From Acidobacteriota bacterium (lineage in GTDB: Bacteria > Acidobacteriota > Aminicenantia > Aminicenantales > Saccharicenantaceae): a stretch of DNA of 64,000 nucleotides. This document shows, piece by piece, positions 1-64,000 of the stretch. The notes below the pieces were generated by a model. That model was not told where the DNA came from and did not search any database. It was given only the letters and a program-made list of their open reading frames with translations. The stretch covers positions 286,082 to 350,081 of the forward strand of contig JAWSUF010000002.1 of NCBI GenBank assembly GCA_033549365.1, written 5' to 3'. The translations under genes and the position numbers were made by a program. Every line of letters begins with the position of its first letter. Positions within the stretch are counted from its first letter, which is position 1.

Positions 1-1795
1 CCCCGATTTTGACGGGACAGGCCGTAAAACAGGCGCCGCATTTGATGCAGAGCGCCTGATCGATGACGTGGACTTTCTTTCGCTCTCCGGCAATGGCGTT
101 CACCGGGCAGGCTTTCAGGCAGAGAAGGCATCCGACGCATTTTTCGGGATCGATGGCGAAGGAAATGAGATTCTTGCAGACCCGCGCGGGGCAGGTTTTG
201 TCCTCGATATGGGCCCGGTATTCGTCGCGGAAATACCGCAGGGTCGAGAGAACGGGATTGGGCGCCGTCTGGCCCAGTCCGCACAGGGAGCCACGTTTGA
301 CCGTCCAGGCCAGCTCCTCCAGCTTTTCGATGTCGCCGGGGCGGCCCTCGCCCGCGGCGATTCCGGCCAGGATCTCGGCCATCCGGCGCGTTCCGATCCG
401 GCACGGCGCGCACTTGCCGCAGGATTCTTCCTGGGTGAAGCGCAGGAAATACAGGGCGATGTCGACCATGCAGGTGTCTTCGTCCATGACGATCATGCCG
501 CCCGAGCCCATCATGGCGCCGGCCCGGGTCAGGCTTTCATAGTCGACCGGCAGATCCAGGAGTTCGGTGGGGATGCAGCCCCCCGAGGGGCCGCCGATCT
601 GGACGGCCTTGAACTTGCGCCCGTTGGGAATGCCGCCGCCGATGTTGTTGACGATTTCGTCGAGGCGGATGCCCATGGGCACCTCGACAAGGCCGGTGTT
701 GTTGATCTTGCCGACCAGCGAGAAAACCTTGGTTCCCTTGCTCGTCTCCGTGCCCAAGCCGGCAAACCAGGCTGCTCCCCGGCGGATGATGGAGGGAACG
801 TTGGCCCAGGTTTCGACGTTGTTGATCGTCGTCGGTTGTCCCCAAAGCCCGCTCTGAGCCGGGTAGGGCGGCCGTTGCCGCGGTGCGGCGCGCTGGCCCT
901 CGATCGAGGCGATGAGGGCCGTTTCCTCTCCGGAAACGAAAGCGCCGGCGCCTCTCACGATCTCGACGTCGAAATCGAATCCCGAACCGAGGATGTTTTC
1001 TCCCAGCAGGCCGAATTCCCTGGCACTGCGAATGGCAATGTCAAGACGCTGAATGGCCAGGGGATATTCGTTCCGGATGTAGATGAAACCCCGGGCGGCG
1101 CTGATGGCCCGGGCTGCGATGACCATGCCCTCAAGAACGGCATGGGGGTCGGCTTCGAGAACGGACCGGTCCATGAAGGCTCCCGGGTCGCCCTCGTCGC
1201 CGTTGCAGATCAGGTATTTGGGCGAAGCTTTTTCCTTCCGGCACAGATCCCACTTTTTTCCGGTGGGAAACCCGGCGCCGCCCCGGCCGCGGAGTCCCGA
1301 GGCGCTGATTTCCGCAATGATCTCTTCGGGCGTCATTTCCGTCAGGGCCTTGGCCATGGCCTGGTAACCGTCGTAGGCAATGTACTCCTCGATTTTTTCC
1401 GGATCGATGCGGCCCCGGTTGCGAAGAACGATGAGGCGTTGATGCCGGAAGAATTCGATGTCGGCCATCTTGGGAACAGGCTTGGTGTCGGCCGGAGGCG
1501 TATACATGAGCCGGGCGACCGGTCGGCCTTTGATCAGGTGTTCCTCGACGAGCAGGGGAATGTCGTCGACGGAGAGTCTCTGGTAAAAGATGTCGTCGGG
1601 ACGCACGAGAACGATGGGCCCTTTCTCGCAGAACCCGTTGCAGCCCGTCGCCACGACCAGGATCTCGTCGGCCAGCCCGCGCCGTTCAATTTCCTTCTTG
1701 AGGGCTGTTTTGACGTCGAAAGCTCCGCACGAGACGCATCCCGTTCCGGCGCAAACCAGGAGATGAGCGCGATGGTGTTTCAATGGTATCCTCAA
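1..1795 (-). CDS. NuoF/HydB-like NADH-binding flavoprotein (51-kDa family) of a multimeric [FeFe]-hydrogenase-type complex; 3' end lies beyond the left edge of the window
   Basis: The minus strand is open across the whole interval. Revcomp of 481-540 reads LTRAGAMMGSGGMIVMDEDTCMVD, and revcomp of 1-60 reads CIKCGACFTACPV (4Fe-4S motif). The N-terminus MKHHRAHLLVCAGTGC is a thioredoxin-like 2Fe-2S domain. It is paralogous to 38608-41784. It is missing from the ORF track only because no stop falls inside the window. The start is TTG at 1795 (TTGA overlap with the upstream stop) or TTG at 1783. Confidence 0.8.
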   Translation of the reverse strand, partial: MRIPLKHHRAHLLVCAGTGCVSCGAFDVKTALKKEIERRGLADEILVVATGCNGFCEKGPIVLVRPDDIFYQRLSVDDIPLLVEEHLIKGRPVARLMYTPPADTKPVPKMADIEFFRHQRLIVLRNRGRIDPEKIEEYIAYDGYQAMAKALTEMTPEEIIAEISASGLRGRGGAGFPTGKKWDLCRKEKASPKYLICNGDEGDPGAFMDRSVLEADPHAVLEGMVIAARAISAARGFIYIRNEYPLAIQRLDIAIRSAREFGLLGENILGSGFDFDVEIVRGAGAFVSGEETALIASIEGQRAAPRQRPPYPAQSGLWGQPTTINNVETWANVPSIIRRGAAWFAGLGTETSKGTKVFSLVGKINNTGLVEVPMGIRLDEIVNNIGGGIPNGRKFKAVQIGGPSGGCIPTELLDLPVDYESLTRAGAMMGSGGMIVMDEDTCMVDIALYFLRFTQEESCGKCAPCRIGTRRMAEILAGIAAGEGRPGDIEKLEELAWTVKRGSLCGLGQTAPNPVLSTLRYFRDEYRAHIEDKTCPARVCKNLISFAIDPEKCVGCLLCLKACPVNAIAGERKKVHVIDQALCIKCGACFTACPVKIG

Positions 1796-2178
1796 TACAT
1801 GGTTTCGCTGCCGACGGCCAGGGCGTATTCGGCGACAATCCGGCCGTCCAGGACGTGTTCGGCGATGACCCGCCGCATCTTGTCCGGGGTGAGCCGAACA
1901 TACTTGACGGGAGGCTGGTCCTTGATTTCGACGGTGGCCATGGGTTCGCGGTTGCAGAGCCCGGCGCAACCCGAGGTGGTCACGATGACGTCCTGAAGAC
2001 CCCGGCTGCGGATCTCTTCCAGGAGGGTTTCCATGATATCCCTGGCCCCGGCGGCGATGCCGCAGGTGCCCATGTGAACCGTCACCTTGGCCCGGCCGGC
2101 GCCGTCGCGCAGAACGGTCAGCGACCGGGTTTTGTCCCTCATTGCGGCGAGGTCTTGAATCGTCAGTTTTTTCGTCAT
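1792..2178 (-). CDS. NuoE/HydC-like thioredoxin-fold [2Fe-2S] ferredoxin subunit
   Basis: 128 aa with four Cys in the NuoE pattern (HMGTCGIAAGARD ... TTSGCAGLCNREP). It lies directly upstream of the NuoF-like gene, and its stop overlaps the next start. Confidence 0.8.
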   Translation of the reverse strand: MTKKLTIQDLAAMRDKTRSLTVLRDGAGRAKVTVHMGTCGIAAGARDIMETLLEEIRSRGLQDVIVTTSGCAGLCNREPMATVEIKDQPPVKYVRLTPDKMRRVIAEHVLDGRIVAEYALAVGSETMY

Positions 2179-2750
2179 CGGCCCGAAACCTCTCCCTTGT
2201 TCTGAGATGCGGCCCCGATCTCTTCGAGGCCGTTGCGAAGCGCCTGCTGTATCGCTCCGATCGTCGCCGGATCCGCCGGCGTTCCGCCGGCGTCACGCGG
2301 CAGGAAACGCGAACTGGAAAACGCGAACGCCCGTCCGTCGCGCCTGTGGCGGTACCGAAATTCGATTCCGGGATGGCCGAAGATGAGTATCATCAATGTT
2401 TCGGCCATTTTTGTCAAGGGTTGGCGGTCGATATGGGAATGGCGGAAGCGGGCGGTGATTTGCGTTCCCCGGCCCGGCTTCGAGTCGATTTTGATGTCGC
2501 CGCCGGCCTGGCGTGCGGCTTGGGCCAGGAGCGGCAATCCCAGGCCCGTCCGTTTGGCGCCGGTTGTGAAAAACGGATCGAGGGCTTGAGCGACGGTCTC
2601 TTCGGACATGCCCCGGCCGTTGTCGGCGACCCGAAGAACAAGAAGGTCGCGGGCTGAGTCCTCCCGAACGGAGATGGCGATGCGCGTCGCTCCGGCCGCG
2701 GCGGCGTTTTCGGCCAAGTCCATGACGTGGAAGGACAGATCTTCCATCAT
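2175..2750 (-). CDS. GHKL/HATPase_c-domain protein (histidine-kinase-like ATPase or Ser kinase of the hydrogenase regulatory module)
   Basis: N-box VADNGRGMSEE, G-boxes DPFFTTG and GLGLPL, then GTQITARF. It makes an ATGA overlap with the upstream PHP gene. Confidence 0.7.
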   Translation of the reverse strand: MMEDLSFHVMDLAENAAAAGATRIAISVREDSARDLLVLRVADNGRGMSEETVAQALDPFFTTGAKRTGLGLPLLAQAARQAGGDIKIDSKPGRGTQITARFRHSHIDRQPLTKMAETLMILIFGHPGIEFRYRHRRDGRAFAFSSSRFLPRDAGGTPADPATIGAIQQALRNGLEEIGAASQNKGEVSGR

Positions 2751-3481
2751 GTCCGGAGAACCCCCCGCCCCTCGAGGCCGGCCAGAGCCTGCCGGATCTC
2801 CCGGATGGAGGGCTCGGCGAGAAGAAAAAGCGTCGACCGGCGGCCGATTTCGTCCGGCTGGTGGGCGTCCGAGGATTGAATGACCGGCAGGCCGGAGGCT
2901 TCGTCGAACTCCCCCGCTTTGTCCGGAGATGCGGACTCCAAGGCGTCCAGCCGCAGGTCCGGAGGGATGAATCCGAGTTGGGCGATGATGCCGAAGGCGC
3001 TTCTGTCGAAATGGGAGGCGACGGCCAATCCGTTGTGAGCATGAATGAGGTCGACGACCTCCCCGGCCGACAGGGCGGTTGCGCCCATGAGGAAGGCCGG
3101 ATGGAACCCGGAGACTCCGTCGAATTCGTCCGCGATGATCTGATCGCGGACAAAGGTTTTTCTTGAGTCCGGCATCGGCAGGTTCGAAGCCACGGCGGTT
3201 TCCACGGGACGGATGTCCTCCAGGCTCTCGAACAGACCCAGGATATGGACCTCTTCGGAGGACGTGATCTCAATGCCCGGAAAAACCCGAAGGCCCGATT
3301 CCGCCGCCGCCCGGACGGCCGCCGCCGTGTTCGCCGCCGTATTGTGATCGCAGAGGGCGATGATGTCCAGTCCGGCCTTGCGGGCCTCATCCACGATGCG
3401 GCGGGGGGACATCTCGACTTCGCCGCAGGGCGAAAGACAGGAATGAATGTGCAGATCGGCCCGGTAGCGTCTCAGGGCCAT
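2747..3481 (-). CDS. PHP-domain (polymerase/histidinol phosphatase-like) metal-dependent phosphoesterase
   Basis: The true start is MALRRYRADLHIHSCLSPCG at 3481 (His-x-His PHP motif; DIIALCDHN follows). The long Arg-rich N-terminal extension in the track looks like high-GC read-through, not coding. Confidence 0.75.
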   Translation of the reverse strand: MALRRYRADLHIHSCLSPCGEVEMSPRRIVDEARKAGLDIIALCDHNTAANTAAAVRAAAESGLRVFPGIEITSSEEVHILGLFESLEDIRPVETAVASNLPMPDSRKTFVRDQIIADEFDGVSGFHPAFLMGATALSAGEVVDLIHAHNGLAVASHFDRSAFGIIAQLGFIPPDLRLDALESASPDKAGEFDEASGLPVIQSSDAHQPDEIGRRSTLFLLAEPSIREIRQALAGLEGRGVLRT

Positions 3482-3822
3482 CAGGCTCCGCGAAGGCCGA
3501 GACCATGAAGGCGGCCGGCCAGTTCGAAGGCGCCGAGAGCGCTGCCGAGCAGCGGCAGCCCCTCCTTTTCGGCCCTCTGGACGGTCTCCGGTTCGGGAGT
3601 CCGGCCGCCGGAGATAACGACGCCCGCAAGATCCTTGAGGACGGCGACGGCGACGATATTGGGATGAATCTGAATGGTGATCCACAGAACATTCTCTCCG
3701 CCGCGGGCCATCACATCGCTCAGGAGGTCTCCGGCATAGCCGCTCTTGACGGCGCGTTGAAGCCCGTTCTCACCGGCGAAAACAGTGAGATCAAGCCGGG
3801 CAACCAGTTCGGCCAGGGTCAT
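3481..3822 (-). CDS. DRTGG-domain protein (small regulatory domain typical of [FeFe]-hydrogenase operons)
   Basis: About 113 aa from MTLAELVARLDLTVF..., including VVISGGRTPEPETV. Its stop overlaps the PHP start (TGATG), and its start overlaps the HydS stop (ATGA). Confidence 0.55.
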   Translation of the reverse strand: MTLAELVARLDLTVFAGENGLQRAVKSGYAGDLLSDVMARGGENVLWITIQIHPNIVAVAVLKDLAGVVISGGRTPEPETVQRAEKEGLPLLGSALGAFELAGRLHGLGLRGA

Positions 3823-5093
3823 GGTGTCTCCTTCCAGGTCATGGGACAGTCGCGGATGTCGGCCAGACCGCGGACGATGTCGTCGGCCAGAGTCGCGCAA
3901 TACGGCGCGCCGCAGAAGCCGCAATCCTTTCCGGGAAGCCGCTGGAGGATTTCGTCGCGAAGGCCGGCTTTGCGGATGGCTTCGGCCGGATCGGCGTCCA
4001 GCGGAGCGGAGGGTTGGGGTTCCAAGGGATGCTGGAACGACAGGAAATTTTCCCGGTACATGGTCCGGATCTCGCTTCTGTCGATGACGGATTTATCACC
4101 GGCTTTTTTGGCCAGGTGCAAGATGCGGCTTTTGGCCAGAAAACGGTTCTCGATCGACAGGGGCCCGCCCACGCAGCCGTCGGGACAGACCATGCACTCC
4201 AGGTAGTCGACGTCCCGGAGAAGACCGGATTCGACCTGATCCAGCACGTGAATGGTGTCCTGAACCCCGGAAACGGCCACGGTTCTGAACTTGGGCAGAC
4301 TGCGGGTTTCTCCGCCGGAGATGGACCAGCCGATGCCGAGACCGCTCATCGAAGAATCCGGAAACAGGTGCCGCATGATGGCCGTGTCGTCTTTTTTTCG
4401 GAGGATATCGAGAATCGGCGGATAGATGTCGCGGATGGAAACGGCGCCGTCGAGAAAGGACTTTTTCATGGTTGCCGGGTGATTGATGGACACAAGTTTG
4501 GCCGGGCAGGGCGTGATGTGAATGATGCCGATATCTTCGGGCTTGAGTTTCAAGGCCGCGGGCAGCGTCGAACGCAGAATTTTGGCGCCGATTTCCCGCG
4601 GCGGCTCGAACGGGACAATGAGCTCGCTGAGAGCCGGGAAGCGGCGCTGGATGAGCCGGACGACGACGGGGCAGGTCGAGGCGATGACGGGACGGGGCTG
4701 GGCGTGTTCGGTCAGATATTCCTCGACGGCGGCGATATAGAGTTCGCAGATCGCGCTGAGGTCGTAGACGTGGTCGAAGCCGATTTTTCTGAGGGCGTAA
4801 AGGATTTCGTAGGGAAGGACGCTGTTTCCGAATTGGCCGTAAAGGGCCGTGGCCGGAATGGCGACTTTGTAGGCGAACCTCTGCAGGTCGGAAAAGGATG
4901 TCGTGTGGGATTCGATGGCGTCCCGGGGACAATGCCGGATGCATTCGCCACAGTCGATGCACTGCCGGTCGATGACGCGGGCCTTGCCGTCCCGGATGCG
5001 GATGGCCTGGGTCGGGCAGGCGGTCAGGCAGTGGACGCACCCCGTGCATTTGTTGAGATTGATGCTGATGGCGTGCTGTTTTGCCTGAGTCAT
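3819..5093 (-). CDS. HydS-type putative sensory [FeFe]-hydrogenase (H-cluster domain, no PAS domain)
   Basis: Two N-terminal 4Fe-4S motifs (CTGCVHCLTACP, CIDCGECIRHCP). H-cluster-like motifs STCPVVV (L1), HITPCPAK (L2) and ECMVCPDGCVGGP (L3). A C-terminal Cx2Cx4Cx16C motif (CGFCGAPYC...16...C), as described for Thermotoga HydS. Confidence 0.8.
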   Translation of the reverse strand: MTQAKQHAISINLNKCTGCVHCLTACPTQAIRIRDGKARVIDRQCIDCGECIRHCPRDAIESHTTSFSDLQRFAYKVAIPATALYGQFGNSVLPYEILYALRKIGFDHVYDLSAICELYIAAVEEYLTEHAQPRPVIASTCPVVVRLIQRRFPALSELIVPFEPPREIGAKILRSTLPAALKLKPEDIGIIHITPCPAKLVSINHPATMKKSFLDGAVSIRDIYPPILDILRKKDDTAIMRHLFPDSSMSGLGIGWSISGGETRSLPKFRTVAVSGVQDTIHVLDQVESGLLRDVDYLECMVCPDGCVGGPLSIENRFLAKSRILHLAKKAGDKSVIDRSEIRTMYRENFLSFQHPLEPQPSAPLDADPAEAIRKAGLRDEILQRLPGKDCGFCGAPYCATLADDIVRGLADIRDCPMTWKETP

Positions 5094-5533
5094 GGCCGGG
5101 ACCCGTCCAGACAAACTGTGATCTCCAGACGTGTCCCCTGGCCCGGTTCGGAGGTCAGATGGAAGACGTCGGAGTTTTTCCGGATGTTCGGCAGTCCCAT
5201 GCCGGCGCCGAATCCGAGCTCGCGCATTTCACGGGTCGCCGTCGAAAACCCTTCCTTCATGGCCAAGTTGATGTCGGGGATGCCCGGGCCTTCATCGTCA
5301 ACGATGATGGAAACTTTTTCCGGTGTGACGGCCAGGCTGATCACGGCCTGCCGGGCATACATGATCACGTTCATTTCGGCTTCGAAGGCGGCGATGGCGA
5401 GACGCCGTACGGTCCCCGCGTCGATTCCGATGTCTTTGAGGAGATTCTTGATGCGGCAGGAGACATCGCCGGCCCGGGAAAACTCGCGGCCCTTGACCGA
5501 AAATTCAGTGCGAAAAGCCTTGTCCCCGGTCAT
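5090..5533 (-). CDS. RsbW-like anti-sigma-factor/Ser-Thr kinase (HATPase_c) protein
   Basis: 147 aa with IVDDEGPGIP and GFGAGMGLPNI GHKL motifs. Confidence 0.7.
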   Translation of the reverse strand: MTGDKAFRTEFSVKGREFSRAGDVSCRIKNLLKDIGIDAGTVRRLAIAAFEAEMNVIMYARQAVISLAVTPEKVSIIVDDEGPGIPDINLAMKEGFSTATREMRELGFGAGMGLPNIRKNSDVFHLTSEPGQGTRLEITVCLDGSRP

Positions 5534-5536
5534 CCG

Positions 5537-5875
5537 TCACTTCCCGTTCAGAAGCGCACCCATCCGCGTGCAGGCCTCGAACATGGGAAGAGGGGTTGAA
5601 GCAAGGGGCAAATCGTTCTTGAGGGCTTCCGCGATGATGTCGTCCGCCGGACGCTTGCCCTGGACGAAAACCACGGCGGCGATATCCGCCAGGGTGGCTG
5701 TCCGGACAACGTGGATATTGGCCAGTCCCGTTAAAAGAAGAGTTCCCGAATGGGCGAAGGCCAGGACGTCGCTCATGAGATCCGAGGCGAAAACGCGGGA
5801 AAAACGATGGGCGGTTTTGACGCCCGGCGTCAGGATGTCGCCCTGGAGCCGGACCAGGACGTCGTCCAGAGTCAT
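5537..5875 (-). CDS. DRTGG-domain protein (second copy)
   Basis: 112 aa. Architecture and position match the first DRTGG gene: it follows a NuoE-like gene and precedes a HATPase gene. Confidence 0.55.
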   Translation of the reverse strand: MTLDDVLVRLQGDILTPGVKTAHRFSRVFASDLMSDVLAFAHSGTLLLTGLANIHVVRTATLADIAAVVFVQGKRPADDIIAEALKNDLPLASTPLPMFEACTRMGALLNGK

Positions 5876-6411
5876 GTCGACGCCCTGCCGCGGCGGCCGG
5901 ATTTCTTTTTTCCGGTCTTGTCTCCGCCGGCCGCTTTTTTGTTTTCTGATTCCTGCGTCAACGCCGCCAGCACCTCGTCGGCCCGGGATTCCGTCATTTG
6001 GCCGTAGTATCGTCCGTCGACGACGACAAGGGGCGCCAGGGCACAGGCACCCAGGCAGTTGACACGCTCGAGCGTGAACTCGCCGTCGAATGATGTGCGG
6101 CCGGGTTCCAAGCCCATCCGCCGCGCGAAATGATCGAGAACGGCCCCGGCGCCGCGGACATGGCAGGCCGTTCCCATGCAGACCGTGCAGGTATGGCGTC
6201 CCCTGGGTTCAAGATGAAAGGATTTGTAAAATGTGGCCACGCTGTAGATATGGGACAGGGGAATATCCAGTTCCGCGGCCACCCCTTCGAGAATTTCGGG
6301 GGAAAGCCAGCGGGTTTCATCCTGGATATCCTGGAGAATGGGGATCAGGGCGTATTGACGCCCCTGATACCTGGCGATGACGTTTTGAATGGCGGCTGTT
6401 TCCGATATCAC
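5872..6411 (-). CDS. NuoE-like [2Fe-2S] ferredoxin subunit (third paralog in the window) with a Lys-rich C-terminal tail
   Basis: CTVCMGTACHVRGA ... CLGACALAP. The stop overlaps the downstream DRTGG start. Confidence 0.8.
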   Translation of the reverse strand: MISETAAIQNVIARYQGRQYALIPILQDIQDETRWLSPEILEGVAAELDIPLSHIYSVATFYKSFHLEPRGRHTCTVCMGTACHVRGAGAVLDHFARRMGLEPGRTSFDGEFTLERVNCLGACALAPLVVVDGRYYGQMTESRADEVLAALTQESENKKAAGGDKTGKKKSGRRGRAST

Positions 6412-6501
6412 GCGCGGCTCCTTTCGTCGGTCCCTTTTCTTTCCCCGGAGTCTCTCGTCCGGGCATGGTTGACTATAAGCGAAGGCCGGGACACGCCCTT
6501 G

Positions 6502-7086
6502 TCAGCGGCAACGCTGCCAGTCCGATTCACTGAACAAACGGTCGAGTTCTTTCCAGAGATCCTTGACGTGGCAGCTCATATAAATCAGATCCTGGGCGGC
6601 GCCCTCGATATCCTTGACGAAATCGGGGAACAGGGTGTCTTCGCGGAAACCCAATTTGCGGAAAATGAGCTGGGCGCCGACTTGAGGCCGCATCAGGCGG
6701 GCGACGATGGTCTCGACGTTTCGGCGTACGGCGATGAAGTAGAGTTCGCGGATCATGACCGTGCCCAGCCCCTTGTTGCGAAACGGCCGGGCGATGATGA
6801 CGCGGATTTCGGCCTGGTGTTCGCTCCAGCGCTCCCCGGAGAGTTCGAGATGTCCGTCGGCGATGATTTTCCCGTCGTGAAAGGCTCCGATGCGGATATG
6901 ATCGCCCGCTTCGATGCGCTGCAGCCTCCGGCTGACGATTCTCTTGTCGGTGACGTCGACACGAAGGTATTTCCGGTCTTCGCGGGGCAGTCCTGCGTAA
7001 AAGGCCATCAGCGCGTCGAGATCGTCAAGGGTCAGTTCCCGGATGATGACTTCAGTGCCGTCTTTCAGGTTTTCTGTTTTTTCCAT
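6502..7086 (-). CDS. GNAT family N-acetyltransferase
   Basis: 194 aa with acetyl-CoA motif A RNKGLGTVMIREL. Confidence 0.7.
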   Translation of the reverse strand: MEKTENLKDGTEVIIRELTLDDLDALMAFYAGLPREDRKYLRVDVTDKRIVSRRLQRIEAGDHIRIGAFHDGKIIADGHLELSGERWSEHQAEIRVIIARPFRNKGLGTVMIRELYFIAVRRNVETIVARLMRPQVGAQLIFRKLGFREDTLFPDFVKDIEGAAQDLIYMSCHVKDLWKELDRLFSESDWQRCR

Positions 7087-7208
7087 GCGGATTCGTCCCC
7101 TCTCATTGGAATCACGGTCAGGCCGCCTTTATAATCATGGCAGATCGTCGATAAACCTGATTGTATGTAAGCCCCGCCCCGAATGTCAAGGAAGTCGGAT
7201 GTCGCGGT

Positions 7209-7238
7209 TTGACAGGCTGTCTCTCCGGGTGCTATCTT
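7209..7238 (+). promoter_or_regulatory. Putative sigma70-type promoter for the histidine kinase gene
   Basis: TTGACA (7209-7214), an 18-nt spacer, then TATCTT (7233-7238). It sits about 15 nt upstream of the 7253 start. Confidence 0.3.
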
Positions 7239-7252
7239 GAGAACCAGCGGCG

Positions 7253-9268
7253 ATGCGAAGATTCATCCGGCGTTATCTCGATCTCCCCTTGCGACGCAAG
7301 TTGAATCTGAGCTTTCTTTCCGCCGCCGTCATCGGCAGTATCATTTTTTTTGTCATTGGGACACGGCTTGTCCACCGGACCGTTTTTTCACTGGCTCAGG
7401 CCAAGGTCGGACATGACTTGTCCGCCGCCTGGATGGTTTACAACGACCGTTTGAAGGGCCTGCTCGACACCGTCCGGTTGAGCGCGGCCATGGAATGTGT
7501 TCAGAATGCCCTGCAGGCCGGCGACCGGCCGGCCGTGGTGGAGAAACTGGAAGGGATCCGCCTCGAGTACGACATGGATGTTTTCACGGTGACCGATGCC
7601 TCCGGAAGGACCGTTCTCCGGACACATCGCCCGGATGTTTTCGGGGACGATCTTTCCGGAAACCCGATCCTGGCCGCGGCCCTTTCCGGCCGCGCCGCCG
7701 CCGGAACACGGATCGTCTCCCATGAAGAACTTCTCCTTGATGGCGAGGAGTTGGCCGGCCGGGCGTTTTTCACAATTGTTCCCACTCCCATGGCCGTCGA
7801 ACGGATCGAGGATTATGAAGACCGGGGGATGATGATGGAAGCGGCGGCTCCGGTTTTCAGCGAAAGGGGAGAATTTCTGGGAGCCCTGCGCGGGGGGATT
7901 GTTCTCAACCGGAATTATGAAATCGTCGATCTGGTGAAGGACGTCGTTTTCAAAGGAGAGCGCCATCAGGACAAAGACATCGGAACGGCGACGATCTTCC
8001 AGAACGATCTTCGCATCGCCACGAATGTTCTGGACGATCAGGGCAACCGGGCGGTCGGGACGCGCGTCTCCCGGGATGTTCATCAGGCGGTTCTCAAAGA
8101 AGGCCGGGCCTGGATGGGACGTGCCTTCGTCGTCCGGGACTGGTCTATCACGGCCTATGAACCCATCCGTTCCTTCGAGGGAAACATTGTCGGCATGCTC
8201 TATGTCGGGATGCTGGAAAAACCGTATATCGACCTCAGAAACAGGGTTATGGGTGCCTTCGTATTTCTGGGGGGCCTGGGAACGGTTTTTCTCCTGGCCC
8301 TTTTCTCGATCATCGCCCGGAGCATGACGCGGCCGATGCGGGACCTCGTCGATGCCACGGAGAGAATCGCCCGGGGTGATCTCGATCACCGCCTGCGCGT
8401 CGAAAGACGCGATGAGGTCGGTCAATTGGCCGCCGCGTTCAACCGGATGACGGATGATCTGAAGAGCGCCCGGGAAAGCCGGATCGAATGGGGACGCACT
8501 TTGGAAAAACGGGTCGAGGAGCGGACGCAGGAGTTGCGGGATATGCAGGACGCACTCGTTCAGTCGGAGAAACTGGCCTCCCTCGGAAAAATGGCGGCCG
8601 GCGTCGCCCACGAAATCAACAATCCGCTGACGTCCATTCTCATCCAGACCCATCTTCTTCTTGAAAAATGCGATTCGGGCGGCGAGGCCAGAAGCTCGTT
8701 GAATCTCATCGCCGAAGAGGCGGAGCGCTGCACGCAGATCGTTCGGGGGCTTCTCGAGTTTTCCCGAAAAATGCCGGCCCGGACCGCCCCCGAGGATGTC
8801 AACGGTCTCGTCGAAAGAACCCTGCAGCTTCTGACGAACCAGATCGCGGTGCGCAGCATCGCCCTCATCAAATCCCTGGATCCCGCGCTGCCTTCCGTGG
8901 AACTCGACAGAAACAAGATGCAGCAGGTTTTTTCCAATCTTGTCATCAATGCCTGCGAGGCCATGCCCTCCGGCGGAACGCTGACCGTGTCCACCCGTCC
9001 CGGGGCGGACGGAGACGGCATCGAAGTGTCTTTCGCCGATACGGGGGGGGGGATCCCTGCGGAGAATTTGAAAAAAATATTTGACCCGTTTTTCACGACC
9101 AAAAATTTCGGGACCGGACTCGGCCTGGCCGTGAGCTACGGGATCGTCCGCCAGAGTGGCGGAACCATTCAAGTCCGAAGCGAACCTGGACGAGGTTCGG
9201 AATTCATTGTCCGGATTCCCCTGGAATTCCGGGCCGAGACAAGCGAAGCGGAGGAGGTTTCCCCATGA
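7253..9268 (+). CDS. Sensor histidine kinase with an extracytoplasmic Cache-like domain, HAMP, HisKA and HATPase_c
   Basis: A TM helix after residue 20, then a large periplasmic region, a second TM, a HAMP domain (RGDLDHRLRV...LAAAFNRMTDDL), the H-box AAGVAHEINNPLT and G-boxes DTGGGIP / GTGLGLAV. Confidence 0.85.
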   Translation: MRRFIRRYLDLPLRRKLNLSFLSAAVIGSIIFFVIGTRLVHRTVFSLAQAKVGHDLSAAWMVYNDRLKGLLDTVRLSAAMECVQNALQAGDRPAVVEKLEGIRLEYDMDVFTVTDASGRTVLRTHRPDVFGDDLSGNPILAAALSGRAAAGTRIVSHEELLLDGEELAGRAFFTIVPTPMAVERIEDYEDRGMMMEAAAPVFSERGEFLGALRGGIVLNRNYEIVDLVKDVVFKGERHQDKDIGTATIFQNDLRIATNVLDDQGNRAVGTRVSRDVHQAVLKEGRAWMGRAFVVRDWSITAYEPIRSFEGNIVGMLYVGMLEKPYIDLRNRVMGAFVFLGGLGTVFLLALFSIIARSMTRPMRDLVDATERIARGDLDHRLRVERRDEVGQLAAAFNRMTDDLKSARESRIEWGRTLEKRVEERTQELRDMQDALVQSEKLASLGKMAAGVAHEINNPLTSILIQTHLLLEKCDSGGEARSSLNLIAEEAERCTQIVRGLLEFSRKMPARTAPEDVNGLVERTLQLLTNQIAVRSIALIKSLDPALPSVELDRNKMQQVFSNLVINACEAMPSGGTLTVSTRPGADGDGIEVSFADTGGGIPAENLKKIFDPFFTTKNFGTGLGLAVSYGIVRQSGGTIQVRSEPGRGSEFIVRIPLEFRAETSEAEEVSP

Positions 9269-9648
9269 CTCAACCTGTTCGAAAAAGAATTCTTGTTGTT
9301 GATGATGAACAGATCGTCTGCAAGAGCATCCGGCAGGCTCTCGTCCGGGATGATGTCATCGTCGACATCGCGTTGTCCGCCGATGAAGCCCTCCGGCTGG
9401 AAAAGGCCGGTCCTTACGACGTCATCATCATCGACCTCATGATGCCGGGCGTCAGCGGCCTGGATCTCTTGAAATCCCTCAAGGAAATGAGTGTGAAAGC
9501 CCGGATCATCATGATCACGGGATACCCGACCATGCGGAACACCATCCAGGCCATGCAGATCGGCGCCTTTGAATTCCTCCCCAAACCCTTTCTTCCGTCC
9601 GACCTGCGCGGCGCCGTCGACCGCGCCCTGGAAACCCAACCGGACTGA
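9265..9648 (+). CDS. Stand-alone response regulator receiver (CheY-like)
   Basis: 127 aa with the acidic pocket ILVVDDE, the phospho-acceptor D in IIIDLMMPG and the conserved K in LPKPF. It overlaps the kinase stop by 4 nt. Confidence 0.85.
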   Translation: MTQPVRKRILVVDDEQIVCKSIRQALVRDDVIVDIALSADEALRLEKAGPYDVIIIDLMMPGVSGLDLLKSLKEMSVKARIIMITGYPTMRNTIQAMQIGAFEFLPKPFLPSDLRGAVDRALETQPD

Positions 9649-9669
9649 TCGGCGACCGGATCTGTGCGG

Positions 9670-9708
9670 AAAAAACGCCGGTTCTTCGCTCCTTTTTAAG
9701 CGTTTTTT
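9670..9708. terminator. Putative bidirectional intrinsic terminator between convergent genes
   Basis: Inverted repeat AAAAAACGC (9670-9678) / GCGTTTTTT (9700-9708) carrying an A-run and a T-run. It lies between the receiver gene (+) and sucD (-). The loop is long at 21 nt, so confidence is modest. Confidence 0.35.
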
Positions 9709-9716
9709 CCCTTTCA

Positions 9717-9750
9717 GGCGTGCCGATCTCACCATTCCGGCTGCGTCGCA
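9717..9750 (+). repeat. Copy A of a 34-nt conserved intergenic element (ggcgtgccgatctcaccattccggctgcgtcgca)
   Basis: 32 of 34 nt match 29565-29598. Both copies lie just 3' of a terminator-like hairpin in a convergent intergenic region. Confidence 0.5.
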
Positions 9751-9869
9751 GCCCACTCGACGTAGCCTCACTACGCCTTCGTGGGCCGCATCCTTGCCGG
9801 AACGGCAATCTCGGCCCGCGCACAACTCCGGAAAAGCAAGCCGTCGGAGGGCAGAGCCGATATTCTCGC

Positions 9870-10742
9870 TCAGGTTTTGATGGCGGATTTGAGGGTGGCG
9901 CCGATGTCGGCCGGACTCTGCGCCACGTGGACGCCGGCCGCCTTCAGTGCCTCCATTTTCTCCGCGGCCGTACCTTTTCCGCCGGCGATGATGGCGCCGG
10001 CGTGGCCCATGCGGCGTCCGGGAGGCGCCGTCTGGCCGGCGATGAAGCCGACGACGGGCTTTTTGAACTCCGCCTTGATGTAGGCGGCGGCCTCCTCTTC
10101 GGCCGAACCGCCGATCTCTCCGATCAGAATGACGGCCTCGGTTTCGGGGTCGTCCTTGAAGAGTTTCAAAAGATCGACGAATTTCAACCCCACGATGGGG
10201 TCGCCGCCGATGCCGACGGCCGTGGACTGGCCGAATCCCTGCTGGGTCACCTGCTGCACCGCCTCATAGGTCAGTGTGCCGGACCGGGAGATGATGCCGA
10301 CGGTTCCGGGAGAGTGGATGGGACCGGGCATGATGCCGATTTTGCACTTTCCGGGGGAAATCACGCCCGGCGTGTTCGGGCCGATCAGCCGGACGGGATG
10401 ATCCTTGAGAAAGGTCTTGACCCGGATCATGTCGTAAGTCGGAATCCCTTCCGTGATGCAGACGACGAGTCCGACTCCGGCTGCGGCCGCCTCCATGATG
10501 GCATCGGCCCCGGCGAAAGGGGGAACGAAAATCACGGCCGCATCGGCTTTTTCCGCTGCGACGGCGTCGGCGACGGTGTTGAAAACGGGAATGTCGAGAT
10601 GTCGCGTTCCGCCTTTGCCCGGAGTCACTCCGGCCACGACGCGCGTGCCGTACTCCGCCATGCGGCCGGTATGGAACGTGCCCTCGCTTCCCGTGATGCC
10701 CTGGACGACCACTCGAGTCTCTGCGTTGATCAGAATGCTCAT
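9870..10742 (-). CDS. sucD: Succinyl-CoA synthetase alpha subunit
   Basis: 290 aa with the CoA-binding N-terminus [10 protein letters not shown] and the phospho-His loop SRSGTLTYE. Confidence 0.9.
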
Positions 10743-10767
10743 GGGATTCTCCTTTGTTTTCCTTGCG

Positions 10768-11925
10768 CTATTTCACCAGGGCGACGACCGTCTCGGCCGC
10801 CTCCTTCATTCCCGAAGCCCAGGAGAAGGTCAGCCCGGAATCCTTGAGGATTTTCTTGCCCAGATCGACGTTGGTGCCCTCGAGACGGATGACGATGGGG
10901 ATGTTCGTTCCCAGCTCCTTGGCCGCCTTGACGACGCCCGAGGCGATAAGATCGCAACGCACGATGCCGCCGAAAATGTTGATGAGGGCGCCTTTGACGT
11001 CAGGATCCGAGACCAGGATCTTGAAGGCGTTCGTCACCGCCTCCTCGGAAACGCCTCCGCCGACATCCAGGAAGTTGGCCGGCACGCCGCCGCTGTACTT
11101 GACGATGTCCATGGTGGCCATGGCCAGACCGGCGCCGTTGACCATGCAGCCGACATTGCCGTCGAGCTTGATGTAGTTGAGATCGTGCTTTGAGGCCTCG
11201 ACTTCGAGCGGCGATTCTTCGTCGAGATCGCGGAGTTCCCGGATCTCGGGATGACGGTAGAGCGCGTTGTCGTCGAAATTCATCTTGGCGTCGAGCGCCA
11301 GAACGTCGCCGTTCTTCGTGATGAGCAGGGGATTGATCTCGGCCAACGAAGCGTCGGTTCCCTCGAACGCCTTATAGAGAGCATCGATGAAGGCCACGGC
11401 CTGTTTGAAGGTTGAGCCTTTCAGGCCGAGCTTGAAGGCCAGGTTGCGGGCCTGGAAACCCAGAAGTCCCGTTCCCGGATGAATGAACTCCTTGATGATA
11501 AGCTCCGGAGTTTCGGCGGCGACTTTTTCGATCTCCATACCGCCTTCCGTCGATGCCATGATAACGGGCGCCTCCGTGGCCCGGTCGATGACGATACCCA
11601 GATAGAGTTCCCGATCGATGTCCAGTGCTTCCTCGACGAGAAGGCTCTTGACCTTCCTCCCCTCGGGTCCCGTCTGGGGCGTGACCAGCGTCATGCCGAT
11701 CATGTCCGCGGCCAGATTTGCGGCCTGTTCGGGTGTGTCGGCGATCTTGATTCCGCCGCCTTTGCCGCGCCCGCCGGCGTGGATCTGCGCCTTGAGGACG
11801 ACGCGGGAGCCGAGGCGTTGGGCGATCTCCTGAACCTGGTCCGGTTTCCCGGCGACTTCGCCGCGGGGGACGCGGACACCGTAGCGGGCCAGAATCTGCT
11901 TGGCTTGGAATTCGTGGATTTTCAT
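10768..11925 (-). CDS. sucC: Succinyl-CoA synthetase beta subunit (ATP-grasp)
   Basis: The true start is [17 protein letters not shown] at 11925, with a GGGAGGG RBS 7 nt upstream. The ligase-CoA C-terminus is [10 protein letters not shown]. Confidence 0.9.
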
Positions 11926-12029
11926 TTTTCCCTCCCGAAATTGCATCGCCGTCGGGCGGCGGGCTGTTTTTTTATAGCAAAGGCGCACGGGGGTGTCAAT
12001 GATTGAGACGTCTCGCATCTCCTCAAGTC

Positions 12030-12058
12030 TTGACACCCCAGAAAAAAGAGTCTATAGT
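12030..12058 (+). promoter_or_regulatory. Near-consensus sigma70 promoter upstream of the mvh/hdr block
   Basis: TTGACA (12030-12035), a 17-nt spacer, then TATAGT (12053-12058). It lies in the AT-rich divergent region between sucC and mvhG. Confidence 0.5.
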
Positions 12059-12285
12059 TTCGATCTCGCGGCTTCCGACCGGTTTCGGAAAAATTTTAAT
12101 TTTTTATGATGCATTCATTGCTAAAGCGGCGACACGGAATCTTAATCCCCCTCCCGTTTATCTTTTCCCGCTCCTTGTGCCCGTCGATGTCGTCCGTTCT
12201 GTCCCCCCGACCGCCGGATTCCGGTTCCCGGCGCTTGATCTTCAATGAAGGGAGAGGACTCCACACGAGTTCGAAAGGGTGAGTC

Positions 12286-13251
12286 ATGGCGAAACCGAAA
12301 TTTGCGATTTACTGGGCCGCGAGCTGCGGAGGATGCGAGATCGCCTTCCTCGACATCAAGGAGAAGATCCTGGATTTCGATGCCGCGGCGGAACTGGTGT
12401 TCTGCCCCTGCCTCATGGACACCAAGTACTCCGATGTCGAGGCCATGGCCGATGAGGAGATCGATGTCACGCTCTTCAACGGCGGGATCCGCAACGAGGA
12501 AAACCTTCATCTGGCCCATCTTCTGCGGCGGAAATCGAAGGTTCTGGTGGCGTTCGGCTCTTGTGCCACCGAAGGGTGCATCCCGGGTCTGGCCAACCTG
12601 ACGACGAAAGAGGACATCCTGGATTATGTCTATCGCCGATCTCCGTCGGTGGCTCCCGGAAATACCGTGCTTCCGCAACTGGAGACCGAAACGCCGTTCG
12701 GGAAGCTCACGCTTCCCGCCATCCACGAAAACCTGAGGACGCTCGGGCAGGTGGTGGATGTCGACTACTTCATGCCCGGCTGCCCGCCCGTCGAGGAGCA
12801 GATCTGGGCGGTGGCCGAGGCCGCTCTTTCGGGCAAGCTTCCGCCCAAGGGGTCGCTCGTCGGCGTCAACCCCAAAACGGTCTGCGATGAATGTCCCCGG
12901 ACGAAGGACGTCAAGAAGGTCAAAGCCTTTCGGCGGCCCCATCTTGTCTCACCCCGGGACATCGATCCCGAGATCTGTCTTCTGGAACAAGGCCTCCTGT
13001 GCAACGGCCCGGCCATCCACGCCGGCTGCGGCGCCCTCTGCCCCCGGGTCAACCTGGGTTGCCGCGGCTGCTACGGCCCGGCGGCCGGCATCCAGGATGT
13101 CGGGGCCAAACTGGCCGGCGCCATCGCCTCGGTCATCGACAGCGATGATCCGGCCGAAATCGACGGCATCGTCGACCAGATCCTCGATCCGGTCGGAACC
13201 TTTTACCGGTTCAACCTGGCCGGTTCGTTTGTGGGGAGACGCGTAAGATGA
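12286..13251 (+). CDS. mvhG: [NiFe]-hydrogenase small subunit, group 3 (Mvh/F420-non-reducing type)
   Basis: The N-terminus AIYWAASCGGCEIAFLD is the proximal-cluster motif. Several further Cys clusters follow (GSCATEGC, CPRTKD, CGALCP, CRGCYGP). It overlaps the large-subunit start. Confidence 0.8.
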   Translation: MAKPKFAIYWAASCGGCEIAFLDIKEKILDFDAAAELVFCPCLMDTKYSDVEAMADEEIDVTLFNGGIRNEENLHLAHLLRRKSKVLVAFGSCATEGCIPGLANLTTKEDILDYVYRRSPSVAPGNTVLPQLETETPFGKLTLPAIHENLRTLGQVVDVDYFMPGCPPVEEQIWAVAEAALSGKLPPKGSLVGVNPKTVCDECPRTKDVKKVKAFRRPHLVSPRDIDPEICLLEQGLLCNGPAIHAGCGALCPRVNLGCRGCYGPAAGIQDVGAKLAGAIASVIDSDDPAEIDGIVDQILDPVGTFYRFNLAGSFVGRRVR

Positions 13252-14702
13252 AAACCATCACCATCGATCCCATCACCCGGCTGGAGGGACACGGCAAGAT
13301 TTCCATATTCCTCGACGACGCCGGAAACGTCGCCGATGCCTATCTTCAGATCCCCGAGCTGCGCGGGTTCGAGCAGTTCTGCATCGGCCGTCCGGTCGAG
13401 GAAATGCCCCGTATTACGACACGGATCTGCGGCGTCTGTCCCGAAGCCCATATGATGGCGGCGGCCAAGGCCTGCGACGCCGTCTATCACTGCGAACTGC
13501 CCCGCACGGCCAAGCTGCTGCGGGAGCTTCTTTATGTCGTTTTTTACGTCACCGACCATTCGACGCACTTTTACGCCCTGGGCGGCCCGGACTTCGTCAT
13601 GGGGCCAACCGCACCCAAAGCCCAGCGCAACATCCTGGGCGTCATTCACAAGGTCGGCGTTGAAATCGGCAAGAAAGTCATCGGCATGCGGGGCGCCTGC
13701 CACAACATCATCAAGCAGATGGGCGGGAAGTCCGTTCATCCCATCGGCGCCATTCCCGGCGGCATGAGCAAGGGCATGACGAAGGAGGAGCAGGCGGCGA
13801 TTCTGGCCAAGGGGAAAGAGGCCGTCGAATTCGCCAAGTTCTCGATCGGTCTTTTCAACTCCCTGGTTCTCGAAAACAAGGAGTATGTCGATCTCATCCT
13901 GAGCGACAGCTTCACGCACCGGACTTACAACATGGGACTCGTCGACGCGAAAAACCGCGTCAACTTCTACGACGGAGACGTCCGCGTCACCGGCCCGGAC
14001 GGCGCCGAACTGGCCAAGTTCAAACCGGCCGATTACTTGAACCATATCGTCGAGCATGTCGAGACCTGGTCCTACCTCAAGTTCCCCTTCCTTAAGAACG
14101 TCGGCTGGAAGGGCTTGGTCGATGGGCCAGACAGCGGCATTTACAAAGCCACGCCCCTCTCCCGGCTGAATGTTTCCGATAGTATGGCCACGCCTCTGGC
14201 CAATGAAGAGCATGACAAGATGTACAAAACCCTGGGCGGGAAGCCGGTTCATCAAACTCTGGCCACGCATTGGGCTCGCCTGATCGAGCTTCTCTATGCG
14301 GCCGAGCGCTGGGTCGAACTCGCTTCCGACCCGGAGATCACGGGCCCCGAATACCGCATCGTTCCGGACAAGACCCCGGACGAGGGCGTTGCCGTGGTTG
14401 AGGCCCCGCGGGGAACGCTTTTTCATCACTATAAAACCGACGAAAAGGGCCTTCTTCGGGAAGCCAACCTCATTGTGGGAACGACCAACAACAACGGCGC
14501 CATCAACCTTTCCGTCAAGAAAGCGGCTCAGGGATTCATCAAAAACGGCCGGGTCGACGACGGGCTCCTGAACATCGTCGAAATGGCCTTCCGGGCCTAC
14601 GACCCCTGCTTCGGCTGCGCCACGCACGCCCTCGGCCGCACCCCGCTCCGGGTTTCCGTCCACGATCACCGGGGCGAGATCATCAAGGATTTGAGGAGAT
14701 AA
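13248..14702 (+). CDS. mvhA: [NiFe]-hydrogenase large subunit, group 3
   Basis: N-terminal RICGVCPEAH (RxCGxCxxxH) and C-terminal DPCFGCATH, followed by a roughly 20-aa extension of the type removed by the maturation protease. Confidence 0.85.
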   Translation: MKTITIDPITRLEGHGKISIFLDDAGNVADAYLQIPELRGFEQFCIGRPVEEMPRITTRICGVCPEAHMMAAAKACDAVYHCELPRTAKLLRELLYVVFYVTDHSTHFYALGGPDFVMGPTAPKAQRNILGVIHKVGVEIGKKVIGMRGACHNIIKQMGGKSVHPIGAIPGGMSKGMTKEEQAAILAKGKEAVEFAKFSIGLFNSLVLENKEYVDLILSDSFTHRTYNMGLVDAKNRVNFYDGDVRVTGPDGAELAKFKPADYLNHIVEHVETWSYLKFPFLKNVGWKGLVDGPDSGIYKATPLSRLNVSDSMATPLANEEHDKMYKTLGGKPVHQTLATHWARLIELLYAAERWVELASDPEITGPEYRIVPDKTPDEGVAVVEAPRGTLFHHYKTDEKGLLREANLIVGTTNNNGAINLSVKKAAQGFIKNGRVDDGLLNIVEMAFRAYDPCFGCATHALGRTPLRVSVHDHRGEIIKDLRR

Positions 14703-14710
14703 CACAGGCC

Positions 14711-16168
14711 ATGCGCGTTCTCGTTCTCAACAGCGGCAGTTCTTCGATCAAATTCCAGTTCATCGGCATGGAGGACGAGAGCCTTCTGGCCAAGGGGATT
14801 GTCGAAAAAATCGGCTCGAGCGATGCCATCATCACCTACCAGCCTTCGGGCCGGGACCGGATCCGGGAGATCCGCGAGGTGCAGAATCACGGCACGGCCA
14901 TCGAGATCGTTTTGGCCCTGCTTCTCCATCCCCAGCACGGGGTGATCAAGAACAAGAGTGAAATCGACGGCATCGGTCACCGGGTCGTTCACGGCGGCGA
15001 GGAGTTCGCCTCGTCCGTCTTGATCACGGACCGTGTGGCCGCCACCATCCGGAAGTGCATTCAATTCGCTCCTCTGCACAATCCCCACAACCTCAAGGGC
15101 ATCGAGGCCTGCGAGGCCCTCCTGCCCGGCGTCCCCCAGGTCGCCGTCTTCGACACGGCGTTTCACCAGACCATTCCGCCCAAAGGCTACATTTACGGTC
15201 TTCCCTATGCCTTGTACAAGAAGCTTGGTGTCCGGCGCTACGGTTTCCATGGGACATCCCACAGCTATGTGGCCCATCGGGCCGCGGAGATTCTGGGCAA
15301 GCCCATCGATAAAACGAAAATCATCACCTGCCATCTGGGCAACGGCGCCAGCATCACGGCGATCGACGGCGGCCGGTCCATCGATACGACCATGGGCTTT
15401 ACCCCCCTGGAAGGGCTGGTCATGGGCACCCGCTGCGGCTCCATCGATCCTGCGCTTGTCCCGTATATTATGGAACGGGAAAAGCTGGGGACCAAGGATA
15501 TCGACGCCATCATGAACAAAAACAGCGGCATGCTCGGCCTGACGGAAACATCCAACGACATGCGCGAGATCGAGCAGGAAGCCGCCCGCGGCAGCGAACG
15601 CCACCAATTGGCCATCGATATCTATTGCCAGAGCGTGAAGAAGTTCATCGGAGCTTATATGCTCGAATTGGGGCGTCTCGACGCCATCGTCTTCACGGGC
15701 GGCATCGGAGAGAATTCCCGCCTTGTGCGGCGGCTTGTTTGCGAAAATCTCGAAGCTTTCGGCATCGTTTGCGATGCCGATAAAAACGAGGCCAATGCCT
15801 CCGATATCAGTTCCGGCAAGGTCAAAATCCTGGTCATTCCGACCAATGAGGAGCTGGCCATCGCCCGGGATACGCGGGACATTTTGGGATCCGCGGAATA
15901 TCGCGAAGCCGCACAGGCCGCGCCACGCTCGGTCCCGGCGCCGGTCCCGGCGCCTTTCAAACCCGAAGAGACGGCCCGCCTTGTTCTGGCCTGGGCGCGA
16001 AATCCCAAGGCGGCACCCGATGACCTGGCCGCCCGCTTAAGCCGGGAATTCGGGCGGACGGTCGAACCCGCGGCCGTTCAGAAAGAGATCGGCCGTCTGG
16101 AACTTGCGTCACTGCCCGCCCCGGACCGCCGATCGGCCAAGCCCAAAAAAGGAAAATCACATGGATAA
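14711..16168 (+). CDS. ackA: Acetate kinase with an unusual Pro/Ala-rich C-terminal extension of about 85 aa
   Basis: N-terminal LVLNSGSSSIKFQ and the rest of the acetate/propionate kinase fold through about residue 400. The tail is ...PRSVPAPVPAPFKPEE...KPKKGKSHG. Confidence 0.85.
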   Translation: MRVLVLNSGSSSIKFQFIGMEDESLLAKGIVEKIGSSDAIITYQPSGRDRIREIREVQNHGTAIEIVLALLLHPQHGVIKNKSEIDGIGHRVVHGGEEFASSVLITDRVAATIRKCIQFAPLHNPHNLKGIEACEALLPGVPQVAVFDTAFHQTIPPKGYIYGLPYALYKKLGVRRYGFHGTSHSYVAHRAAEILGKPIDKTKIITCHLGNGASITAIDGGRSIDTTMGFTPLEGLVMGTRCGSIDPALVPYIMEREKLGTKDIDAIMNKNSGMLGLTETSNDMREIEQEAARGSERHQLAIDIYCQSVKKFIGAYMLELGRLDAIVFTGGIGENSRLVRRLVCENLEAFGIVCDADKNEANASDISSGKVKILVIPTNEELAIARDTRDILGSAEYREAAQAAPRSVPAPVPAPFKPEETARLVLAWARNPKAAPDDLAARLSREFGRTVEPAAVQKEIGRLELASLPAPDRRSAKPKKGKSHG

Positions 16169-16658
16169 GATCTCGAAAGAAGAATCGGGCTGGCTGGTCG
16201 CCCTGTCCTGGCTGAGCGCCCTGGAGGAGACGGCCCGGGATTTTCACGGGACGCGCCCCCGCGTTTTCTGCGAGCGCGTTTACGAACACTCCGTTCAGTT
16301 TTTCCTTCATCGCCTCGGTGACGAGTATGGTTTTGCGATCGAGAAAGCCGCCTCCATCCGGGAGGCCGTCGAAAACTACATCCGCATCGGAGTCTCGGCC
16401 GGAGTCTTCCGCGAGGGCGGAAGTTTCGAACTCAACGAGGTCAATCCTTATCACGTCGAAGTCACGGTCCATGACTGCGTCTACCTCAAGAGTTGCCAGG
16501 CGCTCATCGACGAAGGATTTTCCGTGAGAGACCTGACCTGTGCCCGGATCGGCTGTTTCCGAGCCGCGGTCAAGGCCCTCGGCAACCTCGACTGCGATTA
16601 CCAGGTGACCTCCTTCAACATCGAAGGCGCCTGCAAAGGTTATATCGAAAGGATTTGA
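16161..16658 (+). CDS. Hypothetical Cys-rich protein (possibly V4R/ATC-hydrolase-like)
   Basis: 165 aa from MDKISKEES. The C-terminal half carries DCVYLKSC, LTCARIGC, LDCDY and GACKG. It overlaps the ackA stop by 8 nt. I could not assign a family with confidence. Confidence 0.4.
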   Translation: MDKISKEESGWLVALSWLSALEETARDFHGTRPRVFCERVYEHSVQFFLHRLGDEYGFAIEKAASIREAVENYIRIGVSAGVFREGGSFELNEVNPYHVEVTVHDCVYLKSCQALIDEGFSVRDLTCARIGCFRAAVKALGNLDCDYQVTSFNIEGACKGYIERI

Positions 16659-16659
16659 T

Positions 16660-18498
16660 TTGACGAAAGACGGGTGTTCTTCGCTGGATACGGCGCTCCG
16701 CGTCCTGAACGAAAGCCGGGACGCCGCCGCCATCCGCTGTGCGGTCATCGATCTGGGCTACGAGAAGAGCGCTGAGGCCTACAAGATTCTGATCGAGCGT
16801 CTGGACGACCCCAACCCCGCCGTGCAGCACGCCGCCGTCGTTTCCCTCGGCCGCTCCGGCAGACCGGAGGCCGTAGAAGAACTGATCAAGCCCAAGATTT
16901 TCAGGTCGCCGTGGGCCAATATCCGCTGGGTCGCGGTGTCCGCGGTCGGCCGGCTGGGCGACCATCGGGTCATCGACCCCCTCATCAAGGCCGCGGAGGA
17001 TCCCGAATGGATCGTTCGAACCCAGGCCGTAGCCGAACTGATGGACAAGATCCGGGACATCATCGCCGCGAAAAACCTGAGACTGACCCGGCTGCTCATC
17101 AATATGTTTTATCTCGACAACAAAGAGATCGTCGACCTGGCCATTGAGGGTTTTGAAGACCTCGGTCTGGAGAGCCTGCCTTGCCTCCATGACGCGCTCT
17201 CGGCCTCTTCGGCCGCAATCCGGGCCAACGCGGCCCGGGCTCTGGGCCGCATCCGGTCCTCCCAGTCGACGCCTTATCTCATGGAGCTTCTCAAGGACGA
17301 CGATGCCCGGGTCCGTGCCGCGGCCGCCGAGGCGCTGGGCGTGATCGGCGACAAAATCGCGATCGAGGCCCTGGTCGGAAAAGTCCAGGACAACGTCGGT
17401 GTCGTTCGGGACAGCGCCGTCCAGGCTTTGGCTCGTGTCGGGAAACCGGCGACCATTCCGATTTTGAACGCCTTGACCCGGGAGAGAGACAAATTCGCCC
17501 AAACGGCCTATTTGAAAACTCTGGGCCTCATCCGCGACCCGAAATCCGCCCCGGCCCTGATCGGCTGTCTGCGCAGCAGCTATTTCATCGTCCGCCAGAC
17601 GGCGTTTTCCTCCCTCGTCCTCTTCGGTCCGTCCATTGCCAACCTCCTCATCCCGCTCCTCTCTTATAACAAATCCGACATCGACACACTCAAAAAAGAC
17701 GCCTGTTGCCGGGAACGTCCGGAACTCCAATTGCGGGCCGTCAAGGCGCTCGGCGGTTTGGAGGATCATCGGGTCGTCGCCCTGTTGAAAGACCTTGTCG
17801 AGGACAGTCTGCCCGATGTCCAGGAAGCGGTCGTTCACGCCCTCTTCCAAATCGGGTGCGCGGCCTGGGGACGTTGCACGGCTCTCAAAGTTCTGGCCGA
17901 GGTCGGCGATGCGTCCCTCGTGCCTCGTATCATCCCCTCTCTCAGGGACCATTCCGAGAATGTCCGGTTCGAGGCCGTGCGGGCCCTGACCCGCATGGGC
18001 GGTCCAGAGGCCGTCAATCATCTCATCCGTATGGCCCGGCGGGACAAGGCGGATTTCGTCCGCACGGAGTCCGTCCGGGGCCTGCGGCGGATCGGTCTGG
18101 GGCGGCCCGGTGTTCTGGATACGGCCCTGGCCGGACTCAATGATCCCTGTCGCGATGTCCGTTCTCACTCGGCCCGACTCCTGGGGAACTTTCACGACGA
18201 GCGGTCCATCCCGCCTCTTCTCAAAGCCATGGTCGATCCCCATTGGAGCGTCCGCCAAAGCGCGGAGATCGCGCTCTTGAATTTCGGCCGCAAAGCCGTA
18301 CCTCACCTTGTCGAGACATTGAAAAGTCGCTCCTGGTGGGCCCGTTTCCGGGCCGCCCGCCTTCTGGGAGAAAGCGGGGATTCCAGAGCCGAGAAACCCC
18401 TGAAGGGTTTGATCGCCCGGAAGGGAGAAAGGAATAGCGTTCGGGACATCGCCCGGGCCTCTCTTGCCAAACTGGAAAAAAAGGATAGCGCGTCATAA
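16660..18498 (+). CDS. HEAT-repeat (PBS-lyase-like) protein
   Basis: 612 aa made of repeated units of the A-x-x-ALG-x-IG/D-x-x-A-x-x-x-L type (e.g. AVVSLGRSG, AVSAVGRLGD, ARALGRIRS, AAEALGVIGD, AVQALARVG, AVRALTRMGG). Confidence 0.7.
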   Translation: MTKDGCSSLDTALRVLNESRDAAAIRCAVIDLGYEKSAEAYKILIERLDDPNPAVQHAAVVSLGRSGRPEAVEELIKPKIFRSPWANIRWVAVSAVGRLGDHRVIDPLIKAAEDPEWIVRTQAVAELMDKIRDIIAAKNLRLTRLLINMFYLDNKEIVDLAIEGFEDLGLESLPCLHDALSASSAAIRANAARALGRIRSSQSTPYLMELLKDDDARVRAAAAEALGVIGDKIAIEALVGKVQDNVGVVRDSAVQALARVGKPATIPILNALTRERDKFAQTAYLKTLGLIRDPKSAPALIGCLRSSYFIVRQTAFSSLVLFGPSIANLLIPLLSYNKSDIDTLKKDACCRERPELQLRAVKALGGLEDHRVVALLKDLVEDSLPDVQEAVVHALFQIGCAAWGRCTALKVLAEVGDASLVPRIIPSLRDHSENVRFEAVRALTRMGGPEAVNHLIRMARRDKADFVRTESVRGLRRIGLGRPGVLDTALAGLNDPCRDVRSHSARLLGNFHDERSIPPLLKAMVDPHWSVRQSAEIALLNFGRKAVPHLVETLKSRSWWARFRAARLLGESGDSRAEKPLKGLIARKGERNSVRDIARASLAKLEKKDSAS

Positions 18499-18557
18499 TT
18501 TTTTACGGACTTATAAGCTTTTATAGCTGGCGGTAATTCCAGTCGAGGAGAGAGGAC

Positions 18558-18965
18558 ATGAGAGTCAAGCTCAGGGCCGGGCCCGAACAGCGGAAGTTTA
18601 TCGAGAGAATCGAGGAGCTGTCCGGAGAGGACATCTTCGCCTGCTACCAGTGCGGCCGGTGTTCGGCAGGTTGTCCGGTGGCCCTCGAGATGGACATCCT
18701 GCCCAATCAGGTCATCCGGCTGATCCAGTTGGGCCTCGCCGAAGAGGTCCTCGGTTCGAAAACCCTGTTTCTCTGCGCATCCTGCTTCACGTGCCAGTCC
18801 CGCTGCCCCAAGGGCATCGATATGGCCCGGGTCATGGAAGCCGTCCGCCACCTGCTCGAACCGAAAGGGAAAGACGTCTGCGGTCCGGACGAGATTACCC
18901 CGGAGCTGGCCAAGGAACTGCCCCAACAGGTTCTTGTGTCTCTGTTCCGCAAATTCAGCAAATAA
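18558..18965 (+). CDS. hdrC: Heterodisulfide reductase subunit C-like (2x[4Fe-4S])
   Basis: CYQCGRCSAGCP and CASCFTCQSRCP motifs. Confidence 0.8.
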   Translation: MRVKLRAGPEQRKFIERIEELSGEDIFACYQCGRCSAGCPVALEMDILPNQVIRLIQLGLAEEVLGSKTLFLCASCFTCQSRCPKGIDMARVMEAVRHLLEPKGKDVCGPDEITPELAKELPQQVLVSLFRKFSK

Positions 18966-18968
18966 GGT

Positions 18969-19910
18969 GTGCCCATGATGAAGATCCATTACTACCCCGG
19001 ATGCACGCTGAAGGAAAAAACGACGAATCTGGATCTGTCCACCCGCGAGGCCATGAAGCGCCTGGATGTCGAACTTGTCGAGCCCGACGGCTGGGCCTGC
19101 TGCGGGGCGGAATATCCGCTGACCGAGGAAAAAATCTCGGGATTGGCCGCGCCGGTGCGCGTCCTGCGCCAGGTTCGGGACGAAGGGGGCGAGCTCGTCG
19201 TCACGACCTGTTCCTTCTGCTATGCCGTCCTGAAACGGGCCAACAAGGCCATGATCGAGGACCCCTTGAAAAACAGGAGGATCAACGCCTATCTCAAGGA
19301 TGACATCAAGATCGATCCCCTGACCAAAACGAAAACGACGGGATTCGAGGACTACAAGGGGGAGGTCAAAGTCCTCCATCTCCTTGAATATATCAAGGAC
19401 GAGGTCACTTATCCAAGGCTCCGGTCCCGAATCAAGCGCGATCTCGCCGGACTGCCCATCGCCGCGTATTATGGCTGCCGGCTGCTCCGTCCCCAGGAGG
19501 ATATGAGTTGGGGTGAGCCGGACGAGCCCCGCTTTTTCGAGGAATTCCTGGAAGCCGTGGGCTGCCGGGCCGTCGACTATCCCTTCAAACAGGAGTGCTG
19601 CGGATCCTATCTTTCGGTGTCCATGCCGGACGCTGCATCCGACGCCTCCTACCGGGTTCTCAGGTCGGCCGGCCTCAACGGCGCCGCCGCGGCCACCGTG
19701 ACCTGCCCCCTCTGCTTCTACAATCTGGATCGTCGCCAGGAAAAAATCCGGGAAATGTTTCCCGACTTCCCGGGCCTGCCGGTGGTCTTTTTCACGCAGA
19801 TTCTGGCCTGGGCCCTGGGCGTCGACCGGGATGTTCTGGGGCTGGACCAGCATGCCGTTCCCGCCGGTCATCTGTTTGCCGATGACCGCCCAGCCGAGGT
19901 GAGGACATGA
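18969..19910 (+). CDS. hdrB: Heterodisulfide reductase subunit B-like (two CCG domains)
   Basis: YYPGCTLKEK...WACCGAEYP and YYGCRLLRP...CCGSY. Confidence 0.85.
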   Translation: MPMMKIHYYPGCTLKEKTTNLDLSTREAMKRLDVELVEPDGWACCGAEYPLTEEKISGLAAPVRVLRQVRDEGGELVVTTCSFCYAVLKRANKAMIEDPLKNRRINAYLKDDIKIDPLTKTKTTGFEDYKGEVKVLHLLEYIKDEVTYPRLRSRIKRDLAGLPIAAYYGCRLLRPQEDMSWGEPDEPRFFEEFLEAVGCRAVDYPFKQECCGSYLSVSMPDAASDASYRVLRSAGLNGAAAATVTCPLCFYNLDRRQEKIREMFPDFPGLPVVFFTQILAWALGVDRDVLGLDQHAVPAGHLFADDRPAEVRT

Positions 19911-21886
19911 CAAAGAAGAAGACGAAACCGACGGATAAGCGCATCGGGCTGTTCGTCTGCCACTGCGGCGTCAACATCGCCGGCGTGGTGGACGTCGAAA
20001 AAGTGGCCGAGGTCATGAAGGATTACCCGGGGGTGAACTTCTCGGCCGACTACATCTACATGTGCTCCGACCCCGGGCAGCAGATGATCATCGACACGAT
20101 CAAAGAGAAGAAACTCGACAGCATCATCATCGCCGCCTGTTCGCCGACGCTGCACGAAAAAACATTCCAGGAGGCGGCCCGCCTGGCCGGTCTCAATCCC
20201 TACCAGATCGAAATCGCCAACATCCGCGAACAGAACAGTTGGGTCCACAGCGACAAGGACTGGGCGACCCGGAAAGCCGTCAAGATCTGCAAGGCGCATG
20301 TCGAGAAGGCCCTTCTCAATGAGAGCCTCGAACCTATCCGCGTGGACGTCTCCAGAAAAGCCCTGGTCATCGGCGGCGGCGTCTCCGGCCTGCAGGCCGC
20401 GCTCGACATCGCCGACCACGGCTACGAAGTCCTCCTGGTCGAAAAGAATCCCTCGATCGGGGGGAAAATGATCCAGCTTTCGGAAACGTTCCCCACGCTG
20501 GACTGCTCCCAGTGCATCATGACTCCGAAGATGGTCGAGGCGCATCGCCATCCGAATATCCGCATCCTGACCTATCACGAAGTGGATTCCATCTCCGGGT
20601 TCGTCGGCAATTTCAAGGTCCGGATCAAGAAGAAACCGCGTTACGTCGATGAAGACCTGTGCAATCTTTGCGGTGAATGCGAAAAGGTCTGTCCGCAGGT
20701 CGTTCCGGACGAGTTCAACATGGGGTTGTCGTTCCGCAAAGCCATCTATATGCCCTTTCCCCAGGCCGTGCCCGGAACCTACACTCTGGACGAGGCCAAC
20801 TGCCTCGGCCTGAATCCCGTCCGTTGCGGCAAGTGCAAGGATGTCTGCGACGTCCACGCCATCGATTTCGACATGAAAGAGGAAATCATCGAGGAAGAGA
20901 TCGGGGCCATTGTCGTGGCCACGGGCTACGACCTTTACACGATGCAGGCCCTGGGCGAATTCGGAGGCGAGAAATACGACGACGTCATCAACGGTCTTGA
21001 GTTCGAACGGATCCTCTCCGCCTCGGGTCCGACGGGCGGTGTCATCCGCCGGCCGTCGGACGGCAAGGTCCCCAAGTCCATCGTCTTTGTTCAGTGCAGC
21101 GGATCGAGGGATACCGAAAAACACCTGCCCTATTGCTCCAAGATCTGCTGCATGTATACGGCCAAGCACGCCATGCTCTACAAGCACCGCGTCCCGGACG
21201 GGCAGGCGACGGTCTTCTACATCGACGTCCGGACGGGCGGCAAGGCTTTCGATGAGTTCTACCAGAGGACGGTCGAGGAGGACAAGGTCCTCTACATTCG
21301 AGGCAAGGTCTCCAAGATCTTCAAAGAAGGGGACAAGGTCATCGTTTGGGGCGTCGACACTTTGAGCGGCCGGAAGGTCGAGGTCGAGGCCGACATGGTC
21401 GTCCTGGCCATGGCCATGGTCAAGGCCGACGGCGTGGGGGATCTCCTGAAGAAGCTCAAGATTTCGACCGATATTCACGGTTTCCTGGCTGAAGCCCATG
21501 CCAAACTGAGGCCCGTCGAAAGTCTAAATGCCGGTTTCTACCTGGCCGGCTGCGCCCACGGGCCCAAGGACATCCCCGAAGCGGTCTCCCAGGCTTCGGC
21601 CGCGGCGGCCAAGGTCGGGGATCTCTTCGCCCAGAAGGAACTTCTCCATGAGCCGACCATCGTGCCGGTCGACGACGACCTGTGCTCCGGCTGCGGCATC
21701 TGCGTTACGATGTGCCCCTATCAGGCCCGCACCCTGGACCGCGAACGCGGCGTCGTTGTGGTCAACGAGATTCTCTGCGAGGGTTGCGGCGCCTGCGCCG
21801 CGGCCTGCCCGGCCGGCGCCGCCCAGCAGAGAAACCAGACGGACGACCAGATCTTCGCGATGGTCACCGCCATGATGAAAGGATGA
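19907..21886 (+). CDS. hdrA: Heterodisulfide reductase subunit A-like FAD/Fe-S bifurcating flavoprotein
   Basis: The N-terminus IGLFVCHCGVNIAG is a HdrA hallmark. FAD site ALVIGGGVSGLQAALD. It carries several 4Fe-4S motifs, including the C-terminal CSGCGICVTMCP and CEGCGACAAACP. Confidence 0.9.
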   Translation: MTKKKTKPTDKRIGLFVCHCGVNIAGVVDVEKVAEVMKDYPGVNFSADYIYMCSDPGQQMIIDTIKEKKLDSIIIAACSPTLHEKTFQEAARLAGLNPYQIEIANIREQNSWVHSDKDWATRKAVKICKAHVEKALLNESLEPIRVDVSRKALVIGGGVSGLQAALDIADHGYEVLLVEKNPSIGGKMIQLSETFPTLDCSQCIMTPKMVEAHRHPNIRILTYHEVDSISGFVGNFKVRIKKKPRYVDEDLCNLCGECEKVCPQVVPDEFNMGLSFRKAIYMPFPQAVPGTYTLDEANCLGLNPVRCGKCKDVCDVHAIDFDMKEEIIEEEIGAIVVATGYDLYTMQALGEFGGEKYDDVINGLEFERILSASGPTGGVIRRPSDGKVPKSIVFVQCSGSRDTEKHLPYCSKICCMYTAKHAMLYKHRVPDGQATVFYIDVRTGGKAFDEFYQRTVEEDKVLYIRGKVSKIFKEGDKVIVWGVDTLSGRKVEVEADMVVLAMAMVKADGVGDLLKKLKISTDIHGFLAEAHAKLRPVESLNAGFYLAGCAHGPKDIPEAVSQASAAAAKVGDLFAQKELLHEPTIVPVDDDLCSGCGICVTMCPYQARTLDRERGVVVVNEILCEGCGACAAACPAGAAQQRNQTDDQIFAMVTAMMKG

Positions 21887-22326
21887 CCATGTTCGAGCCT
21901 CAAATCATGTCGTTTCTCTGCAAATGGTGCACGAGCGCGGCGGCCGACCTGGCCGGGACATCCCGGATCGAGCACGCGCCCAACGCCGTCTCGATGCGGG
22001 TCATGTGCTCGAGCCGGGTGGACCCGCAGCACATTCTCTACGCGTTCCGGGAAGGCGCCGACGGCGTCTTTCTCGGCGGGTGTCATCCGGGCGACTGCCA
22101 TTATGTCGAGGGCAACTACAAGACCCTCCGGCGGATCGCCCTTCTCAAGCGGATGATGAAGGACCTGGGTATCGATCCCCGCCGGCTCCGGCTGGAATGG
22201 ATTTCCGCCGCGGAAGGCCGGAAATACGCCCAGGTCATGGACGAATTCACCGAGCAGATCCGGGCCTTGGGCCCGTTGCGTTTGAACGAAAACGCCTTAT
22301 TGAGAGAGGTCGAGCACGATGAGTAA
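21883..22326 (+). CDS. mvhD: MvhD-like [2Fe-2S] electron-transfer subunit linking hydrogenase to HdrA
   Basis: MTMFEPQIMSFLCKWCTS...MRVMCSSRV...LGGCHPGDCHY. Its ATGA overlaps the hdrA stop. The longer track ORF from 21682 is upstream read-through. Confidence 0.85.
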   Translation: MTMFEPQIMSFLCKWCTSAAADLAGTSRIEHAPNAVSMRVMCSSRVDPQHILYAFREGADGVFLGGCHPGDCHYVEGNYKTLRRIALLKRMMKDLGIDPRRLRLEWISAAEGRKYAQVMDEFTEQIRALGPLRLNENALLREVEHDE

Positions 22327-23101
22327 AACCGAAAGCAAAACCAAGAAGGCCGTGTCCCGCACCAAGAAAAAGGAAGCGGGGAAAGTTCCCATCTTCGTCA
22401 TGGGCAAACGGTACGACGTCCCCGACTCCCTGACCATTCAGAAAGCCCTCGAATATGCGGGCTATCAACTGGTCCGGGGCTGCGGCTGCCGGGGAGGAAT
22501 CTGCGGCGCCTGCGGCACGGTCTACCGCTTCCCCGACTCCTACCGGGTCGAAGTCGGACTGGCCTGCCAGACCGTCGTTCAGCCGGACATGTACATCGCC
22601 CAGATTCCCTTTTTCCCGGGAAACAAGGCGGTCTACGACATCGAAACCCTCGATCCTACGGGGGCGACGGTGGCCGCTCTTTATCCGGAAATCTTCAAGT
22701 GCGTCGGCTGCGGCACCTGCACGCGAAGCTGTCCCATGGACATCGACGTTCTGAACTACGTCTCCAAAGCCATTCAGGGAGACATTGCGGCCGTGGCCGA
22801 GGGCTCCTTCGACTGCGTCATGTGCGGGCTGTGCGCGGCGCGCTGTCCGGCCGAAGAAGTCCAGTACAACTTCGCCATCCTGGCCCGCCGTCTTTACGCC
22901 CGCCACCTGGCACCGAAGGCCGTGCATCTGGTCCAGGCCGTGGCCAATGTCGAAAACGGAAAATATGACCAGGCCCTGGAGGAACTCAAGAAATTGAGCA
23001 CCGAGGACCTGGCGAAAATTTACAAGAGTCTCGAACACGAACCCGACATGGCGGACGAGGACTGGACGCCGAAGGAAAAGGTCCAGATCTATGAAGATTG
23101 A
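22319..23101 (+). CDS. Succinate dehydrogenase/fumarate reductase-type iron-sulfur subunit (SdhB/FrdB-like), with no membrane anchor nearby
   Basis: The 2Fe-2S pattern CGCRGGICGACG, then CVGCGTCTRSCP and CVMCGLCAARCP. Confidence 0.8.
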   Translation: MSKTESKTKKAVSRTKKKEAGKVPIFVMGKRYDVPDSLTIQKALEYAGYQLVRGCGCRGGICGACGTVYRFPDSYRVEVGLACQTVVQPDMYIAQIPFFPGNKAVYDIETLDPTGATVAALYPEIFKCVGCGTCTRSCPMDIDVLNYVSKAIQGDIAAVAEGSFDCVMCGLCAARCPAEEVQYNFAILARRLYARHLAPKAVHLVQAVANVENGKYDQALEELKKLSTEDLAKIYKSLEHEPDMADEDWTPKEKVQIYED

Positions 23102-23135
23102 CATGACGGGCGACGATCAGAAGGGAGGGTGACCC

Positions 23136-24809
23136 ATGCCGTACACACCGGAATTGAACGAACTCATCAAGAAGGTCGAGAAAACGCGGCCGGCCCGCGT
23201 GGAGAAGAAGCGCAAGGGCGAGGAATTCCCCGCCATGTCGCTTCAGGAGCGGAAGGATATCCTCAAGTTCCATCCCGACTTCAAGGAAGAAGGGCGGTCC
23301 GAAATCAAGGTCGGGCCCAACACAGGCTACCGGATCGCCAACGAGATGGTCAGCCTCATCCATGCCAAAAGCCGGCTGGATCCGGATGCCGTCGATCTCA
23401 ACAAGGTCGACTTCGAAACCGATGTCCTGGTCGTCGGCGGCGGCGGTGCGGGCGCTTCGGCGGCTCTTCTGGCGCGGGAAAACGGGGCGAAGGTCCTTAT
23501 CGCCACCAAGCTTCGGTTGGGCGATGCCAACACCATGATGGCCGAAGGCGGAATCCAGGCCGCCACGAAATATCGAAAGGATTCGCCCTATTACCATTAT
23601 CTCGACGCCATGGGCGGCGGCCATTTCAAGAACGACCCCGACCTCGTCAAAACCCTGGTTCTCGAGGCGCCCAAGGTCATGGCCTGGCTGGAAAAGCAGG
23701 GCACGATGTTCTCGAAATTCGACGACGGGTTGCTCAAGGCCATGCACGGCGGCGGAACGTCCCGCAAGAGGATGCATTACGCCGGCGACATCACCGGCGC
23801 CGAGATCATGCGGACGCTTCGCGACGAGGTCAAAAACCATCCCGAAGACATCGATGTTCTCGAGTTCACGACGGCCGTGGAACTCCTCCTCGACGAAAAC
23901 GGAGCCTGCGCCGGCGCCGTTCTCTACAATCTGGAAACCGAAGAGTACTTCATCGTCCGGGCCAAGGCGACCATCCTGGCCACGGGAGGATCGGGCCGCC
24001 TGCACATCCAGGACTTCATGACCACCAACCACTACGGCGCGACGGGCGACGGCCTGATTCTCGGATACCGGGCCGGCGTTCCGCTTCGGTTCCTGCATAC
24101 GGTCCAGTACCACCCGACAGGCGCCGTGTTCCCCGAACAGGCCGAAGGGCTTCTCATCACCGAAAAATTCCGCGGCGCCGGGGCCAATGTGTTGAACGTC
24201 GACGGCGAGCAGTTCGTCTTCGAGCGCGAGCCCCGCGATGTCGAATCATCGGCGATCATCCGGGAATGCCTTGAACGGGGGAAGGGCGTGCCGACGCCAA
24301 CCGGCAAATTCGGCGTCTGGCTCGACTCGCCCATGATCGACATCCTCCAGGGCGAGGGCACGGTCCGCAAGGAATTCCCGGGCAAGTGGATCCTCTTCAA
24401 GCGCTACGGCATCGACATCACCAAGGAACCCATGCTCATCTACCCCACGCTGCATTATCAGAACGGAGGGCTTGAAATCAAGCCCAATTCCGAAACCCGG
24501 GTGCCGGGGCTCTACGCCGCCGGCGAGGTGAGCGGCGGCATCCACGGAGAAAACCGCCTGATGGGCAACTCTCTCCTTGATGTCGTGGTTTTCGGCCGCA
24601 TCGCCGGCTGCGCCGCGGCCGATTATGTGAAAACCAGGGCCGAGGCCGGCCAGCCGACGCTCGATCACGTCCGGGCCTATCACAAAGCCCTGGAAGAGGC
24701 GGGGATCTCCGTGGACAACCGCGTGGCGCCCATGATTCTTCCCGATTATTCCAATCCCGAGGTCCGGAAAAAACAGCTAACGACGGCCTATCACGGGACG
24801 TTGCGCTGA
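23136..24809 (+). CDS. Fumarate reductase/succinate dehydrogenase flavoprotein-like FAD enzyme (FrdA/TfrA-like) with an N-terminal extension of about 95 aa
   Basis: The Rossmann motif VLVVGGGGAGASAAL starts only at about residue 97. The C-terminal GLYAAGEVSGGIHGENRLMGNSL is the FRD/SDH flavoprotein active-site region. Confidence 0.8.
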   Translation: MPYTPELNELIKKVEKTRPARVEKKRKGEEFPAMSLQERKDILKFHPDFKEEGRSEIKVGPNTGYRIANEMVSLIHAKSRLDPDAVDLNKVDFETDVLVVGGGGAGASAALLARENGAKVLIATKLRLGDANTMMAEGGIQAATKYRKDSPYYHYLDAMGGGHFKNDPDLVKTLVLEAPKVMAWLEKQGTMFSKFDDGLLKAMHGGGTSRKRMHYAGDITGAEIMRTLRDEVKNHPEDIDVLEFTTAVELLLDENGACAGAVLYNLETEEYFIVRAKATILATGGSGRLHIQDFMTTNHYGATGDGLILGYRAGVPLRFLHTVQYHPTGAVFPEQAEGLLITEKFRGAGANVLNVDGEQFVFEREPRDVESSAIIRECLERGKGVPTPTGKFGVWLDSPMIDILQGEGTVRKEFPGKWILFKRYGIDITKEPMLIYPTLHYQNGGLEIKPNSETRVPGLYAAGEVSGGIHGENRLMGNSLLDVVVFGRIAGCAAADYVKTRAEAGQPTLDHVRAYHKALEEAGISVDNRVAPMILPDYSNPEVRKKQLTTAYHGTLR

Positions 24810-24831
24810 TCCCAACAAGCGAGGTGCGTCC

Positions 24832-25110
24832 ATGCCGGTGAGACACAGAGAAAAGCCGTTCGGGCTCCCTAAGCCCGAAACTCCCCATGGTGAGATCGTC
24901 ATCCTGGATGACCGGTGCAAGGGCTGTGCCTTCTGCATCGAATACTGCCCGCATGATGTGCTGGTGATATCCAAGAGGTTTAACATCAAGGGCTACCACC
25001 CCCCGGAAGTCGAAAAAGCCGAACTGTGCATCAACTGCGGTTTCTGCCGCATGATCTGCCCGGAGTTCGCCATTTACACCTATGAATCCACCACCGGGGA
25101 GAAACCATGA
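24832..25110 (+). CDS. korD: 2-oxoacid:ferredoxin oxidoreductase delta subunit (2x[4Fe-4S])
   Basis: CKGCAFCIEYCP and CINCGFCRMICP. Confidence 0.8.
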   Translation: MPVRHREKPFGLPKPETPHGEIVILDDRCKGCAFCIEYCPHDVLVISKRFNIKGYHPPEVEKAELCINCGFCRMICPEFAIYTYESTTGEKP

Positions 25111-25137
25111 ACGGAATCCAAGGAAAGGTGACGTCCC

Positions 25138-26307
25138 GTGAAAGCTGATCCCAAAGGGGTTTTAACAGGAGCCCATTACATGGACGGCGACCACGCCTGC
25201 TGCGAGGGCGCGCTGGCGGCCGGCTGCCGGTTTGTGGCCGGCTATCCGATCACGCCCTCCACCGAAGTCGTGGAGCGCTTCTCCCGCCGAGCGCCGATGG
25301 TGCCTGGAGCCTTTTTCATCCAGATGGAAGACGAACTGGCGGCATCCATCACGCTTCAAGGGGCCGTTTGGGCAGGCAAGAAAGCTATGACCGTGACCAG
25401 CGGGCCGGGGTTCTCGCTGATGATGGAACATATCGGTTTGGCGGTCATGGCCGAGGTCCCCTGCGTCTTTGTCAATGTCCAACGCGGCGGTCCCTCCACG
25501 GGGCTGCCGACCCTCCCCGGCCAGGCCGACATGATGCAGGCCCGCTGGGGCTCGCACGGCGACTACGAAATCATCGCCATCTGCCCCAACTCTCCCCAGG
25601 AGTGTTTCGACCTGACCATCGACGCTTTCAATCTCGCGGAACAGTACCGCGTCCCGGTCATGTTCATGATGGATGAATGCGTCGGACACATGATGGAACG
25701 GGTTATCATCCCGGAAGCCGACACGATCGAGATCACGCCCCGCCGATACACCAAACTTCCCCCCGGTGAATATCTGCCCTACAAACCCGGCGAGGATCTC
25801 GTGCCCGAAATGTTCAAGGCCGGAGACGGCTATCGTCTGCATATCACCGGGCTGACGCACGACTACAAGGGGTATCCCGTGATGTCGGCCGATATCCAGG
25901 AGCAACTGGTCCGGCGACTGGTCGACAAGATCCGGCTCAATGCCCCCAAGATCTGGCGCTATGAGGAAACCGCCGTTGAGGACGCCGAAGTCGTCGTCAT
26001 CGCCTACGGCATCACCTCGCGCGTGGCCGTCGAAGCCGTGGCCATGGCCCGGAAGGAGGGCATCAAGGTCGGCATGCTGCGGCTCATCGTCGTCTGGCCC
26101 TTCCCGGAGGATCGAATCTTCGAACTGGCCTCCCAGGGGAAGGGGCTGGTCGTGGCCGAGATGAATTACGGGCAGGTCTTTTACGAGGTCGATCGCTGTG
26201 CCCGCGGCCGGGCCCCGGTCGTTCTGGCCGGGCACGGCGGCGGAACCGTGCACAACGTCGAAGCCATTGTGGAAAAAATCAGGGAGGCGCACAAATGTCG
26301 GTCTTAA
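25138..26307 (+). CDS. korA: 2-oxoglutarate/2-oxoacid:ferredoxin oxidoreductase alpha subunit
   Basis: 389 aa with the AGYPITPSTE N-terminal signature of KorA/PorA. Confidence 0.85.
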   Translation: MKADPKGVLTGAHYMDGDHACCEGALAAGCRFVAGYPITPSTEVVERFSRRAPMVPGAFFIQMEDELAASITLQGAVWAGKKAMTVTSGPGFSLMMEHIGLAVMAEVPCVFVNVQRGGPSTGLPTLPGQADMMQARWGSHGDYEIIAICPNSPQECFDLTIDAFNLAEQYRVPVMFMMDECVGHMMERVIIPEADTIEITPRRYTKLPPGEYLPYKPGEDLVPEMFKAGDGYRLHITGLTHDYKGYPVMSADIQEQLVRRLVDKIRLNAPKIWRYEETAVEDAEVVVIAYGITSRVAVEAVAMARKEGIKVGMLRLIVVWPFPEDRIFELASQGKGLVVAEMNYGQVFYEVDRCARGRAPVVLAGHGGGTVHNVEAIVEKIREAHKCRS

Positions 26308-27194
26308 AAGAACTTGAAAGAGCGTCCCTGTCCCCGACCAAGGATTTGGATCCCAGCCACCATCCCATGGACGACTACCTGCGGATGGACCGGATGCCTC
26401 ACATCTGGTGTCCGACCTGCGGCATCGGGGTCAGCGTCAACTGTTTCGCCAAAGCCATCGAAAAGGCCCGGATTCCCCTGGACGACATCACCGTCGTTTC
26501 GGGAATCGGCTGCACGGGACGGGTGGCCGGCTACATGAAAGTCGATTCCTTCCACACGACCCACGGCCGGGCCATTCCGTTCGCCACCGGGCTGAAGCTG
26601 GCCAATCCCAAGCTCAAGGTCGTGGTGTTCAGCGGCGACGGCGATCTCATGGCCATCGGCGGCAACCATTTCATCAGCGCCGCCCGGCGGAACATCGACA
26701 TCACGGTCATCTGCGTCAACAACTTCAACTACGCCATGACCGGCGGACAATTGGCCTCGACCACGCCCGAAGGTTCCGTGCTGTCGACATCGCCTTTTGG
26801 GAATTTCGAGGCTCCCTTCAATCTTCCTTTCCTGGCCGAGTCCGTCGGCGCGGTCTATGTGGCCCGCTGGACGTCGCTCCACATTTATAATCAGACCGTT
26901 GCCATGGTCGAGGCCTTGAAAAAGCCCGGGTTCACCTTCATTGAAATCCTGGCCCCCTGCCCGACCATTTTCGAGCGGCAGCAGAAGTTCGGCGACGGGC
27001 TCGATCGCCTGCGCTGGTACTGCGACAACAGCATCATCCGCCACGGCGCCGATACCCACGACGTCGACATCAAGCTCCACGATCCGGTCATCGTCGGCAA
27101 GTTCGTCGACAAGGAGCGGCCGACTTACCTGGACAGCATGAACACGCATTTCCGGAAGCGTTTCGGCGACCGGTATAAGGATTATGAGGGATAA
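26295..27194 (+). CDS. korB: 2-oxoacid:ferredoxin oxidoreductase beta subunit (TPP-binding)
   Basis: TPP motif FSGDGDLMAIGGNHF...CVNN and a CPTCG Cys cluster. Confidence 0.85.
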   Translation: MSVLKELERASLSPTKDLDPSHHPMDDYLRMDRMPHIWCPTCGIGVSVNCFAKAIEKARIPLDDITVVSGIGCTGRVAGYMKVDSFHTTHGRAIPFATGLKLANPKLKVVVFSGDGDLMAIGGNHFISAARRNIDITVICVNNFNYAMTGGQLASTTPEGSVLSTSPFGNFEAPFNLPFLAESVGAVYVARWTSLHIYNQTVAMVEALKKPGFTFIEILAPCPTIFERQQKFGDGLDRLRWYCDNSIIRHGADTHDVDIKLHDPVIVGKFVDKERPTYLDSMNTHFRKRFGDRYKDYEG

Positions 27195-27744
27195 GATGGC
27201 ACGCACAGAAATCAGAATCGGCGGATTCGGCGGACAGGGCGTCATCCTGACCGGGTATGTCATCGGCAAGGCGGCGGCGATTTTCGACAAGAAAAACGCC
27301 ACCATGACCCAGTCCTTCGGCCCGGAAGCCCGGGGCAGCGCCTGCAGTTCCCAGGTCATCCTCTCGGACCAGGCCATTCTCTATCCCTATATCAAGACGC
27401 CTCAGGTCATGGTTTTCATGAGCCAGGAAGCCTTCACGAAATATTCACCCTCGATTGATCCGAACGGAATGGCGCTCATCGAGGAGGATCTGGTTGATGT
27501 CAAGGGATTGCCCCCGACGGTCAAGGTCTTCGGTATCCCGGCCACCCGGATCGCCGAGGAATTGGGACGGAAGGTCGTTCTCAATATGGTCGTGACGGGT
27601 TTCTTCACGGCGGTTACGGGACTTGTCTCGAAGGAGGCCATGCGGAAAGCCATCGAAACGTCGGTTCCCAAGGGAACCGAGGGATTGAACCTGATGGCTT
27701 TCGAAAAAGGCTACGAATACGGGCTTCAAAAAAAGAGCGCGTAA
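27184..27744 (+). CDS. korC: 2-oxoacid:ferredoxin oxidoreductase gamma subunit
   Basis: IRIGGFGGQGVILTG N-terminal motif. The start is M at 27184 or 27196. Confidence 0.8.
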   Translation: MRDKMARTEIRIGGFGGQGVILTGYVIGKAAAIFDKKNATMTQSFGPEARGSACSSQVILSDQAILYPYIKTPQVMVFMSQEAFTKYSPSIDPNGMALIEEDLVDVKGLPPTVKVFGIPATRIAEELGRKVVLNMVVTGFFTAVTGLVSKEAMRKAIETSVPKGTEGLNLMAFEKGYEYGLQKKSA

Positions 27745-27879
27745 CCCGGATTCGGTAAACCGAAAGAGCTTTGTGGACAACGCTGGAATCCCCCCGGTGA
27801 TCCGGGCGGGACATCCGGCCTCCCGGGGGTCCGAATGATTGGGAATTCTCCCGGGGGAGGCAACATATTGCAGGAGGGA

Positions 27880-29496
27880 ATGACAATGGCCGAATTTTCT
27901 TATCAACCGATGTTTCCGCTCGGTCCCGACACGACCGAATACAGGGAGTTGACAAGGGATCACGTTTCGAGATCCGTCTTCGAAGGCCGGGAGATAATCA
28001 TGGTTGCCCCGGAAGCCCTGACGATTGTAGCCGAGAATGCCTATCGTGATGCGGGCTTCCTTCTTCGAACCTCCCATCTTGAGCAACTTGCCGCGATCCT
28101 CAAGGATCCGGAGAGTTCCGACAACGACAAGTTTGTGGCCCTCGATCTTATCAAGAACGCCGTGATTTCGGCCGAAGGCCTCTTTCCCATGTGCCAGGAT
28201 ACGGGAACGGCCGTGATCATGGGGAAGAAGGGCCAGCAGATCTGGACGGGCGGCGGAGACGAGGAAGCCCTGTCCCGGGGTGTTTTCAACGCCTACACAA
28301 AAAACTATTTCCGATATTCGCAGAACGCGCCGATCACGATGTACGATGAGAAAAACACGGGATGCAACCTGCCCGCCCAGATCGACATCGCGGCCGTCGA
28401 TGGCGATGCCTACAAGTTCCTGTTCGTCGCTAAGGGCGGCGGTTCGTCCAATAAGACGTATCTCTTCCAGGAAAGCAAGGCCGTTCTCAATCCGAAAGCC
28501 CTGGTCAAATATCTGATCGGCAAGATGCGGGCCATTGGCACCGCGGCCTGCCCGCCGTATCACATCGGCATCGTCGTTGGGGGCACCTCGCCCGAACTCG
28601 TCCTCAAAACCGTGAAACTGGCCTCGGCCCGCGATCTGGACGGATTGCCGGCCGCGGGCGGACCGGGCGGACACGCTTTCCGGGACATCGCCCTCGAAAA
28701 GGAGCTCCTTGAAGCCGCGTACAAGCTGGGCCTCGGCGCCCAGTTCGGGGGGAAGTATTTCGCCCTGGACATCCGCGTCGTCCGCATGCCGCGCCACGGC
28801 GCTTCCTGCCCGATCGGACTCGGCGTCAGCTGCAATGCCGACCGGAACATCAAGGCCAAAATCACCCGCGACGGGGTTTACCTCGAGAAGCTGGAAACCG
28901 ATCCGGCCCGCTTCCTGCCGGAGCCGGAAGGAGACGCCGCCGAGGCCGTGAAGATCGATCTCAACCGGCCCATGAGCGAAATCCGGGCGACTCTGAGCCG
29001 ATATCCCGTAGCCACGCTGCTCTCGCTCAGCGGACCGATCGTCGTCGCCCGCGACATCGCCCACGCCCGTCTGAAGGAACTCGTCGACAAGGGCGAGGAC
29101 CTGCCGGCTTTTTTCAAGGACCATATGGTCTACTACGCCGGACCGGCCAAGACGCCGCCCGGCTACGCATCGGGCTCTCTCGGACCGACAACGGCCGGCC
29201 GCATGGACGACTATGTGCCGATCTTTCAGAAAATGGGCGGATCGATGGTCATGCTGGCCAAGGGCAACCGCTCCCGGGTCGTCACGGAATCCTGCCATGC
29301 CAACGGCGGATTCTACCTCGGCTCGATCGGCGGCCCGGCGGCCCGTCTGGCCAAGGACTGCATCACCAAGCAGGAAGTGCTGGCCTATCCCGAGCTCGGC
29401 ATGGAAGCGATTTTCAAAATCACGGTCGAGGATTTCCCAGCCTTCATCATCGTCGATGACAAGGGGAATGATTTTTACGCCCCCCTCATGACCTGA
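27880..29496 (+). CDS. Class I (Fe-S, oxygen-sensitive) fumarate hydratase, fused alpha-beta form
   Basis: CQDTGTAVI Fe-S hydro-lyase motif. Length about 540 aa from MTMAEFSYQ. Confidence 0.85.
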
Positions 29497-29518
29497 CCTC
29501 TCCGGGGCTGTGCGTCTT

Positions 29519-29553
29519 AACGCCAATTTTTTCTCCTTTTCCAATTCGGCGTT
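29519..29553. terminator. Putative intrinsic terminator hairpin downstream of fumarase
   Basis: AACGCCAATT (29519-29528) / AATTCGGCGTT (29543-29553) around a T-rich loop. It lies between convergent genes. Confidence 0.35.
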
Positions 29554-29564
29554 ATGACCCTTCG

Positions 29565-29598
29565 GGCGTGCCGATATCACCATTCCGGCTGAGTCGCA
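29565..29598 (+). repeat. Copy B of the 34-nt conserved intergenic element (ggcgtgccgatatcaccattccggctgagtcgca)
   Basis: 32 of 34 nt match 9717-9750. The orientation and context are the same: it follows a terminator-like hairpin between convergent genes. Confidence 0.5.
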
Positions 29599-29729
29599 CC
29601 TTTCGGTATCCCGCAAGGAGGATTCCGCGAAAATCCGCTTCAGGCGGAGACGATGAAAAGCAGAACGACGATCAGAATCATCAGGACGGCCCAAACCAGT
29701 TTGGCCATGGCCTGAACTCCTTTCAGGGT

Positions 29730-30449
29730 TCAAAACTCCCTGCGATCGTAGAGACGCATGGAGATTCCGATCGAGAAAAGGACGGGCACGCCGGCCGCGA
29801 GAACGACCAGAACGACGAAAAGCGGCGTTCCCACGGCGGATCGCAACGAAGAGATCAGCCCGATGAAGACGGCGCCGATGTCCTGATCCGTATTGATTTT
29901 AAAATCCGTGCTCCAGCCTGGCCGGATTGAGGTGTGAATCCGGTGAAGAGCGTAGAGAACCAGGTTGATTCCCAGAATTGTCGCTGAGAATAAGGCGCCG
30001 CCGCGACCCAGCCCGAATCCGAGGTAGAACGGAAGGAAAAGGGCGACCAGGACCGCGACGACGAAGACGTAACCGGCGGCGCCGTCGATCGAGACCATGA
30101 TCCGCGGATCCATTCCAAACCGGTCGGGCGGAACGACCCGAGCGAGAATGAGGATGCCGAGGAAAACAATCACTCCGCAGGCCGCGGCGAGAAGTCCGGC
30201 CGTGAGGTATTTCGCGGCGACAACCTCGGAGCGGGAGACCGGAAGGCTGAGATAAAAACCCTCGGTCTTATGCTTGTCCTCAAGAACCGCGTTGACGACG
30301 AGTCCTCCGACGACGAGGGCCGCGCCCATCAGCATATAGGGCAGGCTTTCCCAACCCATGGGCGACGCCGCATAGAGAGAAAATACCAGGAGCATGAGAA
30401 GCCACGGCCGGCGGCAGGCCAGAAAATCCTTCCCGCTGAGATTAAGCAT
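29730..30449 (-). CDS. ABC-2 type transporter permease
   Basis: 239 aa and six predicted TM helices. It is the last gene of the YtrA-type operon. Confidence 0.6.
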   Translation of the reverse strand: MLNLSGKDFLACRRPWLLMLLVFSLYAASPMGWESLPYMLMGAALVVGGLVVNAVLEDKHKTEGFYLSLPVSRSEVVAAKYLTAGLLAAACGVIVFLGILILARVVPPDRFGMDPRIMVSIDGAAGYVFVVAVLVALFLPFYLGFGLGRGGALFSATILGINLVLYALHRIHTSIRPGWSTDFKINTDQDIGAVFIGLISSLRSAVGTPLFVVLVVLAAGVPVLFSIGISMRLYDRREF

Positions 30450-31314
30450 CGGCTGTCTCCCGTGTCAGGTAAACCATGATGTCTTCGAGGGTCGCCTTTT
30501 CGATGACCGCGGCGGAACCCAGCCGCCGCCGGACTTCGGGGGCGTCGGCGGTCAGCGCCTGAACGACGAATTCCCGTTTCCGGACACCCGCGAACAACCT
30601 CCGGTTTTCCGCAGCCAGAAGCTCCGGACCGCCTTTGACGACGGCGTAGCGGTTGAGGATATCGTCCTTGGCGGCCGAAAAAACAATCGCGCCGTCTTTC
30701 AGAAAGGTCACGTAATCGGCTGTCCGTTCGAGGTCGGACGTGATGTGCGTCGAAAATAAAACGGATTTGCCCTCGTCCTGGAGAAAGCCGGACAGACGAC
30801 TCAGGAGATCGCGCCGGAAGACCGGATCCAGCCCTGAGGTCGGTTCGTCAAGAATGAGAAGGTCGGCATTGTGGGCGAGGGCCAGGGCCAGGCTGAATTT
30901 CATTTTCATGCCGCGCGAAAGCCGGAAGAATTTTTGGCTCGGGGGCAGGTCGAATTCCTCTAGGAGCCGACAGAAGGCCCCTTCCTCCCAGTCCGGATAA
31001 AACGGCGCCACGGTGTCCGCGATCCTGCGCAGCGTCAGATATTCGAAAAAATGCGGCGTGTCGTGAACGAAGCCGATGCGGCGCTTGGCCGCGATTTCAT
31101 TCTTCGGGATGTCGAGTCCGAAAATCCGGATTCCGCCGCTCTCCCGGTGCACAAGATTCAGGAGGAGCTTGATGACCGTCGTCTTGCCGGCGCCGTTCGG
31201 GCCGATGAGTCCCATGATCGTACCCCGGGGAAGGGCCAAGGACACGTCGCGGAGACGGAAATCCCCGTAGCTTTTAGACAAGCGGTCGATTTCGAGGGCA
31301 TAGAGCGCTTTCAT
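30442..31314 (-). CDS. ABC transporter ATP-binding protein
   Basis: Walker A GPNGAGKTT, signature-like LSRGMKMK, Walker B LILDEPTSGLD. The start is M at 31314. Confidence 0.85.
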   Translation of the reverse strand: MKALYALEIDRLSKSYGDFRLRDVSLALPRGTIMGLIGPNGAGKTTVIKLLLNLVHRESGGIRIFGLDIPKNEIAAKRRIGFVHDTPHFFEYLTLRRIADTVAPFYPDWEEGAFCRLLEEFDLPPSQKFFRLSRGMKMKFSLALALAHNADLLILDEPTSGLDPVFRRDLLSRLSGFLQDEGKSVLFSTHITSDLERTADYVTFLKDGAIVFSAAKDDILNRYAVVKGGPELLAAENRRLFAGVRKREFVVQALTADAPEVRRRLGSAAVIEKATLEDIMVYLTRETADA

Positions 31315-31976
31315 CAGAAATCCTTCCGCTTGAAGAGAAACGAAGAAAGCTCGAACGAAGCCCAATTGGCGGCGAAAAGAACACCCAGAACGATCGCCGC
31401 GGCGGCCGGGCCCCAGGCGTCCAGGGCGGCCGCAACGGCACGCCAGGGCAAGCCGATGACGGCCTTCAGGTTTTGGAAACTGACCCGGAAGAGCATGGCG
31501 CCGACGCCGAGAACCTGCAGACCGATGAGAAAGACCAGGATTCCGGCCAGGCCGAACTGAACGGTCAGGGGCATAAGGACGCCGAGAACGGCCGTCATGT
31601 AAGACAGAAGGGCCAGGAGCGCCGCCGGCCCGATCAAGTCGGATGCGCCGAGCTTGCCGGCGGGGATGAGGAGCGCGACGGCCGCGCTCAGGATTCCGAG
31701 CCCGGTCATGAGAGACCAGCTCGTCAGATAACGGCCCAGAATGATCTGTCTCCGAGTCGCCGGCAGGCCGAGGTTCCAGCCGACGGCCTTGAACTTGTCC
31801 TCCCGTGTGTAGAGGATGACGGCGACGAAGACGAACATGACGGCTGCGAAAAAGGGATAGATGCGGGGATTGCTGAGGCTCGATCCGAACCAGCCGATGT
31901 AGATCGGATAGAGGGCGCCCAGGAACATGACCGTTTTTCTGTGAAGGCGGAGGTCTTTAAGGATGAATATCAACAT
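31314..31976 (-). CDS. ABC-2 type transporter permease (second)
   Basis: 220 aa and multi-TM. Confidence 0.6.
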   Translation of the reverse strand: MLIFILKDLRLHRKTVMFLGALYPIYIGWFGSSLSNPRIYPFFAAVMFVFVAVILYTREDKFKAVGWNLGLPATRRQIILGRYLTSWSLMTGLGILSAAVALLIPAGKLGASDLIGPAALLALLSYMTAVLGVLMPLTVQFGLAGILVFLIGLQVLGVGAMLFRVSFQNLKAVIGLPWRAVAAALDAWGPAAAAIVLGVLFAANWASFELSSFLFKRKDF

Positions 31977-32835
31977 GGGATTCTCCCGAGTCCATGAAGA
32001 CCATGATATCTTCGATGGAGGCTCTGTCGATGACGATTCCGGCGGGAAAAGCCGCGCGGACGGCCGGGATATCCGAAGTCAGGGCTTCAACGCCGTAGGG
32101 ATTTCGGCGGAGGCTTCGGAACAGACCGGCTCGGTCGCCGTTTTCCAGCTCGGTTCCGCCCTTGACGACGGCCCAGACGTCACGAATTCCGTCTTTGGGG
32201 AGGGAAAAGACAAGCTTTCCGCGGCTGATGAAAGTGATGATATCGGCCGTACTTTCCAGGTCCGAGGTGATGTGAGTCGAGAAGAGGACGGATTTCCGCT
32301 CGTCCTGGATGACATCCGAGAGGCGCTCGAGGAGCTCCCTTCGGAAAACGGGATCCAGACCCGAGGTCGGTTCGTCCAGAATGAGAAGATCGGCGTCGTG
32401 GCAGAGAGCCAGGGCGAGCTGGAACTTCATTTTCTGGCCGTGGGACAGAGTTTTGAACTTCTTGTTCAGCATCAGCCCGAAATCGGCGGCCAGGGATGAA
32501 AATCGGAGATCGTCCCACTTCGGATAAAACGGTGCGACGGCCGCCTTGATGTCGCGGAGAAGCGCATCTTCGACCAGAGTCGGGGTTTCCTGAACAAACC
32601 CGATTCTCCGTTTGATCTCGGCTTCATGCCGGGGGACGTCGAGTCCGAAGACCCTTATCGCACCTTCCGAGGGGCGGATCATGCCCAGAATGAGCTTGAT
32701 GATCGTTGTCTTGCCCGCCCCATTGGGCCCGACAAGGCCCATGATCGTTCCCGGTTCGAGCGCGAACGAGACATTTTGGAGAGCGAAGTTCTTGTAGGTC
32801 TTATGCAGGCCCCGGATTTCAAGTGCGGGTATCAT
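31957..32835 (-). CDS. ABC transporter ATP-binding protein (second)
   Basis: Walker A GPNGAGKTT, signature LSHGQKMK, Walker B LILDEPTSGLD. Confidence 0.85.
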   Translation of the reverse strand: MIPALEIRGLHKTYKNFALQNVSFALEPGTIMGLVGPNGAGKTTIIKLILGMIRPSEGAIRVFGLDVPRHEAEIKRRIGFVQETPTLVEDALLRDIKAAVAPFYPKWDDLRFSSLAADFGLMLNKKFKTLSHGQKMKFQLALALCHDADLLILDEPTSGLDPVFRRELLERLSDVIQDERKSVLFSTHITSDLESTADIITFISRGKLVFSLPKDGIRDVWAVVKGGTELENGDRAGLFRSLRRNPYGVEALTSDIPAVRAAFPAGIVIDRASIEDIMVFMDSGESHVDIHP

Positions 32836-33212
32836 GAGTTTTCCTCCTGATAGAGAAGCAGAAGCATGTTTTGAATCTGATTGAGATCGATGCCGAGAAG
32901 ACGGGCTTCGGAGACGGCCTCGGCCAGCTTGTCCTCGACGATTTTCATCTTTTTTTCGCGGAGGAGTTCCTGGTTTTGAACGGCGACGAAGGTGCCCTTG
33001 CCGCCGACCGTGTTGATGAAGCCCTCGCGTTCGAGCTCGTCGTAGGCCCGCTTTGTCGTAATGACGCTGATCTGGAGATCCTGAGCCAGACGGCGGATGG
33101 AGGGAAGAGCCTCGCCTTCGGAGAGATCTCCCGAGAGGATCTGGGCCTTGATCTGGCGGGAGATCTGTTCATAGATTGGGTCGGGGGAGGCATTAGAGAT
33201 GATAATTTTCAT
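32832..33212 (-). CDS. GntR-family (YtrA subfamily) transcriptional regulator
   Basis: 126 aa with a winged HTH (LPSIRRLAQDLQISVITTKRAYDELEREGFI) and a short C-terminal dimerisation helix. It heads the double ABC operon. Confidence 0.8.
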   Translation of the reverse strand: MKIIISNASPDPIYEQISRQIKAQILSGDLSEGEALPSIRRLAQDLQISVITTKRAYDELEREGFINTVGGKGTFVAVQNQELLREKKMKIVEDKLAEAVSEARLLGIDLNQIQNMLLLLYQEENS

Positions 33213-33248
33213 GCGCTTCGATCCTCAAAAAATGTCTATAGAGGACAT

Positions 33249-33298
33249 AGTGTATATACCATACATAAACACTATAATTATAAAATCGTTCTTGTCAA
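33249..33298 (-). promoter_or_regulatory. Putative promoter plus inverted-repeat operator of the GntR/ABC operon
   Basis: Minus strand: -35 TTGACA (33298-33293), 16-nt spacer, -10 TATAGT (33276-33271). The inverted repeat AGTGTATAT (33249-33257) / ATAAACACT (33265-33273) overlaps the -10/+1 region. Confidence 0.4.
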
Positions 33299-33540
33299 GA
33301 ACTTTTTTCGAAAGGGCGAAAAAACTGAAGAGCCTGGGGTTCTCAGGTCGAGGTCATGCGCAGAGTCGTCGAGATTGCCGCTCCAACTAGGAAGCGGCTC
33401 CCGAGGCGTCGTTGAACGACGTCGAGCGGGCTGCAGTGCGGTTGGAATCTGTCGAGCGGCATGCCCGTAGGTTTAGAGAACCGGAAATAAGCGAAGAAGA
33501 CAGCACCCGGCCTGTTTTTCGATCCCGGGTGAGAGTCTGA

Positions 33541-33726
33541 TTAGAGATTGGCGAGGAACGCAAGAAATCCGTGAGCTGAGGCGAAAAACAGCAGCGCCAA
33601 GCCCGTTTTTTTGTGAATGCCGATCTTGACCTTGATGTATCTGAACCCGGAGGCAATCTGAAACAGGATAAGCAGAAAATTGACGATGCCGAGAATCCAT
33701 ATGATGGAAATGCCGCCGATGGTCAT
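33541..33726 (-). CDS. Hypothetical small membrane protein (two TM helices)
   Basis: 61 aa and hydrophobic. Low confidence. It lies in the low-GC islet. Confidence 0.3.
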   Translation of the reverse strand: MTIGGISIIWILGIVNFLLILFQIASGFRYIKVKIGIHKKTGLALLFFASAHGFLAFLANL

Positions 33727-33747
33727 GTGCCGCCACCCTTGCGGAAA

Positions 33748-34113
33748 TTACTCGACCGTGATTTTCAACACGGCCGGTCCTTCGCTGCCGTGAATGCTGC
33801 AGTTGCCCTGGGCCGTGATTTCCACGGTCTTCTCGACCGTGTATTTGATTTCCCGGGTGAAGTTTTCGCTCTCCGGCCGCTCGGAGGATTTGAAATCCCA
33901 GCGGGCGATTTCCTCGCCGTCGGCCTTGACGACCGCCCAGTTCGTGTAATGGAAGGCGCTGTTTCCTCTGTGGGAAACCTTGACGGTCAGGGTGATTTCG
34001 GTCCCGGCGGCCGCGGACTCCGGACCATCCAGGGACACCGCAGTTCGGTTGGCGTAGGCCGAGGATGTTAACAACAAAAGCAGGCATAACATCGAAAGGA
34101 ATTGTTTCGGCAT
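33748..34113 (-). CDS. Hypothetical secreted/lipoprotein-like small protein
   Basis: The start MPKQFLSMLCLLLLLTSSAYA is a signal peptide. About 121 aa, predicted mainly beta structure. Confidence 0.45.
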   Translation of the reverse strand: MPKQFLSMLCLLLLLTSSAYANRTAVSLDGPESAAAGTEITLTVKVSHRGNSAFHYTNWAVVKADGEEIARWDFKSSERPESENFTREIKYTVEKTVEITAQGNCSIHGSEGPAVLKITVE

Positions 34114-34204
34114 ATTGATTTTTCTCCTGAAATCTGTGTCTTTTATCAGTATTTTATCAATAATGACCGCGGCGGTCAAAAAAAGATCGAGTTGCCGTCT
34201 GTTC

Positions 34205-34233
34205 TTGACATGTTATAAAACTAAACCTATACT
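34205..34233 (+). promoter_or_regulatory. Putative sigma70 promoter for the methyltransferase gene
   Basis: TTGACA (34205-34210), 17-nt spacer, TATACT (34228-34233). Confidence 0.4.
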
Positions 34234-34290
34234 GAAATTCCTCATTCGGCAACTCATGCAAGTCGAGATTTGGTTCGTTACAGGGGTTAA

Positions 34291-35424
34291 ATGAAAGGGG
34301 CGAACGCTTTTCCGGAGTCGGTTCGAGAGAAAACGGATATGGTGACATCTGCAGCCCGTGAGCAACAGACTCTGTGGGGAATGCCGACGTTTCCTCAGCG
34401 AGTGTCGGAATATCCCCAGCTGCGTTACATGGGAAGCAAACATCGGCTTCTTCCCTGGATTCATGAGATCCTTTGGGGTCTCAAGTTCGACTCGGCGCTG
34501 GACGCGTTTTCCGGCAGCGGGTGTGTGGCCTACTTGCTCAAAGCGATGGGCAAGAAAGTCATGGCCAATGACTTTCTGTCCTTCGCATCGATCATTGCAG
34601 AGGCTGCAGTGGCCAATTCGGATCAACGCCTTTCGAGTGAGCATATCGAAATTCTTACGGCCGATAAAGTCTCGCGGGACCGATTCATAGAAAAAACCTT
34701 CAGCGGGATCTTCTTCGAATCAGGAGATTTGCGATTCCTTGACAATGTCTGGGCAAACCTGCCCGCTCTGCCTTCGGGACGGCTCCGGGCGCTGGCTTTG
34801 GCAGCACTTATTCGTTCCTGTTTGAAACGTCAACCTAGAGGAGTTTTCACCGTAGCGGATCCTGAGCGGTATAAGGATGGAAGGCGTGACCTGACGCTGA
34901 CCTTGGAGGAGCATTTCGTTGAGTCGGTGAAAGCCTTTAATCGCGCGGTCTTCGATAGCGGCCGTCCTTGCCGGGCGACCCGACGGGACATCTTCGAGAT
35001 TGAACCCCTTGGCTATGATTTGGTTTATATGGATCCTCCCTATGTCCCGCGAGCCGATGACAACTGTTACATCAAACGCTATCACTTTCTGGAGGGTTTG
35101 GCGACCTACTGGAAAGCTGAGGATGCGGAAATCCTTGAGACTTCGAAAGTCAAGAAGATCAAGAAGCGCTTCACTCCTTTCTCTTATCGACGTACGGCTC
35201 TGGCGGCCTTCGACCGGATGTTTTCCCGTTTCGGCTCGAGCATCCTTGTCCTGTCCTATTCATCCAACGGTTATCCGGACCTTGAGACATTGGTCTCGCT
35301 TATGAGGCGTTATAAAAGCAGCGTCAGAGTCTTTGAAACGGATCATCGCTATCATTTTGGGACACATCGCAATGTGTCCCCCGATAGAGCCGCGGTTCGG
35401 GAATACCTCATCGTCGGAGTCTAA
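34291..35424 (+). CDS. Dam-like N6-adenine DNA methyltransferase (D12 class, alpha group)
   Basis: RYMGSKHRLLPWI (the SAM-binding motif I that starts with YMGSK) and catalytic DPPY (YMDPPYVP). The start is 34291, 34339 or 34381. Confidence 0.8.
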   Translation: MKGANAFPESVREKTDMVTSAAREQQTLWGMPTFPQRVSEYPQLRYMGSKHRLLPWIHEILWGLKFDSALDAFSGSGCVAYLLKAMGKKVMANDFLSFASIIAEAAVANSDQRLSSEHIEILTADKVSRDRFIEKTFSGIFFESGDLRFLDNVWANLPALPSGRLRALALAALIRSCLKRQPRGVFTVADPERYKDGRRDLTLTLEEHFVESVKAFNRAVFDSGRPCRATRRDIFEIEPLGYDLVYMDPPYVPRADDNCYIKRYHFLEGLATYWKAEDAEILETSKVKKIKKRFTPFSYRRTALAAFDRMFSRFGSSILVLSYSSNGYPDLETLVSLMRRYKSSVRVFETDHRYHFGTHRNVSPDRAAVREYLIVGV

Positions 35425-36273
35425 ATGCAACTCAGGAAGGTCACCCTTGAAGAAATTCTTGGAGAGATTGAAGAGCTTCCTTCCGACTGGATGGATGAGA
35501 AAGCCCGGGCTTTAGAGTCGCTTATCAAACTTTCACTCGGGCGCCTGCGGGGGTTAAATCGTCCGGTGATGGCGGATGATTTATTGGCAGAGCTGCGCAC
35601 GGACCCAAGGTTTCTTGAGATCTGCCGGCTCTTCCTTGGCAAAGGTCAAGAACCGGCCGCTCATGTCTTCTGCGAGGCTCTCGGAGTGCGCGTCTCGTGG
35701 ACGAAACTGCAAGCCATGGCGCGACAGGAACCGGAGCGGTTGACCAAGGCACTCGATTCGCTAAAATTTCCTGAGCTTATCCAGAGTCACCTCGAACGCC
35801 GGTGGCAGGCTGAAGATATCTTGATTGAGCGCTACAAGATGAGTCGCGGTCGTGCAATAGCAGGACAGCGGCGAGGCCGTAGTCTCGAGGATGATGTGGC
35901 CGCAGTATTGAAGGAACTGCGGATCCCCTTCGACCGGGGTGTCTCCTTCCTTGGGAAAAGGGGAGCAACGGCCAAATGCGATTTTGCCATACCCGGTCGC
36001 GATCGTCCAAAAGTCGTCATCGAGGCCAAAGGATTCGAAGCCACCGGGAGCAAGTTGACGGACTTTATCGGCGACATCCTGAAAATTGCCCAAGCCAAAG
36101 ACTTTCATATGTATTTCTTCCTGGTCACCGACGGTCGTGGATGGCACAACCGCGTCAGTGATCTGCGAAAAATCGTTGAGTTCCACGATGAGAATCTGAT
36201 TGATATGATCTATACAAGGGTTCGCCTTTCCGACCTGGCTGTCGTAATACGACACATCTGGGAAAATGAGTAG
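35425..36273 (+). CDS. Putative type II restriction endonuclease (PD-(D/E)xK fold, DpnII/MboI-like) partnered with the Dam-like MTase
   Basis: It abuts the MTase stop directly. It has a candidate catalytic core D...VVIEAKG. GC is lower than the window average. Family membership is an inference from context, motif and size (282 aa). Confidence 0.5.
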   Translation: MQLRKVTLEEILGEIEELPSDWMDEKARALESLIKLSLGRLRGLNRPVMADDLLAELRTDPRFLEICRLFLGKGQEPAAHVFCEALGVRVSWTKLQAMARQEPERLTKALDSLKFPELIQSHLERRWQAEDILIERYKMSRGRAIAGQRRGRSLEDDVAAVLKELRIPFDRGVSFLGKRGATAKCDFAIPGRDRPKVVIEAKGFEATGSKLTDFIGDILKIAQAKDFHMYFFLVTDGRGWHNRVSDLRKIVEFHDENLIDMIYTRVRLSDLAVVIRHIWENE

Positions 36274-36324
36274 CCGTGCAACGATCCGCCCGTTGTGATG
36301 GCTGCTTTAAACGATCGGTGCTCT

Positions 36325-37902
36325 TTATCCCTTGAGGATCTTTTCGACCTCCTCCTTGTCCACGTCCGTGATGAAGGGGATGCCGCTGATATCGGCTGCG
36401 TCCCGGGTCAGGGCGGCGATGTCGTCCCGGCTGATGTAGCCGAGGTTGAACTTTCTCTCGCCGGCCATGAGCTGGCGCACGCCCTGACTGAGCCGTGTGA
36501 AGTAGCTGTAAACGCCCAGTGCCCCGGCCGGAATTTCATCGAACTTCTTTCCGAAACGATGACGCAGGTCGGGAGCCGTCACAAAGATCTCGTCGACCGT
36601 GGTGCCGAACCTTTCGACATAGACCGGGATTTGGCCTTCCTGGATCCGTTTGCCGATGGTTTTCCCGACCATGGCCGCGGCCAGGGCGCTTCGAGCCATG
36701 CCGATCGCCTTGACGTAAGGGGCGCCCATGGCGAGTGCCTTGAAGATCTGATCCTCGAAAGTGATTCCGCCGGCGAAAACGATGTCCGGCACGTATTCTC
36801 CGGCCTTGTCCAACATTTGGGCGTATTTGTGGGTCAGACTCCAGATTTCGACGCTGGGGATGCCCCATTCGTTCATCATCCGCCAGGGGCTCATACCTGT
36901 TCCGCCGCCGGCCCCGTCAACGGTCAGCATGTCGAGCTTGGCCTTGGAGGCGAATTTGACGGCCCGGGCCAGGTCGGCCGGTCGGTAGGCCCCCGTCTTG
37001 AGGAAGACGTACTTGGCGCCGGCCTTCCGCAGCTCCTCGACCCGCTTCATGAAGGATTCCTCCTCGACCATGCCGAGACGGGAATGCCGCTCGAATTCCT
37101 TGAAGGAGCCTTTCTTGAAGGCGGCGACGACGGCCGGATCCTCGGGATCGGGGAGCACGATGTAACCCCGTTTTTTCAGTTCCTGGGCTTTCTCGAGACT
37201 GTGGAGCTTGACCTCGCCTCCGATGTCCTTGGCGCCCTGTCCCCATTTAAGCTCGACGGCTTCGACCCCCAGTTTTTCGATGGCATATTCCTGAACGCCG
37301 AGCCGGGTGTCCTCGACGTTGGCCTGAACGACGACCGTCCCGTAGCCGTCGGACCATTTTTTGAAACTTCCGACACGCATCTCCATGTCCGCCGAACGGA
37401 CGATACGGCCCTTCTTGATTTCCGAATCCGGGTCCATGGCGCAGACGTTCTCGCCGACGGTCAGAATGACGCCCGAGATCGCGGCGCCTGCGGCCAGACC
37501 TTCCCAGTTCTGCTTGGCCACGTTGGTCGATCCCATGCCGGGGATGACAAAGGGCAGGCGGAGCTTGATGCCCTTGTCGCGGCCGATCGCCGTTTCGACG
37601 GAGACCTTTTCGAAGGTGGCGATGTCGCTGTCGGCGGCGACTCCCCAGGCTCCGACGGCCGTTCCCATGATGCTGAAGTGGGACAGGTCGACGGGGTACT
37701 CCTTTTCCGAGGCCGCCGTGATGATGCCGAAGGGCTGGGGATAGAGAACCTCGGCGCCCCGGTAGGCGGATTTTCCGATTTCGCACATCCCGATGCAGCC
37801 GTCGACGCAGGTCACGCACATGCCGCTGAATGGGCTGACCGATCCCTCGGTCCGGTTCTTGGTGAGCGTCGCCGCGCTCCGGTTGAGTCGTGTATAGGAC
37901 AT
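36325..37902 (-). CDS. Glutamate synthase large-subunit FMN-binding domain protein (archaeal-type GltB-like) with an N-terminal Cys cluster
   Basis: N-terminal CVTCVDGCIGMCEIG. FMN-domain motifs LTVDGAGGGTGMSP and FAGGITFEDQIFKALAMGA. Confidence 0.8.
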   Translation of the reverse strand: MSYTRLNRSAATLTKNRTEGSVSPFSGMCVTCVDGCIGMCEIGKSAYRGAEVLYPQPFGIITAASEKEYPVDLSHFSIMGTAVGAWGVAADSDIATFEKVSVETAIGRDKGIKLRLPFVIPGMGSTNVAKQNWEGLAAGAAISGVILTVGENVCAMDPDSEIKKGRIVRSADMEMRVGSFKKWSDGYGTVVVQANVEDTRLGVQEYAIEKLGVEAVELKWGQGAKDIGGEVKLHSLEKAQELKKRGYIVLPDPEDPAVVAAFKKGSFKEFERHSRLGMVEEESFMKRVEELRKAGAKYVFLKTGAYRPADLARAVKFASKAKLDMLTVDGAGGGTGMSPWRMMNEWGIPSVEIWSLTHKYAQMLDKAGEYVPDIVFAGGITFEDQIFKALAMGAPYVKAIGMARSALAAAMVGKTIGKRIQEGQIPVYVERFGTTVDEIFVTAPDLRHRFGKKFDEIPAGALGVYSYFTRLSQGVRQLMAGERKFNLGYISRDDIAALTRDAADISGIPFITDVDKEEVEKILKG

Positions 37903-37915
37903 TGTCGTTTACCTC

Positions 37916-38611
37916 CTAAGATTCCTTTTTCTTATCCTGATCCTGAACGCAGGTTCCGCAGCGGCCCGCGTCGTACATCCAGCACTGGAGATCCTCGTGG
38001 TGGTCGAGGCAGGTCGGATCCATGGTCAGACAGGCGTTGCAGAGCACGGTGTCCGCCGAAGGGCCCTGGCAGCGGAGCTGACAGACCGGGCAGATGTACA
38101 TGCAGGCGCCGCAGAGGCGGCACTCCTCCGAACGCATGTCGAACGGCGTCGAGATTTTTTTTTTGTAGCCGCGCTGCTGGAACCCGATGGCCCGGCCGTC
38201 CATCTGTTCGGCGCACATTCGGACACACAACCCGCACAGGATGCACTCCTCGTTGCGGGGGGTGAACCTCACCTGGGTGACGCCGAACTTGGAGGCCAGG
38301 TCCTGAAGCTGTTTCGACCCGGGGGCGACCGAAAGCATGAGCTCGATCATCATCCGCCGGGCGGCGATGACGCGCCGCGTGTCCGTCCGGACGACCAAGC
38401 CCGCCTCCGCCGGATAGGTGCAGGAGGACACCAGTTTGGCCCGCGGCCCCTCCCCGATCTCCACCACGCAGAGACGGCAGCCTCCGAAGGGCGTCAATCC
38501 GTCGTTGTGGCAGAGCGTCGGGATTTCGAGACCGTAGAATCGGGCGGTCTCCAGAAGAGTCCAGCCTTCCTCGGCCTTGACTTCCAAACCGTTGAGTATG
38601 AGGTCGATCAT
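37916..38611 (-). CDS. Ferredoxin with a NuoG/HydA-N-terminal-like [2Fe-2S] domain plus two [4Fe-4S] motifs
   Basis: From MIDLILNGLEV. CHNDGLTPFGGCRLC (2Fe-2S), CILCGLCVRMC and CRLCGACMYICPVC. Its ATGA overlaps the upstream stop. Confidence 0.75.
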   Translation of the reverse strand: MIDLILNGLEVKAEEGWTLLETARFYGLEIPTLCHNDGLTPFGGCRLCVVEIGEGPRAKLVSSCTYPAEAGLVVRTDTRRVIAARRMMIELMLSVAPGSKQLQDLASKFGVTQVRFTPRNEECILCGLCVRMCAEQMDGRAIGFQQRGYKKKISTPFDMRSEECRLCGACMYICPVCQLRCQGPSADTVLCNACLTMDPTCLDHHEDLQCWMYDAGRCGTCVQDQDKKKES

Positions 38612-41600
38612 ATTTCCCGTCCTGTGGCTTTTTTGCCGTCCTCGGTATCGAGCTCGCATCGAAGGCAACGGCGGGCTTCACGCACAGCCATGTCTTTCGT
38701 GAAACCCAGCTCGACCTCCTCGTGCCCGGTTCTTCTTTTCGCCGGGGAGAGGTGCGGCATCTTTTCCCGCTTGGCGTTCTGGGCTTCCTCTTCGGAAAGT
38801 TTGACCGGCGGGACATAAAGGCTGGGCCGCGTGAGGCTGTGTGTCCGGGGAATGATGCGGCCCTCCAGGTAATTTTCGATGGACCGCGCGGCCAGTTTGC
38901 CGGCGGCGATGGCGTCGACGACACTGCTCGGGCCCGTAACGACGTCGCCGCCCGCGAAAACTCCCGGTCGTGTCGTGGCCAGCGTGGCCGGATCCACGAT
39001 GATCGTTCCCCATTTCGAATCCAGGGTCAGGCCGTCGCTTTCTCTGAGGTAGGGCGTGTAGGCGCGTTCGCTGATGGCCAGAATCAGCGTGTCCGCCTTG
39101 GCTTGGAATTCGGATCCGGGCACGGGGACCGGGCGGGCCCGGCCGCTTTCGTCCCTTTCGCCGAGTTTCATCCGCAGGCATTCCACGCCGACGACCCGGT
39201 CGTTTTCGGTCCGGACCCGGATCGGTGCGACGAGAAATTGGATGTCGATGCCCTCTTCCAGGGCCGCTTCGACCTCTTCCGGGTAAGCCGGCATTTCTTT
39301 CCGGGTGCGCCGATAGAGCACGGTGACCTTTTTGACCTTTTTGTCCCGGAAGGCCACCCGCGCGGCGTCGACGGCCGAGTTGCCGCCGCCGATGACGACC
39401 ACTTCGGCGCCCAGGTTGACGGGGATGCCGAGATGGTGCTCTTTCAGGTATTCGAGGGATTGGAGAACGCCCTCGGCTTCCTCTCCCGGGACCCCGATTT
39501 CGATGGGTTTGTGGGCCCCGGTCGCCAGGAAAACGCATTGATAACCCTGTTGGAAAAGGTCGTCCAGGCTGAAGTCCTTGCCCAGCGTCATGTTGGTCTT
39601 GATGTTGAGACCGGATTTGACCAGGTAATCGATGTCGTGCTTCAGGATATCCTTGGGGAGACGGTGATCGGGGATCGTGACCTGGAGCATGCCGCCGGCG
39701 ACGGGGAGGGATTCGAAAATCCGGACCGGATAGCCTTTTGCGGCCAGAGCATAGCCGGCCGCGAGTCCGGCCGGTCCGGCACCGATAATGGCCACCTTTT
39801 CGCTTTTGGTGACCGGGAATTTCGGTGGGGAGTCGAGGCCGTTGGCCCGCCCCCAGTCCGTGACGAATCTCTTGATGGCCCGGATGGCGATGGGTTCGCC
39901 GATTTCGCCGGCCCGGCAGGACGACTCGCAGGTCCGGCTGCAGACCCGGCCGCAGACCGAGGGCAGGGGGTTGTCCTTGCGGATAATTTCGAAAGCTTCC
40001 TTGAACTTCTTTGCGGCCGTAAGGGCGATGTAAGTGGCGGCCTCCTGGTCGATGGGACATGTGTAGTGGCAGGGGGCGGAGACAATCTCCTTGCAGACCA
40101 TGGCCGGGCATTTTTTCTCGAGAACGTGTTTTTCGTATTCGTCCCGGAAATACTTGAGGGTGGAGAGAACGGGGTTGGCCGCCGTCTGACCGAGCCCGCA
40201 GAGGGAGGCGTCCTTGACCGCGGCGGCAAGTTCCTCGAGAACGGCGAGATCGGACGGCACGGCCCGGCCGTCCGTGACGGCCTTGACGATTTCGTACATG
40301 CGCCGGGTGCCTTCGCGGCAGGAGACGCATTTGCCGCACGATTCGTCCTGAAGGAAATTCAGAAAATACTTGGCGATGTCGACCATGCAGGTCTTGTCGT
40401 CCATGACGATCATGCCGCCCGAGCCCATGATGGAGCCGGCCTGGCTCAGGCTCTGGTAATCGATGGGCAGATCGAGCATTTCCTTGGGAATGCACCCTCC
40501 CGAAGGGCCTCCGGTCTGGACGGCCTTGAAGGCCCGGCCGCCGGGGATCCCGCCGCCGACATCGTAGATGATTTCCCGGAGGCTCATGCCCATCGGGACT
40601 TCGACGAGGCCGGTGTTGTTGATCTTGCCGACAAGCGAGAAGATCTTGGTGCCCTTGCTTCCGTCCGTTCCGATCCGGGCGAACCATTCGGCGCCCTTGT
40701 CGACGATGATGGGGACGGTTCCCCATGTTTCGACGTTGTTGATGTTGGTCGGCTTCTTCCAGAGGCCCTTCTGGGCCGGGAACGGCGGGCGCTGCCGCGG
40801 CTCGCCGACTTTGCCCTCGATGGAGGCGATGAGCGCGGTCTCCTCGCCGCAGACAAAGGCGCCGGCGCCCTTGGCGATAAGGATGTCGAAATCGAAGCCG
40901 GTGCCCAGGATGTTTTTTCCCAGAAGACCGAGCCGGTAAAGATCGGCGATGGCCAGGGAGACGTGCTTGACGGCCAGGGGATACTCGTCGCGGGCGTAGA
41001 TATAGCCCGTTCCGGCCCCGATGGCGTAGGCGCCGATCATCATGCCTTCGAGCACACGGTGCGGGTTCCCTTCGAGAAGACTGCGATCCATATAGGCGCC
41101 CGGGTCACCTTCATCGGCGTTGCAGATGACGTATTTGACGTCGCCTTTGGCCGCCCGGGCCAGTTCCCATTTGACTCCGGTGGGGAATCCGGCGCCGCCC
41201 CGGCCCCGAAGTCCCGATTCCTTGACGGCGGCGACGACCTCGTCGGGGGACATCCGGGTCAGGGCCTTGACAAACGTCCGGTATCCGCCGATCGCGAAAT
41301 AATCTTCGATCTGCGTTGGGTCGATCCGGGGATTGTCGCCGAGGACAATGCGTTTTTGCTTCTTATAGAAAGGGATGTCCGACTCCTTGGCGGCCTCAAT
41401 CCCGGTTTCGGGTTCCGTGTAAAGGAGTTTCTGAATGATTCTGTCGTTTTTGACGGTTTCCCTGACGATGGCCCGGCTGTCCCGCGGCTGCACTTTCTGG
41501 TAGAAGATATCCCGCGGAGTGATGATGATGTTGGGTTCGGCCTCGCAGAATCCGTGGCAGCCTGAAACCCGGACCTGAACGCGCTTTTGTAGGCGCAGAT

Positions 41601-41784
41601 CCTTGACGGCCCGGCCCAGAGCGGCGATGACTTTCAGCGAACCACGGGCCCGGCCGCATGTGCCGGCCGATACGGTGAGAACCGTTCGGGTGTCCGCCTT
41701 GCGGTCGCGGACGATCCCGTTCGCATAGGCCGTGAATTCCCGGGCGGTTTTGAACTTGGCCTCATGTTTCATGGCGCGTCTCAT
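38608..41784 (-). CDS. Fusion protein: NuoF/HydB-like NADH-FMN module (with an N-terminal thioredoxin-like 2Fe-2S domain and a C-terminal 2x4Fe-4S domain) fused to a GltD/NfnB-like FAD-NAD(P)H oxidoreductase domain
   Basis: GLRGRGGAGFPTGVKW and ESCGKCVSCREGT (51-kDa family). GltD-part Rossmann motifs VAIIGAGPAGLAAGYALAAKG and VVVIGGGNSAVDAARV. The true start MRRAM (41784) or MKHEAKF (41772) overlaps the NuoE stop. Confidence 0.85.
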   Translation of the reverse strand: MRRAMKHEAKFKTAREFTAYANGIVRDRKADTRTVLTVSAGTCGRARGSLKVIAALGRAVKDLRLQKRVQVRVSGCHGFCEAEPNIIITPRDIFYQKVQPRDSRAIVRETVKNDRIIQKLLYTEPETGIEAAKESDIPFYKKQKRIVLGDNPRIDPTQIEDYFAIGGYRTFVKALTRMSPDEVVAAVKESGLRGRGGAGFPTGVKWELARAAKGDVKYVICNADEGDPGAYMDRSLLEGNPHRVLEGMMIGAYAIGAGTGYIYARDEYPLAVKHVSLAIADLYRLGLLGKNILGTGFDFDILIAKGAGAFVCGEETALIASIEGKVGEPRQRPPFPAQKGLWKKPTNINNVETWGTVPIIVDKGAEWFARIGTDGSKGTKIFSLVGKINNTGLVEVPMGMSLREIIYDVGGGIPGGRAFKAVQTGGPSGGCIPKEMLDLPIDYQSLSQAGSIMGSGGMIVMDDKTCMVDIAKYFLNFLQDESCGKCVSCREGTRRMYEIVKAVTDGRAVPSDLAVLEELAAAVKDASLCGLGQTAANPVLSTLKYFRDEYEKHVLEKKCPAMVCKEIVSAPCHYTCPIDQEAATYIALTAAKKFKEAFEIIRKDNPLPSVCGRVCSRTCESSCRAGEIGEPIAIRAIKRFVTDWGRANGLDSPPKFPVTKSEKVAIIGAGPAGLAAGYALAAKGYPVRIFESLPVAGGMLQVTIPDHRLPKDILKHDIDYLVKSGLNIKTNMTLGKDFSLDDLFQQGYQCVFLATGAHKPIEIGVPGEEAEGVLQSLEYLKEHHLGIPVNLGAEVVVIGGGNSAVDAARVAFRDKKVKKVTVLYRRTRKEMPAYPEEVEAALEEGIDIQFLVAPIRVRTENDRVVGVECLRMKLGERDESGRARPVPVPGSEFQAKADTLILAISERAYTPYLRESDGLTLDSKWGTIIVDPATLATTRPGVFAGGDVVTGPSSVVDAIAAGKLAARSIENYLEGRIIPRTHSLTRPSLYVPPVKLSEEEAQNAKREKMPHLSPAKRRTGHEEVELGFTKDMAVREARRCLRCELDTEDGKKATGREI

Positions 41785-42245
41785 TTCTTGTACTTCTTCA
41801 GGATCGGGACGACCTTGCGCATGGAGGTATGGGCATGGTAGTCCTTGTCGACCACGACGACGGGACCGATGGCACAACACCCCAGGCAGGCCACGGTGTC
41901 CAGGGTGAATTGTCCGTCCTTGGTGGTCTGGCCCGGTTTCACCTTGAGCTGGCGCTCGAATTCGTCCAGGATCTTGGGACCTCCCCGGACATGGCAGGCC
42001 GTTCCCAGGCAAACCGTACAGGTGTGCTTCCCGCGAGGGGCCAGGCTGAAGGCCCGATAGAACGTCGCCACGCCGATGACATCGACGAGCGGAATGTTGA
42101 GCGCCTTGGCCACCTGTTTCAGACAGTCTCGGGGAAGATAGTTGTATTCCTCCTGGATGTCCTGCAGGATGGCGATGAGAGCTTTCTTGTTTCCGCCGTG
42201 TCTGTCGACGAGCGATTGAATTTTCGCCGTCTCTACACGCAACAT
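41781..42245 (-). CDS. NuoE-like [2Fe-2S] ferredoxin subunit
   Basis: CTVCLGTACHVRGG ... CLGCCAIGP. Confidence 0.8.
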   Translation of the reverse strand: MLRVETAKIQSLVDRHGGNKKALIAILQDIQEEYNYLPRDCLKQVAKALNIPLVDVIGVATFYRAFSLAPRGKHTCTVCLGTACHVRGGPKILDEFERQLKVKPGQTTKDGQFTLDTVACLGCCAIGPVVVVDKDYHAHTSMRKVVPILKKYKK

Positions 42246-42481
42246 TCACCTCCGGATTGAAAGATTAGTATCGTAAAAATCGGATGGTCCGTGTATCGGC
42301 CGGCGGCCGGCCGGGGCCCCGGGGTCTTGGAGGGAGCGGCGGATAATGATAATATGACTTGCTCCTCGCACCCATCGAGCCGGAGGTGCGAAAATAAATA
42401 CAGAAACGGTTTATACCAGAGAAAAAGAGCTGTTGTCAAGAAGAATGCAACAAAGAATGCCGTTTGTCCGCTAAAGGTGTC

Positions 42482-43144
42482 ATGAAAAAGCTGTATGTCA
42501 CGCCCGAGACGATCGAGAGTCGAAGCCGGGACTTTCTGAGGGAATATTCCGGCCTGCAACCGGCTCGGCCCCCCGGTTTTGATTTTCTTCGCTCGGCCCT
42601 CCTGGTTTTGGACATGCAGCGCGTCTTTATGGACCCATCCTCCCACGCCTATATCCCGAGTGCCCCGGCTGTTATTCCCCGAATCAGGGCTCTGGCCGAG
42701 GCCTATGAAATCCGCAATCGGCCGGCGATTTTCACACGCCATGTCAACACGCCGGAGGATGCCGGCCGCATGGCGGACTGGTGGAGAAACAGAATCGCCC
42801 CCGACAACCCCTTGTCGGCGCTGATTCCCGAATTCCACAGGCCTTCGGACCGGGTCATCCTCAAGAGCCGTTACGATGCGTTTTTCCGGACGCCGCTCGA
42901 GGAGATGTTGCGCGGCGGCGGCGTCGACCAGGTGGTGATCTGCGGTGTGATGACGCACCTGTGCTGCGAGACGACGGCCCGGTCCGCCTTCATGCGCGGT
43001 TTTGATGTTTTCTTCACTGTGGACGGAACGGCCACGTATACGGAAGCTTTCCATCGGGCCAGCCTTCTCAACCTGGCCCATGGTTTTGCCGTCTTGACCC
43101 TGTCGGAGACGATCCTGGAGGCTGCGAGAGGCGATGAAGGTTGA
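42482..43144 (+). CDS. Isochorismatase-family (cysteine hydrolase) protein
   Basis: ALLVLDMQRVF...VVICGVMTHLCCETTARSA (catalytic Cys in the conserved VICG...C context). The start is 42482 (MKKLYV) or 42464. Confidence 0.65.
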   Translation: MKKLYVTPETIESRSRDFLREYSGLQPARPPGFDFLRSALLVLDMQRVFMDPSSHAYIPSAPAVIPRIRALAEAYEIRNRPAIFTRHVNTPEDAGRMADWWRNRIAPDNPLSALIPEFHRPSDRVILKSRYDAFFRTPLEEMLRGGGVDQVVICGVMTHLCCETTARSAFMRGFDVFFTVDGTATYTEAFHRASLLNLAHGFAVLTLSETILEAARGDEG

Positions 43145-44024
43145 ACCCGTGGCCGTTATCGGAGCCGGTCCGGCCGGGCTTGCGGCCGCCATGCAACTGG
43201 CCCGCATGGGGATATCCGCAAGGCTTTTGGAACGGGCCGATCCGGGCGGGTTGCTTCTGAATGCTCATTGGGTCGAGAATTATCCCGGGTTTCCGGACGG
43301 CCTGTCCGGCCCCGATCTCGTCCGCTTAATGCGGCGCCATGCCGAAAGTTTCGGCGCCGTTCTGACGAAGGATGAGATTGTCTCGATCGTGGACGAAGAC
43401 AAGGTTTTCCGGATCAAAGGCCGCGCCCGGAATTACCTGGCCCGCAGGATCGTTTTGGCCTCGGGAACAAAAGCCCGGGGGCCGGCCGGATGCGAAATTC
43501 CTCCGGAGATGGAGGGCCGCATCCACACCGAAGTCGTCGCCCTGCGCGAGGCCTCGGGTCTTCGGATTGCCGTTGTCGGAGCGGGCGATGCGGCTTTCGA
43601 CTATGCCATCGGTCTTTCGGAAAGGAATGATGTGACTCTCTTGAAACGCAGCGCCGGCGTCCGGTGCCTGTCTCTCCTCCGGGAAAGGGCCGCAAAAAAC
43701 GCATGCATCGACATCCGAAATCATGTGAACGTCCTCCGCCTGGCCCCGGTGCCGTCCGGCGGCGCATCTGTTTGCGGAACGTGGAAGGGAAGCGATTTCC
43801 GTCTGGACGTCGATGCCGTGATCTTCGCCGTCGGCCGCGATCCGGAGACGGGCTGTCTTTCTCGCGAACTTCTTGAAAACATCCCGGTGCTTCGCGCATC
43901 CGGCCGGCTTTTTCCGGCGGGGGACATCCATAACGGCCTCTGCCGGCAGGCCTCGATCGCCGCGGGAGACGGAATCCGGGCGGCCATGGAAATCCACAGG
44001 CTCATGAAGGAGGCCGGAGAATGA
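43134..44024 (+). CDS. FAD/NAD(P)-binding oxidoreductase (thioredoxin-reductase-like fold)
   Basis: Two dinucleotide motifs, VAVIGAGPAGLAAA and IAVVGAGDAAFDYA. Confidence 0.7.
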   Translation: MKVEPVAVIGAGPAGLAAAMQLARMGISARLLERADPGGLLLNAHWVENYPGFPDGLSGPDLVRLMRRHAESFGAVLTKDEIVSIVDEDKVFRIKGRARNYLARRIVLASGTKARGPAGCEIPPEMEGRIHTEVVALREASGLRIAVVGAGDAAFDYAIGLSERNDVTLLKRSAGVRCLSLLRERAAKNACIDIRNHVNVLRLAPVPSGGASVCGTWKGSDFRLDVDAVIFAVGRDPETGCLSRELLENIPVLRASGRLFPAGDIHNGLCRQASIAAGDGIRAAMEIHRLMKEAGE

Positions 44025-44974
44025 AAATCCTGGCTGCCGCGGGAACCGAGGATGTGGCCATGGTCTACATCGCCGATATCGGAGACGGACGCAAAATCGA
44101 GCTGGTCGAATCCGTTCAGCCGCCGATTCCGCGCCTCAGGAAATGGGTGCTTCTGATTTCCACGCTGTGCGGCTGTCCGATCGGGTGTGCGATGTGCGAC
44201 GCCGGAGGCGGTTATCAGGGTCTTCTTTCCAAGGACGAGATTCTGGCCCAGATCGATTTTCTGGTCCGCCGCCGTTATCCCGACGGACATGTCCCGTGCG
44301 AGCAGTTCAAGATCCAATTCGCCCGCATGGGGGAACCGGCGCTCAATCCGGCCGTGCTCGATGTCTTGGACGAACTGCCGTCGCGTTTGGACGCTCCCGG
44401 TCTTATGCCGTCTCTATCGACGATCGCCCCGGCCGGTGCAGAAGACTTTTTCGAAGCCCTGATCGACATCAAGCGCCGCCGTTATGCCGGGGGGCGTTTC
44501 CAGTTCCAGTTTTCCATCCATTCCACGGACGCGGCTTGGCGGGGCAAACTGATTCCCGCGAAGACGTGGAGCTTCTCCGAGATGGCCGCCTACGGACGCC
44601 GCTTTTTCGCTCCGGGCGACCGGAAGATCGTTCTCAATTTCGCCCTGCCGCGGGAAGCTCCGGTCGATCCCGCAATCCTGAAGGACCACTTCGATCCGGA
44701 ACTTTTTCTAATCAAGATCACGCCCCTCAACCCGACCTATCGAGCTCGCGACAACCGTCTTGCGTCCGCAGTCGATCCGGATGCCCCCGAGGCCGATGCG
44801 GCGGCGGCCGACTTCCTGCGTGCGGCCGGCTACCGGGTGATTGTGAGCGTCGGGGAAGCCGAGGAAAACCAAATCGGCAGCAATTGCGGGCAATATCTAC
44901 GCCGCCACCTGGAAAGCCCGGCCCCCCTGGCCGACGGCTATTCTTACCCTCCGTTGCTTGGCTTCGATAAGTAA
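44021..44974 (+). CDS. Radical SAM protein with an RlmN/Cfr-like core
   Basis: CGCPIGCAMC (Cx3Cx2C) and the MGEPALNP motif, which resembles the RlmN GEP motif. It is shorter than RlmN. Confidence 0.5.
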   Translation: MKILAAAGTEDVAMVYIADIGDGRKIELVESVQPPIPRLRKWVLLISTLCGCPIGCAMCDAGGGYQGLLSKDEILAQIDFLVRRRYPDGHVPCEQFKIQFARMGEPALNPAVLDVLDELPSRLDAPGLMPSLSTIAPAGAEDFFEALIDIKRRRYAGGRFQFQFSIHSTDAAWRGKLIPAKTWSFSEMAAYGRRFFAPGDRKIVLNFALPREAPVDPAILKDHFDPELFLIKITPLNPTYRARDNRLASAVDPDAPEADAAAADFLRAAGYRVIVSVGEAEENQIGSNCGQYLRRHLESPAPLADGYSYPPLLGFDK

Positions 44975-44999
44975 CACATAAGCCACAACACAGCAAATT

Positions 45000-45662
45000 T
45001 CATCCGGATGACATTCGGTCCGCAAAGCCGCTCTCAAGGATCGGAAGAATATCCGAGGGAGAGTCGGCGATGGCGTCGGGTCGGCCCTGGCGCAGGAGGG
45101 AAAGGATGTCGTATCCCCAGGAGACCGCGATAACCCGGATGGGGACTTTTTTGCAGGCTGTGATATCTCTCAGCTCGTCGCCCACATAGACGGCCTCCGC
45201 CTTCTTGATGCGGTTGCGGATCAGAAAACTCCGGATGGCGGCATGTTTGCCGAGGAGATTTTTGGCCGTATGGATTTTTTTGAAGATGTCGGTCATGCCG
45301 TGATCGTTCAGGAAGGTCCGGATGTTCTGCTCCGAATTCGAGGAAAGGATATAAATGCGGAATCCTTTATCCGCCAGGGAGGTGAGCATGTCGTGGACTC
45401 CCGGATAGGGGACGGCCTGGTGCATGAACTCGCTGACAATGGCCCGTGTTTCGCGGGCCAGCCGGGGCAGAAGACTGAGAGGGACTCCGGCTTTATTCAA
45501 GCGTTCAAGGATCGGCAGCCTCCACAGCTCTTCCAGCTTCTCCTTGGGCCACTCCGGGAAATTGTATTTTGTCGCCAAACGCCGGTAGACTTGAAGAAGA
45601 GCTTGACGGGTGTCGGCCAGCGTGCCGTCGAAGTCGAAAAGGACGGTATTCAGTTCGTTCAT
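45000..45662 (-). CDS. HAD-superfamily hydrolase (phosphatase-like)
   Basis: Motif I VLFDFDGTLADT and motif IV YVGDELRDI. Confidence 0.75.
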   Translation of the reverse strand: MNELNTVLFDFDGTLADTRQALLQVYRRLATKYNFPEWPKEKLEELWRLPILERLNKAGVPLSLLPRLARETRAIVSEFMHQAVPYPGVHDMLTSLADKGFRIYILSSNSEQNIRTFLNDHGMTDIFKKIHTAKNLLGKHAAIRSFLIRNRIKKAEAVYVGDELRDITACKKVPIRVIAVSWGYDILSLLRQGRPDAIADSPSDILPILESGFADRMSSG

Positions 45663-45813
45663 CTGTTTGCGAATCTCCAAAATACATGGGACGAGAGCGC
45701 AAAGTCAATGTTTTCGGTGAAAATCGGGGAATTGACAGAGGCGGCCTTTTGTGCTGAGATACGTTTCGATGAATGTCGATATTTTTTCGGCAGTTAAACG
45801 CGAAGGAGGTTCT

Positions 45814-46815
45814 ATGAAAAAACTGGTATTTTTATTTGTTCTGGTTTCGCTGGTGGCCGCCCCGGTTTTAACCGCGGAGCAGGCGATCGTTCTTAAAGTC
45901 AAGGTTCAGGTCGCCAATGTTCGGGCCGAACCCGACATGAACAGCACCGTTGTCAAGAAAATCCCCGCCGACACGCTGCTCGAAGCCCGCCAGAGAATCG
46001 GCGACTGGTATGAGATCACCGTGACGGATGCCTCAGGAGCCGCCATATCGGGTTACATTCACCAGCAGGTTGTCGATGTTGTCGCCGGTGCGCCCAGGGA
46101 GCCGGAACCCGTCCGTGAAGAACCCCGGCGACCCGTCCGAGAGCCCGTCCGCGAAGAACCCCGTCAGCCCGTCGAAAGACGCATGGCGCCCGTCTCTTAT
46201 CGTTCCGACTACGGCATGGGCGGATTCAAGGCGATCGGCGGCCTGGCCATGGCCAGCCTCCGGTATCCCACCGAAGAAACCGCCGAATTCGATAAATACA
46301 AAAAATCCAAGATGGGCCTTGCCGGCGGAATCGGATTCGACAGCGGAGGACAGTTCGGTTTCGGCATGAACGTTCTTTACCTGCAGAAGGGCGTGAAATA
46401 TTCCGGCGAGGAAGACGGAGTCAAGTTCAGCTTCCCCATCAGCATTGACATGATCAGCCTTCCCGTCATGGCCAAGATCCGGTTTATGCCCGGCTCGACG
46501 CCGTATGCATTGGCCGGAGGCGAAGTGGCTTATGTTCTTTCTGCGAAGTCGAAGTATACGATCACGGATCTTGAGTCCGGGGAGAAGGAAACCGACACCG
46601 AGGACTTCAAGGACGATATCAACTCGATCGACTACGGAATCGTTTTCGGCCTGGGATATGAAATGAATACCGGGTCGTTTCCGATCTTCATCGAAGCCCG
46701 GTATCACCTCGGCTTGGCCAATCTCACGAAGGACAATCCGGATGAAGGCATCATCGCCGCGGAGAACTGGACCAAGACCAGCACAATCCTGATTGTGGGC
46801 GGCATCAGATTCTAA
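45814..46815 (+). CDS. Secreted protein: signal peptide, SH3-like domain, Pro/Glu/Arg-rich repeat linker, C-terminal outer-membrane beta-barrel domain
   Basis: Signal MKKLVFLFVLVSLVAAPVLTA. The SH3b-like stretch is ANVRAEPDMNSTVVKKIPADTLLEA...GDWYEI. The C-terminus has alternating hydrophobic beta-strands ending in aromatic-x-F. Confidence 0.6.
   Translation: MKKLVFLFVLVSLVAAPVLTAEQAIVLKVKVQVANVRAEPDMNSTVVKKIPADTLLEARQRIGDWYEITVTDASGAAISGYIHQQVVDVVAGAPREPEPVREEPRRPVREPVREEPRQPVERRMAPVSYRSDYGMGGFKAIGGLAMASLRYPTEETAEFDKYKKSKMGLAGGIGFDSGGQFGFGMNVLYLQKGVKYSGEEDGVKFSFPISIDMISLPVMAKIRFMPGSTPYALAGGEVAYVLSAKSKYTITDLESGEKETDTEDFKDDINSIDYGIVFGLGYEMNTGSFPIFIEARYHLGLANLTKDNPDEGIIAAENWTKTSTILIVGGIRF
46096..46180 (+). 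repeat. In-frame tandem repeat of about 36 nt inside the 45814-46815 CDS
   Basis: cccgtccgtgaagaaccccggc (46108-46129) and cccgtccgcgaagaaccccgtc (46144-46165), with a partial third unit. They encode PVREEPRRPVRE / PVREEPRQPVER. Confidence 0.45.
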
Positions 46816-46915
46816 GAAACCGGAATCGATAGGCGACAAGAAAGTCGTTCAAGCCGCGTTGCCTGCGGGAAAAGCGAGATTCGCGCGTCCTCCCGCCGAC
46901 AACGCGGCTTCTTTT

Positions 46916-47695
46916 TTATAAGATGAAGAAAAGACCGGCCGATAGGGCCGTTCCATGGGCGAAACCGACATCCAGAAGAAAGCCCAGACGTCTCCACGCC
47001 AGGGCTCGTCCGGAAATGCCGATGACGGGCGCCGTGATGAGGGAGGGGGTCCGGGGATCCCAAGCCCTGAGGGTGTCGAGTTCGAAACTTTCGCGGGCCT
47101 GAGCCCGGATCTCTCCCAGAGGTGTCCGCAAGACGGCCGATCCGTCGACATCCAAATTTCCCGTGAAGGGGAGGACGGCCGCCCCTCCATAAACGGAAAG
47201 GCGATATCTCTCGTTCCGGACGGCGTTCCAACGGGCGATCATGTTCACCATGACCGAACGGATGCGAACCGTGCCGTCTCCATGGGTTTCCAGCTCGCCC
47301 AGAGGAAATCCGAACAGGCCGATTTCGTGGCGGGAAGAAACCCGGAAGGGGATGCGGTAATCGGCCCAACCGATGCGGATACCCAGAGAAACCGCTCCCG
47401 GCTGGATGTGATGCCATGCGGCCAGGGAAAGATTTGTGCCCGAGGAATCCAGATCAGCCTGTACGGCATCGACGGAGACGATGCGATCCAGGTAGGCGGA
47501 GTCGATGAGTTGGACGAAAGCGCTCCGGATCGCGGCCTCGCTTTCCCTCTCGACGGGAGACCGGAATGGGGACAGAGTCCAGGGGCCCCAGGCGCATTCA
47601 AACTCCCATGTTTCGCGCTTGTCTTCGACCGGGCCGCCGAGCACCGCTCCGGAGACAAGGATCAGCAGGATTGTCCCGATGAATATTGCCTTCAT
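46916..47695 (-). CDS. Hypothetical secreted protein
   Basis: Signal peptide MKAIFIGTILLILVSGAVLG. No recognisable catalytic motif. Confidence 0.4.
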   Translation of the reverse strand: MKAIFIGTILLILVSGAVLGGPVEDKRETWEFECAWGPWTLSPFRSPVERESEAAIRSAFVQLIDSAYLDRIVSVDAVQADLDSSGTNLSLAAWHHIQPGAVSLGIRIGWADYRIPFRVSSRHEIGLFGFPLGELETHGDGTVRIRSVMVNMIARWNAVRNERYRLSVYGGAAVLPFTGNLDVDGSAVLRTPLGEIRAQARESFELDTLRAWDPRTPSLITAPVIGISGRALAWRRLGFLLDVGFAHGTALSAGLFFIL

Positions 47696-47756
47696 TTGAA
47701 GCCATCATATCAGAAGAAACGCCTCTTCCAAAATCCGGCTGTTTCCACAATCGAGG

Positions 47757-49250
47757 TTGGCGCCTCGTGTTGAATCGTATTGCCGCCTAAGGTATGATTT
47801 CCGGGAATTGAAAACGATCTCATCCCTATGTCCGGAATGCCGAAAAGTGGTCGAGGCCCGGGTTTATCTGGACGGCGGGCGGATTCTGCTCGACAAGACG
47901 TGCCCCCGCCACGGCCGTTTTCAGGATGTCTATTGGTCCGATTCCCGGCAGTTCGAAAGGTTCGAGTCGTTTCGCCATGAGGGCGAAGGCATCGAGAACC
48001 CGCGGACTCGGGAAGACCGCGGCTGTCCTCTCGACTGCGGCCTCTGTCCCGGCCATAAATCCACCACCCTTTTGGCGATCGTGGATGTGACCAACAGATG
48101 TAACCTCCGCTGCCCCGTCTGCTTCGCGAATTCCGGGGTCCGCGGTTATGTCTACGAACCGACCCGGGATCAAATCCGGGCCATGCTGGAAAACGTCCGC
48201 AACAACCGGCCCCTGCCGACCCCGGCGCTGCAGTTTTCCGGAGGAGAGCCGACTCTCAGGCCCGACCTGGCCGACCTCGTGGCCATGGCCCGGGACCTCG
48301 GTTTCCTGAATATCGAGGTCAACACCAACGGGATCCGGCTGGCCGAAAGCCTCGATTTATGCCGAAGTCTGAAGGATGCCGGTCTGCATACGGTCTATCT
48401 TCAGTTCGACTCGCCGGATGCCGAGGTTCATCGCCGCATACGGGGCCGGGACCTTGTCGAAATCAAAAGACAGGCGATCGAGAACTGCCGCCGGGCGGAG
48501 ATCCCCAGCGTTGTACTGGTCGTCACCCTGATCAAAGGCGTGAATGACGGGCATCTCGGAGAGATCATCCGCTATGCGGCCCAAAACCGCGACATCATCC
48601 GCTGCGTCAACATTCAACCGGTGGCCTTCACCGGACGGAGGCCTGACGAAGCGGACCGGACCGGGCGCATCACGATCCCGGATGTTCTGGCCCTTGTCGA
48701 GGAGCAGACACAGGGCGACATCCGGGCCTCGGATTTTTATCCGGTGCCAAGCGTCGTTCCCGTCGCCAAGGCCGTCGGCGCTCTGAAGGGCGAGGTTTTT
48801 CCCGAGTTCACCGCCCATCCCCACTGCGGCGCCGGCACTTATTTTTTTGTCGAAGACGGCCGGATCACGGCGATCAACCGGCACGTGAATGTGAATAAAT
48901 TTCTCCGTTCCCTGGGGCGCATATCACGAACGGCCGCGAAAGGATATCGGAGCTTGGCGGGCCTGATGCTCCTTTTCTCTCTCCGCCATGTCAAGATCGG
49001 CATGTTGAGGAGATTTCTTCTGCCCATTTTAAGAATGGGAACGTTTGAGGCCCTGGCCGATTTCCACTTCAAGGTCGTGCTGGTTTCCTGCATGCATTTC
49101 ATGGATGCCTGGAATTTCGACGGGGAGCGTGTGCGGCGCTGCGTCATTCATTATGCCGTCCCGGACGGCCGGATCATCCCCTTCTGCGCCTACAACAATC
49201 TCGGCTACCGGGATGAGGTGGAGCATGCCTTCAAAACCGTCCGTGATTGA
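47757..49250 (+). CDS. Radical SAM enzyme with an N-terminal rubredoxin/Zn-ribbon-like Cys4 module and an extra CxxxCxxC cluster; candidate tetraether/membrane-spanning-lipid synthase (Tes/GDGT-MAS/Mss-like)
   Basis: CPEC...CPRHG, then CPLDCGLCPGH, then the canonical rSAM motif IVDVTNRCNLRCPVCFANSG and FSGGEPTL. About 480-497 aa. There is no in-frame ATG near the 5' end, so the start is probably TTG at 47757 or 47808. Confidence 0.55.
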   Translation: MAPRVESYCRLRYDFRELKTISSLCPECRKVVEARVYLDGGRILLDKTCPRHGRFQDVYWSDSRQFERFESFRHEGEGIENPRTREDRGCPLDCGLCPGHKSTTLLAIVDVTNRCNLRCPVCFANSGVRGYVYEPTRDQIRAMLENVRNNRPLPTPALQFSGGEPTLRPDLADLVAMARDLGFLNIEVNTNGIRLAESLDLCRSLKDAGLHTVYLQFDSPDAEVHRRIRGRDLVEIKRQAIENCRRAEIPSVVLVVTLIKGVNDGHLGEIIRYAAQNRDIIRCVNIQPVAFTGRRPDEADRTGRITIPDVLALVEEQTQGDIRASDFYPVPSVVPVAKAVGALKGEVFPEFTAHPHCGAGTYFFVEDGRITAINRHVNVNKFLRSLGRISRTAAKGYRSLAGLMLLFSLRHVKIGMLRRFLLPILRMGTFEALADFHFKVVLVSCMHFMDAWNFDGERVRRCVIHYAVPDGRIIPFCAYNNLGYRDEVEHAFKTVRD

Positions 49251-49986
49251 ACGCCTGAGGGACCGCCGGGAGGTCCTGCATTTCACGTTGATCGATCCCG
49301 ACAGCCAAACCCCCAAGCGGCTGGCCGAAGTCGTTCGGATGTGTTGCCGGTTCGGCACGGATGCCTTCATGGTCGGCGGGTCCGGTCCTTTCGGACGGCG
49401 CCGGCTGGAAACCGCCCTGAAGACGATCCGCAAACATACGGACCGGCCCGTCATTCTGTTTCCGAACTCCGCCGAATCCGTATCCCGGCACGCGGACGAA
49501 ATATTTTTCATGTCGCTTCTCAACTCCCGCGGATCTCGGTTTCTGATCGGCGAGCAAGTTCGGGCTGCCGCCGCTGTAAAAAGGGCCGGCCTCCGCCCGA
49601 TTTCCATGGCCTATATCGTTGTCGGCACGAGCCGGAAGCCGACGACCGTGGAAAAGAAGGTCAGACTGGAAGCCATCGGAAGTTGCGATGTTCGAAAAGC
49701 CAGGGACTATGCGCTCGCGGCCGAATATCTCGGAATGAGCTGTGTCTATCTTGAGGCGGGATCGGGCGCGGACAAGCCCGTGCCGCCGCGGATGATCCGG
49801 GCCGTGAGGGGGGAAATCTCGGTGCCTCTCATTGTTGGTGGAGGCATCCGCAGCCCGCGCCGGGCCCTCCAAACGGCGGAAGCCGGCGCCGACGCCGTCG
49901 TCACCGGCACGATCGTCGAGCGGGATCCGGCCCGTCTCGAAGCCATCATCCGGACCATCAAAGCGTTCCGGCCCGGCCGTCGATAA
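49225..49986 (+). CDS. Geranylgeranylglyceryl phosphate synthase family protein (GGGPS/PcrB)
   Basis: LHFTLIDPD, FMVGGS, YLEAGSGA and PLIVGGGIRS motifs of the (beta/alpha)8 GGGPS/PcrB family. Start is ATG 49225 or GTG 49243, overlapping the end of the upstream rSAM gene. Confidence 0.8.
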   Translation: MPSKPSVIERLRDRREVLHFTLIDPDSQTPKRLAEVVRMCCRFGTDAFMVGGSGPFGRRRLETALKTIRKHTDRPVILFPNSAESVSRHADEIFFMSLLNSRGSRFLIGEQVRAAAAVKRAGLRPISMAYIVVGTSRKPTTVEKKVRLEAIGSCDVRKARDYALAAEYLGMSCVYLEAGSGADKPVPPRMIRAVRGEISVPLIVGGGIRSPRRALQTAEAGADAVVTGTIVERDPARLEAIIRTIKAFRPGRR

Positions 49987-51072
49987 ATGGCGAAGGGAAC
50001 GACGATATCCGGCTTTTTATCTCTCATCCGGCTTCCCAACGGTTTGATCGCCGTTTTATCGACGGTGATGGCCGGCGTCGTGACCGCCCGGTCCTTCGAT
50101 ATCCGGCCCGCGGTTTTTCTCGGGGCCGGGATCGTCTGGCTCATCCTTTCGGGAGGAAACGCCCTCAATGATTTTTTTGATCGCCATATCGACAAGGTGA
50201 ACAGGCCGCGGAGGCCGATTCCTTCGGGTCGGATCACCGGCCGGCAGGCCGTCGTTTTCTCCTGGATTCTGCTTTCGCTGGGTCTGGGGCTGAGCCTGGC
50301 TCTTGGCCTCAAAGTCGCGGCCTTCGCCGCCGCGAACATCCTGATTCTTGTCATCTATGCCCGTTGGTCCAAGTCCCTGGGTCTGCTCGCCAATCTCGCG
50401 GTCGGCTGGCTGACGGCATCGGTCTTTCTCTTCGCTGCGATCATTCAGGGACATCCGGATGTCAATATCCTGGCCTTGAGCCTGAGCGCGTTTTTCATTA
50501 TGACATCGAGAGAAATCCTCAAGGACATCGAGGATATGGAAGGTGACAGGGAAGGAGGCGCGGCGGCGACCCTGCCGATCCGCGTCGGTCCGGGCCGGGC
50601 GCGAACGGCGGCCGTTCTGGCGGCTCTTCCCGCGGTTCCCCTGATTGTTCTTCCGTCCTTGAATCTGGGGATGAACGTTCTTTTCCCGGTTTTCGCCGTT
50701 CCCGCCGCCGCAACCGTCGTTTATTCCTTCTTTCCGAATCCGCGTGCGGCCCAGAGGTCGATCAAAATCGCCGTGATTCTGGTTCTCCTGGCCTATGTCT
50801 TCGGTGTCTTGTCGACGGACAAGAGAAGCCGAGGCTCAGGACATGAGGTATTTGACGGCGTAACGGGCGAGATCGGTGGCGTTTTTCGTCAGGATTTTCG
50901 TTATCCCGGCAAAAGATCCCCGGGAAAGATCGTCCAGTGTCTCTCCCGAGATCAGCCGGGCGAGGCGATTCAGGTCCGTGTCGGAGAGACGTTCGTGGAA
51001 TGTGTTGAGCTTGAGCATCCGCGCCGTTTTCCGGCCGTGTTGCGCTTTCCAGAGCGTTTCATAACGGCTTAA
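49987..51072 (+). CDS. UbiA-family prenyltransferase; digeranylgeranylglyceryl phosphate synthase (DGGGPS)-like
   Basis: NALNDFFDRHIDKVNRPRRPIPSGRI (the first Asp-rich UbiA motif), a second motif at REILKDIEDMEGD, and 8-9 TM helices. The last 75 aa or so (past about 50830) overlap the convergent GGR gene and look like stop-less read-through. Confidence 0.75.
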   Translation: MAKGTTISGFLSLIRLPNGLIAVLSTVMAGVVTARSFDIRPAVFLGAGIVWLILSGGNALNDFFDRHIDKVNRPRRPIPSGRITGRQAVVFSWILLSLGLGLSLALGLKVAAFAAANILILVIYARWSKSLGLLANLAVGWLTASVFLFAAIIQGHPDVNILALSLSAFFIMTSREILKDIEDMEGDREGGAAATLPIRVGPGRARTAAVLAALPAVPLIVLPSLNLGMNVLFPVFAVPAAATVVYSFFPNPRAAQRSIKIAVILVLLAYVFGVLSTDKRSRGSGHEVFDGVTGEIGGVFRQDFRYPGKRSPGKIVQCLSRDQPGEAIQVRVGETFVECVELEHPRRFPAVLRFPERFITA

Positions 51073-52245
51073 GCTTTCGCGCGTGACGGAGTTCTTTCGG
51101 ACGGCATCGGCGGCGATTTCGGCCGCCATCCGGCCCGACATCATGGCCAGTTTCATCCCGCCTCCGGTCGCCGGGTTGACGAGGTGACCGGCGTCTCCGA
51201 CAATCAGCAGGCCGTCTCCCGCAAGAGCCGGGATCGATCCGTCCGTCGGGACTCCGCCGCAGTTGATCTCGACGGCCGAGGCCCGCCCGAAAATATCCGG
51301 ACGATCGCGGATGAACAGGTCCAGGAAATCTTTTGCGCTTTTCCCCTCGGATTTGTCCGTCTTGATGCCGAGGCCGACGTTGGCCATGCTCGGTCCCTTG
51401 GGGAAGATCCAGGCGTATCCGCCCGGGGCAATGCCGTTTCCGAAATAGAGGTGGATCGCGGTTTCGTCGATATGGCGAAGGCCGGCCATCTCATATTGGA
51501 TTCCGCTGATGTAGGCTTCCTGCCTGTTTCTGCTGTCCAGTCCGGCCCATTTGGCGATCATGGAGTCCGGCCCGTCCGCCGCGATCACGATTCGGGCCGT
51601 GATGAATCCCTTTTTGCCGCGGCTTCGGAATTCCACGCCCGCAACGGTTCCATGATCCCGGATAACGCCGACAGCCTCCGTTTGAATCAGATAGCGCGCT
51701 CCCGCCAGAACGGCATTCCGGGCCAGGTGTTTTTCAAAAACCTTTCTTTCGAGGATATAGCCCCAATCCTCCTGCGATCGGGATTTCCACCGCACGGCCG
51801 TTCCGTCCGGCGCATGGAGAACGGCGCTTTGGATGCGGGCGGCCACCCAGCCGGGATCGACCTCCATGTCCAGATCTTTGAAGGTTTGGGAGCTGATGCC
51901 CTCGGCGCATCGTTTCGGCGCGCCGATTTCCCGCCGCTTTTCGACGACGATCGTCCGGATCCCCGACCGGGCCAGACGTTCGGCGCAGACACTGCCGGCG
52001 GGTCCGGCGCCCACGACGACGACATCCGTATCGATCGTCTCCGACGAAGTCGAACACGTCTTGTCCGAGGTTCGGGAAACGGCCCGGACGGGGCAGAAAG
52101 CAACGCATAACCCGCACGCTGTGCAGGCGGCCTCATCGAGATGGAGTCCGCCGTGCCCCAGGATCAGGGCTTCCGACGGACAGATTCCGACACATCCTCC
52201 GCAGATACAGCAGATCTCCCGATCGATACGGATGTTTCCGTTCAT
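50836..52245 (-). CDS. Geranylgeranyl reductase family FAD enzyme with an N-terminal 2x[4Fe-4S] ferredoxin domain
   Basis: True start MNGNIRIDREICCICGGCVGICP...CTACGLCVAFCP (GAGGG RBS upstream), then the FAD motif VVVVGAGPAGSVCAERLARSG. The GGR-type C-terminus reads GDAGHLVNPATGGGM. Confidence 0.8.
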   Translation of the reverse strand: MNGNIRIDREICCICGGCVGICPSEALILGHGGLHLDEAACTACGLCVAFCPVRAVSRTSDKTCSTSSETIDTDVVVVGAGPAGSVCAERLARSGIRTIVVEKRREIGAPKRCAEGISSQTFKDLDMEVDPGWVAARIQSAVLHAPDGTAVRWKSRSQEDWGYILERKVFEKHLARNAVLAGARYLIQTEAVGVIRDHGTVAGVEFRSRGKKGFITARIVIAADGPDSMIAKWAGLDSRNRQEAYISGIQYEMAGLRHIDETAIHLYFGNGIAPGGYAWIFPKGPSMANVGLGIKTDKSEGKSAKDFLDLFIRDRPDIFGRASAVEINCGGVPTDGSIPALAGDGLLIVGDAGHLVNPATGGGMKLAMMSGRMAAEIAADAVRKNSVTRESLSRYETLWKAQHGRKTARMLKLNTFHERLSDTDLNRLARLISGETLDDLSRGSFAGITKILTKNATDLARYAVKYLMS

Positions 52246-52310
52246 GTCGCCCTCGGTTTTTTTGCGGCGTTTCGGCGCTCCGCCGATTATAGACGGCCCG
52301 GCCTTGCCGT

Positions 52311-53390
52311 TCAACCCGGTTTGGGATCGGAGAGCCGGGAGATGTCCCGGCCGGGGTTTCCGGAAACAATCAGGGTGGTGCCCACTGTCATGACCATGAC
52401 GACAAGATAGAATTGAAATAAAACCGCATAGGGAAGGAAGCGGAATTGCCGGAAATGTCTCATGGGGTTGAGCATGATCATGATGTCGGCGAGCAGACGA
52501 ATCATCACGAATAATGGAAGGGATGTTGTGAATACCGGGTAAATGGAGACGCCCAGATAAAGCGCCATAAGAAACGGGACCAGAATTCTCCATCCTCGCA
52601 TCGGATAAAAGAAGCCGGAGGTCCAGCGCTTTTTTTGCCGGATATTGTCCTTCAGGCTTCTCATGGGCCGGGTGAAAACGGCTGTGTCGGCATGGAATAT
52701 CAGGCGAGCTCCCCCACATCGATGCTTGTGACAGGCCCGGACAAGCCGATAATCCAACAGGGCACCCGAGCTCATTTTTTGATATCCGCCGGCCTGCACA
52801 TAAGCCTTTTTACTGAATGCCATGTTTCCCCCGAACAAGCTGCATGTCCGAAAGGTTCGCGCCAGGGATTTCCCGATGGAAAACATGTAGAGGAATTCCA
52901 GGGCTTGCATATCGGCCGCGATCCGGGTGTTTTCGCGGATCAAATAGGCCCCGCCCACAATGGCATCTCCGCCGCGGAGCCGGGAGGACAGTTCGGATAT
53001 CCACCTTGACCCGGCGACACAGTCGGCGTCGATCTGCATGATGATCTCTCCCCGGGCTTTTTCGATACCGAACGCCAGAGCCTTTTTTCTTCCCGGAGAT
53101 CCTCCTCTCAGCCGGAAAGAGCGAAAATTCTCCAGCGAATCCGAATAGACTCGGATGATCTCCGGAGTCTTGTCTTTGGAATGATCGTCCACGATAACGA
53201 CCTCGTATTGATCCCGGGGCCAGTCCTGGTTCTTGAGCGATTCGAGGCACTCCCGGATGTTGTTCTCCTCGTTCCGCGCGGTCAGGACAACAGAGACAAA
53301 CCGGCGCGGTTCGTCGGCGGTCGGAGTGTCATCCGTCTTGGCCGTGAGGAAAAACGCAGCGAGGGACACGGCCAGATAAAGCATGTACAC
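52311..53390 (-). CDS. Family-2 glycosyltransferase, membrane-anchored
   Basis: N-terminal TM, then VSVVLTARNEE...VVIVDDHSKD (GT-A DxD region), then C-terminal TM helices. Confidence 0.7.
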   Translation of the reverse strand: MYMLYLAVSLAAFFLTAKTDDTPTADEPRRFVSVVLTARNEENNIRECLESLKNQDWPRDQYEVVIVDDHSKDKTPEIIRVYSDSLENFRSFRLRGGSPGRKKALAFGIEKARGEIIMQIDADCVAGSRWISELSSRLRGGDAIVGGAYLIRENTRIAADMQALEFLYMFSIGKSLARTFRTCSLFGGNMAFSKKAYVQAGGYQKMSSGALLDYRLVRACHKHRCGGARLIFHADTAVFTRPMRSLKDNIRQKKRWTSGFFYPMRGWRILVPFLMALYLGVSIYPVFTTSLPLFVMIRLLADIMIMLNPMRHFRQFRFLPYAVLFQFYLVVMVMTVGTTLIVSGNPGRDISRLSDPKPG

Positions 53391-53446
53391 AATAAGAATG
53401 ATTGTGAACAGGTTGACACCCTTAACGCATTCTTGTAGGTTCTCTC

Positions 53447-54613
53447 ATGGCCAAACAGTATCCTGAGAACGGTCGAAATTGTCAAATGTCCTTGAAGATT
53501 CTTGTTGTCGGGGCGGGATTGAGCGGCGCCGCAGTCGCCAGGCTGCTTCGGGATCGGGGACATCGCATCCTTGTCGTCGAAAAGGAGAGCCATGTCGGCG
53601 GTCTGTGCATCACGAGAATCAGCCCCAACGGACTGCAATACGAACCCTTCGGAGCGAGGACGTTTCACTCCCGGAAACCGGATGTCATCGCTTTTGTCCG
53701 AAGATTCGCCGAATTCAACGGCTATGTTCACCGCAAGGGGATCATAATCCATGGGAAACTGTTCCCGTATCCGATCAGCCGGGAATCCCTGTCGGCCCTC
53801 GATTCCCGGGAGAGGATCTGCCGTGAACTTGAAAATCTGCCGGACGAGGTTGACGCGACGAATTTCGAAACGGCCGCGCTTTCGCTTTTCGGAGAGACGC
53901 TTTATCGATTGTTCATTCGGAATTATACAACCCGGATGTGGGGGGTGGATCCGGTCCATTTGTCCGCCGACATGGCCTTAAGGAGACTTGAGCTCCGGGA
54001 TGGCCCCGCCGGGGACTTGTTTCGCGGCGAATGGCAGGGCTTGCCGTCCCGCGGCTATTCGGCGTTTCTGGAAAGCATGCTCGAAAGCATTCCCGTGAAG
54101 CTCCATACGCCGTTTGACACCGGCGATTCGTATGATGTTGTGGTGTCATCGGCTCCGATCGACGAGATGTTGGCTTTCCGTTTCGGACGGCTGGCCTATC
54201 GGAGTCTTCGGTTCGATTATCAGGCCGACGCGCCCTGGGAACATGACGCTTTTGGGACCATCAATCTTCCCCAGGATGGGACATACATCAGGAAATGCAA
54301 CTTCAAGATCCTCCACCGCCGGCAATCCCGCCGCAATTGGATTCAATACCAGGAACCCGTGGCTGCGGAAAACGGCCGAATTCCCATGTATCCGGTCGCT
54401 ACGACGGAGAACGAGCAGGCTTACATCAGGTGTTTAAGGGCGATCTGCGCGACCCGGATTTGCCCGGTGGGAAGAATGGGGTTTTCGAAATATTTGAACA
54501 TGGACCAAGCCGTTGAAGTCGCTTTCAGAATGTTGCCGGTCATTGAGCATTATCCCCGGCTCAGCCCGGCGGTCCGGTTCGAAAAAATTGCGGCCATCCG
54601 GGCGAAATATTGA
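53447..54613 (+). CDS. glf: UDP-galactopyranose mutase
   Basis: KILVVGAGLSGAAVA FAD motif. It has the overall UGM length and conserved Trp/Tyr-rich substrate-loop region. An alternative start MSLKIL lies at 53486. Confidence 0.75.
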   Translation: MAKQYPENGRNCQMSLKILVVGAGLSGAAVARLLRDRGHRILVVEKESHVGGLCITRISPNGLQYEPFGARTFHSRKPDVIAFVRRFAEFNGYVHRKGIIIHGKLFPYPISRESLSALDSRERICRELENLPDEVDATNFETAALSLFGETLYRLFIRNYTTRMWGVDPVHLSADMALRRLELRDGPAGDLFRGEWQGLPSRGYSAFLESMLESIPVKLHTPFDTGDSYDVVVSSAPIDEMLAFRFGRLAYRSLRFDYQADAPWEHDAFGTINLPQDGTYIRKCNFKILHRRQSRRNWIQYQEPVAAENGRIPMYPVATTENEQAYIRCLRAICATRICPVGRMGFSKYLNMDQAVEVAFRMLPVIEHYPRLSPAVRFEKIAAIRAKY

Positions 54614-54646
54614 TCGGATGCGGTTCCCCTGATAACGCGTGCGCCC

Positions 54647-56224
54647 TCACCGGCAGGCTTCGGGATCGCAGGGGAATTTCGTCCGAAGCATGAAATCGGC
54701 GAAGCGGTTGGAAATGCCGGCCGTGCGCGCGCCCGTCAGCCGCCTCCACATTCCGATGCCTTTGGCTCCCACTCCGACGATTTTCAGGATGGGCGCCGGC
54801 ACCTCGCTTCCCCAGATCGAGACGTTCAATTCCCAACAGCGCTCGATGACGGCCAGTTGCGTGTCCGTCAGGCCGTCCAGGCTGATCCGCTTCGATCGGC
54901 CCAGGGGCGTCCGGTCCAGGGGGATGAAAAGGATCGGGGTGTAAAAGAGAACGGCGTTCTGCCGGTGGAGCCGCTCGATGAGCCCGGCCGTCCGAAGGGC
55001 GTCGTTTTCGTCCTCACCCGGCCACCCCACGATGATCGTGGCCAGGGGATAGATCCGGTTGGCGTTGAATGCGGCGACACCCTCACAGACGATGTCTGGC
55101 CAGCCGTCCGCGTCCAGGGGAAGGGCTTTTCCCGGCATGTGCCGGCTCATGATCCGCGGGCTTCCGGATTCGATGCCGATTTCAACCGTGGCGTAAGGTT
55201 TGCCTCTCAGGGTCCGCGACGATTTTTCGACGAAGATGGGGGCGAGTTCGGGCAGCAACTTGGGATCGACGAGGACGGGTGCGATCGAGGCGTGAGACAG
55301 GTGGATATGCCGGAGGCCCGGCCGGGCCGCCACGGCCTCGAAAAGGCCGGCGAGAGCTTTCCGGTCCGGCTCGAAGTTGCGTTGCGAACGGTAGAGAAAC
55401 ATGTCGTCGGTGACGATGAAGGCCGCATCGCCGCCGCCCCGGATGTTCGTATCGATCTCGCTCAGGACGGTTTCGAGGGCCACGGAGTGCTTTTTCTGCA
55501 GGTTCGGCGAACAGAAGGCACAGCCTCTTCCGCAACCCCGGGTGATTTCCACGTCGCCGAATATCGCCGGGGCGCGAATCGCGGGAGCTTCGCCGCTGCG
55601 TCCGGACGGCTTGAGGCGGATGACCCGGGGCGCCGCTCCTCTGCGGATGGATTCGAATACGGCCGGAATGTCCGACTCCGACCGTCCCGACACCAGATGA
55701 TCGATGCCCAGTTCCGCCTGTTTTCCGGAATGATCGATTTGCCAGACGGCTTCCCCCCCGACGACGATTTTGAAGGTTTTCCCGCGTTTGAGCCGTCGGG
55801 CTTTCCGGAGCAGTCGTTTGAATTCATAGGCATTGACGGACTCTCCCCCGAATCCCACCAGGGAGTTGTAGGTCGTGCTGACGTAGGCGAGCCCCAGGGG
55901 GTCCATGGTCGAAATGCCGAGAATTTCGGTCCCGTCGCCGACGCAAGATTCCAGATGGTCGGGATGGCAGACGACAACGCCGCCGTCGTCTTCGGCCTCG
56001 GACAAGGCCGCCTCGATTTTTCTCAGGCCGTAAGGCGCGAAGCGGGCGCGGCCGTCGGCATGGGCGACCGGAGCAAAAAACTTTTCCAGGTATAATCCCG
56101 CAGGAATCCGGGGGAACGTGCATTTGAAGGCTTCGAAGGCATCGGCGGGCAATCCGATTTCGGGGCCGAATTGGCTCATTTCGGCGCGCGAGGCCGTCAA
56201 GACGATCGAATAACCGCGGCCCAT
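54647..56224 (-). CDS. B12-binding-domain radical SAM protein (class B rSAM)
   Basis: N-terminal Rossmann-like cobalamin domain (ILGISTMDPLGLAYV) followed by the rSAM motif TRGCGRGCAFCS. The start is uncertain (56224 or 56281). Confidence 0.6.
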   Translation of the reverse strand: MGRGYSIVLTASRAEMSQFGPEIGLPADAFEAFKCTFPRIPAGLYLEKFFAPVAHADGRARFAPYGLRKIEAALSEAEDDGGVVVCHPDHLESCVGDGTEILGISTMDPLGLAYVSTTYNSLVGFGGESVNAYEFKRLLRKARRLKRGKTFKIVVGGEAVWQIDHSGKQAELGIDHLVSGRSESDIPAVFESIRRGAAPRVIRLKPSGRSGEAPAIRAPAIFGDVEITRGCGRGCAFCSPNLQKKHSVALETVLSEIDTNIRGGGDAAFIVTDDMFLYRSQRNFEPDRKALAGLFEAVAARPGLRHIHLSHASIAPVLVDPKLLPELAPIFVEKSSRTLRGKPYATVEIGIESGSPRIMSRHMPGKALPLDADGWPDIVCEGVAAFNANRIYPLATIIVGWPGEDENDALRTAGLIERLHRQNAVLFYTPILFIPLDRTPLGRSKRISLDGLTDTQLAVIERCWELNVSIWGSEVPAPILKIVGVGAKGIGMWRRLTGARTAGISNRFADFMLRTKFPCDPEACR

Positions 56225-56292
56225 GACGACGACTATAGTTTGAGAGAACCCGGGTGTCAATCTCGCCGCGGCCTGCCCCATAAGGAGTTTCT

Positions 56293-57111
56293 ATGGTATA
56301 TTCTTTCCTGAGAGAGATGCGACCGGACATGAAACACAACGGATCTTTGAGGCGCACCATCGGAACCGCGGTCTGCCTCTGCATCCTCTGTTCCGCGGCC
56401 GCCGCCTTCGAGCCGGGGAAACGAGCCGAACACAATCCCAGGGAGATTCTGGAGCGCGTCGACAAGATGATGCACGGCGATTCCTCCTCCGGCATCCTGG
56501 TCATGACGGTTCAGGCCGAGCATTGGACTCGGACGCTCGAGGTGCAATTTTCGACGAAAGGCGATGACCGGTTCCTGGTGCGGATTCTCTCTCCCAAAAA
56601 GGAGAAGGGCACGGCAACCCTGAGATCCGGGTCGGACATCTGGAACTACCTTCCCAAAACCAACCGCGTCATCAAGGTGCCGTCCGTATCGCTGGCCTCC
56701 TCCTGGATGGGAAGCCACTTCACGTACGACGACATGTTGAAGGACAGGCGGCTGGCCGATGATTTCCTGTCGGCCGTCACGAATGAAGAAGCTACGGAAT
56801 CCGGACTTCTGGTGGAGATCACCGGCACTCCGAAACCGGATGCGCCCGTCGTTTGGGGCTCGATCCGGGTCGTGGTGAACACGGATCTGGACCTGCCGCG
56901 CTGGATTCGATACTACGACGAAAACGGCGGGTTGGTGCGGACGCTGGAATTTTCCGACATCGGACCTCTGGGCGGCCGGCGGCTTCCCCGGCGCCAACGT
57001 ATGACTCCCGCGGAGAAACCCGGGGAGTTCACGGACGTCGTCTATCGCGATCTTGTCTTCAATCCCGACCTGGACGACGCATTCTTCTCGCTGCGCGCGC
57101 TGCAAAGATAA
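56293..57111 (+). CDS. LolA-like outer-membrane lipoprotein carrier/sorting protein
   Basis: Signal peptide, then about 230 aa of beta-rich sequence. It sits directly upstream of two FtsX-type permeases and an ABC ATPase (a LolCDE-like arrangement). Confidence 0.5.
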   Translation: MVYSFLREMRPDMKHNGSLRRTIGTAVCLCILCSAAAAFEPGKRAEHNPREILERVDKMMHGDSSSGILVMTVQAEHWTRTLEVQFSTKGDDRFLVRILSPKKEKGTATLRSGSDIWNYLPKTNRVIKVPSVSLASSWMGSHFTYDDMLKDRRLADDFLSAVTNEEATESGLLVEITGTPKPDAPVVWGSIRVVVNTDLDLPRWIRYYDENGGLVRTLEFSDIGPLGGRRLPRRQRMTPAEKPGEFTDVVYRDLVFNPDLDDAFFSLRALQR

Positions 57112-57123
57112 CGGGAATCATCG

Positions 57124-58344
57124 GTGTCTATTCTTGCCTATGCCTGGCGCAACCTGGGGCGAAACAGGAAGCGCACCATGATCACGCTCACGTCTCTGGC
57201 CTTCGCCACGGCGGTTCTCATCGTCAGTTTCGCTCTTCTGGACGGGCTCATCGGCGATATCGAAAACAACATCACTTCGATATCCGCAGGCGAGGTTCAG
57301 ATCCATGCTCCGGGCTATTTCGATGAGCGATCTCTCTACCGGACGCTCGATGATCCGGCGGGAATCCTCCGGATCGTCGAGCAATCGGCCGCCAAAGCGG
57401 CCCCGCGAAGCTACGGCGACGGCCTTCTGGCCCGCGACGTCCGGTCCTCCGGCTGCCGGTTTTGGGGCGTCGATCCGGCCGCTGAGAGAAAGGCATTCTC
57501 ATTGCCGGAAAGGATCCTGGCCGGCGCGTTCCTGTCCGATCAGCCGGAAAGAGAGATCGTTCTGGGAGAAAACCTGGCCCACTCCCTGAGGGCCGGCGTC
57601 GGCGATGAGCTGGATGCGGTCGTGCAGGCGGCGGACGGTTCGCTAGGAAACGAGGTCTTCATCCTTCGCGGGATTCTTCAAACCTCCGGCGCTGAAATCG
57701 ATCTGTCGGCCGCGATCATTCATGAGCGGGACTTCGCCGATCTTTTCGTCTCCGGCGGTGCCGTTCACGAAATTGCGGTCAATTCCGGCGGGCGCATTTC
57801 AGCGGATCGATTGAGAAATCGGATTCGCGCCGCCGCCCCCGGTGTCGATGTGAAGACCTGGCGGGAAATCCTCCCCCTGTTTGCGGGAACGGTGCAGAAC
57901 GCCCGGAAAGCCGTCTGGGTCTTCAGCATCTGCTTTTTTCTTGTTGCGGGTCTGGGCATCACGAACACGATGCTCATGGCGACTTACGAACGCACCCGGG
58001 AGTTCGGGATCATGAAAGCTCTGGGGACGGCGCCGCGGCGGATCATCGGCATGATTCTTGCTGAATCCGCGCTTCTCTGCCTGTGCGCCACGATCGCCGG
58101 TGCGGCGTTGGGGGCGGCCGCCTCACTCTATCTTGCGGATACAGGACTGGATCTCGGGGGATTTCCCATAAAAATGAAAATGACGACCTTCATCCACAGC
58201 GCGGTCTGGCGGGCCGCTCTCGGCTGGAAAAACATCATGTTGCCGGTTCTGTGCATCTGGGCGGTCTGCATTCCGGCCGCACTTTACCCGGCTTTGACCG
58301 CGGCGCGCCTGGATCCCGTTCGGACTCTGCATGGCCGGTATTGA
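57124..58344 (+). CDS. FtsX-like ABC permease (MacB/LolC-type) with a large periplasmic domain
   Basis: GTG start. N-terminal TM, a periplasmic domain of about 200 aa, three C-terminal TM helices and the FtsX motif region ATYERTREFGIMKALG. Confidence 0.75.
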   Translation: MSILAYAWRNLGRNRKRTMITLTSLAFATAVLIVSFALLDGLIGDIENNITSISAGEVQIHAPGYFDERSLYRTLDDPAGILRIVEQSAAKAAPRSYGDGLLARDVRSSGCRFWGVDPAAERKAFSLPERILAGAFLSDQPEREIVLGENLAHSLRAGVGDELDAVVQAADGSLGNEVFILRGILQTSGAEIDLSAAIIHERDFADLFVSGGAVHEIAVNSGGRISADRLRNRIRAAAPGVDVKTWREILPLFAGTVQNARKAVWVFSICFFLVAGLGITNTMLMATYERTREFGIMKALGTAPRRIIGMILAESALLCLCATIAGAALGAAASLYLADTGLDLGGFPIKMKMTTFIHSAVWRAALGWKNIMLPVLCIWAVCIPAALYPALTAARLDPVRTLHGRY

Positions 58345-58365
58345 TCCGGGGCGAAGGAGTATCCG

Positions 58366-59604
58366 ATGATCGGCGGAATGGCCTGGAGAAGTCTCCGGCG
58401 GAACACGAAGAGAACGGCGATCACCGTCGCCGCCGTCGCGCTGGGTCTTCAATTCGCCATCGTCTATGCGACCTTCGAGCAGGGGCTGAACTATCGGCTG
58501 GAAAACGAATTGGTCGGCTTCCTGGCCGGCCATATCACCCTGGAACATCCCGACTACCGGATGGACCCGGATGTCGCCTTTTATCTCGAGGATGCCGAGC
58601 GACTCGGGCGTTCCCTTGAAACCGCGCCGGGAGTCGATGCCGTCAAGCCTCTCGTCATTGCGAGAGGTCTTGTGAAATCCTCCCAGGGCAGCGGCTATGT
58701 CGAGATTCGAGGGGTCGATCCCTCCGTCGAAAGCCGCACGTCGCCTCTGGTTCCCCTTATCGTTTCCGGCCGATATCTCCGGGACCGGAAGGCTCCCGAT
58801 ATCGTCCTGGGCGAAAGCCTGGCCCGGCGGCTGCGGGTTGCCGAAGGAAACCGGGTCGTTCTGGCGACGTCCGGCGCCGACGGTGTTTTGATCGAGGCGC
58901 TCTGCCGGGTCTCGGGCGTTTTTCAAACCGGAATCAGCGAGTTCGATTCGTTTCTGGTCCAGGTGCCTCTTGAGTTTCTGCGGGATGTCCTGCAGCTCCC
59001 CCCGGAAAGTGCGACTCAGATCGGAGTCCTGGCTTCAAGTCCCGCAAGTCAGAAACGTCTGATGAAACGGATTTCCTCCTGGGTCGACGAAACATCCGTT
59101 GCGGTTTACCCCTGGCAGAGCCTGCTTCCCCAATTGGATGCCCTGACCCGTCTGATCAAGGCGTCGGTCTGGATCCTGGAGGGTGTTCTTCTGATCCTGG
59201 TCCTTTTTATGGTCTGGAATACGCTTCTCATGTCCATTCTCGAACGCCGGAAAGAATTCGCCGTGCAACGGGCCCTGGGAACACCGACCGGGTTCGTGAA
59301 AAGGCAGCTTTTTCTTGAAACAGCATGGATCGCCGCCGCCGGCACTTTTTTGGGTTTACTTTGGGGCGGCGGGTTGTCCCTGATCCTTCAGTTCCGGGGC
59401 GTTGATTTCGAGAGATTCCTCGGAGAGCAGAAACCGGTGATGGGGATGGGATTGCCGACCGTGCTTTACACGCGGGTGACGGCGCCGGCGCTGATCATTC
59501 CGGCCGCGGCGATCCTGGCCGGGGTTCTGGGCCTCGGGCTGCTGGTCATGCGGCGGGCGACGCAGGCGCCCCCGGCCGAGTCCCTGCGGGAGGGAAAACC
59601 ATGA
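58366..59604 (+). CDS. FtsX-like ABC permease (second, LolE-like)
   Basis: Same architecture as the first permease, including SILERRKEFAVQRALG. Confidence 0.75.
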   Translation: MIGGMAWRSLRRNTKRTAITVAAVALGLQFAIVYATFEQGLNYRLENELVGFLAGHITLEHPDYRMDPDVAFYLEDAERLGRSLETAPGVDAVKPLVIARGLVKSSQGSGYVEIRGVDPSVESRTSPLVPLIVSGRYLRDRKAPDIVLGESLARRLRVAEGNRVVLATSGADGVLIEALCRVSGVFQTGISEFDSFLVQVPLEFLRDVLQLPPESATQIGVLASSPASQKRLMKRISSWVDETSVAVYPWQSLLPQLDALTRLIKASVWILEGVLLILVLFMVWNTLLMSILERRKEFAVQRALGTPTGFVKRQLFLETAWIAAAGTFLGLLWGGGLSLILQFRGVDFERFLGEQKPVMGMGLPTVLYTRVTAPALIIPAAAILAGVLGLGLLVMRRATQAPPAESLREGKP

Positions 59605-60314
59605 CGGACATCATACGCGTTCGGGGGTTGACCAAGCATTATGTCAAAGACAGCCTTGTCGTTCCCGCGCTTCAAGGCGTCGACCTGGCTCTGAAGGAGG
59701 GCGATTTCGCGGCCGTGGCCGGCCCGTCCGGGTCGGGAAAAACAACCTTGCTCAATCTCATCGGGGGGTTGGATCGGCCCACCGCAGGCTCTGTCGAGGT
59801 GGAAGGCCGATTGTTGAACGAACTTTCGGAGGCCGAACGGACGCGTTTGCGGTGTGACCGCATCGGTTTTGTTTTTCAGACGCACAATCTTTTTCCCGTT
59901 TTGACGGCGCTCGAAAACGCCGAATATGTGCTCATGCTCCAAGGGCGGCCCAAGGATGAGCGCCGGGATATCGTCCGGGCGCTTCTGAAGGATGTGGGAC
60001 TCGAAGGCCTTGAGAATCGCTTTCCCAGGGAGCTTTCAGGCGGACAACAGCAGAGAGTGGCCATCGCCCGGGCCGTCGCGGCCCGGCCGGCCATTGTTCT
60101 GGCCGATGAGCCGACGGCGAATGTGGACGCCCGGACCGCGGCCGGCATTCTGGACCTGATGAAACGATTGAATGAGGAAAAACGGGTGACCATGCTGTTC
60201 TCCTCGCATGATCCCGAGGTGCTGAAAAGATCGGAAAAAATCTTTTATATCAGGGACGGCCGAATCAGCGGTCTTTCGCCGCAGGAGATGATAACGGGTT
60301 CTGATGAGCGATAA
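59601..60314 (+). CDS. ABC transporter ATP-binding protein (LolD/MacB-ATPase-like)
   Basis: Walker A GPSGSGKTT, signature LSGGQQQRV, Walker B VLADEPT. Confidence 0.85.
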   Translation: MTDIIRVRGLTKHYVKDSLVVPALQGVDLALKEGDFAAVAGPSGSGKTTLLNLIGGLDRPTAGSVEVEGRLLNELSEAERTRLRCDRIGFVFQTHNLFPVLTALENAEYVLMLQGRPKDERRDIVRALLKDVGLEGLENRFPRELSGGQQQRVAIARAVAARPAIVLADEPTANVDARTAAGILDLMKRLNEEKRVTMLFSSHDPEVLKRSEKIFYIRDGRISGLSPQEMITGSDER

Positions 60315-61593
60315 GCGCCGAATTTTCACCTGCGGATTTCTGTCCGTCGTTTTTTGCGCGGCGCCGGTCGCGCCGGCCCTCTCGTCGCCCAAACTTTTCT
60401 CTGTCGGAGGGAATGTCCGGTTTCTGGCCACGCACAGTTCCTATACCGAACTCAAGCCGCTGTTTCCGGACTCTCAGACATTTCTCAGATCTTCATTCCG
60501 CTTGACGATTGCGGGGCGACCGTCGCCGTCCGTCGGATACGATATCCATGTCGTTCCTTACGCCGATTATGACTCCGAGCCGGAATCCGGCCTTTTCAAA
60601 CCCCGGATCGGAAATCCCCGCTATCATGTGGGTCCTCCGCTGCGGACGTGGAGCCGCGGATCGTGGGGGGCGGGGCTTCGTCTTGACCGGTTCAATATCC
60701 GCATTGCCCTTCCCGGGGCCGATCTCACGGTGGGACGCCAGGCCATCACATTCGGCCATGCCTTTTTCTGGAATCCCCTGGACGTCTTCGCGCCGTTCCG
60801 ATTGTTGGATTTTGACCGGGAGTACAAGGAAGGCGTGGATGCCGTCCGGCTGGATGTTCCCACAGGCCGGTTTTCCGGGCTGAATCTCATTGCTGCGTTG
60901 GGACGGGAGATCGTCTTCAGCCCGGATTTCAGGGAAATATCCGCCCGGGGCGGCGTGTCCCGATACGGATCGGCTCTTCTGGCCCGATATTCCACGATTT
61001 GTCAGGGCTGGGAGATGTCCTTCCAAGCGGGAAAAGTCTATGGGGGCTTTCAACTCGGCGCCGGCGCCGCCGGAGAAGCGGGGTCGTTCGACATGCGCAT
61101 GGAAGCGGCCTATTTTATCGCGGATAAAACGCGCCGCCGGCCTCTTCCCGATCCGCTCGCCAACGACCTTCTGGAAGATCATGTGACGGCTGTTTTGGGC
61201 TTGAGCTGGCGGTTTCCCTATGAGCTGGATCTCGCCGTGGAGTATTTTTATAACGGTGCCGCCCGGGCCAAATACATCGAAAGCGCGCTCCTCCGCGTGG
61301 TCCACGGATCGAATCTTCAGATGAGCACCCAGCTTCTCGGAGCCGTTTTCCGTTATCCCGTGCTACCGATTGCCTCGGCCCGGCTGGCCTGGATTCTTTC
61401 GATTCCCGATCATTCGTTTCTCGTGCACCCCCACGTGGCCCTGTCCTTGACCGACGAAATGGATCTCTATCTGGGAGGCACATGGGGCTTCGGCGACGGA
61501 CCGTTCCTTTACCAGCAACAATACCCGCTGTTGCGTTCGGAATTCGGCACATATCCCCATGCGCTCTATCTTCTTTTAAAAGTTTATTTCTGA
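60304..61593 (+). CDS. Hypothetical outer-membrane beta-barrel protein
   Basis: Signal peptide. Alternating amphipathic strands. The C-terminal LLLKVYF ends in an aromatic residue, like an OMP beta-signal. Confidence 0.45.
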   Translation: MSDKRRIFTCGFLSVVFCAAPVAPALSSPKLFSVGGNVRFLATHSSYTELKPLFPDSQTFLRSSFRLTIAGRPSPSVGYDIHVVPYADYDSEPESGLFKPRIGNPRYHVGPPLRTWSRGSWGAGLRLDRFNIRIALPGADLTVGRQAITFGHAFFWNPLDVFAPFRLLDFDREYKEGVDAVRLDVPTGRFSGLNLIAALGREIVFSPDFREISARGGVSRYGSALLARYSTICQGWEMSFQAGKVYGGFQLGAGAAGEAGSFDMRMEAAYFIADKTRRRPLPDPLANDLLEDHVTAVLGLSWRFPYELDLAVEYFYNGAARAKYIESALLRVVHGSNLQMSTQLLGAVFRYPVLPIASARLAWILSIPDHSFLVHPHVALSLTDEMDLYLGGTWGFGDGPFLYQQQYPLLRSEFGTYPHALYLLLKVYF

Positions 61594-61642
61594 TTTTATA
61601 ATGTCCGGGTCCGGAAAGCCCGACGGTCGAGGAGGTCCGAAA

Positions 61643-62722
61643 ATGAATTTGTCCAAAATCTCTTGTTTTGCCCCGGCGGCGATTCTGATTCTTTTATCGG
61701 CGGTGGTCGGCTGCCGCGGGCCGCAGTACGACGAGGGGCTCTATGCCGAAATCCAAACGAACAAGGGCCGGATCGTCCTGGCCCTTGAATTCGAGAAAAC
61801 GCCGATGACCGCGGCCAACTTCGTCGGGCTGGCCGAGGGGACCATCAAGAACGCCGCGTTTTCCGAGGGCCGGCCTTATTTCGACGGAACCGTGTTCCAT
61901 CGCGTCGTTCCCGGCCATGTCATCCAGTGCGGCATTCCGGCCGGCGGCGCGGCTCAGGACCCCGGCTACCGGATACCGAACGAGATCCGTGACGGCCTCG
62001 ACCACGGCCGGGCGGGCATGGTCAATATGGCCAACGCCGGTCCGCACACGAACGGTAGCCAGTGGTGCATCACCCTGGGCGACCGGTCCTACCTCGACGG
62101 CGACTATACGGTTTTCGGCCGTGTCATCGATGGGATGGACGTTGTTTTTGAAATCGTCCAGGGCGATGTCGTCGAAAAAGTCCGGATCGTCCGGGTTGGA
62201 GCGGCCGCCAAGGCCTTCCGGCCGGCGACGGACTCCTTCCGGACTCTGGTCGAACAGGCTTGGGACCGCGTCCGAAACGAAGAGGCGGAGAAAGAGGCCG
62301 AAGAAGAGGCCCTTGTCGCCGCAAACTGGCCGGATGCCGTGTTGCTGGAAAACGGACTGAGAACTAAAATCCTGAGCAGGGGCCGGGGCGCTTTGCCGAA
62401 GCCGGGCGATCGGATATCGGTCGCCTATTCCGGGCGGACGCTTTCCGGCGCCCGCGTCTTTGTCGGCACGGGCGACGACGGCAAGCCGTACTGGGGAGAG
62501 ACGCCCGAGGCGTTTTCTTATGAGGTCGGCTCGAATGCCGTCAACCCCGGATTCGATGCCGCCGTTTCCATGATGGCGCCGGGTGAAAAGCGCCTTGTCA
62601 TTGTGCCGGCCGAGAAAGCCTACGGTGTCCGCGGCCACTACGCTCCCGAAAGACCGGGCGAAAAACGCTTTGTCATCCGGCCGAACACGATTTTGGTTTA
62701 CGAAATCGAACGGTTGATATAA
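61643..62722 (+). CDS. Peptidyl-prolyl cis-trans isomerase lipoprotein: cyclophilin domain fused to a C-terminal FKBP domain
   Basis: Lipobox LLSAVVGC. Cyclophilin motifs FHRVVPGHVIQ...NGSQWCITL. FKBP-type C-terminus LRTKILSRGRG...GEKRLVIVPAEKAYG. Confidence 0.75.
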   Translation: MNLSKISCFAPAAILILLSAVVGCRGPQYDEGLYAEIQTNKGRIVLALEFEKTPMTAANFVGLAEGTIKNAAFSEGRPYFDGTVFHRVVPGHVIQCGIPAGGAAQDPGYRIPNEIRDGLDHGRAGMVNMANAGPHTNGSQWCITLGDRSYLDGDYTVFGRVIDGMDVVFEIVQGDVVEKVRIVRVGAAAKAFRPATDSFRTLVEQAWDRVRNEEAEKEAEEEALVAANWPDAVLLENGLRTKILSRGRGALPKPGDRISVAYSGRTLSGARVFVGTGDDGKPYWGETPEAFSYEVGSNAVNPGFDAAVSMMAPGEKRLVIVPAEKAYGVRGHYAPERPGEKRFVIRPNTILVYEIERLI

Positions 62723-62937
62723 AATATATCAGCCTTGGTTAAATTCGAACCTCGAAGCCTCCGAAATCGCCGCGCGAATCTTGTAAAACCCTCCCCTTTC
62801 CGGGCAGGGATTGAACTCTATGCCATAAATCCCGGTCAATATGCCCGCGTCCGGGTGCAGGGAGCGGGTCATATTGACTGAGAAGCCCTGTGCCCTAAAT
62901 CCATAGATTTTAGGAGGCCTATTGAGAATATTGAAAC

Positions 62938-64000
62938 TCATGATCATCGTATTGACGGCGGCGGTTCTTGCCCTCGCCGCCGCGATTCCCGCGTCCGGGC
63001 AGGTCCGTCTTGACGAGAAGCTTCTCGATGGGCTGACCTATCGGAATCTCGGTCCGTTCCGGGCCGGCTCCTGGATCACGGACTTTGCCGTGCCGGAGTT
63101 CCCGGAAAGGGCGCGCCTTTACACGTTCTACGTCGGGACGAGAAACGGCGGCGTCTGGAAAACCGTGAACAACGGGACGACCTTCGAGCCGATTTTCGAC
63201 GGCCAAAGATTTCTGTCCATCGGCGCGCTCGGCCTGGCGCCCTCGGCGCCGGAAACCCTGTATGTGGGAACCGGAGAGGCCTTCTGTGCCCGGAGCTCCA
63301 ACAGGGGAGACGGTGTTCACAAGACGATGGACGGCGGCAAAACGTGGACTCATCTCGGACTCGAAGAGACCCACCACATCGCCCGCATGGCCGTCCACCC
63401 CAAAAATCCCGACATTGTCTACGTCGCGGCCATGGGATATCTCTTCTCCGAAAACGAGGAGAGGGGCGTCTTCAAGACCGTGGACGGCGGCGCGACCTGG
63501 AAGAAAGTCCTCTACATCAACTCGCGGGTCGGCGTCATCGACTTGGCCATGAACCCGGCCGATCCCGACGTTCTCTACGCCGCGGCCTACGACAAGGTCC
63601 GCTATCCCTGGCATTATGAAAACGGCGGGCCGGAAAGCGCGATCTACAAGACGACGGACGGCGGGGCGACATGGCGGAGGTTGGACAAGGGGCTGCCTTC
63701 GGGCCGCATCGGCCGGATCGGACTGGATGTCTACAGAAAAAATCCGAACATCCTGTATGCCGTCTTCGAAAATGCCAACCGGCGTTCCCCCACGGAGGAC
63801 GAGGCCGCCATGGACCGCCGTTTCGGGCTGGAACCCCGGGAGCGCGAGATCGGCGGTGAAGTCTATCGCTCGGATGACGCCGGGGAGACCTGGAGGCTGG
63901 TGACGCCGGCCGAGGTCGGCCTGGCCAACAAGGCTCCCTATTCCTTCAACATGCTGCGGATCGATCCGAGCGACGACCAGACCGTCTACGTGACCGGCGT
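62938..64000 (+). CDS. BNR/Asp-box repeat protein (sortilin/Vps10-like or glycoside-hydrolase-like beta-propeller); 3' end beyond the window
   Basis: Signal peptide MIIVLTAAVLALAAAIPASG. Repeated S/T-x-D-x-G-x-T-W motifs (TMDGGKTW, TVDGGATW, TTDGGATW, SDDAGETW). It is open to the right edge and so absent from the ORF track. Confidence 0.6.

Follow-up and report, generated by a model that had tools for sequence, protein, structure and literature searches.

Organization of the operon

The window, a stretch of 64,000 nucleotides, carries on its minus strand four genes that encode a NuoE-like protein (BfuC), a fusion of NuoF-like (BfuB) and GltD/NfnL-like halves, a small ferredoxin-type subunit (BfuA) and an FMN TIM-barrel protein (Table 1). 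The genes were confirmed as real and tightly coupled; the open reading frames and their domains were found where the original prediction had placed them, and its domain calls proved correct in a Pfam domain scan. The description as four overlapping genes is slightly overstated because fd and the FMN gene stand 13 nt apart, with a GGAGG RBS in the interval; at the nuoE/nuoF and nuoF-gltD/fd junctions, reading of the sequence gave a 4-nt ATGA overlap in each case. A GGAGG RBS also precedes the BfuC gene. A consensus scan detected neither a sigma-70-type promoter within the operon nor a terminator on its coding strand. A promoter-like TTGACA-18-TGGTATAAA site, which may act as a promoter, precedes the nuoE ATG by about 165 nt; the consensus scanner left it unflagged because the final base of its -10 element is A. 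No Rfam family matched the nuoE leader.

Table 1. Coordinates of the operon genes, the two halves of the fusion and the upstream site in the window.
Feature	Position	Strand	Basis
BfuC / NuoE-like thioredoxin-like [2Fe-2S] subunit, 154 aa	41781-42245	-	PF01257, 169 bits, full-length profile
NuoF-GltD fusion, 1058 aa	38608-41784	-	Complex1_51K + NADH_4Fe-4S, aa 187-553; Fer4_20 + Pyr_redox_2, aa 560-962
BfuB / NuoF-like half of the fusion, aa 1-559	40108..41784	-	PF01512, PF10589
GltD/NfnL-like half of the fusion, aa 560-1058	38608..40107	-	PF14691, 88 bits; PF07992, 112 bits
Small BfuA, WorA-like / NuoG-N-terminal-like, 231 aa	37916-38611	-	PF13510 (Fer2_4) + Fer4 families; 2x[4Fe-4S] region
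FMN TIM-barrel protein, 525 aa, catalytic candidate	36325-37902	-	PF01645, 63.6 bits
Promoter-like site	42410..42439	-	TTGACA 42439-42434, 18-nt spacer, TGGTATAAA, -10 at 42415-42410; sequence reading

The BfuABC subunits

BfuC scored 146 bits against the NCBIfam NuoE model PRK07539.1-2, above its cutoff of 141. The NuoF half contains an N-terminal thioredoxin-like domain, the FMN/NADH site, the B1 [4Fe-4S] and a B2 site of the form His553/Cys559-Pro-Ala-x-Val-Cys564. The signature His/Cys-Pro-Ala-x-x-Cys is typical of Bfu B subunits (PMC12018979), and H553, C559 and C564 showed no variation in alignment A2. Judged by its sequence, this half is closest to the bifurcating BfuB subunits. Its matches in the PDB include 7t2r_B (E 2e-216), 7q4v_B, 8a6t_B, 9mqx_B, 8oh5_B and 9n5u_B; those to 7t2r_B, 8oh5_B and 9n5u_B uphold the earlier proposal that the NuoEF part resembles Stn/Nfn-Bfu-type enzymes. 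The B5 site of the window BfuB has three of the usual four cysteines, with Ser-x3-Cys instead of Cys-x4-Cys.

The small BfuA has [2Fe-2S] ligands at Cys34/45/48/64, two CxxCxxCxxxC motifs (aa 123-133 and 164-174) and a Cys-rich C-terminal tail (Cys177-221). None of the 12 cluster cysteines varies among 73 orthologues, and 7-8 of the tail cysteines are nearly invariant. Its sequence contains no His-ligated N5-type cluster, and the subunit is devoid of a catalytic domain. Its best solved relative is WorA (9mqx_A, E 2e-39).

Conservation of the operon and the optional GltD domain

The conservation of the operon across relatives, suggested at the outset as a check, was evaluated on 80 loci fetched from different species, 69 of which were informative for gene order. 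The order NuoE, NuoF, Fd, FMN protein was kept in 68 of these 69, in many bacterial phyla and in archaea, and is far beyond chance. Overall, the operon is conserved in hundreds of bacterial and archaeal anaerobes. The hosts are mostly anaerobes of sediment. The identity of the FMN protein ranges from 68 to 84% across loci; in Aminicenantes-like loci it is 81-84% identical to the window protein, equally so whether GltD is fused or unfused. The FMN protein is always present, with or without the GltD fusion, and is the conserved partner of the operon.

Besides Fer4_20, which holds two [4Fe-4S] sites, the GltD half has Rossmann folds for FAD and NAD(P)H and a C-terminal tail that bears a CxxC; it matches StnC (8oh5_C) and NfnA (9n5u_A/9bov_A) at residues ~102-567 of those chains. 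Alignment with unfused orthologues places it where an ordinary BfuB has the B3/B4 ferredoxin-like domain, and the operon therefore does not simply encode a Stn/Nfn transhydrogenase. GltD is fused in 40 of 68 orthologous operons and unfused in 28 (41%). The unfused BfuB ends in the ferredoxin-like 2x[4Fe-4S] tail that is usual for this subunit; in the fused form no obvious ferredoxin-like domain is left. GltD is thus an optional element outside the core. The resemblance of NuoEF plus GltD to Stn, pointed out in the original prediction, therefore does not capture the essence of the system, as these 28 operons do without GltD.

The FMN TIM-barrel protein

The PF01645 match of the FMN protein covers only aa 278-398, corresponding to profile positions 185-302 of 369. 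The motif Cys29-x2-Cys32-x3-Cys36-x3-Cys40 lies near the N-terminus (nt 37783-37818), and the GltS 3Fe-4S cysteine motif is absent from the protein. Further motifs are ELKWGQGAK224 (QGAK at nt 37231-37242), ERH273SR and DGAGGGTGMSP. When lined up by eye with Synechocystis GltS, VELKWGQGAK faces LEIKMAQGAK972 and GGGTGMSP faces DGGTGASP. The pairwise alignment with GltS falls short of significance (z ~3.5; a higher score in one of 200 shuffles), and a family profile reaches GltS only at E = 0.12. Of 30 family members, 23 have PF01645 (Glu_synthase) as their best Pfam family and 7 have FMN_dh; in the relative P0210, the PF01645 match spans profile positions 57-305. The protein thus appears to belong to a compact GltS-related family. 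Its beta6 motif GGGTG is shared with GltS, IDI-2 and IMPDH and differs from the His-Gly-Gly-Arg of 2-hydroxy-acid oxidases. The Arg-His pair of the ERHSR motif is nearly invariant in the family, and GltS shows nothing equivalent to it in the alignment.

Gene neighbourhood

Genes for glutamate dehydrogenase (gdhA), glutamine synthetase (glnA) and NtrC-type regulators are the most frequent neighbours of the operon. A gdhA or glnA gene lies at most 10 kb away in 27 of the 80 related loci. gdhA adjoins the operon in 16 loci from at least 8 phyla, at varying positions; glnA adjoins it in 14, and NtrC-type sigma-54 regulators in 16. In a sample of 131 nearest flanking ORFs, ELFV_dehydrog was the top Pfam family. 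One archaeal locus reads gdh, nuoE, nuoF-gltD, fd, FMN, glnA, and in Aminicenantes and Thermoplasmatota loci glnA is found immediately upstream or downstream. Furthermore, P0210 is a fusion of Fer4, FrhB (F420-binding) and an FMN525-like domain with two gdh genes ahead of it; the GDH link therefore tracks the FMN protein, not the Bfu core. In the window, the surroundings of the operon contain neither gdhA nor glnA nor a complete gene for an NtrC-type regulator, and the nearest regulator-like matches, a sensor kinase and a receiver-domain match, are ~27 kb off.

No class-II amidotransferase N-terminus or GXGXG motif was present among 1770 flanking ORFs of the 80 loci, no glutaminase or GXGXG partner was found in the window, and both families fell outside the 25 most frequent in the neighbour tally. 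The lack of a nearby amidotransferase noted at the outset therefore holds for the window and the sampled loci alike, and a classical GOGAT is impossible. The original interpretation is thus supported in part: in its link to glutamate, given the frequent gdhA, glnA and ELFV_dehydrog neighbours, but not in making GltD a core part. Genes for 2-hydroxyglutaryl-CoA dehydratase or CoA-transferase did not recur among the operon neighbours.

Discussion

The architecture is very probably that of a type-2 Bfu complex in which the FMN protein is the catalytic subunit. The whole statement, a four-subunit soluble type-2 BfuABC (HydABC-like) enzyme combined with glutamate/ammonia chemistry, is more tentative and falls a little short of an even chance. 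Our best reading is a new Bfu enzyme of type 2, with a third substrate that would come from glutamate/ammonia metabolism, an assignment suggested by gene neighbourhood and weak motif similarity. Since GDH and glutamine synthetase genes often adjoin it, the operon probably represents an undescribed route between low-potential electrons and glutamate or ammonia metabolism.

The FMN/[4Fe-4S] TIM-barrel subunit, a putative distant kin of the GltS synthase domain, would take the slot of the hydrogenase, formate dehydrogenase or tungsten enzyme. By analogy with solved relatives, electrons would pass from the substrate to the FMN of the 525-aa subunit and its N-terminal Cys4 cluster, then through the WorA-like A4-A2-A1 to B1 and the bifurcating FMN of BfuB with its NAD(H) site. 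In the NuoE-like subunit, the mobile [2Fe-2S] domain would serve as carrier of the low-potential branch, which in unfused versions may lead through the B3/B4 ferredoxin-like domain to ferredoxin. In the window version, this branch would run to the two [4Fe-4S], the FAD and the NAD(P)H site of the fused GltD/NfnL-like domain, and thus NADP(H) may replace or supplement ferredoxin as third partner. Neighbours and motifs point to conversion of 2-iminoglutarate (2-oxoglutarate plus free ammonia) to L-glutamate as the likeliest chemistry, without a glutaminase, the electrons being supplied by NADH plus a low-potential donor. If so, the complex would work beside GDH and GS as a 'glutamate synthase' that assimilates ammonia with a strong driving force and independently of ATP. 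An ammonia-dependent reaction would duplicate GDH, often encoded next door, which speaks against iminoglutarate chemistry. The standard-state 2-oxoglutarate + NH4+/glutamate couple lies at about -130 mV, and the 'mid-potential' third substrates of characterised Bfu enzymes at roughly -400 mV; this distance is a further point against it.

Rather unlikely, the same Bfu-type complex might act through its FMN subunit on another small molecule: a 2-oxo/2-hydroxy acid pair (2-oxoglutarate/2-hydroxyglutarate), another imine or an activated C=C bond. NADH oxidation would then be bifurcated to a relatively high-potential organic acceptor and to ferredoxin or NADP+, conserving energy in amino-acid fermentation. 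The Arg-His pair of ERHSR, the mainly sediment-dwelling anaerobic hosts and a neighbouring GDH that would provide 2-oxoglutarate agree with this, and an acceptor at -100 to -200 mV would energetically fit NADH-driven ferredoxin reduction. However, the beta6 motif is not that of 2-hydroxy-acid oxidases, Glu_synthase prevails over FMN_dh in the family, dehydratase and CoA-transferase genes do not recur nearby, and the adjacency of glnA and NtrC-type regulators would be left unexplained.

A glutamine-dependent split GOGAT of the archaeal/clostridial kind, with amidotransferase and GXGXG encoded elsewhere and the Bfu core substituting for the GltD input, is improbable. It would agree with glnA directly beside the operon in Aminicenantes and Thermoplasmatota; split GOGAT clusters adjoining glnA are known, such as the putative Clo1313_2032-2036 of C. 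thermocellum (PMC9888227), and candidate F420-dependent glutamate synthases that carry FrhB modules have been put forward (PMC9012536). Against it stand the 1770 flanking ORFs, none with either domain, and an FMN protein without most of the PF01645 match given by real GltB2 proteins. Moreover, the amidotransferase and GXGXG genes of split GOGATs are normally kept together.

It is very doubtful that the core is non-bifurcating, a plain NADH (and NADPH) dehydrogenase feeding the FMN subunit as in HydAB or NAD-dependent Fdh/Hox. Sequence signatures cannot prove bifurcation, and the incomplete B5 site and the loss of an obvious ferredoxin-like domain in the fused form would suit this view; yet B2-B5 are missing in published non-bifurcating homologues (PMC9304861, PMC12018979), and bifurcation in T. 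sibiricus Nfn tolerates a B5 site that contains Zn (PMC12018979). Least credible is a transhydrogenase like Stn/NfnABC (NADH, reduced ferredoxin, NADP+) with an accessory or independent FMN protein: the NuoE, NuoF and GltD parts do strongly match StnABC and NfnABC chains, a resemblance already raised in the original prediction, but GltD is dispensable where the FMN protein is constant, it is joined to BfuB and not to BfuA, and unfused complexes minus the FMN protein would have no third substrate site because the small BfuA is non-catalytic.

Comparison with known systems

The proposed type-2 Bfu enzyme resembles WorABCSL of Acetomicrobium mobile (type-2 Bfu, PDB 9MQX) in its BfuBC core and small BfuA; the NuoF half scores 651 bits against WorB, and WorA shares with the 231-aa subunit the clusters A1, A2 and A4 as well as a C-terminal element rich in Cys. 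WorA docks a separate catalytic module, which feeds A4-A2-A1-B1. WorABCSL, however, uses a tungstopterin aldehyde oxidoreductase and a polyferredoxin nanowire, whereas the operon has one FMN TIM barrel with one N-terminal Cys4 motif, and a GltD domain where B3/B4 would be. StnABC/NfnABC (Nfn-Bfu; PDB 8OH5, 9BOV, 9N5U) share the BfuBC core and the GltD/NfnL-like FAD-NADPH domain with two [4Fe-4S]. There, GltD is inserted in the NuoG-like A subunit and serves the mid-potential branch; in the operon it sits at the BfuB C-terminus, in the usual place of the low-potential B3/B4 domain. Of the orthologous operons, 41% do without it, and all have a fourth subunit, the catalytic one.

Glutamate synthases (GltB + GltD; Fd-GltS 1OFD, NADPH-GltS 1EA0/6S6S, B. 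subtilis GltAB-GudB 7MFM) follow the same logic of FMN TIM barrel, Fe-S and GltD-type NADPH domain. PF01645 is the best Pfam family of the FMN protein, QGAK and GGTG(A/M)SP are collinear by eye, the Foldseek TMq of 0.47-0.48 is the top value among its matches, and the operon genes associate with glnA and gdhA. In contrast to these synthases, the operon has no amidotransferase, central or GXGXG domain, an N-terminal Cys4 motif instead of the 3Fe-4S Cys motif, a match to one third of the Pfam profile and a NuoEF-type core as electron input. Putative F420-dependent glutamate synthases (FGltS; FrhB-GltB, methanogens and ANME) likewise place a GltS-like FMN module on another input module, P0210 being such a fusion; their input is F420H2/FrhB and not a Bfu core, and their function is itself putative. 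Finally, in Group F hybrid [FeFe]/[NiFe] hydrogenase complexes of Thermoplasmatota, HydB (NuoF-like) was reported with a GltA/GltD-type glutamate-synthase domain (Cell 2024, PMC11216029), a BfuB-GltD fusion of the type found in the operon; those complexes have hydrogenase subunits as catalytic partners, while the operon has the FMN TIM-barrel protein.

Organization of the operon and its surroundings

Domain HMM scans confirmed the four minus-strand genes of the original prediction at 36325-42245, each with the domains claimed for it (see table). In operon order, the genes are joined by ATGA, by a second ATGA and by a 13-nt spacer containing GGAGG, and a promoter-like site (TTGACA-18-TGGTATAAA) lies 5′ of nuoE. 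Pattern scans revealed no internal promoter and no coding-strand terminator in the operon, and no riboswitch or other Rfam family was detected in the window or in the nuoE leader. The FMN protein, a TIM-barrel subunit and the candidate catalytic subunit, is 100% identical to a protein from an Acidobacteriota/Aminicenantes MAG.

Coordinates of the operon genes and of the neighbouring or related features (L numbers are loci fetched around relatives of the operon)
Feature	Sequence	Position	Strand	Remarks
nuoE-like gene	window	41781-42245	-	154 aa; PF01257 169 bits, full-length profile
nuoF-gltD fusion	window	38608-41784	-	1058 aa; aa 156-554 = full NuoF, TIGR01959 498 bits
GltD/NfnL-type module of fusion	window	aa 560-975	-	Fer4_20 88 bits; Pyr_redox_2 112 bits
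NuoG-N-terminal-like ferredoxin gene	window	37916-38611	-	231 aa
FMN protein gene	window	36325-37902	-	525 aa; PF01645 match confined to aa 278-398
Methyltransferase and DpnII-like genes	window	34291-36273	+
Isochorismatase-family group	window	42464-44974	+
Radical-SAM/PcrB/UbiA row	window	47757-51072	+
Second FMN protein paralogue	L027	4129-5706
Second FMN protein paralogue	L032	5024-6604	-
Second FMN protein paralogue	L080	12192-13772
Tandem sets	L052	2444-9911
Extended NuoE	L075	5237-6085		282 aa
PPDK_N protein	L001	2359-5352
PPDK_N protein	L012	2218-5436
PPDK_N protein	L046	6554-9799
PPDK_N protein	L063	11678-13972
PPDK_N protein	L070	11627-14581
PPDK_N protein	L076	11657-13432
PPDK_N gene with receiver domain	L065	914-4012
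P0210 locus	L081	4355-10403

Synteny comparison found no flanking gene common to the window and the other Aminicenantes loci. Converging on the 3′ end of the operon are a D12-class N6-adenine methyltransferase gene and then a DpnII-like restriction endonuclease gene; the G+C content of this pair is 0.52-0.55 versus about 0.60 (60%) for the window, and it is probably a laterally acquired restriction-modification island. The M50 peptidase, TrpRS and ScpAB genes, which hold this 3′ position in other Aminicenantes loci, are missing from the window. An isochorismatase-family (cysteine hydrolase/amidase-type) gene runs divergently from the operon promoter; it is overlapped by a thioredoxin-reductase-like flavoprotein gene and accompanied by a 317-aa ORF without Pfam match. 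This neighbourhood does not feature among the neighbour clusters that recur in the 80 related loci. Farther along, genes for a radical-SAM protein with an HMPTM zinc ribbon, a PcrB-family (GGGP-synthase-like) protein and a UbiA prenyltransferase stand in a row and resemble archaeal-type ether-lipid genes, here in a bacterial genome.

The core subunits resemble those of a type 2 Bfu enzyme

Three of the proteins match subunits of the electron-bifurcating flavin/iron-sulfur enzymes of the Bfu (HydABC-like) family. The NuoE-like protein has the PF01257 domain of BfuC together with the Cys-x4-Cys ... Cys-x3-Cys motif of the C1 [2Fe-2S] cluster. The NuoF half of the fusion possesses the FMN/NADH site and the B1 cluster of BfuB (PF01512, PF10589, TIGR01959), and its best PDB matches are B subunits of bifurcating enzymes of solved structure: NiFe-HydABCSL (7t2r_B, E 2e-216), HydABC (7q4v_B, 8a6t_B), WorABCSL (9mqx_B), Stn (8oh5_B) and Nfn-Bfu (9n5u_B, 9bov_B). 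Sequence features separating bifurcating BfuB from non-bifurcating NuoF homologues have been described (PMC9304861; PMC12018979), and the B2 site, a conserved His and Cys-Pro-x-x-x-Cys in the linker, is lacking in non-bifurcating homologues (PMC12018979). This site is present in the window protein, where H553, C559 and C564 are invariant in an alignment of six fused plus unfused orthologues (BfuB with or without the C-terminal GltD domain). [quoted passage not shown] T. sibiricus Nfn tolerates zinc at this site (PMC12018979).

In solved Bfu enzymes, the low-potential branch leads from a mobile NuoE-type C1 domain through B3/B4 to ferredoxin. The ferredoxin-like B3/B4 domain is absent from the window BfuB, and at its position stands the GltD module, with a Fer4_20 domain bearing two [4Fe-4S] sites, FAD and an NAD(P)H fold.

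The 231-aa ferredoxin carries the A1, A2 and A4 sites of BfuA. Across 73 orthologues, the 12 cluster cysteines are invariant (12/12), seven to eight cysteines of the C-terminal tail are nearly so, and the His-ligated cluster is missing. Its best match is WorA of the A. mobile WorABCSL (9mqx_A, E 2e-39), a 'type 2' BfuA that has only the A1 [2Fe-2S], A2 and A4 clusters plus a C-terminal zinc-finger element, and that docks a separate catalytic module.

The classification of Schut et al. (2022) comprises the Bfu types Hyd, Fdh, Nfn, F420, Wor, Bam, Codh, Por, Mbh, Nuo and Rub, with hydrogen, formate, NADPH, F420, aldehydes, CO, pyruvate, quinone and peroxide as third substrates. Glutamate synthase is not mentioned in it, its supplement has no 'glutamate' entry, and no module like the FMN TIM-barrel subunit appears there. 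A Bfu- or NuoEF-linked glutamate-synthase-like enzyme was likewise not found in the full-text literature searched, and the database names are generic ('FMN-binding glutamate synthase family protein', 'glutamate synthase domain-containing protein 2'). On these grounds, the operon appears to encode a type 2 Bfu enzyme of predicted function, whose catalytic module and BfuB-GltD architecture are both new.

The FMN protein, a probable remote relative of glutamate synthase

The FMN protein had been read from the sequence as a stand-alone FMN domain of glutamate synthase (GltS). PF01645 is the best Pfam family, matched by 23 of 30 family members (IMPDH by 10, FMN_dh by 7), but the match is partial: in the window protein it reaches 63.6 bits (cutoff 20.4) yet covers only profile positions 185-302 of 369, while the relative P0210 covers positions 57-305. 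As a single sequence the protein had no match in the PDB; the family profile reached GltS at E = 0.12 only, the other matches being spurious de novo TIM barrels, and hhalign of the family with a GltS fragment aligned the FMN-phosphate half alone.

The AlphaFold2 model (mean pLDDT 83, pTM 0.85, low confidence in the N-terminal 70 residues) is a (beta/alpha)8 barrel with a subdomain inserted between beta4 and beta5. Foldseek aligned it with GltS (1ofd_A, 1ea0_A, 7mfm_G) at TMq 0.47-0.48 and 16-18% identity, and with its best neighbours, oxidases, at TMq 0.42-0.46 and 12-15% identity. By eye, VELKWGQGAK224 and Lys244/Arg245 are collinear with LEIKMAQGAK972 and Arg992/993 of Synechocystis GltS, in an alignment that is non-significant against shuffles; Gln969-Gly-Ala-Lys972 and Arg992 are active-site residues of GltS. 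The GltS 3Fe-4S motif Cys-x5-Cys-x4-Cys (Cys1137/1143/1148 in Synechocystis, after beta8) is absent, the corresponding stretch AIGMARSALAAAMVGK being devoid of Cys, and in its place the family has a conserved N-terminal Cys-x2-Cys-x3-Cys-x3-Cys. Further family motifs are GENV, QxNVED, ELKWGQGAK, ERHSR, KTGAY, DGAGGGTGMSP and AGG..ED.

The protein belongs to a compact family, with 1142 members at E<1e-3 and 184 at E<1e-30 among 1.84 billion 50%-identity representatives; its close relatives form more than 8000 90%-identity clusters. It had neither the HMM match nor the catalytic beta6 His-Gly-Gly-Arg of the PF01070 2-hydroxy-acid oxidases/dehydrogenases, and did not reach the TIGR02151 equivalog score of type-2 isopentenyl-diphosphate isomerase. 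Kinship with GltS, as judged from these comparisons, would be remote. We conclude that the FMN protein stands on a branch of its own within the FMN TIM-barrel superfamily and that its nearest relatives in sequence seem to be the synthase domains of glutamate synthases, strict membership in the GltB domain family being uncertain. Two other candidates were rejected: N-methylglutamate synthase (MgsABC), as MgsA- and MgsB-like genes are lacking and the hosts are anaerobic, and a YerD-like membrane GltB2 homologue, as the PF01645 match is only partial.

A conserved four-part unit with an exchangeable GltD module

A scan restricted to a single genome for each species yielded more than 590 relatives of the FMN protein, and the operon is present in at least 590 species-level genomes, spread over many candidate phyla and the archaea. 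Of the loci, 80 were retrieved. Their hosts include Aminicenantes, Zixibacteria, Planctomycetota, Firmicutes, Acetothermia, Latescibacteria, KSB1, Ignavibacteria and Actinomycetota among the bacteria, and Methanoperedens, ANME-1/Methanophagales and Thermoplasmatota among the archaea. The operon proved to be conserved across these relatives: tblastn with the window proteins recovered the order NuoE, NuoF, small ferredoxin, FMN protein in 68 of the 69 loci uncut by a contig end. Across the fetched loci, the FMN protein is 68-84% identical to that of the window; an identity of about 70% across two domains of life indicates a strongly constrained function and lateral spread.

Of the 68 operons, 40 encode the GltD half and 28 lack it; in the latter, the unfused BfuB has a classical 2x[4Fe-4S] ferredoxin-like domain at its C-terminus. 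The motif His553 ... Cys559-Pro-Ala-x-Val-Cys564 precedes the swapped domain in fused and unfused BfuB alike. Both fused and unfused forms occur among the Aminicenantes-like loci, the FMN proteins of both being equally identical to the window protein. Since GltD is absent from 28 operons that keep the other four parts, the conserved unit is NuoE, NuoF, small ferredoxin and FMN protein, and GltD is an exchangeable end module.

Several loci depart from the simple arrangement. Second FMN protein paralogues of 48-60% identity stand beside the same NuoEF-ferredoxin set in three loci, and L052 has a tandem NuoE-NuoF/GltD set followed by NuoE-NuoF-Fd-Fd-FMN. In L075 and similar Zixibacteria/Planctomycetota loci, NuoE has a Cys-rich, zinc-ribbon-like C-terminal extension, and a small Cys-rich ORF lies between the NtrC-type regulator gene and nuoE. 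In L015, L021, L022, L030, L031 and L040, a HydS-like ([FeFe]-hydrogenase-like) sensor gene is inserted between nuoE and nuoF, together with PHP, DRTGG and histidine-kinase-like ATPase genes. Similar regulator gene sets are found in some HydABC operons, and by analogy these insertions would hint at descent of the operon from a hydrogenase operon.

Absence of neighbouring amidotransferase genes and association with nitrogen-assimilation genes

Class-II amidotransferase and GXGXG domains were found in none of the four operon proteins, and the corresponding motifs in none of the 1770 flanking ORFs of the 80 loci; the earlier remark that no amidotransferase lies nearby was thus borne out for the window, the four proteins and these ORFs. 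No canonical gltB was detected by tblastn in the window or in the 80 loci, using a probe sequence validated against PDB GltS.

All flanking ORFs of at least 110 aa in the 80 loci were clustered, and representatives of selected recurrent clusters were scanned against NCBIfam or Pfam. Glutamate dehydrogenase recurred in 16 loci from at least 8 phyla plus archaea, up- or downstream and on either strand, and Type-I glutamine synthetase in 14, upstream on the same strand in Aminicenantes and 93-105 nt downstream in Thermoplasmatota. An NtrC-type sigma-54 response regulator occurred in 16 loci, with a sensor kinase in 11, and a PPDK_N-domain protein of about 985 aa in 8. Overall, 27 of the 80 loci have gdhA or glnA no more than 10 kb away, and 40 have gdhA, glnA or the regulator. 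When one sampled flanking ORF per side of every locus (n=131) was assigned to Pfam families, the counts were ELFV_dehydrog 15, Peptidase_M50 8 (lineage synteny), Gln-synt 6, PPDK_N 6 and Sigma54_activat 3; GATase-type and GXGXG families were outside the top 25 of this tally. One archaeal locus reads PPDK_N/receiver and gdh, then nuoE, nuoF-gltD, fd, FMN, glnA and HTH, while an Acetothermia locus has a gdh gene at either end of the operon, in the same orientation. Just 3′ of the regulator gene, several loci have a sigma-54-like element, for example TGGCACGACAATTGCC before nuoE in L075.

The association with nitrogen-assimilation genes is seen in related loci and not in the window itself, where gdhA, glnA and ntrC are absent near the operon and only genes for a sensor kinase and a receiver were found, about 27 kb off. 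Because the window operon lacks the recurrent neighbours, the functional link is transferred from its orthologues. The neighbours of the distant relatives P0128, P0131, P0150 and P0163 were uninformative, owing to short contigs or a gene at the contig edge.

The PPDK_N-only protein (about 985-1030 aa), which may be a regulator or kinase dedicated to the operon, is encoded next to it in 8 loci from different phyla. Archaeal L065 has a similar gene, there with a receiver domain, at a distance of two genes.

Proposed electron flow and its significance

Sequence and homology to solved complexes show a BC core of the Bfu type, joined by a WorA-like connector and a separate catalytic subunit with FMN and Fe-S, and, in fused enzymes, GltD at the B3/B4 position. 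The proposed electron path would connect the substrate-bound FMN with the NAD(H)-binding FMN by way of the N-terminal Cys4 cluster, A4-A2-A1 and B1. The NuoE domain would shuttle the low-potential electron to ferredoxin in the unfused enzymes and to the GltD clusters, FAD and NADP(H) in the fused ones. More tentatively, the substrate might be 2-oxoglutarate plus ammonia and the product L-glutamate. This couple lies at about -130 mV in the standard state and drops towards some -280 mV or below when ammonia is micromolar to millimolar and glutamate high; its coupling to NADH plus a low-potential donor would make ammonia assimilation strongly exergonic without ATP. The energetics would equally allow the main rival, an NADH-driven reduction of ferredoxin with a high-potential organic acceptor. 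It is possible, if rather unlikely, that the operon represents an unrecognised Bfu class, an amidotransferase-free 'glutamate synthase' acting on 2-oxoglutarate and free ammonia with NADH and reduced ferredoxin (or NADPH if GltD-fused).

Bfu-type enzymes are central to the energy conservation of anaerobes, and the natural swap of a ferredoxin-like domain for GltD on BfuB offers a direct comparison of how the low-potential branch can be rewired. If the amidotransferase-free synthase exists, energy-starved anaerobes including archaea would gain nitrogen assimilation with a high driving force and without the ATP cost of GS-GOGAT, and the swap would set the low-potential partner used. Were the third substrate indeed 2-oxoglutarate and ammonia, this would be a new ATP-independent nitrogen assimilation in sediments and digesters, and 'glutamate synthase' annotations in MAG-based metabolic models would need a different reading.

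Comparison with known systems

FrhB-linked 'F420-dependent glutamate synthases' have been proposed and are uncharacterised (PMC9012536). At locus L081, P0210 is an 800-aa fusion of 2x[4Fe-4S], FrhB (F420-binding) and a domain like the 525-aa FMN protein; upstream lie gdh, a small ferredoxin gene and a second gdh, with PylB/PylC/PylD-like genes further upstream. Its gdh association is independent of the Bfu core. Among hydrogenases, a HydB-GltA fusion comparable to the window BfuB has been reported in the group F hybrid enzymes of Thermoplasmatota (PMC11216029).

The resemblance to Stn seen in the original prediction holds in part. In Stn/NfnABC, the NuoG-like A subunit bears GltD as an insertion that belongs to the mid-potential branch and is the sole third-substrate site, whereas in the window GltD is fused to BfuB. 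Moreover, GltD is missing from 28 of the 68 operons and, unlike in Stn/NfnABC, an extra FMN subunit is always present in the orthologous operons. The system is thus a relative of Stn and, with GltD on BfuB and not on a NuoG-like subunit, is not of the Stn type.

Follow-up and report, generated by a model that had tools for sequence, protein, structure and literature searches.

Membrane-spanning GDGT lipids are treated as archaeal biomarkers, and the question raised by this locus is whether a bacterium carries its own route to them. A first-pass annotation of the window (the whole 64-kb stretch of DNA analysed) had read seven genes within 47757-56281 as an archaeal-type isoprenoid ether-lipid cluster in a bacterium, with a candidate tetraether synthase among them. 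All seven open reading frames were found there with matches to the families proposed (Table 1), and our sequence comparisons supported this interpretation of the cluster. The cluster is best read as a pathway to lipids of the archaeol and GDGT types that a bacterium has acquired naturally, and the inclusion of a tetraether synthase (Tes) suggests that some bacteria produce the GDGT lipids used as archaeal biomarkers.

Table 1. Positions of genes and promoter-like sites in the window
Feature	Position	Strand	Remarks
Secreted beta-rich protein, 259 aa	46916-47695	-	Divergent from Tes
Promoter-like hexamers TTGAAT-17-TATGAT	47770-47798	+	Consensus match; just 5' of 47808 start, Tes-GGGPS-UbiA
Tes (GDGT-MAS orthologue)	47808-49250	+	480 aa, PGAP start
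Group-II geranylgeranylglyceryl phosphate synthase (GGGPS)	49225-49986	+	253 aa; PcrB Pfam family
DGGGPS-like UbiA prenyltransferase	49987-51072	+	UbiA Pfam family, 132 bits
Geranylgeranyl reductase (GGR) with fused N-terminal 2x[4Fe-4S] ferredoxin domain	50836-52245	-	GGR_cat, FAD_binding_3, Fer4
Promoter-like site	52286-52314	-	Consensus match; before GGR
Membrane GT2 glycosyltransferase	52311-53390	-	Glycos_transf_2, 100.6 bits
UDP-galactopyranose mutase (UGM)-family flavoenzyme	53447-54613	+	GLF domain, 103 bits (cut-off 26)
Promoter-like hexamers TTGACA-17-GATACT	53457-53485	-	Consensus match; 5' of GT2-GGR unit
rSAM544, radical SAM enzyme with Rossmann-like N-domain	54647-56281	-	Radical_SAM, 35.6 bits
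Promoter-like site	56232-56260	-	Consensus match; before rSAM544

Identity of the core genes

Judged by its sequence, the first gene of the cluster is a bona fide Tes. It scored 619.3 bits against the NCBIfam equivalog NF045702 'tetraether lipid synthase Tes' (cut-off 450), combined Radical_SAM and Zn_ribbon_HMPTM domains, and aligned with the GDGT-MAS structure 7TOL from end to end (511 bits, residues 16-493); an identity among unrelated radical SAM families such as the SPASM peptide maturases was rejected on these grounds. The rubredoxin-like N-terminus and extra CxxxCxxC motif remarked on at first pass correspond to the metal ligands C25/C28/C49/H52 and to C90-x3-C94-x2-C97-x2-H100, the latter lying N-terminal of the radical SAM motif C115-x3-C119-x2-C122, and all of the metal-ligand motifs were kept (CPEC/CPRH, CPLDCGLCPGH, CNLRCPVC, HCG, SCMHFMD, RCVIHY, and PFCAYN). 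The four domains are collinear with those of archaeal Tes/GDGT-MAS (M. jannaschii MJ0619/7TOL and M. acetivorans MA_1486; Zeng 2022, Lloyd 2022), but the window Tes is encoded by a bacterium and its activity is a candidate one, read from sequence. The PGAP start is the likely one in preference to an alternative TTG upstream at 47757, which would give a protein of 497 aa.

The second gene shares 26 nt with the end of the Tes gene, and its product is a GGGPS of the archaeal group II according to TIGR01769 (GGGP, 214.8 bits, cut-off 161.6), NF003198 (268.5 bits, cut-off 247), and its scores against the archaeal structures 6NKE, 4MM1, and 6JO3 (173-188 bits), compared with 116 bits for Flavobacterium 4JEJ and approximately 44 bits for PcrB structures. 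It shares a fold family with Bacillus PcrB, the heptaprenylglyceryl phosphate synthase, but the PcrB-specific model NF003197 gave only 38 bits (cut-off 260), and membership of the heptaprenyl PcrB clade was rejected. The 10 top 50%-cluster representatives were looked up, and the sole named source among them was a Thermoplasmata archaeon.

The start codon of the UbiA gene directly abuts the GGGPS stop, and these overlapping and abutting frames indicate that Tes, GGGPS, and UbiA form a single operon. The best model for UbiA was, as its DGGGPS-like label had implied, the DGGGPS equivalog NF009521 (209.8 bits, under the cut-off of 296), and the top structure match was the M. jannaschii DGGGPS 6M31 (123 bits); the protein has the motifs NDFFDRHID (61) and DIEDMEGD (180) and eight hydrophobic segments. 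Its homologous core stops near 50826, where homologues finish at ...AFLAGSF, and the final 86 codons, peculiar to this lineage, run on in antisense to the 3' end of the GGR gene. Ratios of dN/dS were 0.085 for Tes (against the related contig L001) and 0.03 for the UbiA core, and both genes are therefore under purifying selection; the ratio for the UbiA tail was 0.56.

The reductase scored 236 bits against TIGR02032 (cut-off 158.8), with the T. acidophilum digeranylgeranylglycerophospholipid reductase 3OZ2 as its top structure (240 bits). Its fusion to ferredoxin, recognised at first pass, is evident in two CxxCxxCxxxC motifs (CCICGGCVGIC and CTACGLCVAFC), accompanied by the further motifs GAGPAG, CAEG, and YAWIFP, and the same fusion was seen in all related bacterial clusters.

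Bacterial host and recurrence of the cluster

The Tes protein has the same sequence as MDW7759849.1 at NCBI, found on a 553-kb contig of an Acidobacteriota MAG, the SucC encoded in the window is nearest to that of Aminicenantes (78-80% identity), and the cluster is flanked by OMP beta-barrel, LolA-like, and MacB/FtsX genes. By these sequences the host is an uncultured Gram-negative bacterium of the Acidobacteriota/Aminicenantes type, and the placement of the cluster in a bacterium holds. The G+C content of the cluster (0.595) matches that of the remainder of the window (0.598), and the G+C content of Tes follows that of its flanks in each host over a range of 0.44-0.68.

The core of Tes-GGGPS-UbiA with the ferredoxin-fused GGR recurs in 15 independent bacterial contigs (including L001-L004, L063-065, L143/144, L148/149, and L150/151), so that the juxtaposition of these genes is not due to chance. 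Bacterial genes flank the related clusters (TonB receptor, ribosomal S21, AcrB/MFP, porin, IspH), and a GGPP-type polyprenyl synthase often lies inside them. In contrast, tblastn and HMM searches of approximately 130 archaeal Tes loci found GGGPS within 10 kb of Tes in none, and the operon arrangement of the window is thus absent from the archaeal loci sampled.

In a neighbour-joining tree, Tes from the bacterial clusters grouped with that of Bathyarchaeia and Methanomethylicota (95% bootstrap; 57-60% identity to the window Tes) and was far from the Geopsychrobacteraceae and Bacillota homologues (32-34% identity). Monophyly of the bacterial Tes group was weak (33% bootstrap), and we therefore assigned neither a donor nor a number of transfers.

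Proposed pathway and alternatives

From these comparisons we consider it probable that the cluster was acquired horizontally, is of archaeal origin and has long been resident, and that the host builds isoprenoid glycerol ethers together with membrane-spanning tetraethers. The substrates, the order of the steps, the head group, and the entry of the products into the membrane are what we infer. GGGPS would join geranylgeranyl to glycerol phosphate, and the UbiA enzyme, translationally coupled to it, would attach the second chain; the ferredoxin-fused GGR, with its own electron-input domain, would then saturate the chains. Tes would couple two phytanyl termini by means of SAM-derived radicals and a C-terminal [4Fe-4S] cluster, giving GTGT/GDGT-0 and/or macrocyclic archaeol. 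In the lineage of the window, the GT2 and the UGM-family mutase might add a hexose head group, possibly galactofuranose, and rSAM544 might modify the chains. GGPP, glycerol phosphate, and CDP-activation would have to be supplied by genes outside the window.

The first-pass view of a complete locus was overstated, as G1P dehydrogenase (G1PDH), GGPP synthase (GGPPS), and CDP-archaeol synthase (CarS) were absent from the 64-kb window. This absence counts against the proposed pathway, as do the sub-cut-off UbiA score, the weak monophyly of the bacterial Tes, and the toxicity of engineered GDGT synthesis to E. coli (PMC12042123), and the main Tes product could be macrocyclic archaeol and not tetraethers. 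CarS and G1PDH are replaceable by bacterial CdsA/PgsA and an unknown source of G1P (PMC7852524). Nearly the same enzymes (GGPPS, GGGPS, DGGGPS, GGR with ferredoxin, and Tes, along with G1PDH and CarS) yielded GDGT when expressed in anaerobic E. coli (Chen et al. 2025, PMC12042123), the GGPPS counterpart being found in the clusters of relatives; the toxicity was read there as a sign that GDGT is an archaea-only innovation, whereas the window cluster occurs naturally, is conserved, and evolves under purifying selection. Gene sets of Candidatus Cloacimonetes and other FCB bacteria (Villanueva et al. 2021, PMC7852524) likewise place homologues of GGGPS and DGGGPS together in a bacterium, which also has a GGR of archaeal type and neither G1PDH nor CarS in the vicinity. 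The window cluster differs in belonging to another phylum, outside the FCB superphylum, in its ferredoxin-fused GGR, in a GGGPS that scores nearer to archaeal enzymes than to that of Flavobacterium, and in the presence of Tes, which confers tetraether potential and was not found in Cloacimonadota (PMC11868695).

Production of isoprenoid glycerol diethers in place of bulk membrane-spanning lipids seems to us unlikely; Tes would then give macrocyclic archaeol for the most part, or else a specialised lipid of minor abundance, which the neighbouring LolA-like/MacB system may carry to the outer membrane. Macrocyclic archaeol and GTGT are also products of GDGT-MAS (PMC13459092, PMC8941075), the harm of GDGT to E. 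coli would fit, and a MacB/FtsX-ABC or RND transporter adjoins every bacterial cluster, with the LolA-like gene in addition in the window. However, the closest relatives of the window Tes are those of Bathyarchaeia, the LolA-like gene is not kept in the other clusters, and the adjacency of transporters may be coincidental.

We regard as improbable a role of Tes in coupling bacterial iso-branched fatty acyl or alkyl chains into brGDGT-type lipids, with GGGPS and UbiA used otherwise. Acidobacteria are suspected makers of brGDGT (PMC8941075, PMC11868695), and bacterial Tes homologues from Acidobacteria, Planctomycetota, and Chloroflexota, members of the same superfamily in bacterial hosts, have been proposed for its synthesis (PMC8941075, PMC11868695, PMC11214058). 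Those homologues are at most approximately 42% identical to archaeal Tes and are clustered with gms/elb/ger-type genes, whereas the window Tes shares 57-60% identity with Bathyarchaeia Tes but only 29-34% with the bacterial homologues from a GTDB scan, and lies among isoprenoid ether-lipid genes, its frame overlapping GGGPS; the Tes of these clusters is constantly accompanied by GGGPS, UbiA, and GGR.

That the genes serve to take up, remodel, or degrade lipids scavenged from archaea living alongside, and not to make such lipids de novo, is very improbable. A reverse or catabolic role has been floated for bacterial GGGPS/DGGGPS without G1PDH (PMC6431249), and the window lacks both G1PDH and GGPPS, but C-C coupling by Tes and saturation by GGR are biosynthetic steps, and a polyprenyl synthase and IspH are found within the clusters of relatives. 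An assembly or binning artefact that fused an archaeal fragment to bacterial DNA is scarcely credible even for sequences that are all metagenomic and whose nearest named Tes relatives are archaeal, given the same bacterial junctions across numerous samples and assemblers (15 contigs, the 553-kb one included), the equal G+C inside and outside the cluster, and an operon arrangement seen in none of the archaeal loci.

Accessory genes and promoter-like sites

The GT2 and the UGM-family mutase lie outside the conserved cluster core and are limited to the lineage of the window, GT2 occurring only in the window and L001 among the clusters compared. GT2, which lies 5' of GGR and shares its strand, has three C-terminal hydrophobic segments, in keeping with its description as a membrane protein, and weak matches to Glyco_transf_21 and HpnI/HpnB-type lipid glycosyltransferases; it is a candidate lipid head-group glycosyltransferase. 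The family assignment of the mutase was borne out by its GLF domain and by full-length matches to the bacterial UGM structures 3HDQ (168 bits) and 1I8T (133 bits), with TIGR00031 at 189 bits (below its cut-off of 303), and it is a candidate source of UDP-galactofuranose.

The last of the seven genes had been called a B12-binding radical SAM enzyme, of which the radical SAM part stood and the B12-binding part is tentative: no B12-binding domain was matched in Pfam, the B12/rSAM model TIGR04013 gave 56 bits (cut-off 251), and the fold, although like that of B12 enzymes, is likewise that of MiaB/RimO. Its AF2 model (pLDDT 85) combines a Rossmann domain with a radical SAM barrel, with MgmA, MiaB, TsrM, and TokK as top Foldseek matches. 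The only invariant cysteines of rSAM544 are C250/C254/C257, and its true start is probably M20 at 56224. Orthologues (53-61% identity) are found in the clusters of L002, L143/144, and L150, the next relatives being Thermoplasmata proteins (45-50%), and we consider it an accessory gene conserved with the cluster and a candidate modifier of isoprenoid chains.

A promoter consensus scan gave 8 sites against 2.8 +/- 1.8 expected, including those in Table 1. The secreted protein encoded divergently from Tes had no match to a Pfam domain; its homologues (32-34% identity) lie close to the cluster in L003, L148, and L149, making it a recurrent neighbour that may, tentatively, be counted as a member.

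Gene content of the cluster

All seven open reading frames that the first-pass annotation had listed at 47.7-56.3 kb were found, and each was confirmed by Pfam and NCBIfam scans (see table). The reading frames of the radical SAM gene Tes and of GGGPS overlap by 26 nt, and the GGGPS stop codon immediately precedes the start codon of the UbiA prenyltransferase; Tes, GGGPS, and UbiA therefore constitute one operon.

Coordinates of the cluster genes and of other features in the window and on related contigs
Feature	Contig	Coordinates	Strand	Model or remark
Low-G+C island	window	32000-36300		
D12-class N6-adenine methyltransferase	window	34291-35424		low-G+C island
DpnII-like endonuclease	window	35425-36273		low-G+C island
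rSAM317, 317-aa CxxxCxxC protein	window	44021-44974	+	
hyp259, 259-aa secreted protein	window	46916-47695	-	divergent from Tes
Tes	window	47757/47808-49250	+	NF045702
Promoter-like hexamers at Tes	window	47770-47798	+	
GGGPS	window	49225-49986	+	TIGR01769, NF003198
UbiA prenyltransferase, DGGGPS-like	window	49987-51072	+	best model NF009521
UbiA run-on, 86 codons	window	50827-51072	+	
Fd-GGR, geranylgeranyl reductase with N-terminal two-cluster ferredoxin domain	window	50836-52245	-	TIGR02032; convergent to UbiA
GT2	window	52311-53390	-	Pfam/NCBIfam scan
UGM-family flavoenzyme	window	53447-54613	+	Pfam GLF
rSAM544, 544-aa radical SAM protein	window	54647-56281	-	Pfam/NCBIfam scan
Promoter-like hexamers at rSAM544	window	56232-56260	-	
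Transporter genes	window	56293-60314	+	
Transporter genes	L002	3342-6550		
Transporter genes	L003	3935-7147		
Transporter genes	L143	17055-18616		
Transporter genes	L148, L150			RND
DUF2070 membrane protein	L143	8052-10004		
DUF2070 membrane protein	L144	1652-3331		
DUF2070 membrane protein	L150	17860-19578		

The Tes protein scored 619.3 bits against the NF045702 equivalog 'tetraether lipid synthase Tes' (cut-off 450), and its residues 16-493 aligned with residues 21-505 of the M. jannaschii GDGT-MAS structure 7TOL (511 bits, E = 1.9e-152), the two sharing a collinear architecture of four domains: rubredoxin-like, N-terminal cluster, radical SAM core, and C-terminal cluster domain. Domain and metal-site definitions were taken from a review (PMC13459092), which gives the GDGT-MAS ligands as three cysteines and a histidine for the rubredoxin-like iron, three cysteines and a histidine for [4Fe-4S]N, the CX3CX2C motif, and three cysteines and a methionine for [4Fe-4S]C. 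The rubredoxin-like site (C25/C28/C49/H52), the N-terminal cluster site (C90/C94/C97/H100), and the radical SAM motif (C115/C119/C122) were all present. Candidate ligands of the C-terminal cluster are among C357, C445, M446, C462, and C477, which are identical to 7TOL in the alignment, and the C-terminal Cys/Met motifs HCG, SCMHFMD, RCVIHY, and PFCAYN were kept. The paralogous TrsS was rejected, with a model score of 402 bits (cut-off 490) that covered only the N-terminal two-thirds, and JGI's label for the orthologue, '7,8-dihydro-6-hydroxymethylpterin dimethyltransferase', was discarded in favour of the Tes equivalog score and the alignment to 7TOL over the full length. The JGI start codon for this orthologue cuts off the CPEC motif, and PGAP names MDW7759849.1 simply 'radical SAM protein', so that public annotation hides the gene.

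GGGPS passed both TIGR01769 (214.8 bits, cut-off 161.6) and NF003198 (268.5 bits, cut-off 247), and scored far under the cut-off of 260 on the PcrB-specific model NF003197, at 38 bits. On the group-I models TIGR04146 and TIGR04147 it reached 63 and 30 bits. Among structures, it matched archaeal group-II enzymes at 173-188 bits, the Flavobacterium enzyme at 116, and PcrB at about 44. The first-pass annotation had named two outcomes that would speak against it, a GGGPS of the heptaprenyl PcrB clade and a radical SAM gene of an unrelated family. From these scores and the Tes identification it follows that neither holds, the synthase lying outside the heptaprenyl PcrB type and the radical SAM gene matching Tes.

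The UbiA protein did not reach the curated DGGGPS equivalog cut-offs (NF009521, 209.8 against 296 bits; NF009522, 136.7 against 353) and for this reason is filed as DGGGPS-like only, a putative assignment backed by a best structural match to the M. jannaschii DGGGPS 6M31, by both Asp-rich motifs, which are kept, and by translational coupling to GGGPS. Fd-GGR passed TIGR02032 (236 bits, cut-off 158.8), reached 81.6 bits on GGR_cat, and scored 254 against a cut-off of 780 on the lineage-specific DGGGPL-reductase equivalogs; it carries the motifs GAGPAG, CAEG, and YAWIFP, and its best structural relative is the Thermoplasma digeranylgeranylglycerophospholipid reductase 3OZ2 (240 bits). The UGM protein passed the Pfam GLF domain, aligned full-length with bacterial UGM structures, and fell below the TIGR00031 equivalog cut-off (189.2 against 303.75 bits); by sequence it is a member of the UDP-galactopyranose mutase family and a candidate mutase.

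At Tes, promoter-like hexamers end roughly 10 nt ahead of the PGAP start (47808); at rSAM544, they end roughly 8 nt ahead of M20 (56224). Because the hexamers sit so near these positions, we suggest that both leaders are very short or absent and that the longer ORF starts at 47757 and 56281 are unused.

Bacterial host, recurrence, and origin

From residue 18 on, the window Tes is identical to MDW7759849.1, from a 553-kb contig of an Acidobacteriota MAG; this match was reached through cluster membership, whereas searching for the exact sequences of the window Tes, the window UGM, and P0371 returned no contig. The succinyl-CoA ligase beta subunit encoded in the window shares 78-80% identity with proteins of Candidatus Aminicenantes. 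Genes flanking the cluster encode an SH3/OMP beta-barrel protein, a LolA-like protein, two MacB/FtsX permeases, and an ABC ATPase; the remaining window codes for a HAMP histidine kinase and for anaerobic energy metabolism of a bacterial style. The G+C content of the cluster (0.595) is close to that of the remaining window (0.598), and the same junctions occur in a second assembly, JGI Ga0643526_0000883 (hereafter L001), at 96.4% nucleotide identity. Together, these features show that the host is bacterial and that the contig is not chimeric. All of this evidence is drawn from metagenomic assemblies, and for the organism's own genome it covers the 64-kb window.

Comparison of the window with L001 gave 20.5 synonymous and 5.5 non-synonymous changes in Tes (dN/dS 0.085) and 11 and 1, respectively, in the UbiA core (dN/dS 0.03); judged from these substitutions, Tes and UbiA are being maintained by purifying selection. 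The UbiA reading frame overruns the point where all homologues stop (...AFLAGSF), its run-on lying antisense to the GGR 3' end, as it does in L001. Since dN/dS rises to 0.56 in this tail, it probably reflects loss of the stop codon or an extension free of constraint, and not a functional domain. Between 43134 and 54196, synonymous divergence from L001 was 0.01-0.07 across hyp259, Tes, GGGPS, UbiA, GGR, and GT2, compared with 0.13-0.22 in the flanking TrxR-like, rSAM317, HAD, OMP, and UGM genes, a difference which suggests that the lipid core was recently recombined or swept between close relatives.

Homologues of Tes with 57-65% identity were found on further bacterial contigs (L002-L004, L063-L065, L143/144, L148/149, and L150/151), and in every one of them GGGPS and UbiA adjoin Tes in the same order with Fd-GGR alongside. 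A polyprenyl synthase is often present in these clusters, as sometimes are IspH, a DUF2070 membrane protein, and more radical SAM genes. Bacterial genes surround them (TonB-dependent receptor, ribosomal protein S21, AcrB/MFP efflux, porins, and OMP beta-barrels), and NCBI lists members of these clusters under Candidatus Aminicenantes bacterium, Acidobacteriota bacterium, 'bacterium', and, for one fragment, a Deltaproteobacteria MAG. A scan of GTDB species representatives returned Bathyarchaeia, other archaea, and distant bacterial homologues, and no bacterial genome with a close Tes; either the lineage is not among the representatives or the peptide patterns missed its Tes.

No GGGPS was detected within the 10-kb flanks of Tes in about 130 archaeal loci from Bathyarchaeia, methanogens, and Nitrososphaeria, searched by tblastn and with HMMs built from the bacterial proteins. 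Because of this absence, we infer that the operon is made of archaeal parts assembled in bacteria and was not copied as a block from any archaeon sampled. In a neighbour-joining tree (100 bootstraps), the operon-type Tes grouped with those of Bathyarchaeia and Methanomethylicota at 95% support, with Geopsychrobacteraceae and Bacillota homologues (32-34% identity) outside this clade. Monophyly of the bacterial operon-type Tes had a weak bootstrap of 33%, so that one transfer or several may lie behind it. Looking up the ten best GGGPS cluster representatives gave a single named sequence, from Thermoplasmata, the group that also holds the nearest archaeal relatives of rSAM544; together with the 3OZ2 match of GGR, and set against the Bathyarchaeia and Methanomethylicota affinity of Tes, this gives a thin hint of a mosaic origin for the cluster genes. 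From host to host, the G+C content of Tes varies between 0.44 and 0.68 and follows that of its flanks, which indicates that the gene is a long-standing resident.

A putative pathway to membrane-spanning lipids

In the pathway we propose, GGGPS would join GGPP and glycerol phosphate to give GGGP, which UbiA would convert to DGGGP; a head group would then be attached either by GT2 with UDP-Galf or by enzymes of the host. A self-sufficient Fd-GGR would saturate the chains, Tes would join phytanyl termini of the saturated diethers by radical chemistry to yield GTGT/GDGT and/or macrocyclic archaeol, and rSAM544 may act as a chain modifier. With essentially this set of enzymes, anaerobic E. coli makes GDGT, in a reconstituted pathway where the roles fused in Fd-GGR are divided between a separate ferredoxin and GGR of M. 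acetivorans (PMC12042123). A search of the window ORFs turned up no G1P dehydrogenase, GGPP synthase, or CDP-archaeol synthase. Bacterial GGGPS and DGGGPS expressed in E. coli gave archaetidylglycerol via the host CdsA and PgsA, with G1P of unknown source (PMC7852524). As the host enzymes and G1P source sufficed there, and as relatives carry a polyprenyl synthase in the cluster, the missing genes need not block the pathway.

Bacterial GGGPS and DGGGPS are known from FCB phyla, above all Cloacimonadota (PMC7852524, PMC6431249); no Tes was found in that phylum (PMC11868695), whereas the present cluster includes one. Known bacterial Tes homologues are distant (up to about 42% identity) and have been hypothetically assigned to brGDGTs (PMC8941075), an assignment still held in 2026 preprints. 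One published argument holds that GDGT synthesis is an innovation of archaea that harms bacteria, and that no naturally occurring organism with a hybrid membrane is known (PMC12042123). Our literature search, incomplete in its coverage, returned no archaeal-type Tes in a bacterial operon with GGGPS and DGGGPS and no report of GDGT genes in Aminicenantes.

Isoprenoid GDGTs and archaeol serve as markers of archaeal biomass and of palaeoclimate. That bacteria of the Aminicenantes/Acidobacteriota type in anoxic sediments make isoprenoid GDGTs, and archaeol, beside their bacterial lipids is a proposal we regard as evenly poised between right and wrong. If true, these would be the first natural bacteria with a pathway to membrane-spanning 'archaeal' lipids, acquired from archaea and arranged in a bacterial operon; isoGDGT and archaeol would not be exclusively archaeal biomarkers, GDGT membranes would be compatible with a diderm bacterial cell, and exceptions to the 'lipid divide' would extend from the diethers of Cloacimonadota to membrane-spanning tetraethers. 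A conserved Tes-GGGPS-DGGGPS-GGR cluster in widespread sediment bacteria, with Tes and UbiA under selection, makes both the archaea-only view of GDGTs and their use as archaeal biomarkers directly testable, and the set of Tes-GGGPS-UbiA and Fd-GGR is compact, at about 4.5 kb (47808-52245).

Accessory and neighbouring genes

Orthologues of rSAM544 with 53-61% identity sit inside the L002, L143/144, and L150 clusters, and for this reason we assign the protein to the system. In an AF2 model (pLDDT 85), a Rossmann-like N-domain precedes a radical SAM barrel, and the C-terminus is helical; the top Foldseek matches of this model were the B12 enzymes MgmA, TsrM, and TokK along with two enzymes that bind no B12, MiaB and RimO, each at a TM of about 0.5. 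Class B (cobalamin-binding) radical SAM enzymes, which include GrsA/GrsB and Gmm, are recognised by a B12-binding domain ahead of the barrel; there was no match to this domain in Pfam, and TIGR04013 gave 56 bits (cut-off 251). The GMGT synthase Gms is defined by a C-terminal extension of the SPASM type whose cysteines serve two auxiliary [4Fe-4S] clusters (PMC13459092). We rejected this identity for rSAM544 because the auxiliary-cluster cysteines are absent and the CX3CX2C residues C250/C254/C257 are the sole invariant cysteines across 35 homologues. A Grs-like or methylase-like function is plausible for rSAM544. A 45%-identical homologue labelled [Eubacterium] cellulosolvens (L147, CDLUMC010000157.1) lies beside LSM, IF-2B, AMP-phosphorylase-like, DUF3198, and EF-2 genes; given this archaeal context, it was rejected as a pointer to a bacterial fatty-acid function, and the record is apparently mislabelled, or else contaminated by an archaeon of the Thermoplasmata type.

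The DUF2070 family is mostly archaeal. A DUF2070 membrane protein, which has no counterpart within the window, directly adjoins the rSAM544 orthologue in L143, L144, and L150 and may be its functional partner. Among the clusters compared, GT2 and UGM are confined to the window's own lineage and L003 has a GT28-type transferase instead, so head-group chemistry appears to differ between lineages. The beta-rich hyp259 has a signal peptide and no Pfam match; homologues with 32-34% identity lie up to about 10 kb from the cluster in L003, L148, and L149. The rSAM317 protein, conserved in L001, gave weak RlmN/Cfr-like NCBIfam matches and no Pfam match, and shows no relationship to the small radical SAM genes found in the L003 and L150 clusters, for which it had been considered a counterpart.

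A MacB/FtsX-ABC or RND efflux set adjoins every bacterial version of the cluster, an adjacency that may be coincidence or a route by which hydrophobic products move across the envelope. The window has in addition a LolA-like periplasmic carrier, which was rejected as a cluster member as it is not kept beside the other clusters.

Elsewhere in the window, the low-G+C island (0.52-0.55 against about 0.60) is likely a recently acquired type II restriction-modification system, its methyltransferase and endonuclease genes being adjoined by two small ORFs without a Pfam match. The regions 1-29500 and 36300-42300 encode two NuoF-like fusions (one has 1218 aa and includes a GltD-like domain), a [FeFe]-hydrogenase-like protein, [NiFe]-hydrogenase subunits, HdrA/MvhD/HdrB-C-like genes, 2-oxoacid:ferredoxin oxidoreductase, class I fumarase, succinyl-CoA ligase, and acetate kinase; these anaerobic redox modules indicate a fermentative or electron-bifurcating lifestyle.

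Follow-up and report, generated by a model that had tools for sequence, protein, structure and literature searches.

A tetraether synthase-like gene in a conserved isoprenoid ether-lipid operon of an Aminicenantes-like bacterium

Our question was whether a bacterium may naturally carry the genes for making isoprenoid lipids that span the membrane. It is raised by an open reading frame of 497 amino acids (47757..49250, + strand) in a stretch of 64,000 nucleotides, called the window here, which a sequence-only reading had put forward as a candidate tetraether or membrane-spanning lipid synthase. According to the literature no bacterium is known as a GDGT maker, and the bacterial homologues of Tes probably use fatty-acid lipids (PMC8941075). 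The Cloacimonadota, which are known for GGGPS and DGGGPS, are without Tes (PMC11868695), and GDGT synthesis engineered in E. coli was strongly deleterious, and its authors concluded that GDGT arose as an innovation of archaea (PMC12042123). A conserved bacterial operon of tes, GGGPS and a DGGGPS-like gene, kept by purifying selection, offers a direct test of such published statements, and all its genes fit on a short DNA fragment from which they could be expressed.

The proposed identity of the gene is supported by family models and by structure. The protein scores 619.3 bits against the NCBIfam equivalog NF045702 (rSAM_GDGT_ether, cutoff 450), with residues 22-494 covering profile positions 3-484 of 486, and the Methanocaldococcus jannaschii GDGT-MAS structure 7TOL aligns to residues 16-493 with E=1.9e-152. 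Its AlphaFold model (pLDDT 72, pTM 0.76) matches 7TOL in Foldseek with a TM of 0.80/0.81 over 493 columns at 46% identity, the second-best fold being MoaA with a TM of 0.44. The 7TOL alignment and the model give a four-domain fold of a rubredoxin-like domain, an N-terminal cluster domain, a radical SAM partial TIM barrel (Pfam Radical_SAM at residues 111-273, E=9.7e-31) and a C-terminal cluster domain. Because a curated cutoff is passed and a solved structure is matched over its full length, we regard the match as beyond chance. The earlier reading would have been undone by similarity confined to the generic radical SAM core or by cysteines out of register with the auxiliary-cluster ligands. 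Instead, the matches span residues 16-494, and the alignment with MJ0619 (GDGT-MAS) that it had called for is full-length, with all the Cys and His residues on published ligands and none of those ligands lost. By homology, then, the ORF is a Tes/GDGT-MAS orthologue, whose activity, substrate and product we infer from homology and gene order. With a pN/pS of 0.09 against a second strain (L001, 95.5% identical), tes is under purifying selection. As an enzyme it is ordinary and can be named by current annotation models; it is the setting that is unusual.

47808..49250, + strand: tes, Tes/GDGT-MAS orthologue (predicted tetraether lipid synthase), 480 amino acids if translated from TTG 47808, the start that we prefer (TTG 47757 opens the mechanical ORF)

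The metal sites can be followed residue by residue. The ORF and the Cys motifs that had been read in it are all there: C25-P-E-C28 and C49-P-R-H52, then C90-PLD-C94-GL-C97-PG-H100, then C115-NLR-C119-PV-C122. The predicted sites are as follows.

47829..47912, + strand: rubredoxin-like mononuclear Fe site C25-X2-C28-X20-C49-X2-H52, with the spacing of C9X2C12X20C33X2H36 in GDGT-MAS
48024..48056, + strand: N-terminal auxiliary [4Fe-4S] cluster, C90, C94 and C97 with H100, aligned with C73/C77/C80 and H83 of GDGT-MAS and invariant in 56/56 homologues
48099..48122, + strand: radical SAM cluster C115-X3-C119-X2-C122, aligned with C98/C102/C105 of GDGT-MAS
48825..49187, + strand: C-terminal auxiliary [4Fe-4S] region with C357, M446, C462, Y466 and C477, from the homologue alignment

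The first of these, invariant in all 56 aligned homologues, had been called a Cys4-type module; it is in fact Cys3His, in the C-X2-C-X20-C-X2-H arrangement of GDGT-MAS. The claim that the metallocofactor layout is that of GDGT-MAS/Tes stands, except that the fourth, C-terminal site had been overlooked. [quoted passage not shown] At the C-terminal site, the equivalents of C338, M439, C455 and C470 (C357, M446, C462 and C477 here) are invariant in 56/56 sequences. M446 corresponds to the labile Met439, and Y466 to Tyr459, a Tyr that is kept in 27/27 members of the bacterial clade described below; both residues are reported for GDGT-MAS as fully conserved across archaeal Tes (PMC9433317). The GDGT-MAS paper does not list the Cys ligands of this cluster, and we take C357, C462 and C477 as the probable ones because of their invariance in the aligned homologues.

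In architecture and length the protein is thus like MJ0619 (7TOL/7TOM, Lloyd et al. 2022, PMC9433317), to which it is 46-48% identical, with identical ligand motifs and with Met439 and Tyr459 kept. C438 of MJ0619, beside Met439, is C445 here, at a position that is variable across the family. Unlike MJ0619, the gene sits in a bacterial host, is coupled to GGGPS and starts with TTG. It falls in the same NCBIfam equivalog as the Tes proteins MA_1486 of Methanosarcina acetivorans and Maeo_0574 of Methanococcus aeolicus (Zeng et al. 2022), and is about 51% identical to a Methanosarcinales Tes. Expression in M. maripaludis established the function of those two (PMC8941075), whereas the function of the window protein is predicted.

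The start codon deserves some attention. An in-frame TGA lies upstream at 47697, and initiation at a codon other than ATG, as had been proposed, is right, since TTG 47757 and TTG 47808 are the only canonical in-frame starts before C25. The same reading had stated that no ATG occurs before residue ~137; the absence holds but the position was slightly off, the earliest in-frame ATG being residue 143 (nt 48183). We consider TTG 47808 likelier than TTG 47757 because a promoter-like site ends 9 nt upstream of it, the zinc-ribbon domain (Pfam Zn_ribbon_HMPTM) opens at residue 18, the resulting length agrees with the N-termini of homologues, and residues 1-14 are disordered in the AlphaFold model (pLDDT <50).

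47770..47798, + strand: promoter-like site TTGAAT-17 nt-TATGAT from a consensus scan (consensus match only), the -10 hexamer ending 9 nt before TTG 47808

Translation would most likely begin there on a transcript whose leader is short or absent. A TTG with little or no leader is an unusual start, which counts against this preference. A well-spaced Shine-Dalgarno is missing ahead of both TTG codons, although most genes of the window have one. At two related loci (L060 and L062) a similarly spaced promoter site, TTGAGA-17-TAAACT, lies 10 nt ahead of their ATG, again as a consensus match. Across 47696-47860 the window and L001 differ by a single substitution, hence the comparison is uninformative on the start codon. 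The choice has practical consequences for annotation. GTG 47847 sits downstream of the CPEC motif, and the public gene call for a 99%-identical JGI protein begins at this GTG, by which two metal ligands are lost. Gene callers can thus pick an internal GTG for tes and introduce an error of this kind.

Downstream of tes, the neighbouring genes are those expected of isoprenoid ether-lipid synthesis.

49225..49986, + strand: GGGPS, geranylgeranylglyceryl phosphate synthase of the PcrB family (TIGR01769 215.7 bits, cutoff 161.55; NF003198 269.5 bits, cutoff 247)
49987..51072, + strand: UbiA-family prenyltransferase, DGGGPS-like (best NCBIfam match NF009521, 209.8 bits, under the cutoff of 296)
50836..52245, - strand: geranylgeranyl reductase resembling digeranylgeranylglycerophospholipid reductase, with a 2x[4Fe-4S] ferredoxin domain fused at its N terminus (TIGR02032 235.8 bits, cutoff 158.8)
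52286..52314, - strand: promoter-like site TTGAAC-17-TATAAT ahead of the reductase gene (10/12 matches, consensus match only)

The overlap of the tes stop with the GGGPS start had been noted earlier and amounts to 26 nt (TGA 49248-49250 against ATG 49225). The GGGPS start is preceded at 6 nt by a GAGG Shine-Dalgarno, and translation of GGGPS would probably be coupled to that of tes. The best PDB matches of GGGPS are archaeal GGGPS (E=2.6e-54), compared with about 1e-10 for the heptaprenylglyceryl phosphate synthase PcrB. The UbiA gene has its ATG immediately after the GGGPS stop. Its protein does not reach the DGGGPS equivalog cutoff, and its best PDB match is the M. jannaschii DGGGPS 6M31 (E=3.9e-34). 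Its homologous core extends to about 50802 and has a pN/pS of 0.04 against L001; the last 89 codons are a predicted extension, for which the pN/pS is 0.46 when read in the frame of UbiA and 0.33 in that of the reductase gene overlapping it. The reductase gene is convergent with the tes operon and starts at ATG 52245 with a GAGGG Shine-Dalgarno. Its product matches PDB 3OZ2 (E=3.5e-70) and Pfam GGR_cat and Fer4, the ferredoxin-domain matches lying at residues 2-64, and scores under the cutoffs of the archaeal equivalog models. Within the 64-kb window we found no G1P dehydrogenase, CDP-archaeol synthase or GGPP synthase.

This gene order is not peculiar to the window. A conserved operon of tes, GGGPS and the DGGGPS-like gene, with the ferredoxin-fused reductase alongside, recurs in related loci, which bears out the coupling of tes with ether-lipid genes suggested before. 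L001 has the same order across 16.3 kb at 95.5% nucleotide identity. GGGPS directly follows tes in 10/10 loci (the window, L001 and eight others), the two genes overlapping by as much as 26 nt or lying as much as 11 nt apart, and the UbiA gene comes next in all but one of the ten. In seven related loci the operon adjoins a gene for a polyprenyl synthase, and IspH/LytB is near in two. By comparison, GGGPS, UbiA or GGR occurs near tes in 0/57 GTDB loci, almost all of them archaeal and with flanks of up to 10 kb. A scan of GTDB genomes with the single protein, which works through exact 8-residue peptides, gave archaeal Tes plus three distant homologues from bacteria, with no close member of the bacterial clade. 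Close members of that clade were found in the NCBI MAGs GCA_042585425.1, GCA_964633715.1 and MCJ7579061.1. Our literature search, whose coverage is incomplete, turned up no account of a tes-GGGPS-DGGGPS operon occurring naturally in bacteria.

The genomic context of tes is bacterial, which the sequence-only reading had passed over. In addition to the barrel protein given below, the window holds genes for LolA-like and MacB/FtsX proteins, a GntR regulator and a histidine kinase, and related loci also hold RND pumps, a TonB-dependent receptor, ribosomal protein S21 and OMPs.

45814..46815, + strand: outer-membrane beta-barrel protein (Pfam OMP_b-brl_2, E=4.6e-18) that also has an SH3 domain (SH3_3), a signal peptide and a C-terminal Phe

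The barrel gene, 1 kb upstream of tes, is a marker of a Gram-negative host. Scans of the window for tRNA and Rfam families returned nothing. For SucC of the window the closest named homologues (~79% identity) are mostly from Candidatus Aminicenantes; one clade member is labeled Candidatus Aminicenantes bacterium, and one operon lies in an NCBI MAG named "Acidobacteriota bacterium". An Aminicenantes-like host is thus suggested by one housekeeping protein together with MAG labels. We consider it fairly probable that the locus encodes a functional Tes/GDGT-MAS-type radical SAM enzyme of an Aminicenantes-like (Acidobacteriota) Gram-negative bacterium, within a coupled isoprenoid ether-lipid operon.

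The origin of tes was approached with a neighbour-joining tree of 476 columns and limited sampling, in which support is given as bipartition frequencies from 200 replicates. The bacterial Tes form a clade of 27 members (98% bootstrap) which, within archaeal Tes, is the sister group of Bathyarchaeia Tes (98% support). The latter are also the closest named relatives, at 55-61% identity. Two distant bacterial homologues in the sample are 35% identical, are without Tyr459 and fall outside the archaeal-type group. Most likely tes was acquired from a Bathyarchaeia-related archaeon, and long ago. The GC content of the operon (0.59-0.61) is close to the window mean of 0.597 and we found no compositional signs of recent transfer in the window; if the transfer is old, its composition would by now have become host-like. 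Unlike in the window, none of GGGPS, DGGGPS and the reductase is beside tes in the Bathyarchaeia loci that were sampled.

If these genes act as their relatives do, the pathway can be sketched. GGGPS and the UbiA enzyme would put two geranylgeranyl chains on glycerol phosphate through ether bonds, and the reductase, supplied by its own ferredoxin domain, would saturate the chains to phytanyl. Tes would then act on the saturated diether as GDGT-MAS does, with SAM being reductively cleaved at the C115/C119/C122 cluster to a 5'-deoxyadenosyl radical that takes a hydrogen from the terminal methyl carbon of a phytanyl chain. The lipid radical would stay bound to the C-terminal [4Fe-4S] cluster through a C-S bond until a second SAM-derived radical at another chain end couples with the bound chain to a C40 biphytanyl. 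Two rounds between two lipids would give GDGT via GTGT, and a single intramolecular round would give macrocyclic archaeol. The lipids might then be exported to the outer membrane, since genes for RND/MMPL-type pumps and OMPs flank the operon in several lineages (five related ones).

Several other explanations have to be weighed against this. Tes might couple fatty-acid-derived bacterial chains such as iso-C15 into iso-diabolic acid or brGDGT-type lipids, with the prenyl-ether genes serving some other end. This role was proposed by Zeng et al. for bacterial Tes homologues, notably those of Acidobacteria, and is the working hypothesis of the field (PMC8941075); the host is related to Acidobacteriota, and crystals of GDGT-MAS held E. 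coli phosphatidic acids, so the lipid pockets tolerate bacterial lipids (PMC9433317). The homologues for which it was proposed (those of Koribacter, Solibacter and Edaphobacter, for instance) do belong to the same superfamily and live in bacterial hosts, and the Cys, His and Met ligands are all conserved in the bacterial homologues that we aligned. However, they are about 32-42% identical to archaeal Tes (PMC8941075) and are not reported with GGGPS or DGGGPS, and the two distant ones in our sample lack Tyr459, while the window protein groups with Bathyarchaeia Tes and its gene overlaps or abuts GGGPS in nine distinct lineages, clustered with the DGGGPS-like gene, the reductase and usually the polyprenyl synthase. 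We therefore regard a fatty-acid role as unlikely. Mss of Thermotoga and Thermoanaerobacter (Sahonero-Canavesi et al. 2022) is also a radical SAM enzyme that joins bacterial lipid tails tail-to-tail. It is treated in the literature as a separate, fatty-acid-acting enzyme. No Mss family is among the 25 NCBIfam matches listed for the protein. Another thought is that the operon is real but in vivo yields just a diether, a macrocyclic diether or specialised lipids in small amounts (in the outer membrane or as a stress response, say), in place of bulk membrane-spanning tetraethers. GDGT-MAS makes macrocyclic archaeol as well as GDGT (PMC9433317), the Tes homologue MA_1114 gave mere traces of macrocyclic archaeol (PMC8941075), GDGT is toxic to E. 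coli (PMC12042123), and the pumps and OMP genes beside the operon would fit the export of a specialised lipid. Still, the closest characterised relatives produce GDGT and no sequence feature separates GDGT-forming from macrocycle-forming enzymes, and we hold this outcome to be improbable to a similar degree.

Two further readings were weighed as well. The contig could be archaeal, or a chimera of an archaeal lipid island with bacterial DNA, and the locus would then be nothing out of the ordinary. In its favour, the best characterised relatives of all four lipid genes are archaeal and the window has Hdr- and Mvh-like genes, which are common in methanogens. Independent assemblies already contradict this reading: L001 keeps the order in a second strain, and eight more distinct loci from other samples have the operon amid RND pumps, OMPs, a TonB-dependent receptor, S21 and IspH. 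Bacterial genes also lie within 1-5 kb on both sides (the barrel gene at 45814-46815, the LolA-like and MacB genes at 56293-60314), GC is even across the junctions, and the operon is in none of the almost entirely archaeal GTDB loci sampled. We give this explanation very little weight. Even less credible is a paralogue of other function, such as a TrsS-type radical SAM (seleno)protein or a pterin methyltransferase. Names point that way, with the 99%-identical JGI protein called "7,8-dihydro-6-hydroxymethylpterin dimethyltransferase" and the N-terminal Pfam domain Zn_ribbon_HMPTM, and the NCBIfam TrsS model (NF045646) matches too. But its 402.6 bits are under its cutoff of 490, with the best stretch at residues 21-329, whereas the Tes model passes its own over residues 22-494; Lloyd et al. 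could not corroborate a pterin methylase activity for MJ0619 and showed a tetraether synthase (PMC9433317), and the gene context is that of lipid synthesis, not of pterin synthesis.

Returning to isoprenoid products, we infer that membrane-spanning isoprenoid ether lipids are the most likely output of the bacteria that carry the operon. A more specific proposal, which we put forward tentatively as a real possibility, is that Aminicenantes-type bacteria are natural producers of isoprenoid tetraethers (GDGT, GTGT or macrocyclic archaeol), by means of a conserved operon whose tes came from a Bathyarchaeia-like archaeon. There are partial precedents for such a system. Candidatus Cloacimonetes and other FCB bacteria (Villanueva et al. 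2021, PMC7852524) have archaeal-type ether-lipid prenyltransferases, and in them as in the window no G1P dehydrogenase is seen nearby; what sets the window lineage apart is that tes is in the same operon. The GDGT-making E. coli (Chen et al. 2025, PMC12042123) combines the same set of GGGPS, DGGGPS, GGR and Tes in a Gram-negative bacterium. That system is artificial and comes with an SOS response and lysis, whereas the set in the window occurs naturally, is shared by several lineages and is maintained by purifying selection. If the proposal is true, there would be natural membranes of hybrid archaeal and bacterial lipids, with consequences for the "lipid divide" and for how membrane transitions are modelled. 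Isoprenoid GDGTs of anoxic sediments would also have a bacterial source that has gone unrecognised, which affects source assignment in anoxic settings of these compounds, used as archaeal biomarkers and climate proxies.

Two other genes of the window recur near the operon in related loci.

54647..56281, - strand: 544-amino-acid radical SAM protein (Pfam Radical_SAM at residues 244-434, weak match to the B12-binding/radical SAM model TIGR04013)
46916..47695, - strand: divergently oriented neighbour of tes, a 259-amino-acid protein with a signal peptide and no Pfam or NCBIfam match

Searches of Pfam, NCBIfam and PDB with the 544-residue protein gave generic radical SAM or weak B12-binding matches and nothing more specific. 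Its homologues are found in the clusters of three related loci (L062, L067 and L069) at 56-61% identity, and one at 33% is beside Tes in a Bathyarchaeia locus (L024); it is possibly a Grs-like candidate lipid-modifying enzyme. For the neighbour of 259 residues, homologues with 31-34% identity lie close to the operon in L060, L065/66 and L071/72.

The open reading frame at 47757..49250 almost certainly encodes a member of the tetraether lipid synthase (Tes) family, as the sequence-only reading of this DNA had proposed. The NCBIfam equivalog model NF045702 'tetraether lipid synthase Tes' matches residues 22-494 with 619 bits (cutoff 450), and the only close solved structure is that of GDGT-MAS (MJ0619 of Methanocaldococcus jannaschii, 7TOL/7TOM), which aligns over nearly the full length (residues 16-493, E=1.9e-152), with MoaA next at 1e-10. 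The AlphaFold model, which had 17 homologues as input (pLDDT 72, pTM 0.76), gives a TM score of 0.80 against 7TOL at 46% identity and 0.44 against MoaA. Pfam places an HMPTM-type zinc ribbon at residues 18-61 and a Radical_SAM domain at residues 111-273. The next-nearest NCBIfam model, TrsS, was rejected as an identity, its 402.6 bits falling below the cutoff of 490. This Tes is a new member of a known enzyme family, and the NCBI models of today would name it correctly.

The published ligands of GDGT-MAS are all kept. In that enzyme the rubredoxin-like iron is bound by C9X2C12X20C33X2H36, the N-terminal cluster by C73/C77/C80 plus a conserved His and the radical SAM cluster by a CX3CX2C motif, while a labile Met439 belongs to the C-terminal cluster; the archaeal homologues all share this Met and Tyr459 (Lloyd et al., PMC9433317). 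We mapped these positions with a 56-sequence Tes alignment.

Positions of the Tes (numbered from TTG 47757) and their equivalents in MJ0619 (alignment, n=56)
C25, C28, C49, H52: C9, C12, C33, H36
C90, C94, C97, H100: C73, C77, C80, H83
C115, C119, C122: C98, C102, C105
C357, M446, C462, Y466, C477: C338, M439, C455, Y459, C470

Every mapped position agrees with MJ0619, including the equivalents of Met439 and Tyr459, and all are invariant across the 56 sequences save the Tyr, which is missing in two distant bacterial homologues. The reading frame and the Cys motifs originally described (C25/C28, C49/H52, C90/C94/C97/H100 and C115/C119/C122) are both present in the translated window. The N-terminal module had been called Cys4, but it is Cys3His, because its residues map exactly onto C9/C12/C33/H36; the three Cys clusters are all there, but a fourth metal site, the C-terminal one, had been missed. 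C445, which adjoins M446, is probably not a ligand, since it varies across the family.

The genes around tes are as follows.

1 kb upstream of tes: outer-membrane beta-barrel protein that has a signal peptide and ends in Phe
46916-47695, minus strand: divergent neighbour of tes, 259 aa, with a signal peptide and without a family match
47757..49250, plus strand: tes, 497 codons from a TTG, with an in-frame TGA at 47697
49225-49986, plus strand: GGGPS, which passes TIGR01769 and NF003198
49987-51072, plus strand: DGGGPS-like UbiA protein, its ATG abutting the GGGPS stop
50836-52245, minus strand: geranylgeranyl reductase, convergent with the tes operon; passes TIGR02032; 3OZ2 at E=3.5e-70
52311-53390, minus strand: GT2 glycosyltransferase, directly beside the reductase gene with the next
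53447-54613, plus strand: UDP-galactopyranose mutase
54647-56281, minus strand: radical SAM protein of 544 aa, weakly similar to a B12-binding/radical SAM family
56293-60314: LolA-like protein, two MacB/FtsX permeases and an ABC ATPase, 5 kb downstream

The stop of tes had been said to overlap the start of GGGPS, and it does: the GGGPS ATG at 49225, which a GAGG Shine-Dalgarno sequence precedes by 6 nt, comes before the tes TGA (49248-49250, inside the GGGPS gene), giving a 26-nt overlap. Against the PDB, the GGGPS product matches GGGPS structures at about 1e-50 and heptaprenyl PcrB at 1e-10. The best family for the UbiA protein is DGGGPS, with 209.8 bits under a cutoff of 296, and its best structure is the M. 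jannaschii DGGGPS 6M31 (E=3.9e-34). Residues 2-64 of the reductase form a fused two-cluster ferredoxin domain, found in the window and all related loci, and because it is fused to the reductase it suggests a built-in electron donor. Taken by homology, the best characterised relatives of these partner enzymes build and saturate archaeol. The GT2 and mutase genes may serve glycolipid head groups; one related cluster (L069) also has a GT2, 49% identical to that of the window. Genes for G1P dehydrogenase, CDP-archaeol synthase and GGPP synthase were not found within the 64-kb window.

Judged by its genes, the host of the window is a bacterium. In addition to the outer-membrane and LolA-like proteins, the window encodes a GntR regulator and a histidine kinase, and most of the nearest named homologues of its SucC (about 79% identity) come from Candidatus Aminicenantes. 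The GC content is level across the operon (59.7% for the window). Scans of the window for tRNAs and Rfam families gave no match. A JGI contig from a second strain (L001) has 95.5% DNA identity to the window over 16.3 kb with unchanged gene order, and the arrangement is seen independently in both assemblies. The two tes copies differ by 20.5 synonymous and 5.5 non-synonymous changes, and the resulting pN/pS of 0.09 indicates purifying selection; the value for the UbiA core is 0.04. The Tes is complete, has every cofactor site, is under selection and is coupled to the partner enzymes described above.

The arrangement is conserved beyond these two strains. Apart from P0001, the JGI protein 99% identical to the window Tes, the closest Tes proteins are metagenome sequences (57-65% identity), followed by those of Bathyarchaeia (55-61%). 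We compared eight related loci, the contigs of the homologues P0003, P0009, P0010, P0013, P0021, P0023, P0068 and P0262, seven found via Tes and one via GGGPS. GGGPS follows tes in all eight, overlapping it by up to 14 nt or separated from it by at most 11 nt, the UbiA gene comes next in seven, and the ferredoxin-fused reductase occurs in all eight; a polyprenyl synthase is present in 7/8 and IspH nearby in 2/8. RND pumps, OMP barrels, a TonB-dependent receptor and ribosomal protein S21 surround these clusters. One of the loci sits in an NCBI MAG labelled Acidobacteriota bacterium, and a clade member at least 90% identical to P0025 is labelled Candidatus Aminicenantes bacterium. A tblastn search of 57 GTDB loci, almost all archaeal, found no GGGPS, UbiA or reductase gene within 10 kb of tes.

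In a neighbour-joining tree of Tes (476 columns, 200 replicates) the window falls in a 27-member clade with 98% support, which contains the Tes of all six related loci included. This clade groups with Bathyarchaeia Tes (98% support) and is nested among TACK and euryarchaeal sequences; two ordinary bacterial Tes homologues show 35% identity. The closest named relatives of the operon GGGPS outside the bacterial clade are Altiarchaeota, whereas the sister group of the Tes is Bathyarchaeia; a mosaic operon with more than one archaeal source is thus possible, which we offer as a lead only.

In the pathway we propose, GGGPS and the UbiA enzyme would make digeranylgeranyl glycerol phosphate, the reductase would saturate it, and Tes would couple the phytanyl termini by GDGT-MAS chemistry, in which a [4Fe-4S] cluster carries a C-S intermediate, to give GDGT, GTGT or macrocyclic archaeol. 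We consider this explanation as a whole, with an isoprenoid substrate and a biphytanyl product in vivo, reasonably probable. Zeng et al. (PMC8941075) knew of GDGT production in no bacteria and proposed bacterial Tes homologues, with identity up to 42%, as brGDGT makers. The tetraether capacity of Cloacimonetes could not be judged by Villanueva et al. (PMC7852524), and later work did not find Tes in the phylum (PMC11868695). Chen et al. (PMC12042123) report that making GDGT harms E. coli and that no organisms with hybrid membranes are known. Our full-text literature search, incomplete in coverage, did not find a natural bacterial tes-GGGPS-DGGGPS operon reported. The original observation and its interpretation are correct apart from minor corrections; the bacterial host and the conserved operon are what is added, and with them the question of whether some bacteria make archaeal tetraethers can be tested directly.

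The start of tes is a closer call. A non-ATG start had been claimed, and indeed the only canonical starts before C25 are TTG 47757 and TTG 47808; there is no early in-frame ATG, but the first lies at codon 143 (nt 48183) and not near 137. We lean towards TTG 47808 (480 aa), which would make the transcript leaderless or nearly so, because of promoter-like sites, the Pfam domain start at residue 18, homologues that begin 7-10 residues ahead of the first Cys, and a pLDDT below 50 at residues 1-14. The promoter-like sites, all consensus matches only, are a sigma-70-like TTGAAT-17-TATGAT at 47770-47798 that ends 9 nt before this TTG, a TTGAGA-17-TAAACT 10 nt before the ATG of the orthologues in L060 and L062, and a TTGGAA-16-TATGAT whose -10 hexamer ends 8 nt before the ATG of the divergent neighbour, which may therefore be leaderless as well. 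Two cautions apply: a TTG is an unusual start for a leaderless message, and neither TTG has the properly spaced Shine-Dalgarno sequence seen in most window genes. The JGI call of P0001 begins at a GTG equivalent to 47847 (467 aa) and cuts off C25 and C28, so it removes two metal ligands; its name, '7,8-dihydro-6-hydroxymethylpterin dimethyltransferase', is outdated.

Several features of these loci deserve separate mention. Homologues of the 259-aa neighbour (31-34% identity) lie near the operon in L060, L065/66 and L071/72. The UbiA ORF has 361 aa compared with 272-277 aa in every related locus having one; of its extra 89 codons (50803-51072, plus strand), which L001 shares, 237 nt lie within the 3' end of the convergent reductase gene (50836-51072, minus strand), and pN/pS between window and L001 did not reveal the constrained frame over this overlap. 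The 544-aa radical SAM protein is a candidate for tetraether modification, e.g. as a ring synthase or methylase. L062, L067 and L069 have homologues of it (56-61% identity) within their tes clusters, and on the Bathyarchaeia contig L024 a 33% homologue adjoins Tes. A different radical SAM protein of 601-603 aa, with a clear B12-binding domain, lies between reductase and tes in L063 (7837-9648), L065 (8071-9876) and L070 (3786-5597); the window has none. In L063, L065, L067, L070 and L071 the operon is flanked by RND/MMPL-type pumps with membrane-fusion proteins and by OMP barrel genes; the window has the LolA-like protein, MacB/FtsX permeases and ABC ATPase instead. Such genes may serve lipid export to the outer membrane.

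Farther upstream, 12286-29496 holds a dense anaerobic energy-metabolism block with a Mvh/Vhu-like NiFe hydrogenase, HdrA2-like and CCG-domain proteins, acetate kinase, a TfrA-like fumarate reductase, a 2-oxoacid:ferredoxin oxidoreductase and a class I fumarase, preceded by succinyl-CoA ligase at 9870-12036; it is redox machinery of archaeal flavour on a bacterial contig. A 317-aa protein at 44021-44974 (plus strand) with a C-x-C-x3-C-x2-C motif is conserved in L001, has no Pfam match and shows weak RlmN/Cfr-like radical SAM similarity. At 34291-36273 (plus strand) a D12-class adenine methyltransferase and, after it, a DpnII-like endonuclease resemble a type II restriction-modification pair; their third-codon-position GC is 0.58-0.59, compared with about 0.7-0.8 in most window genes.
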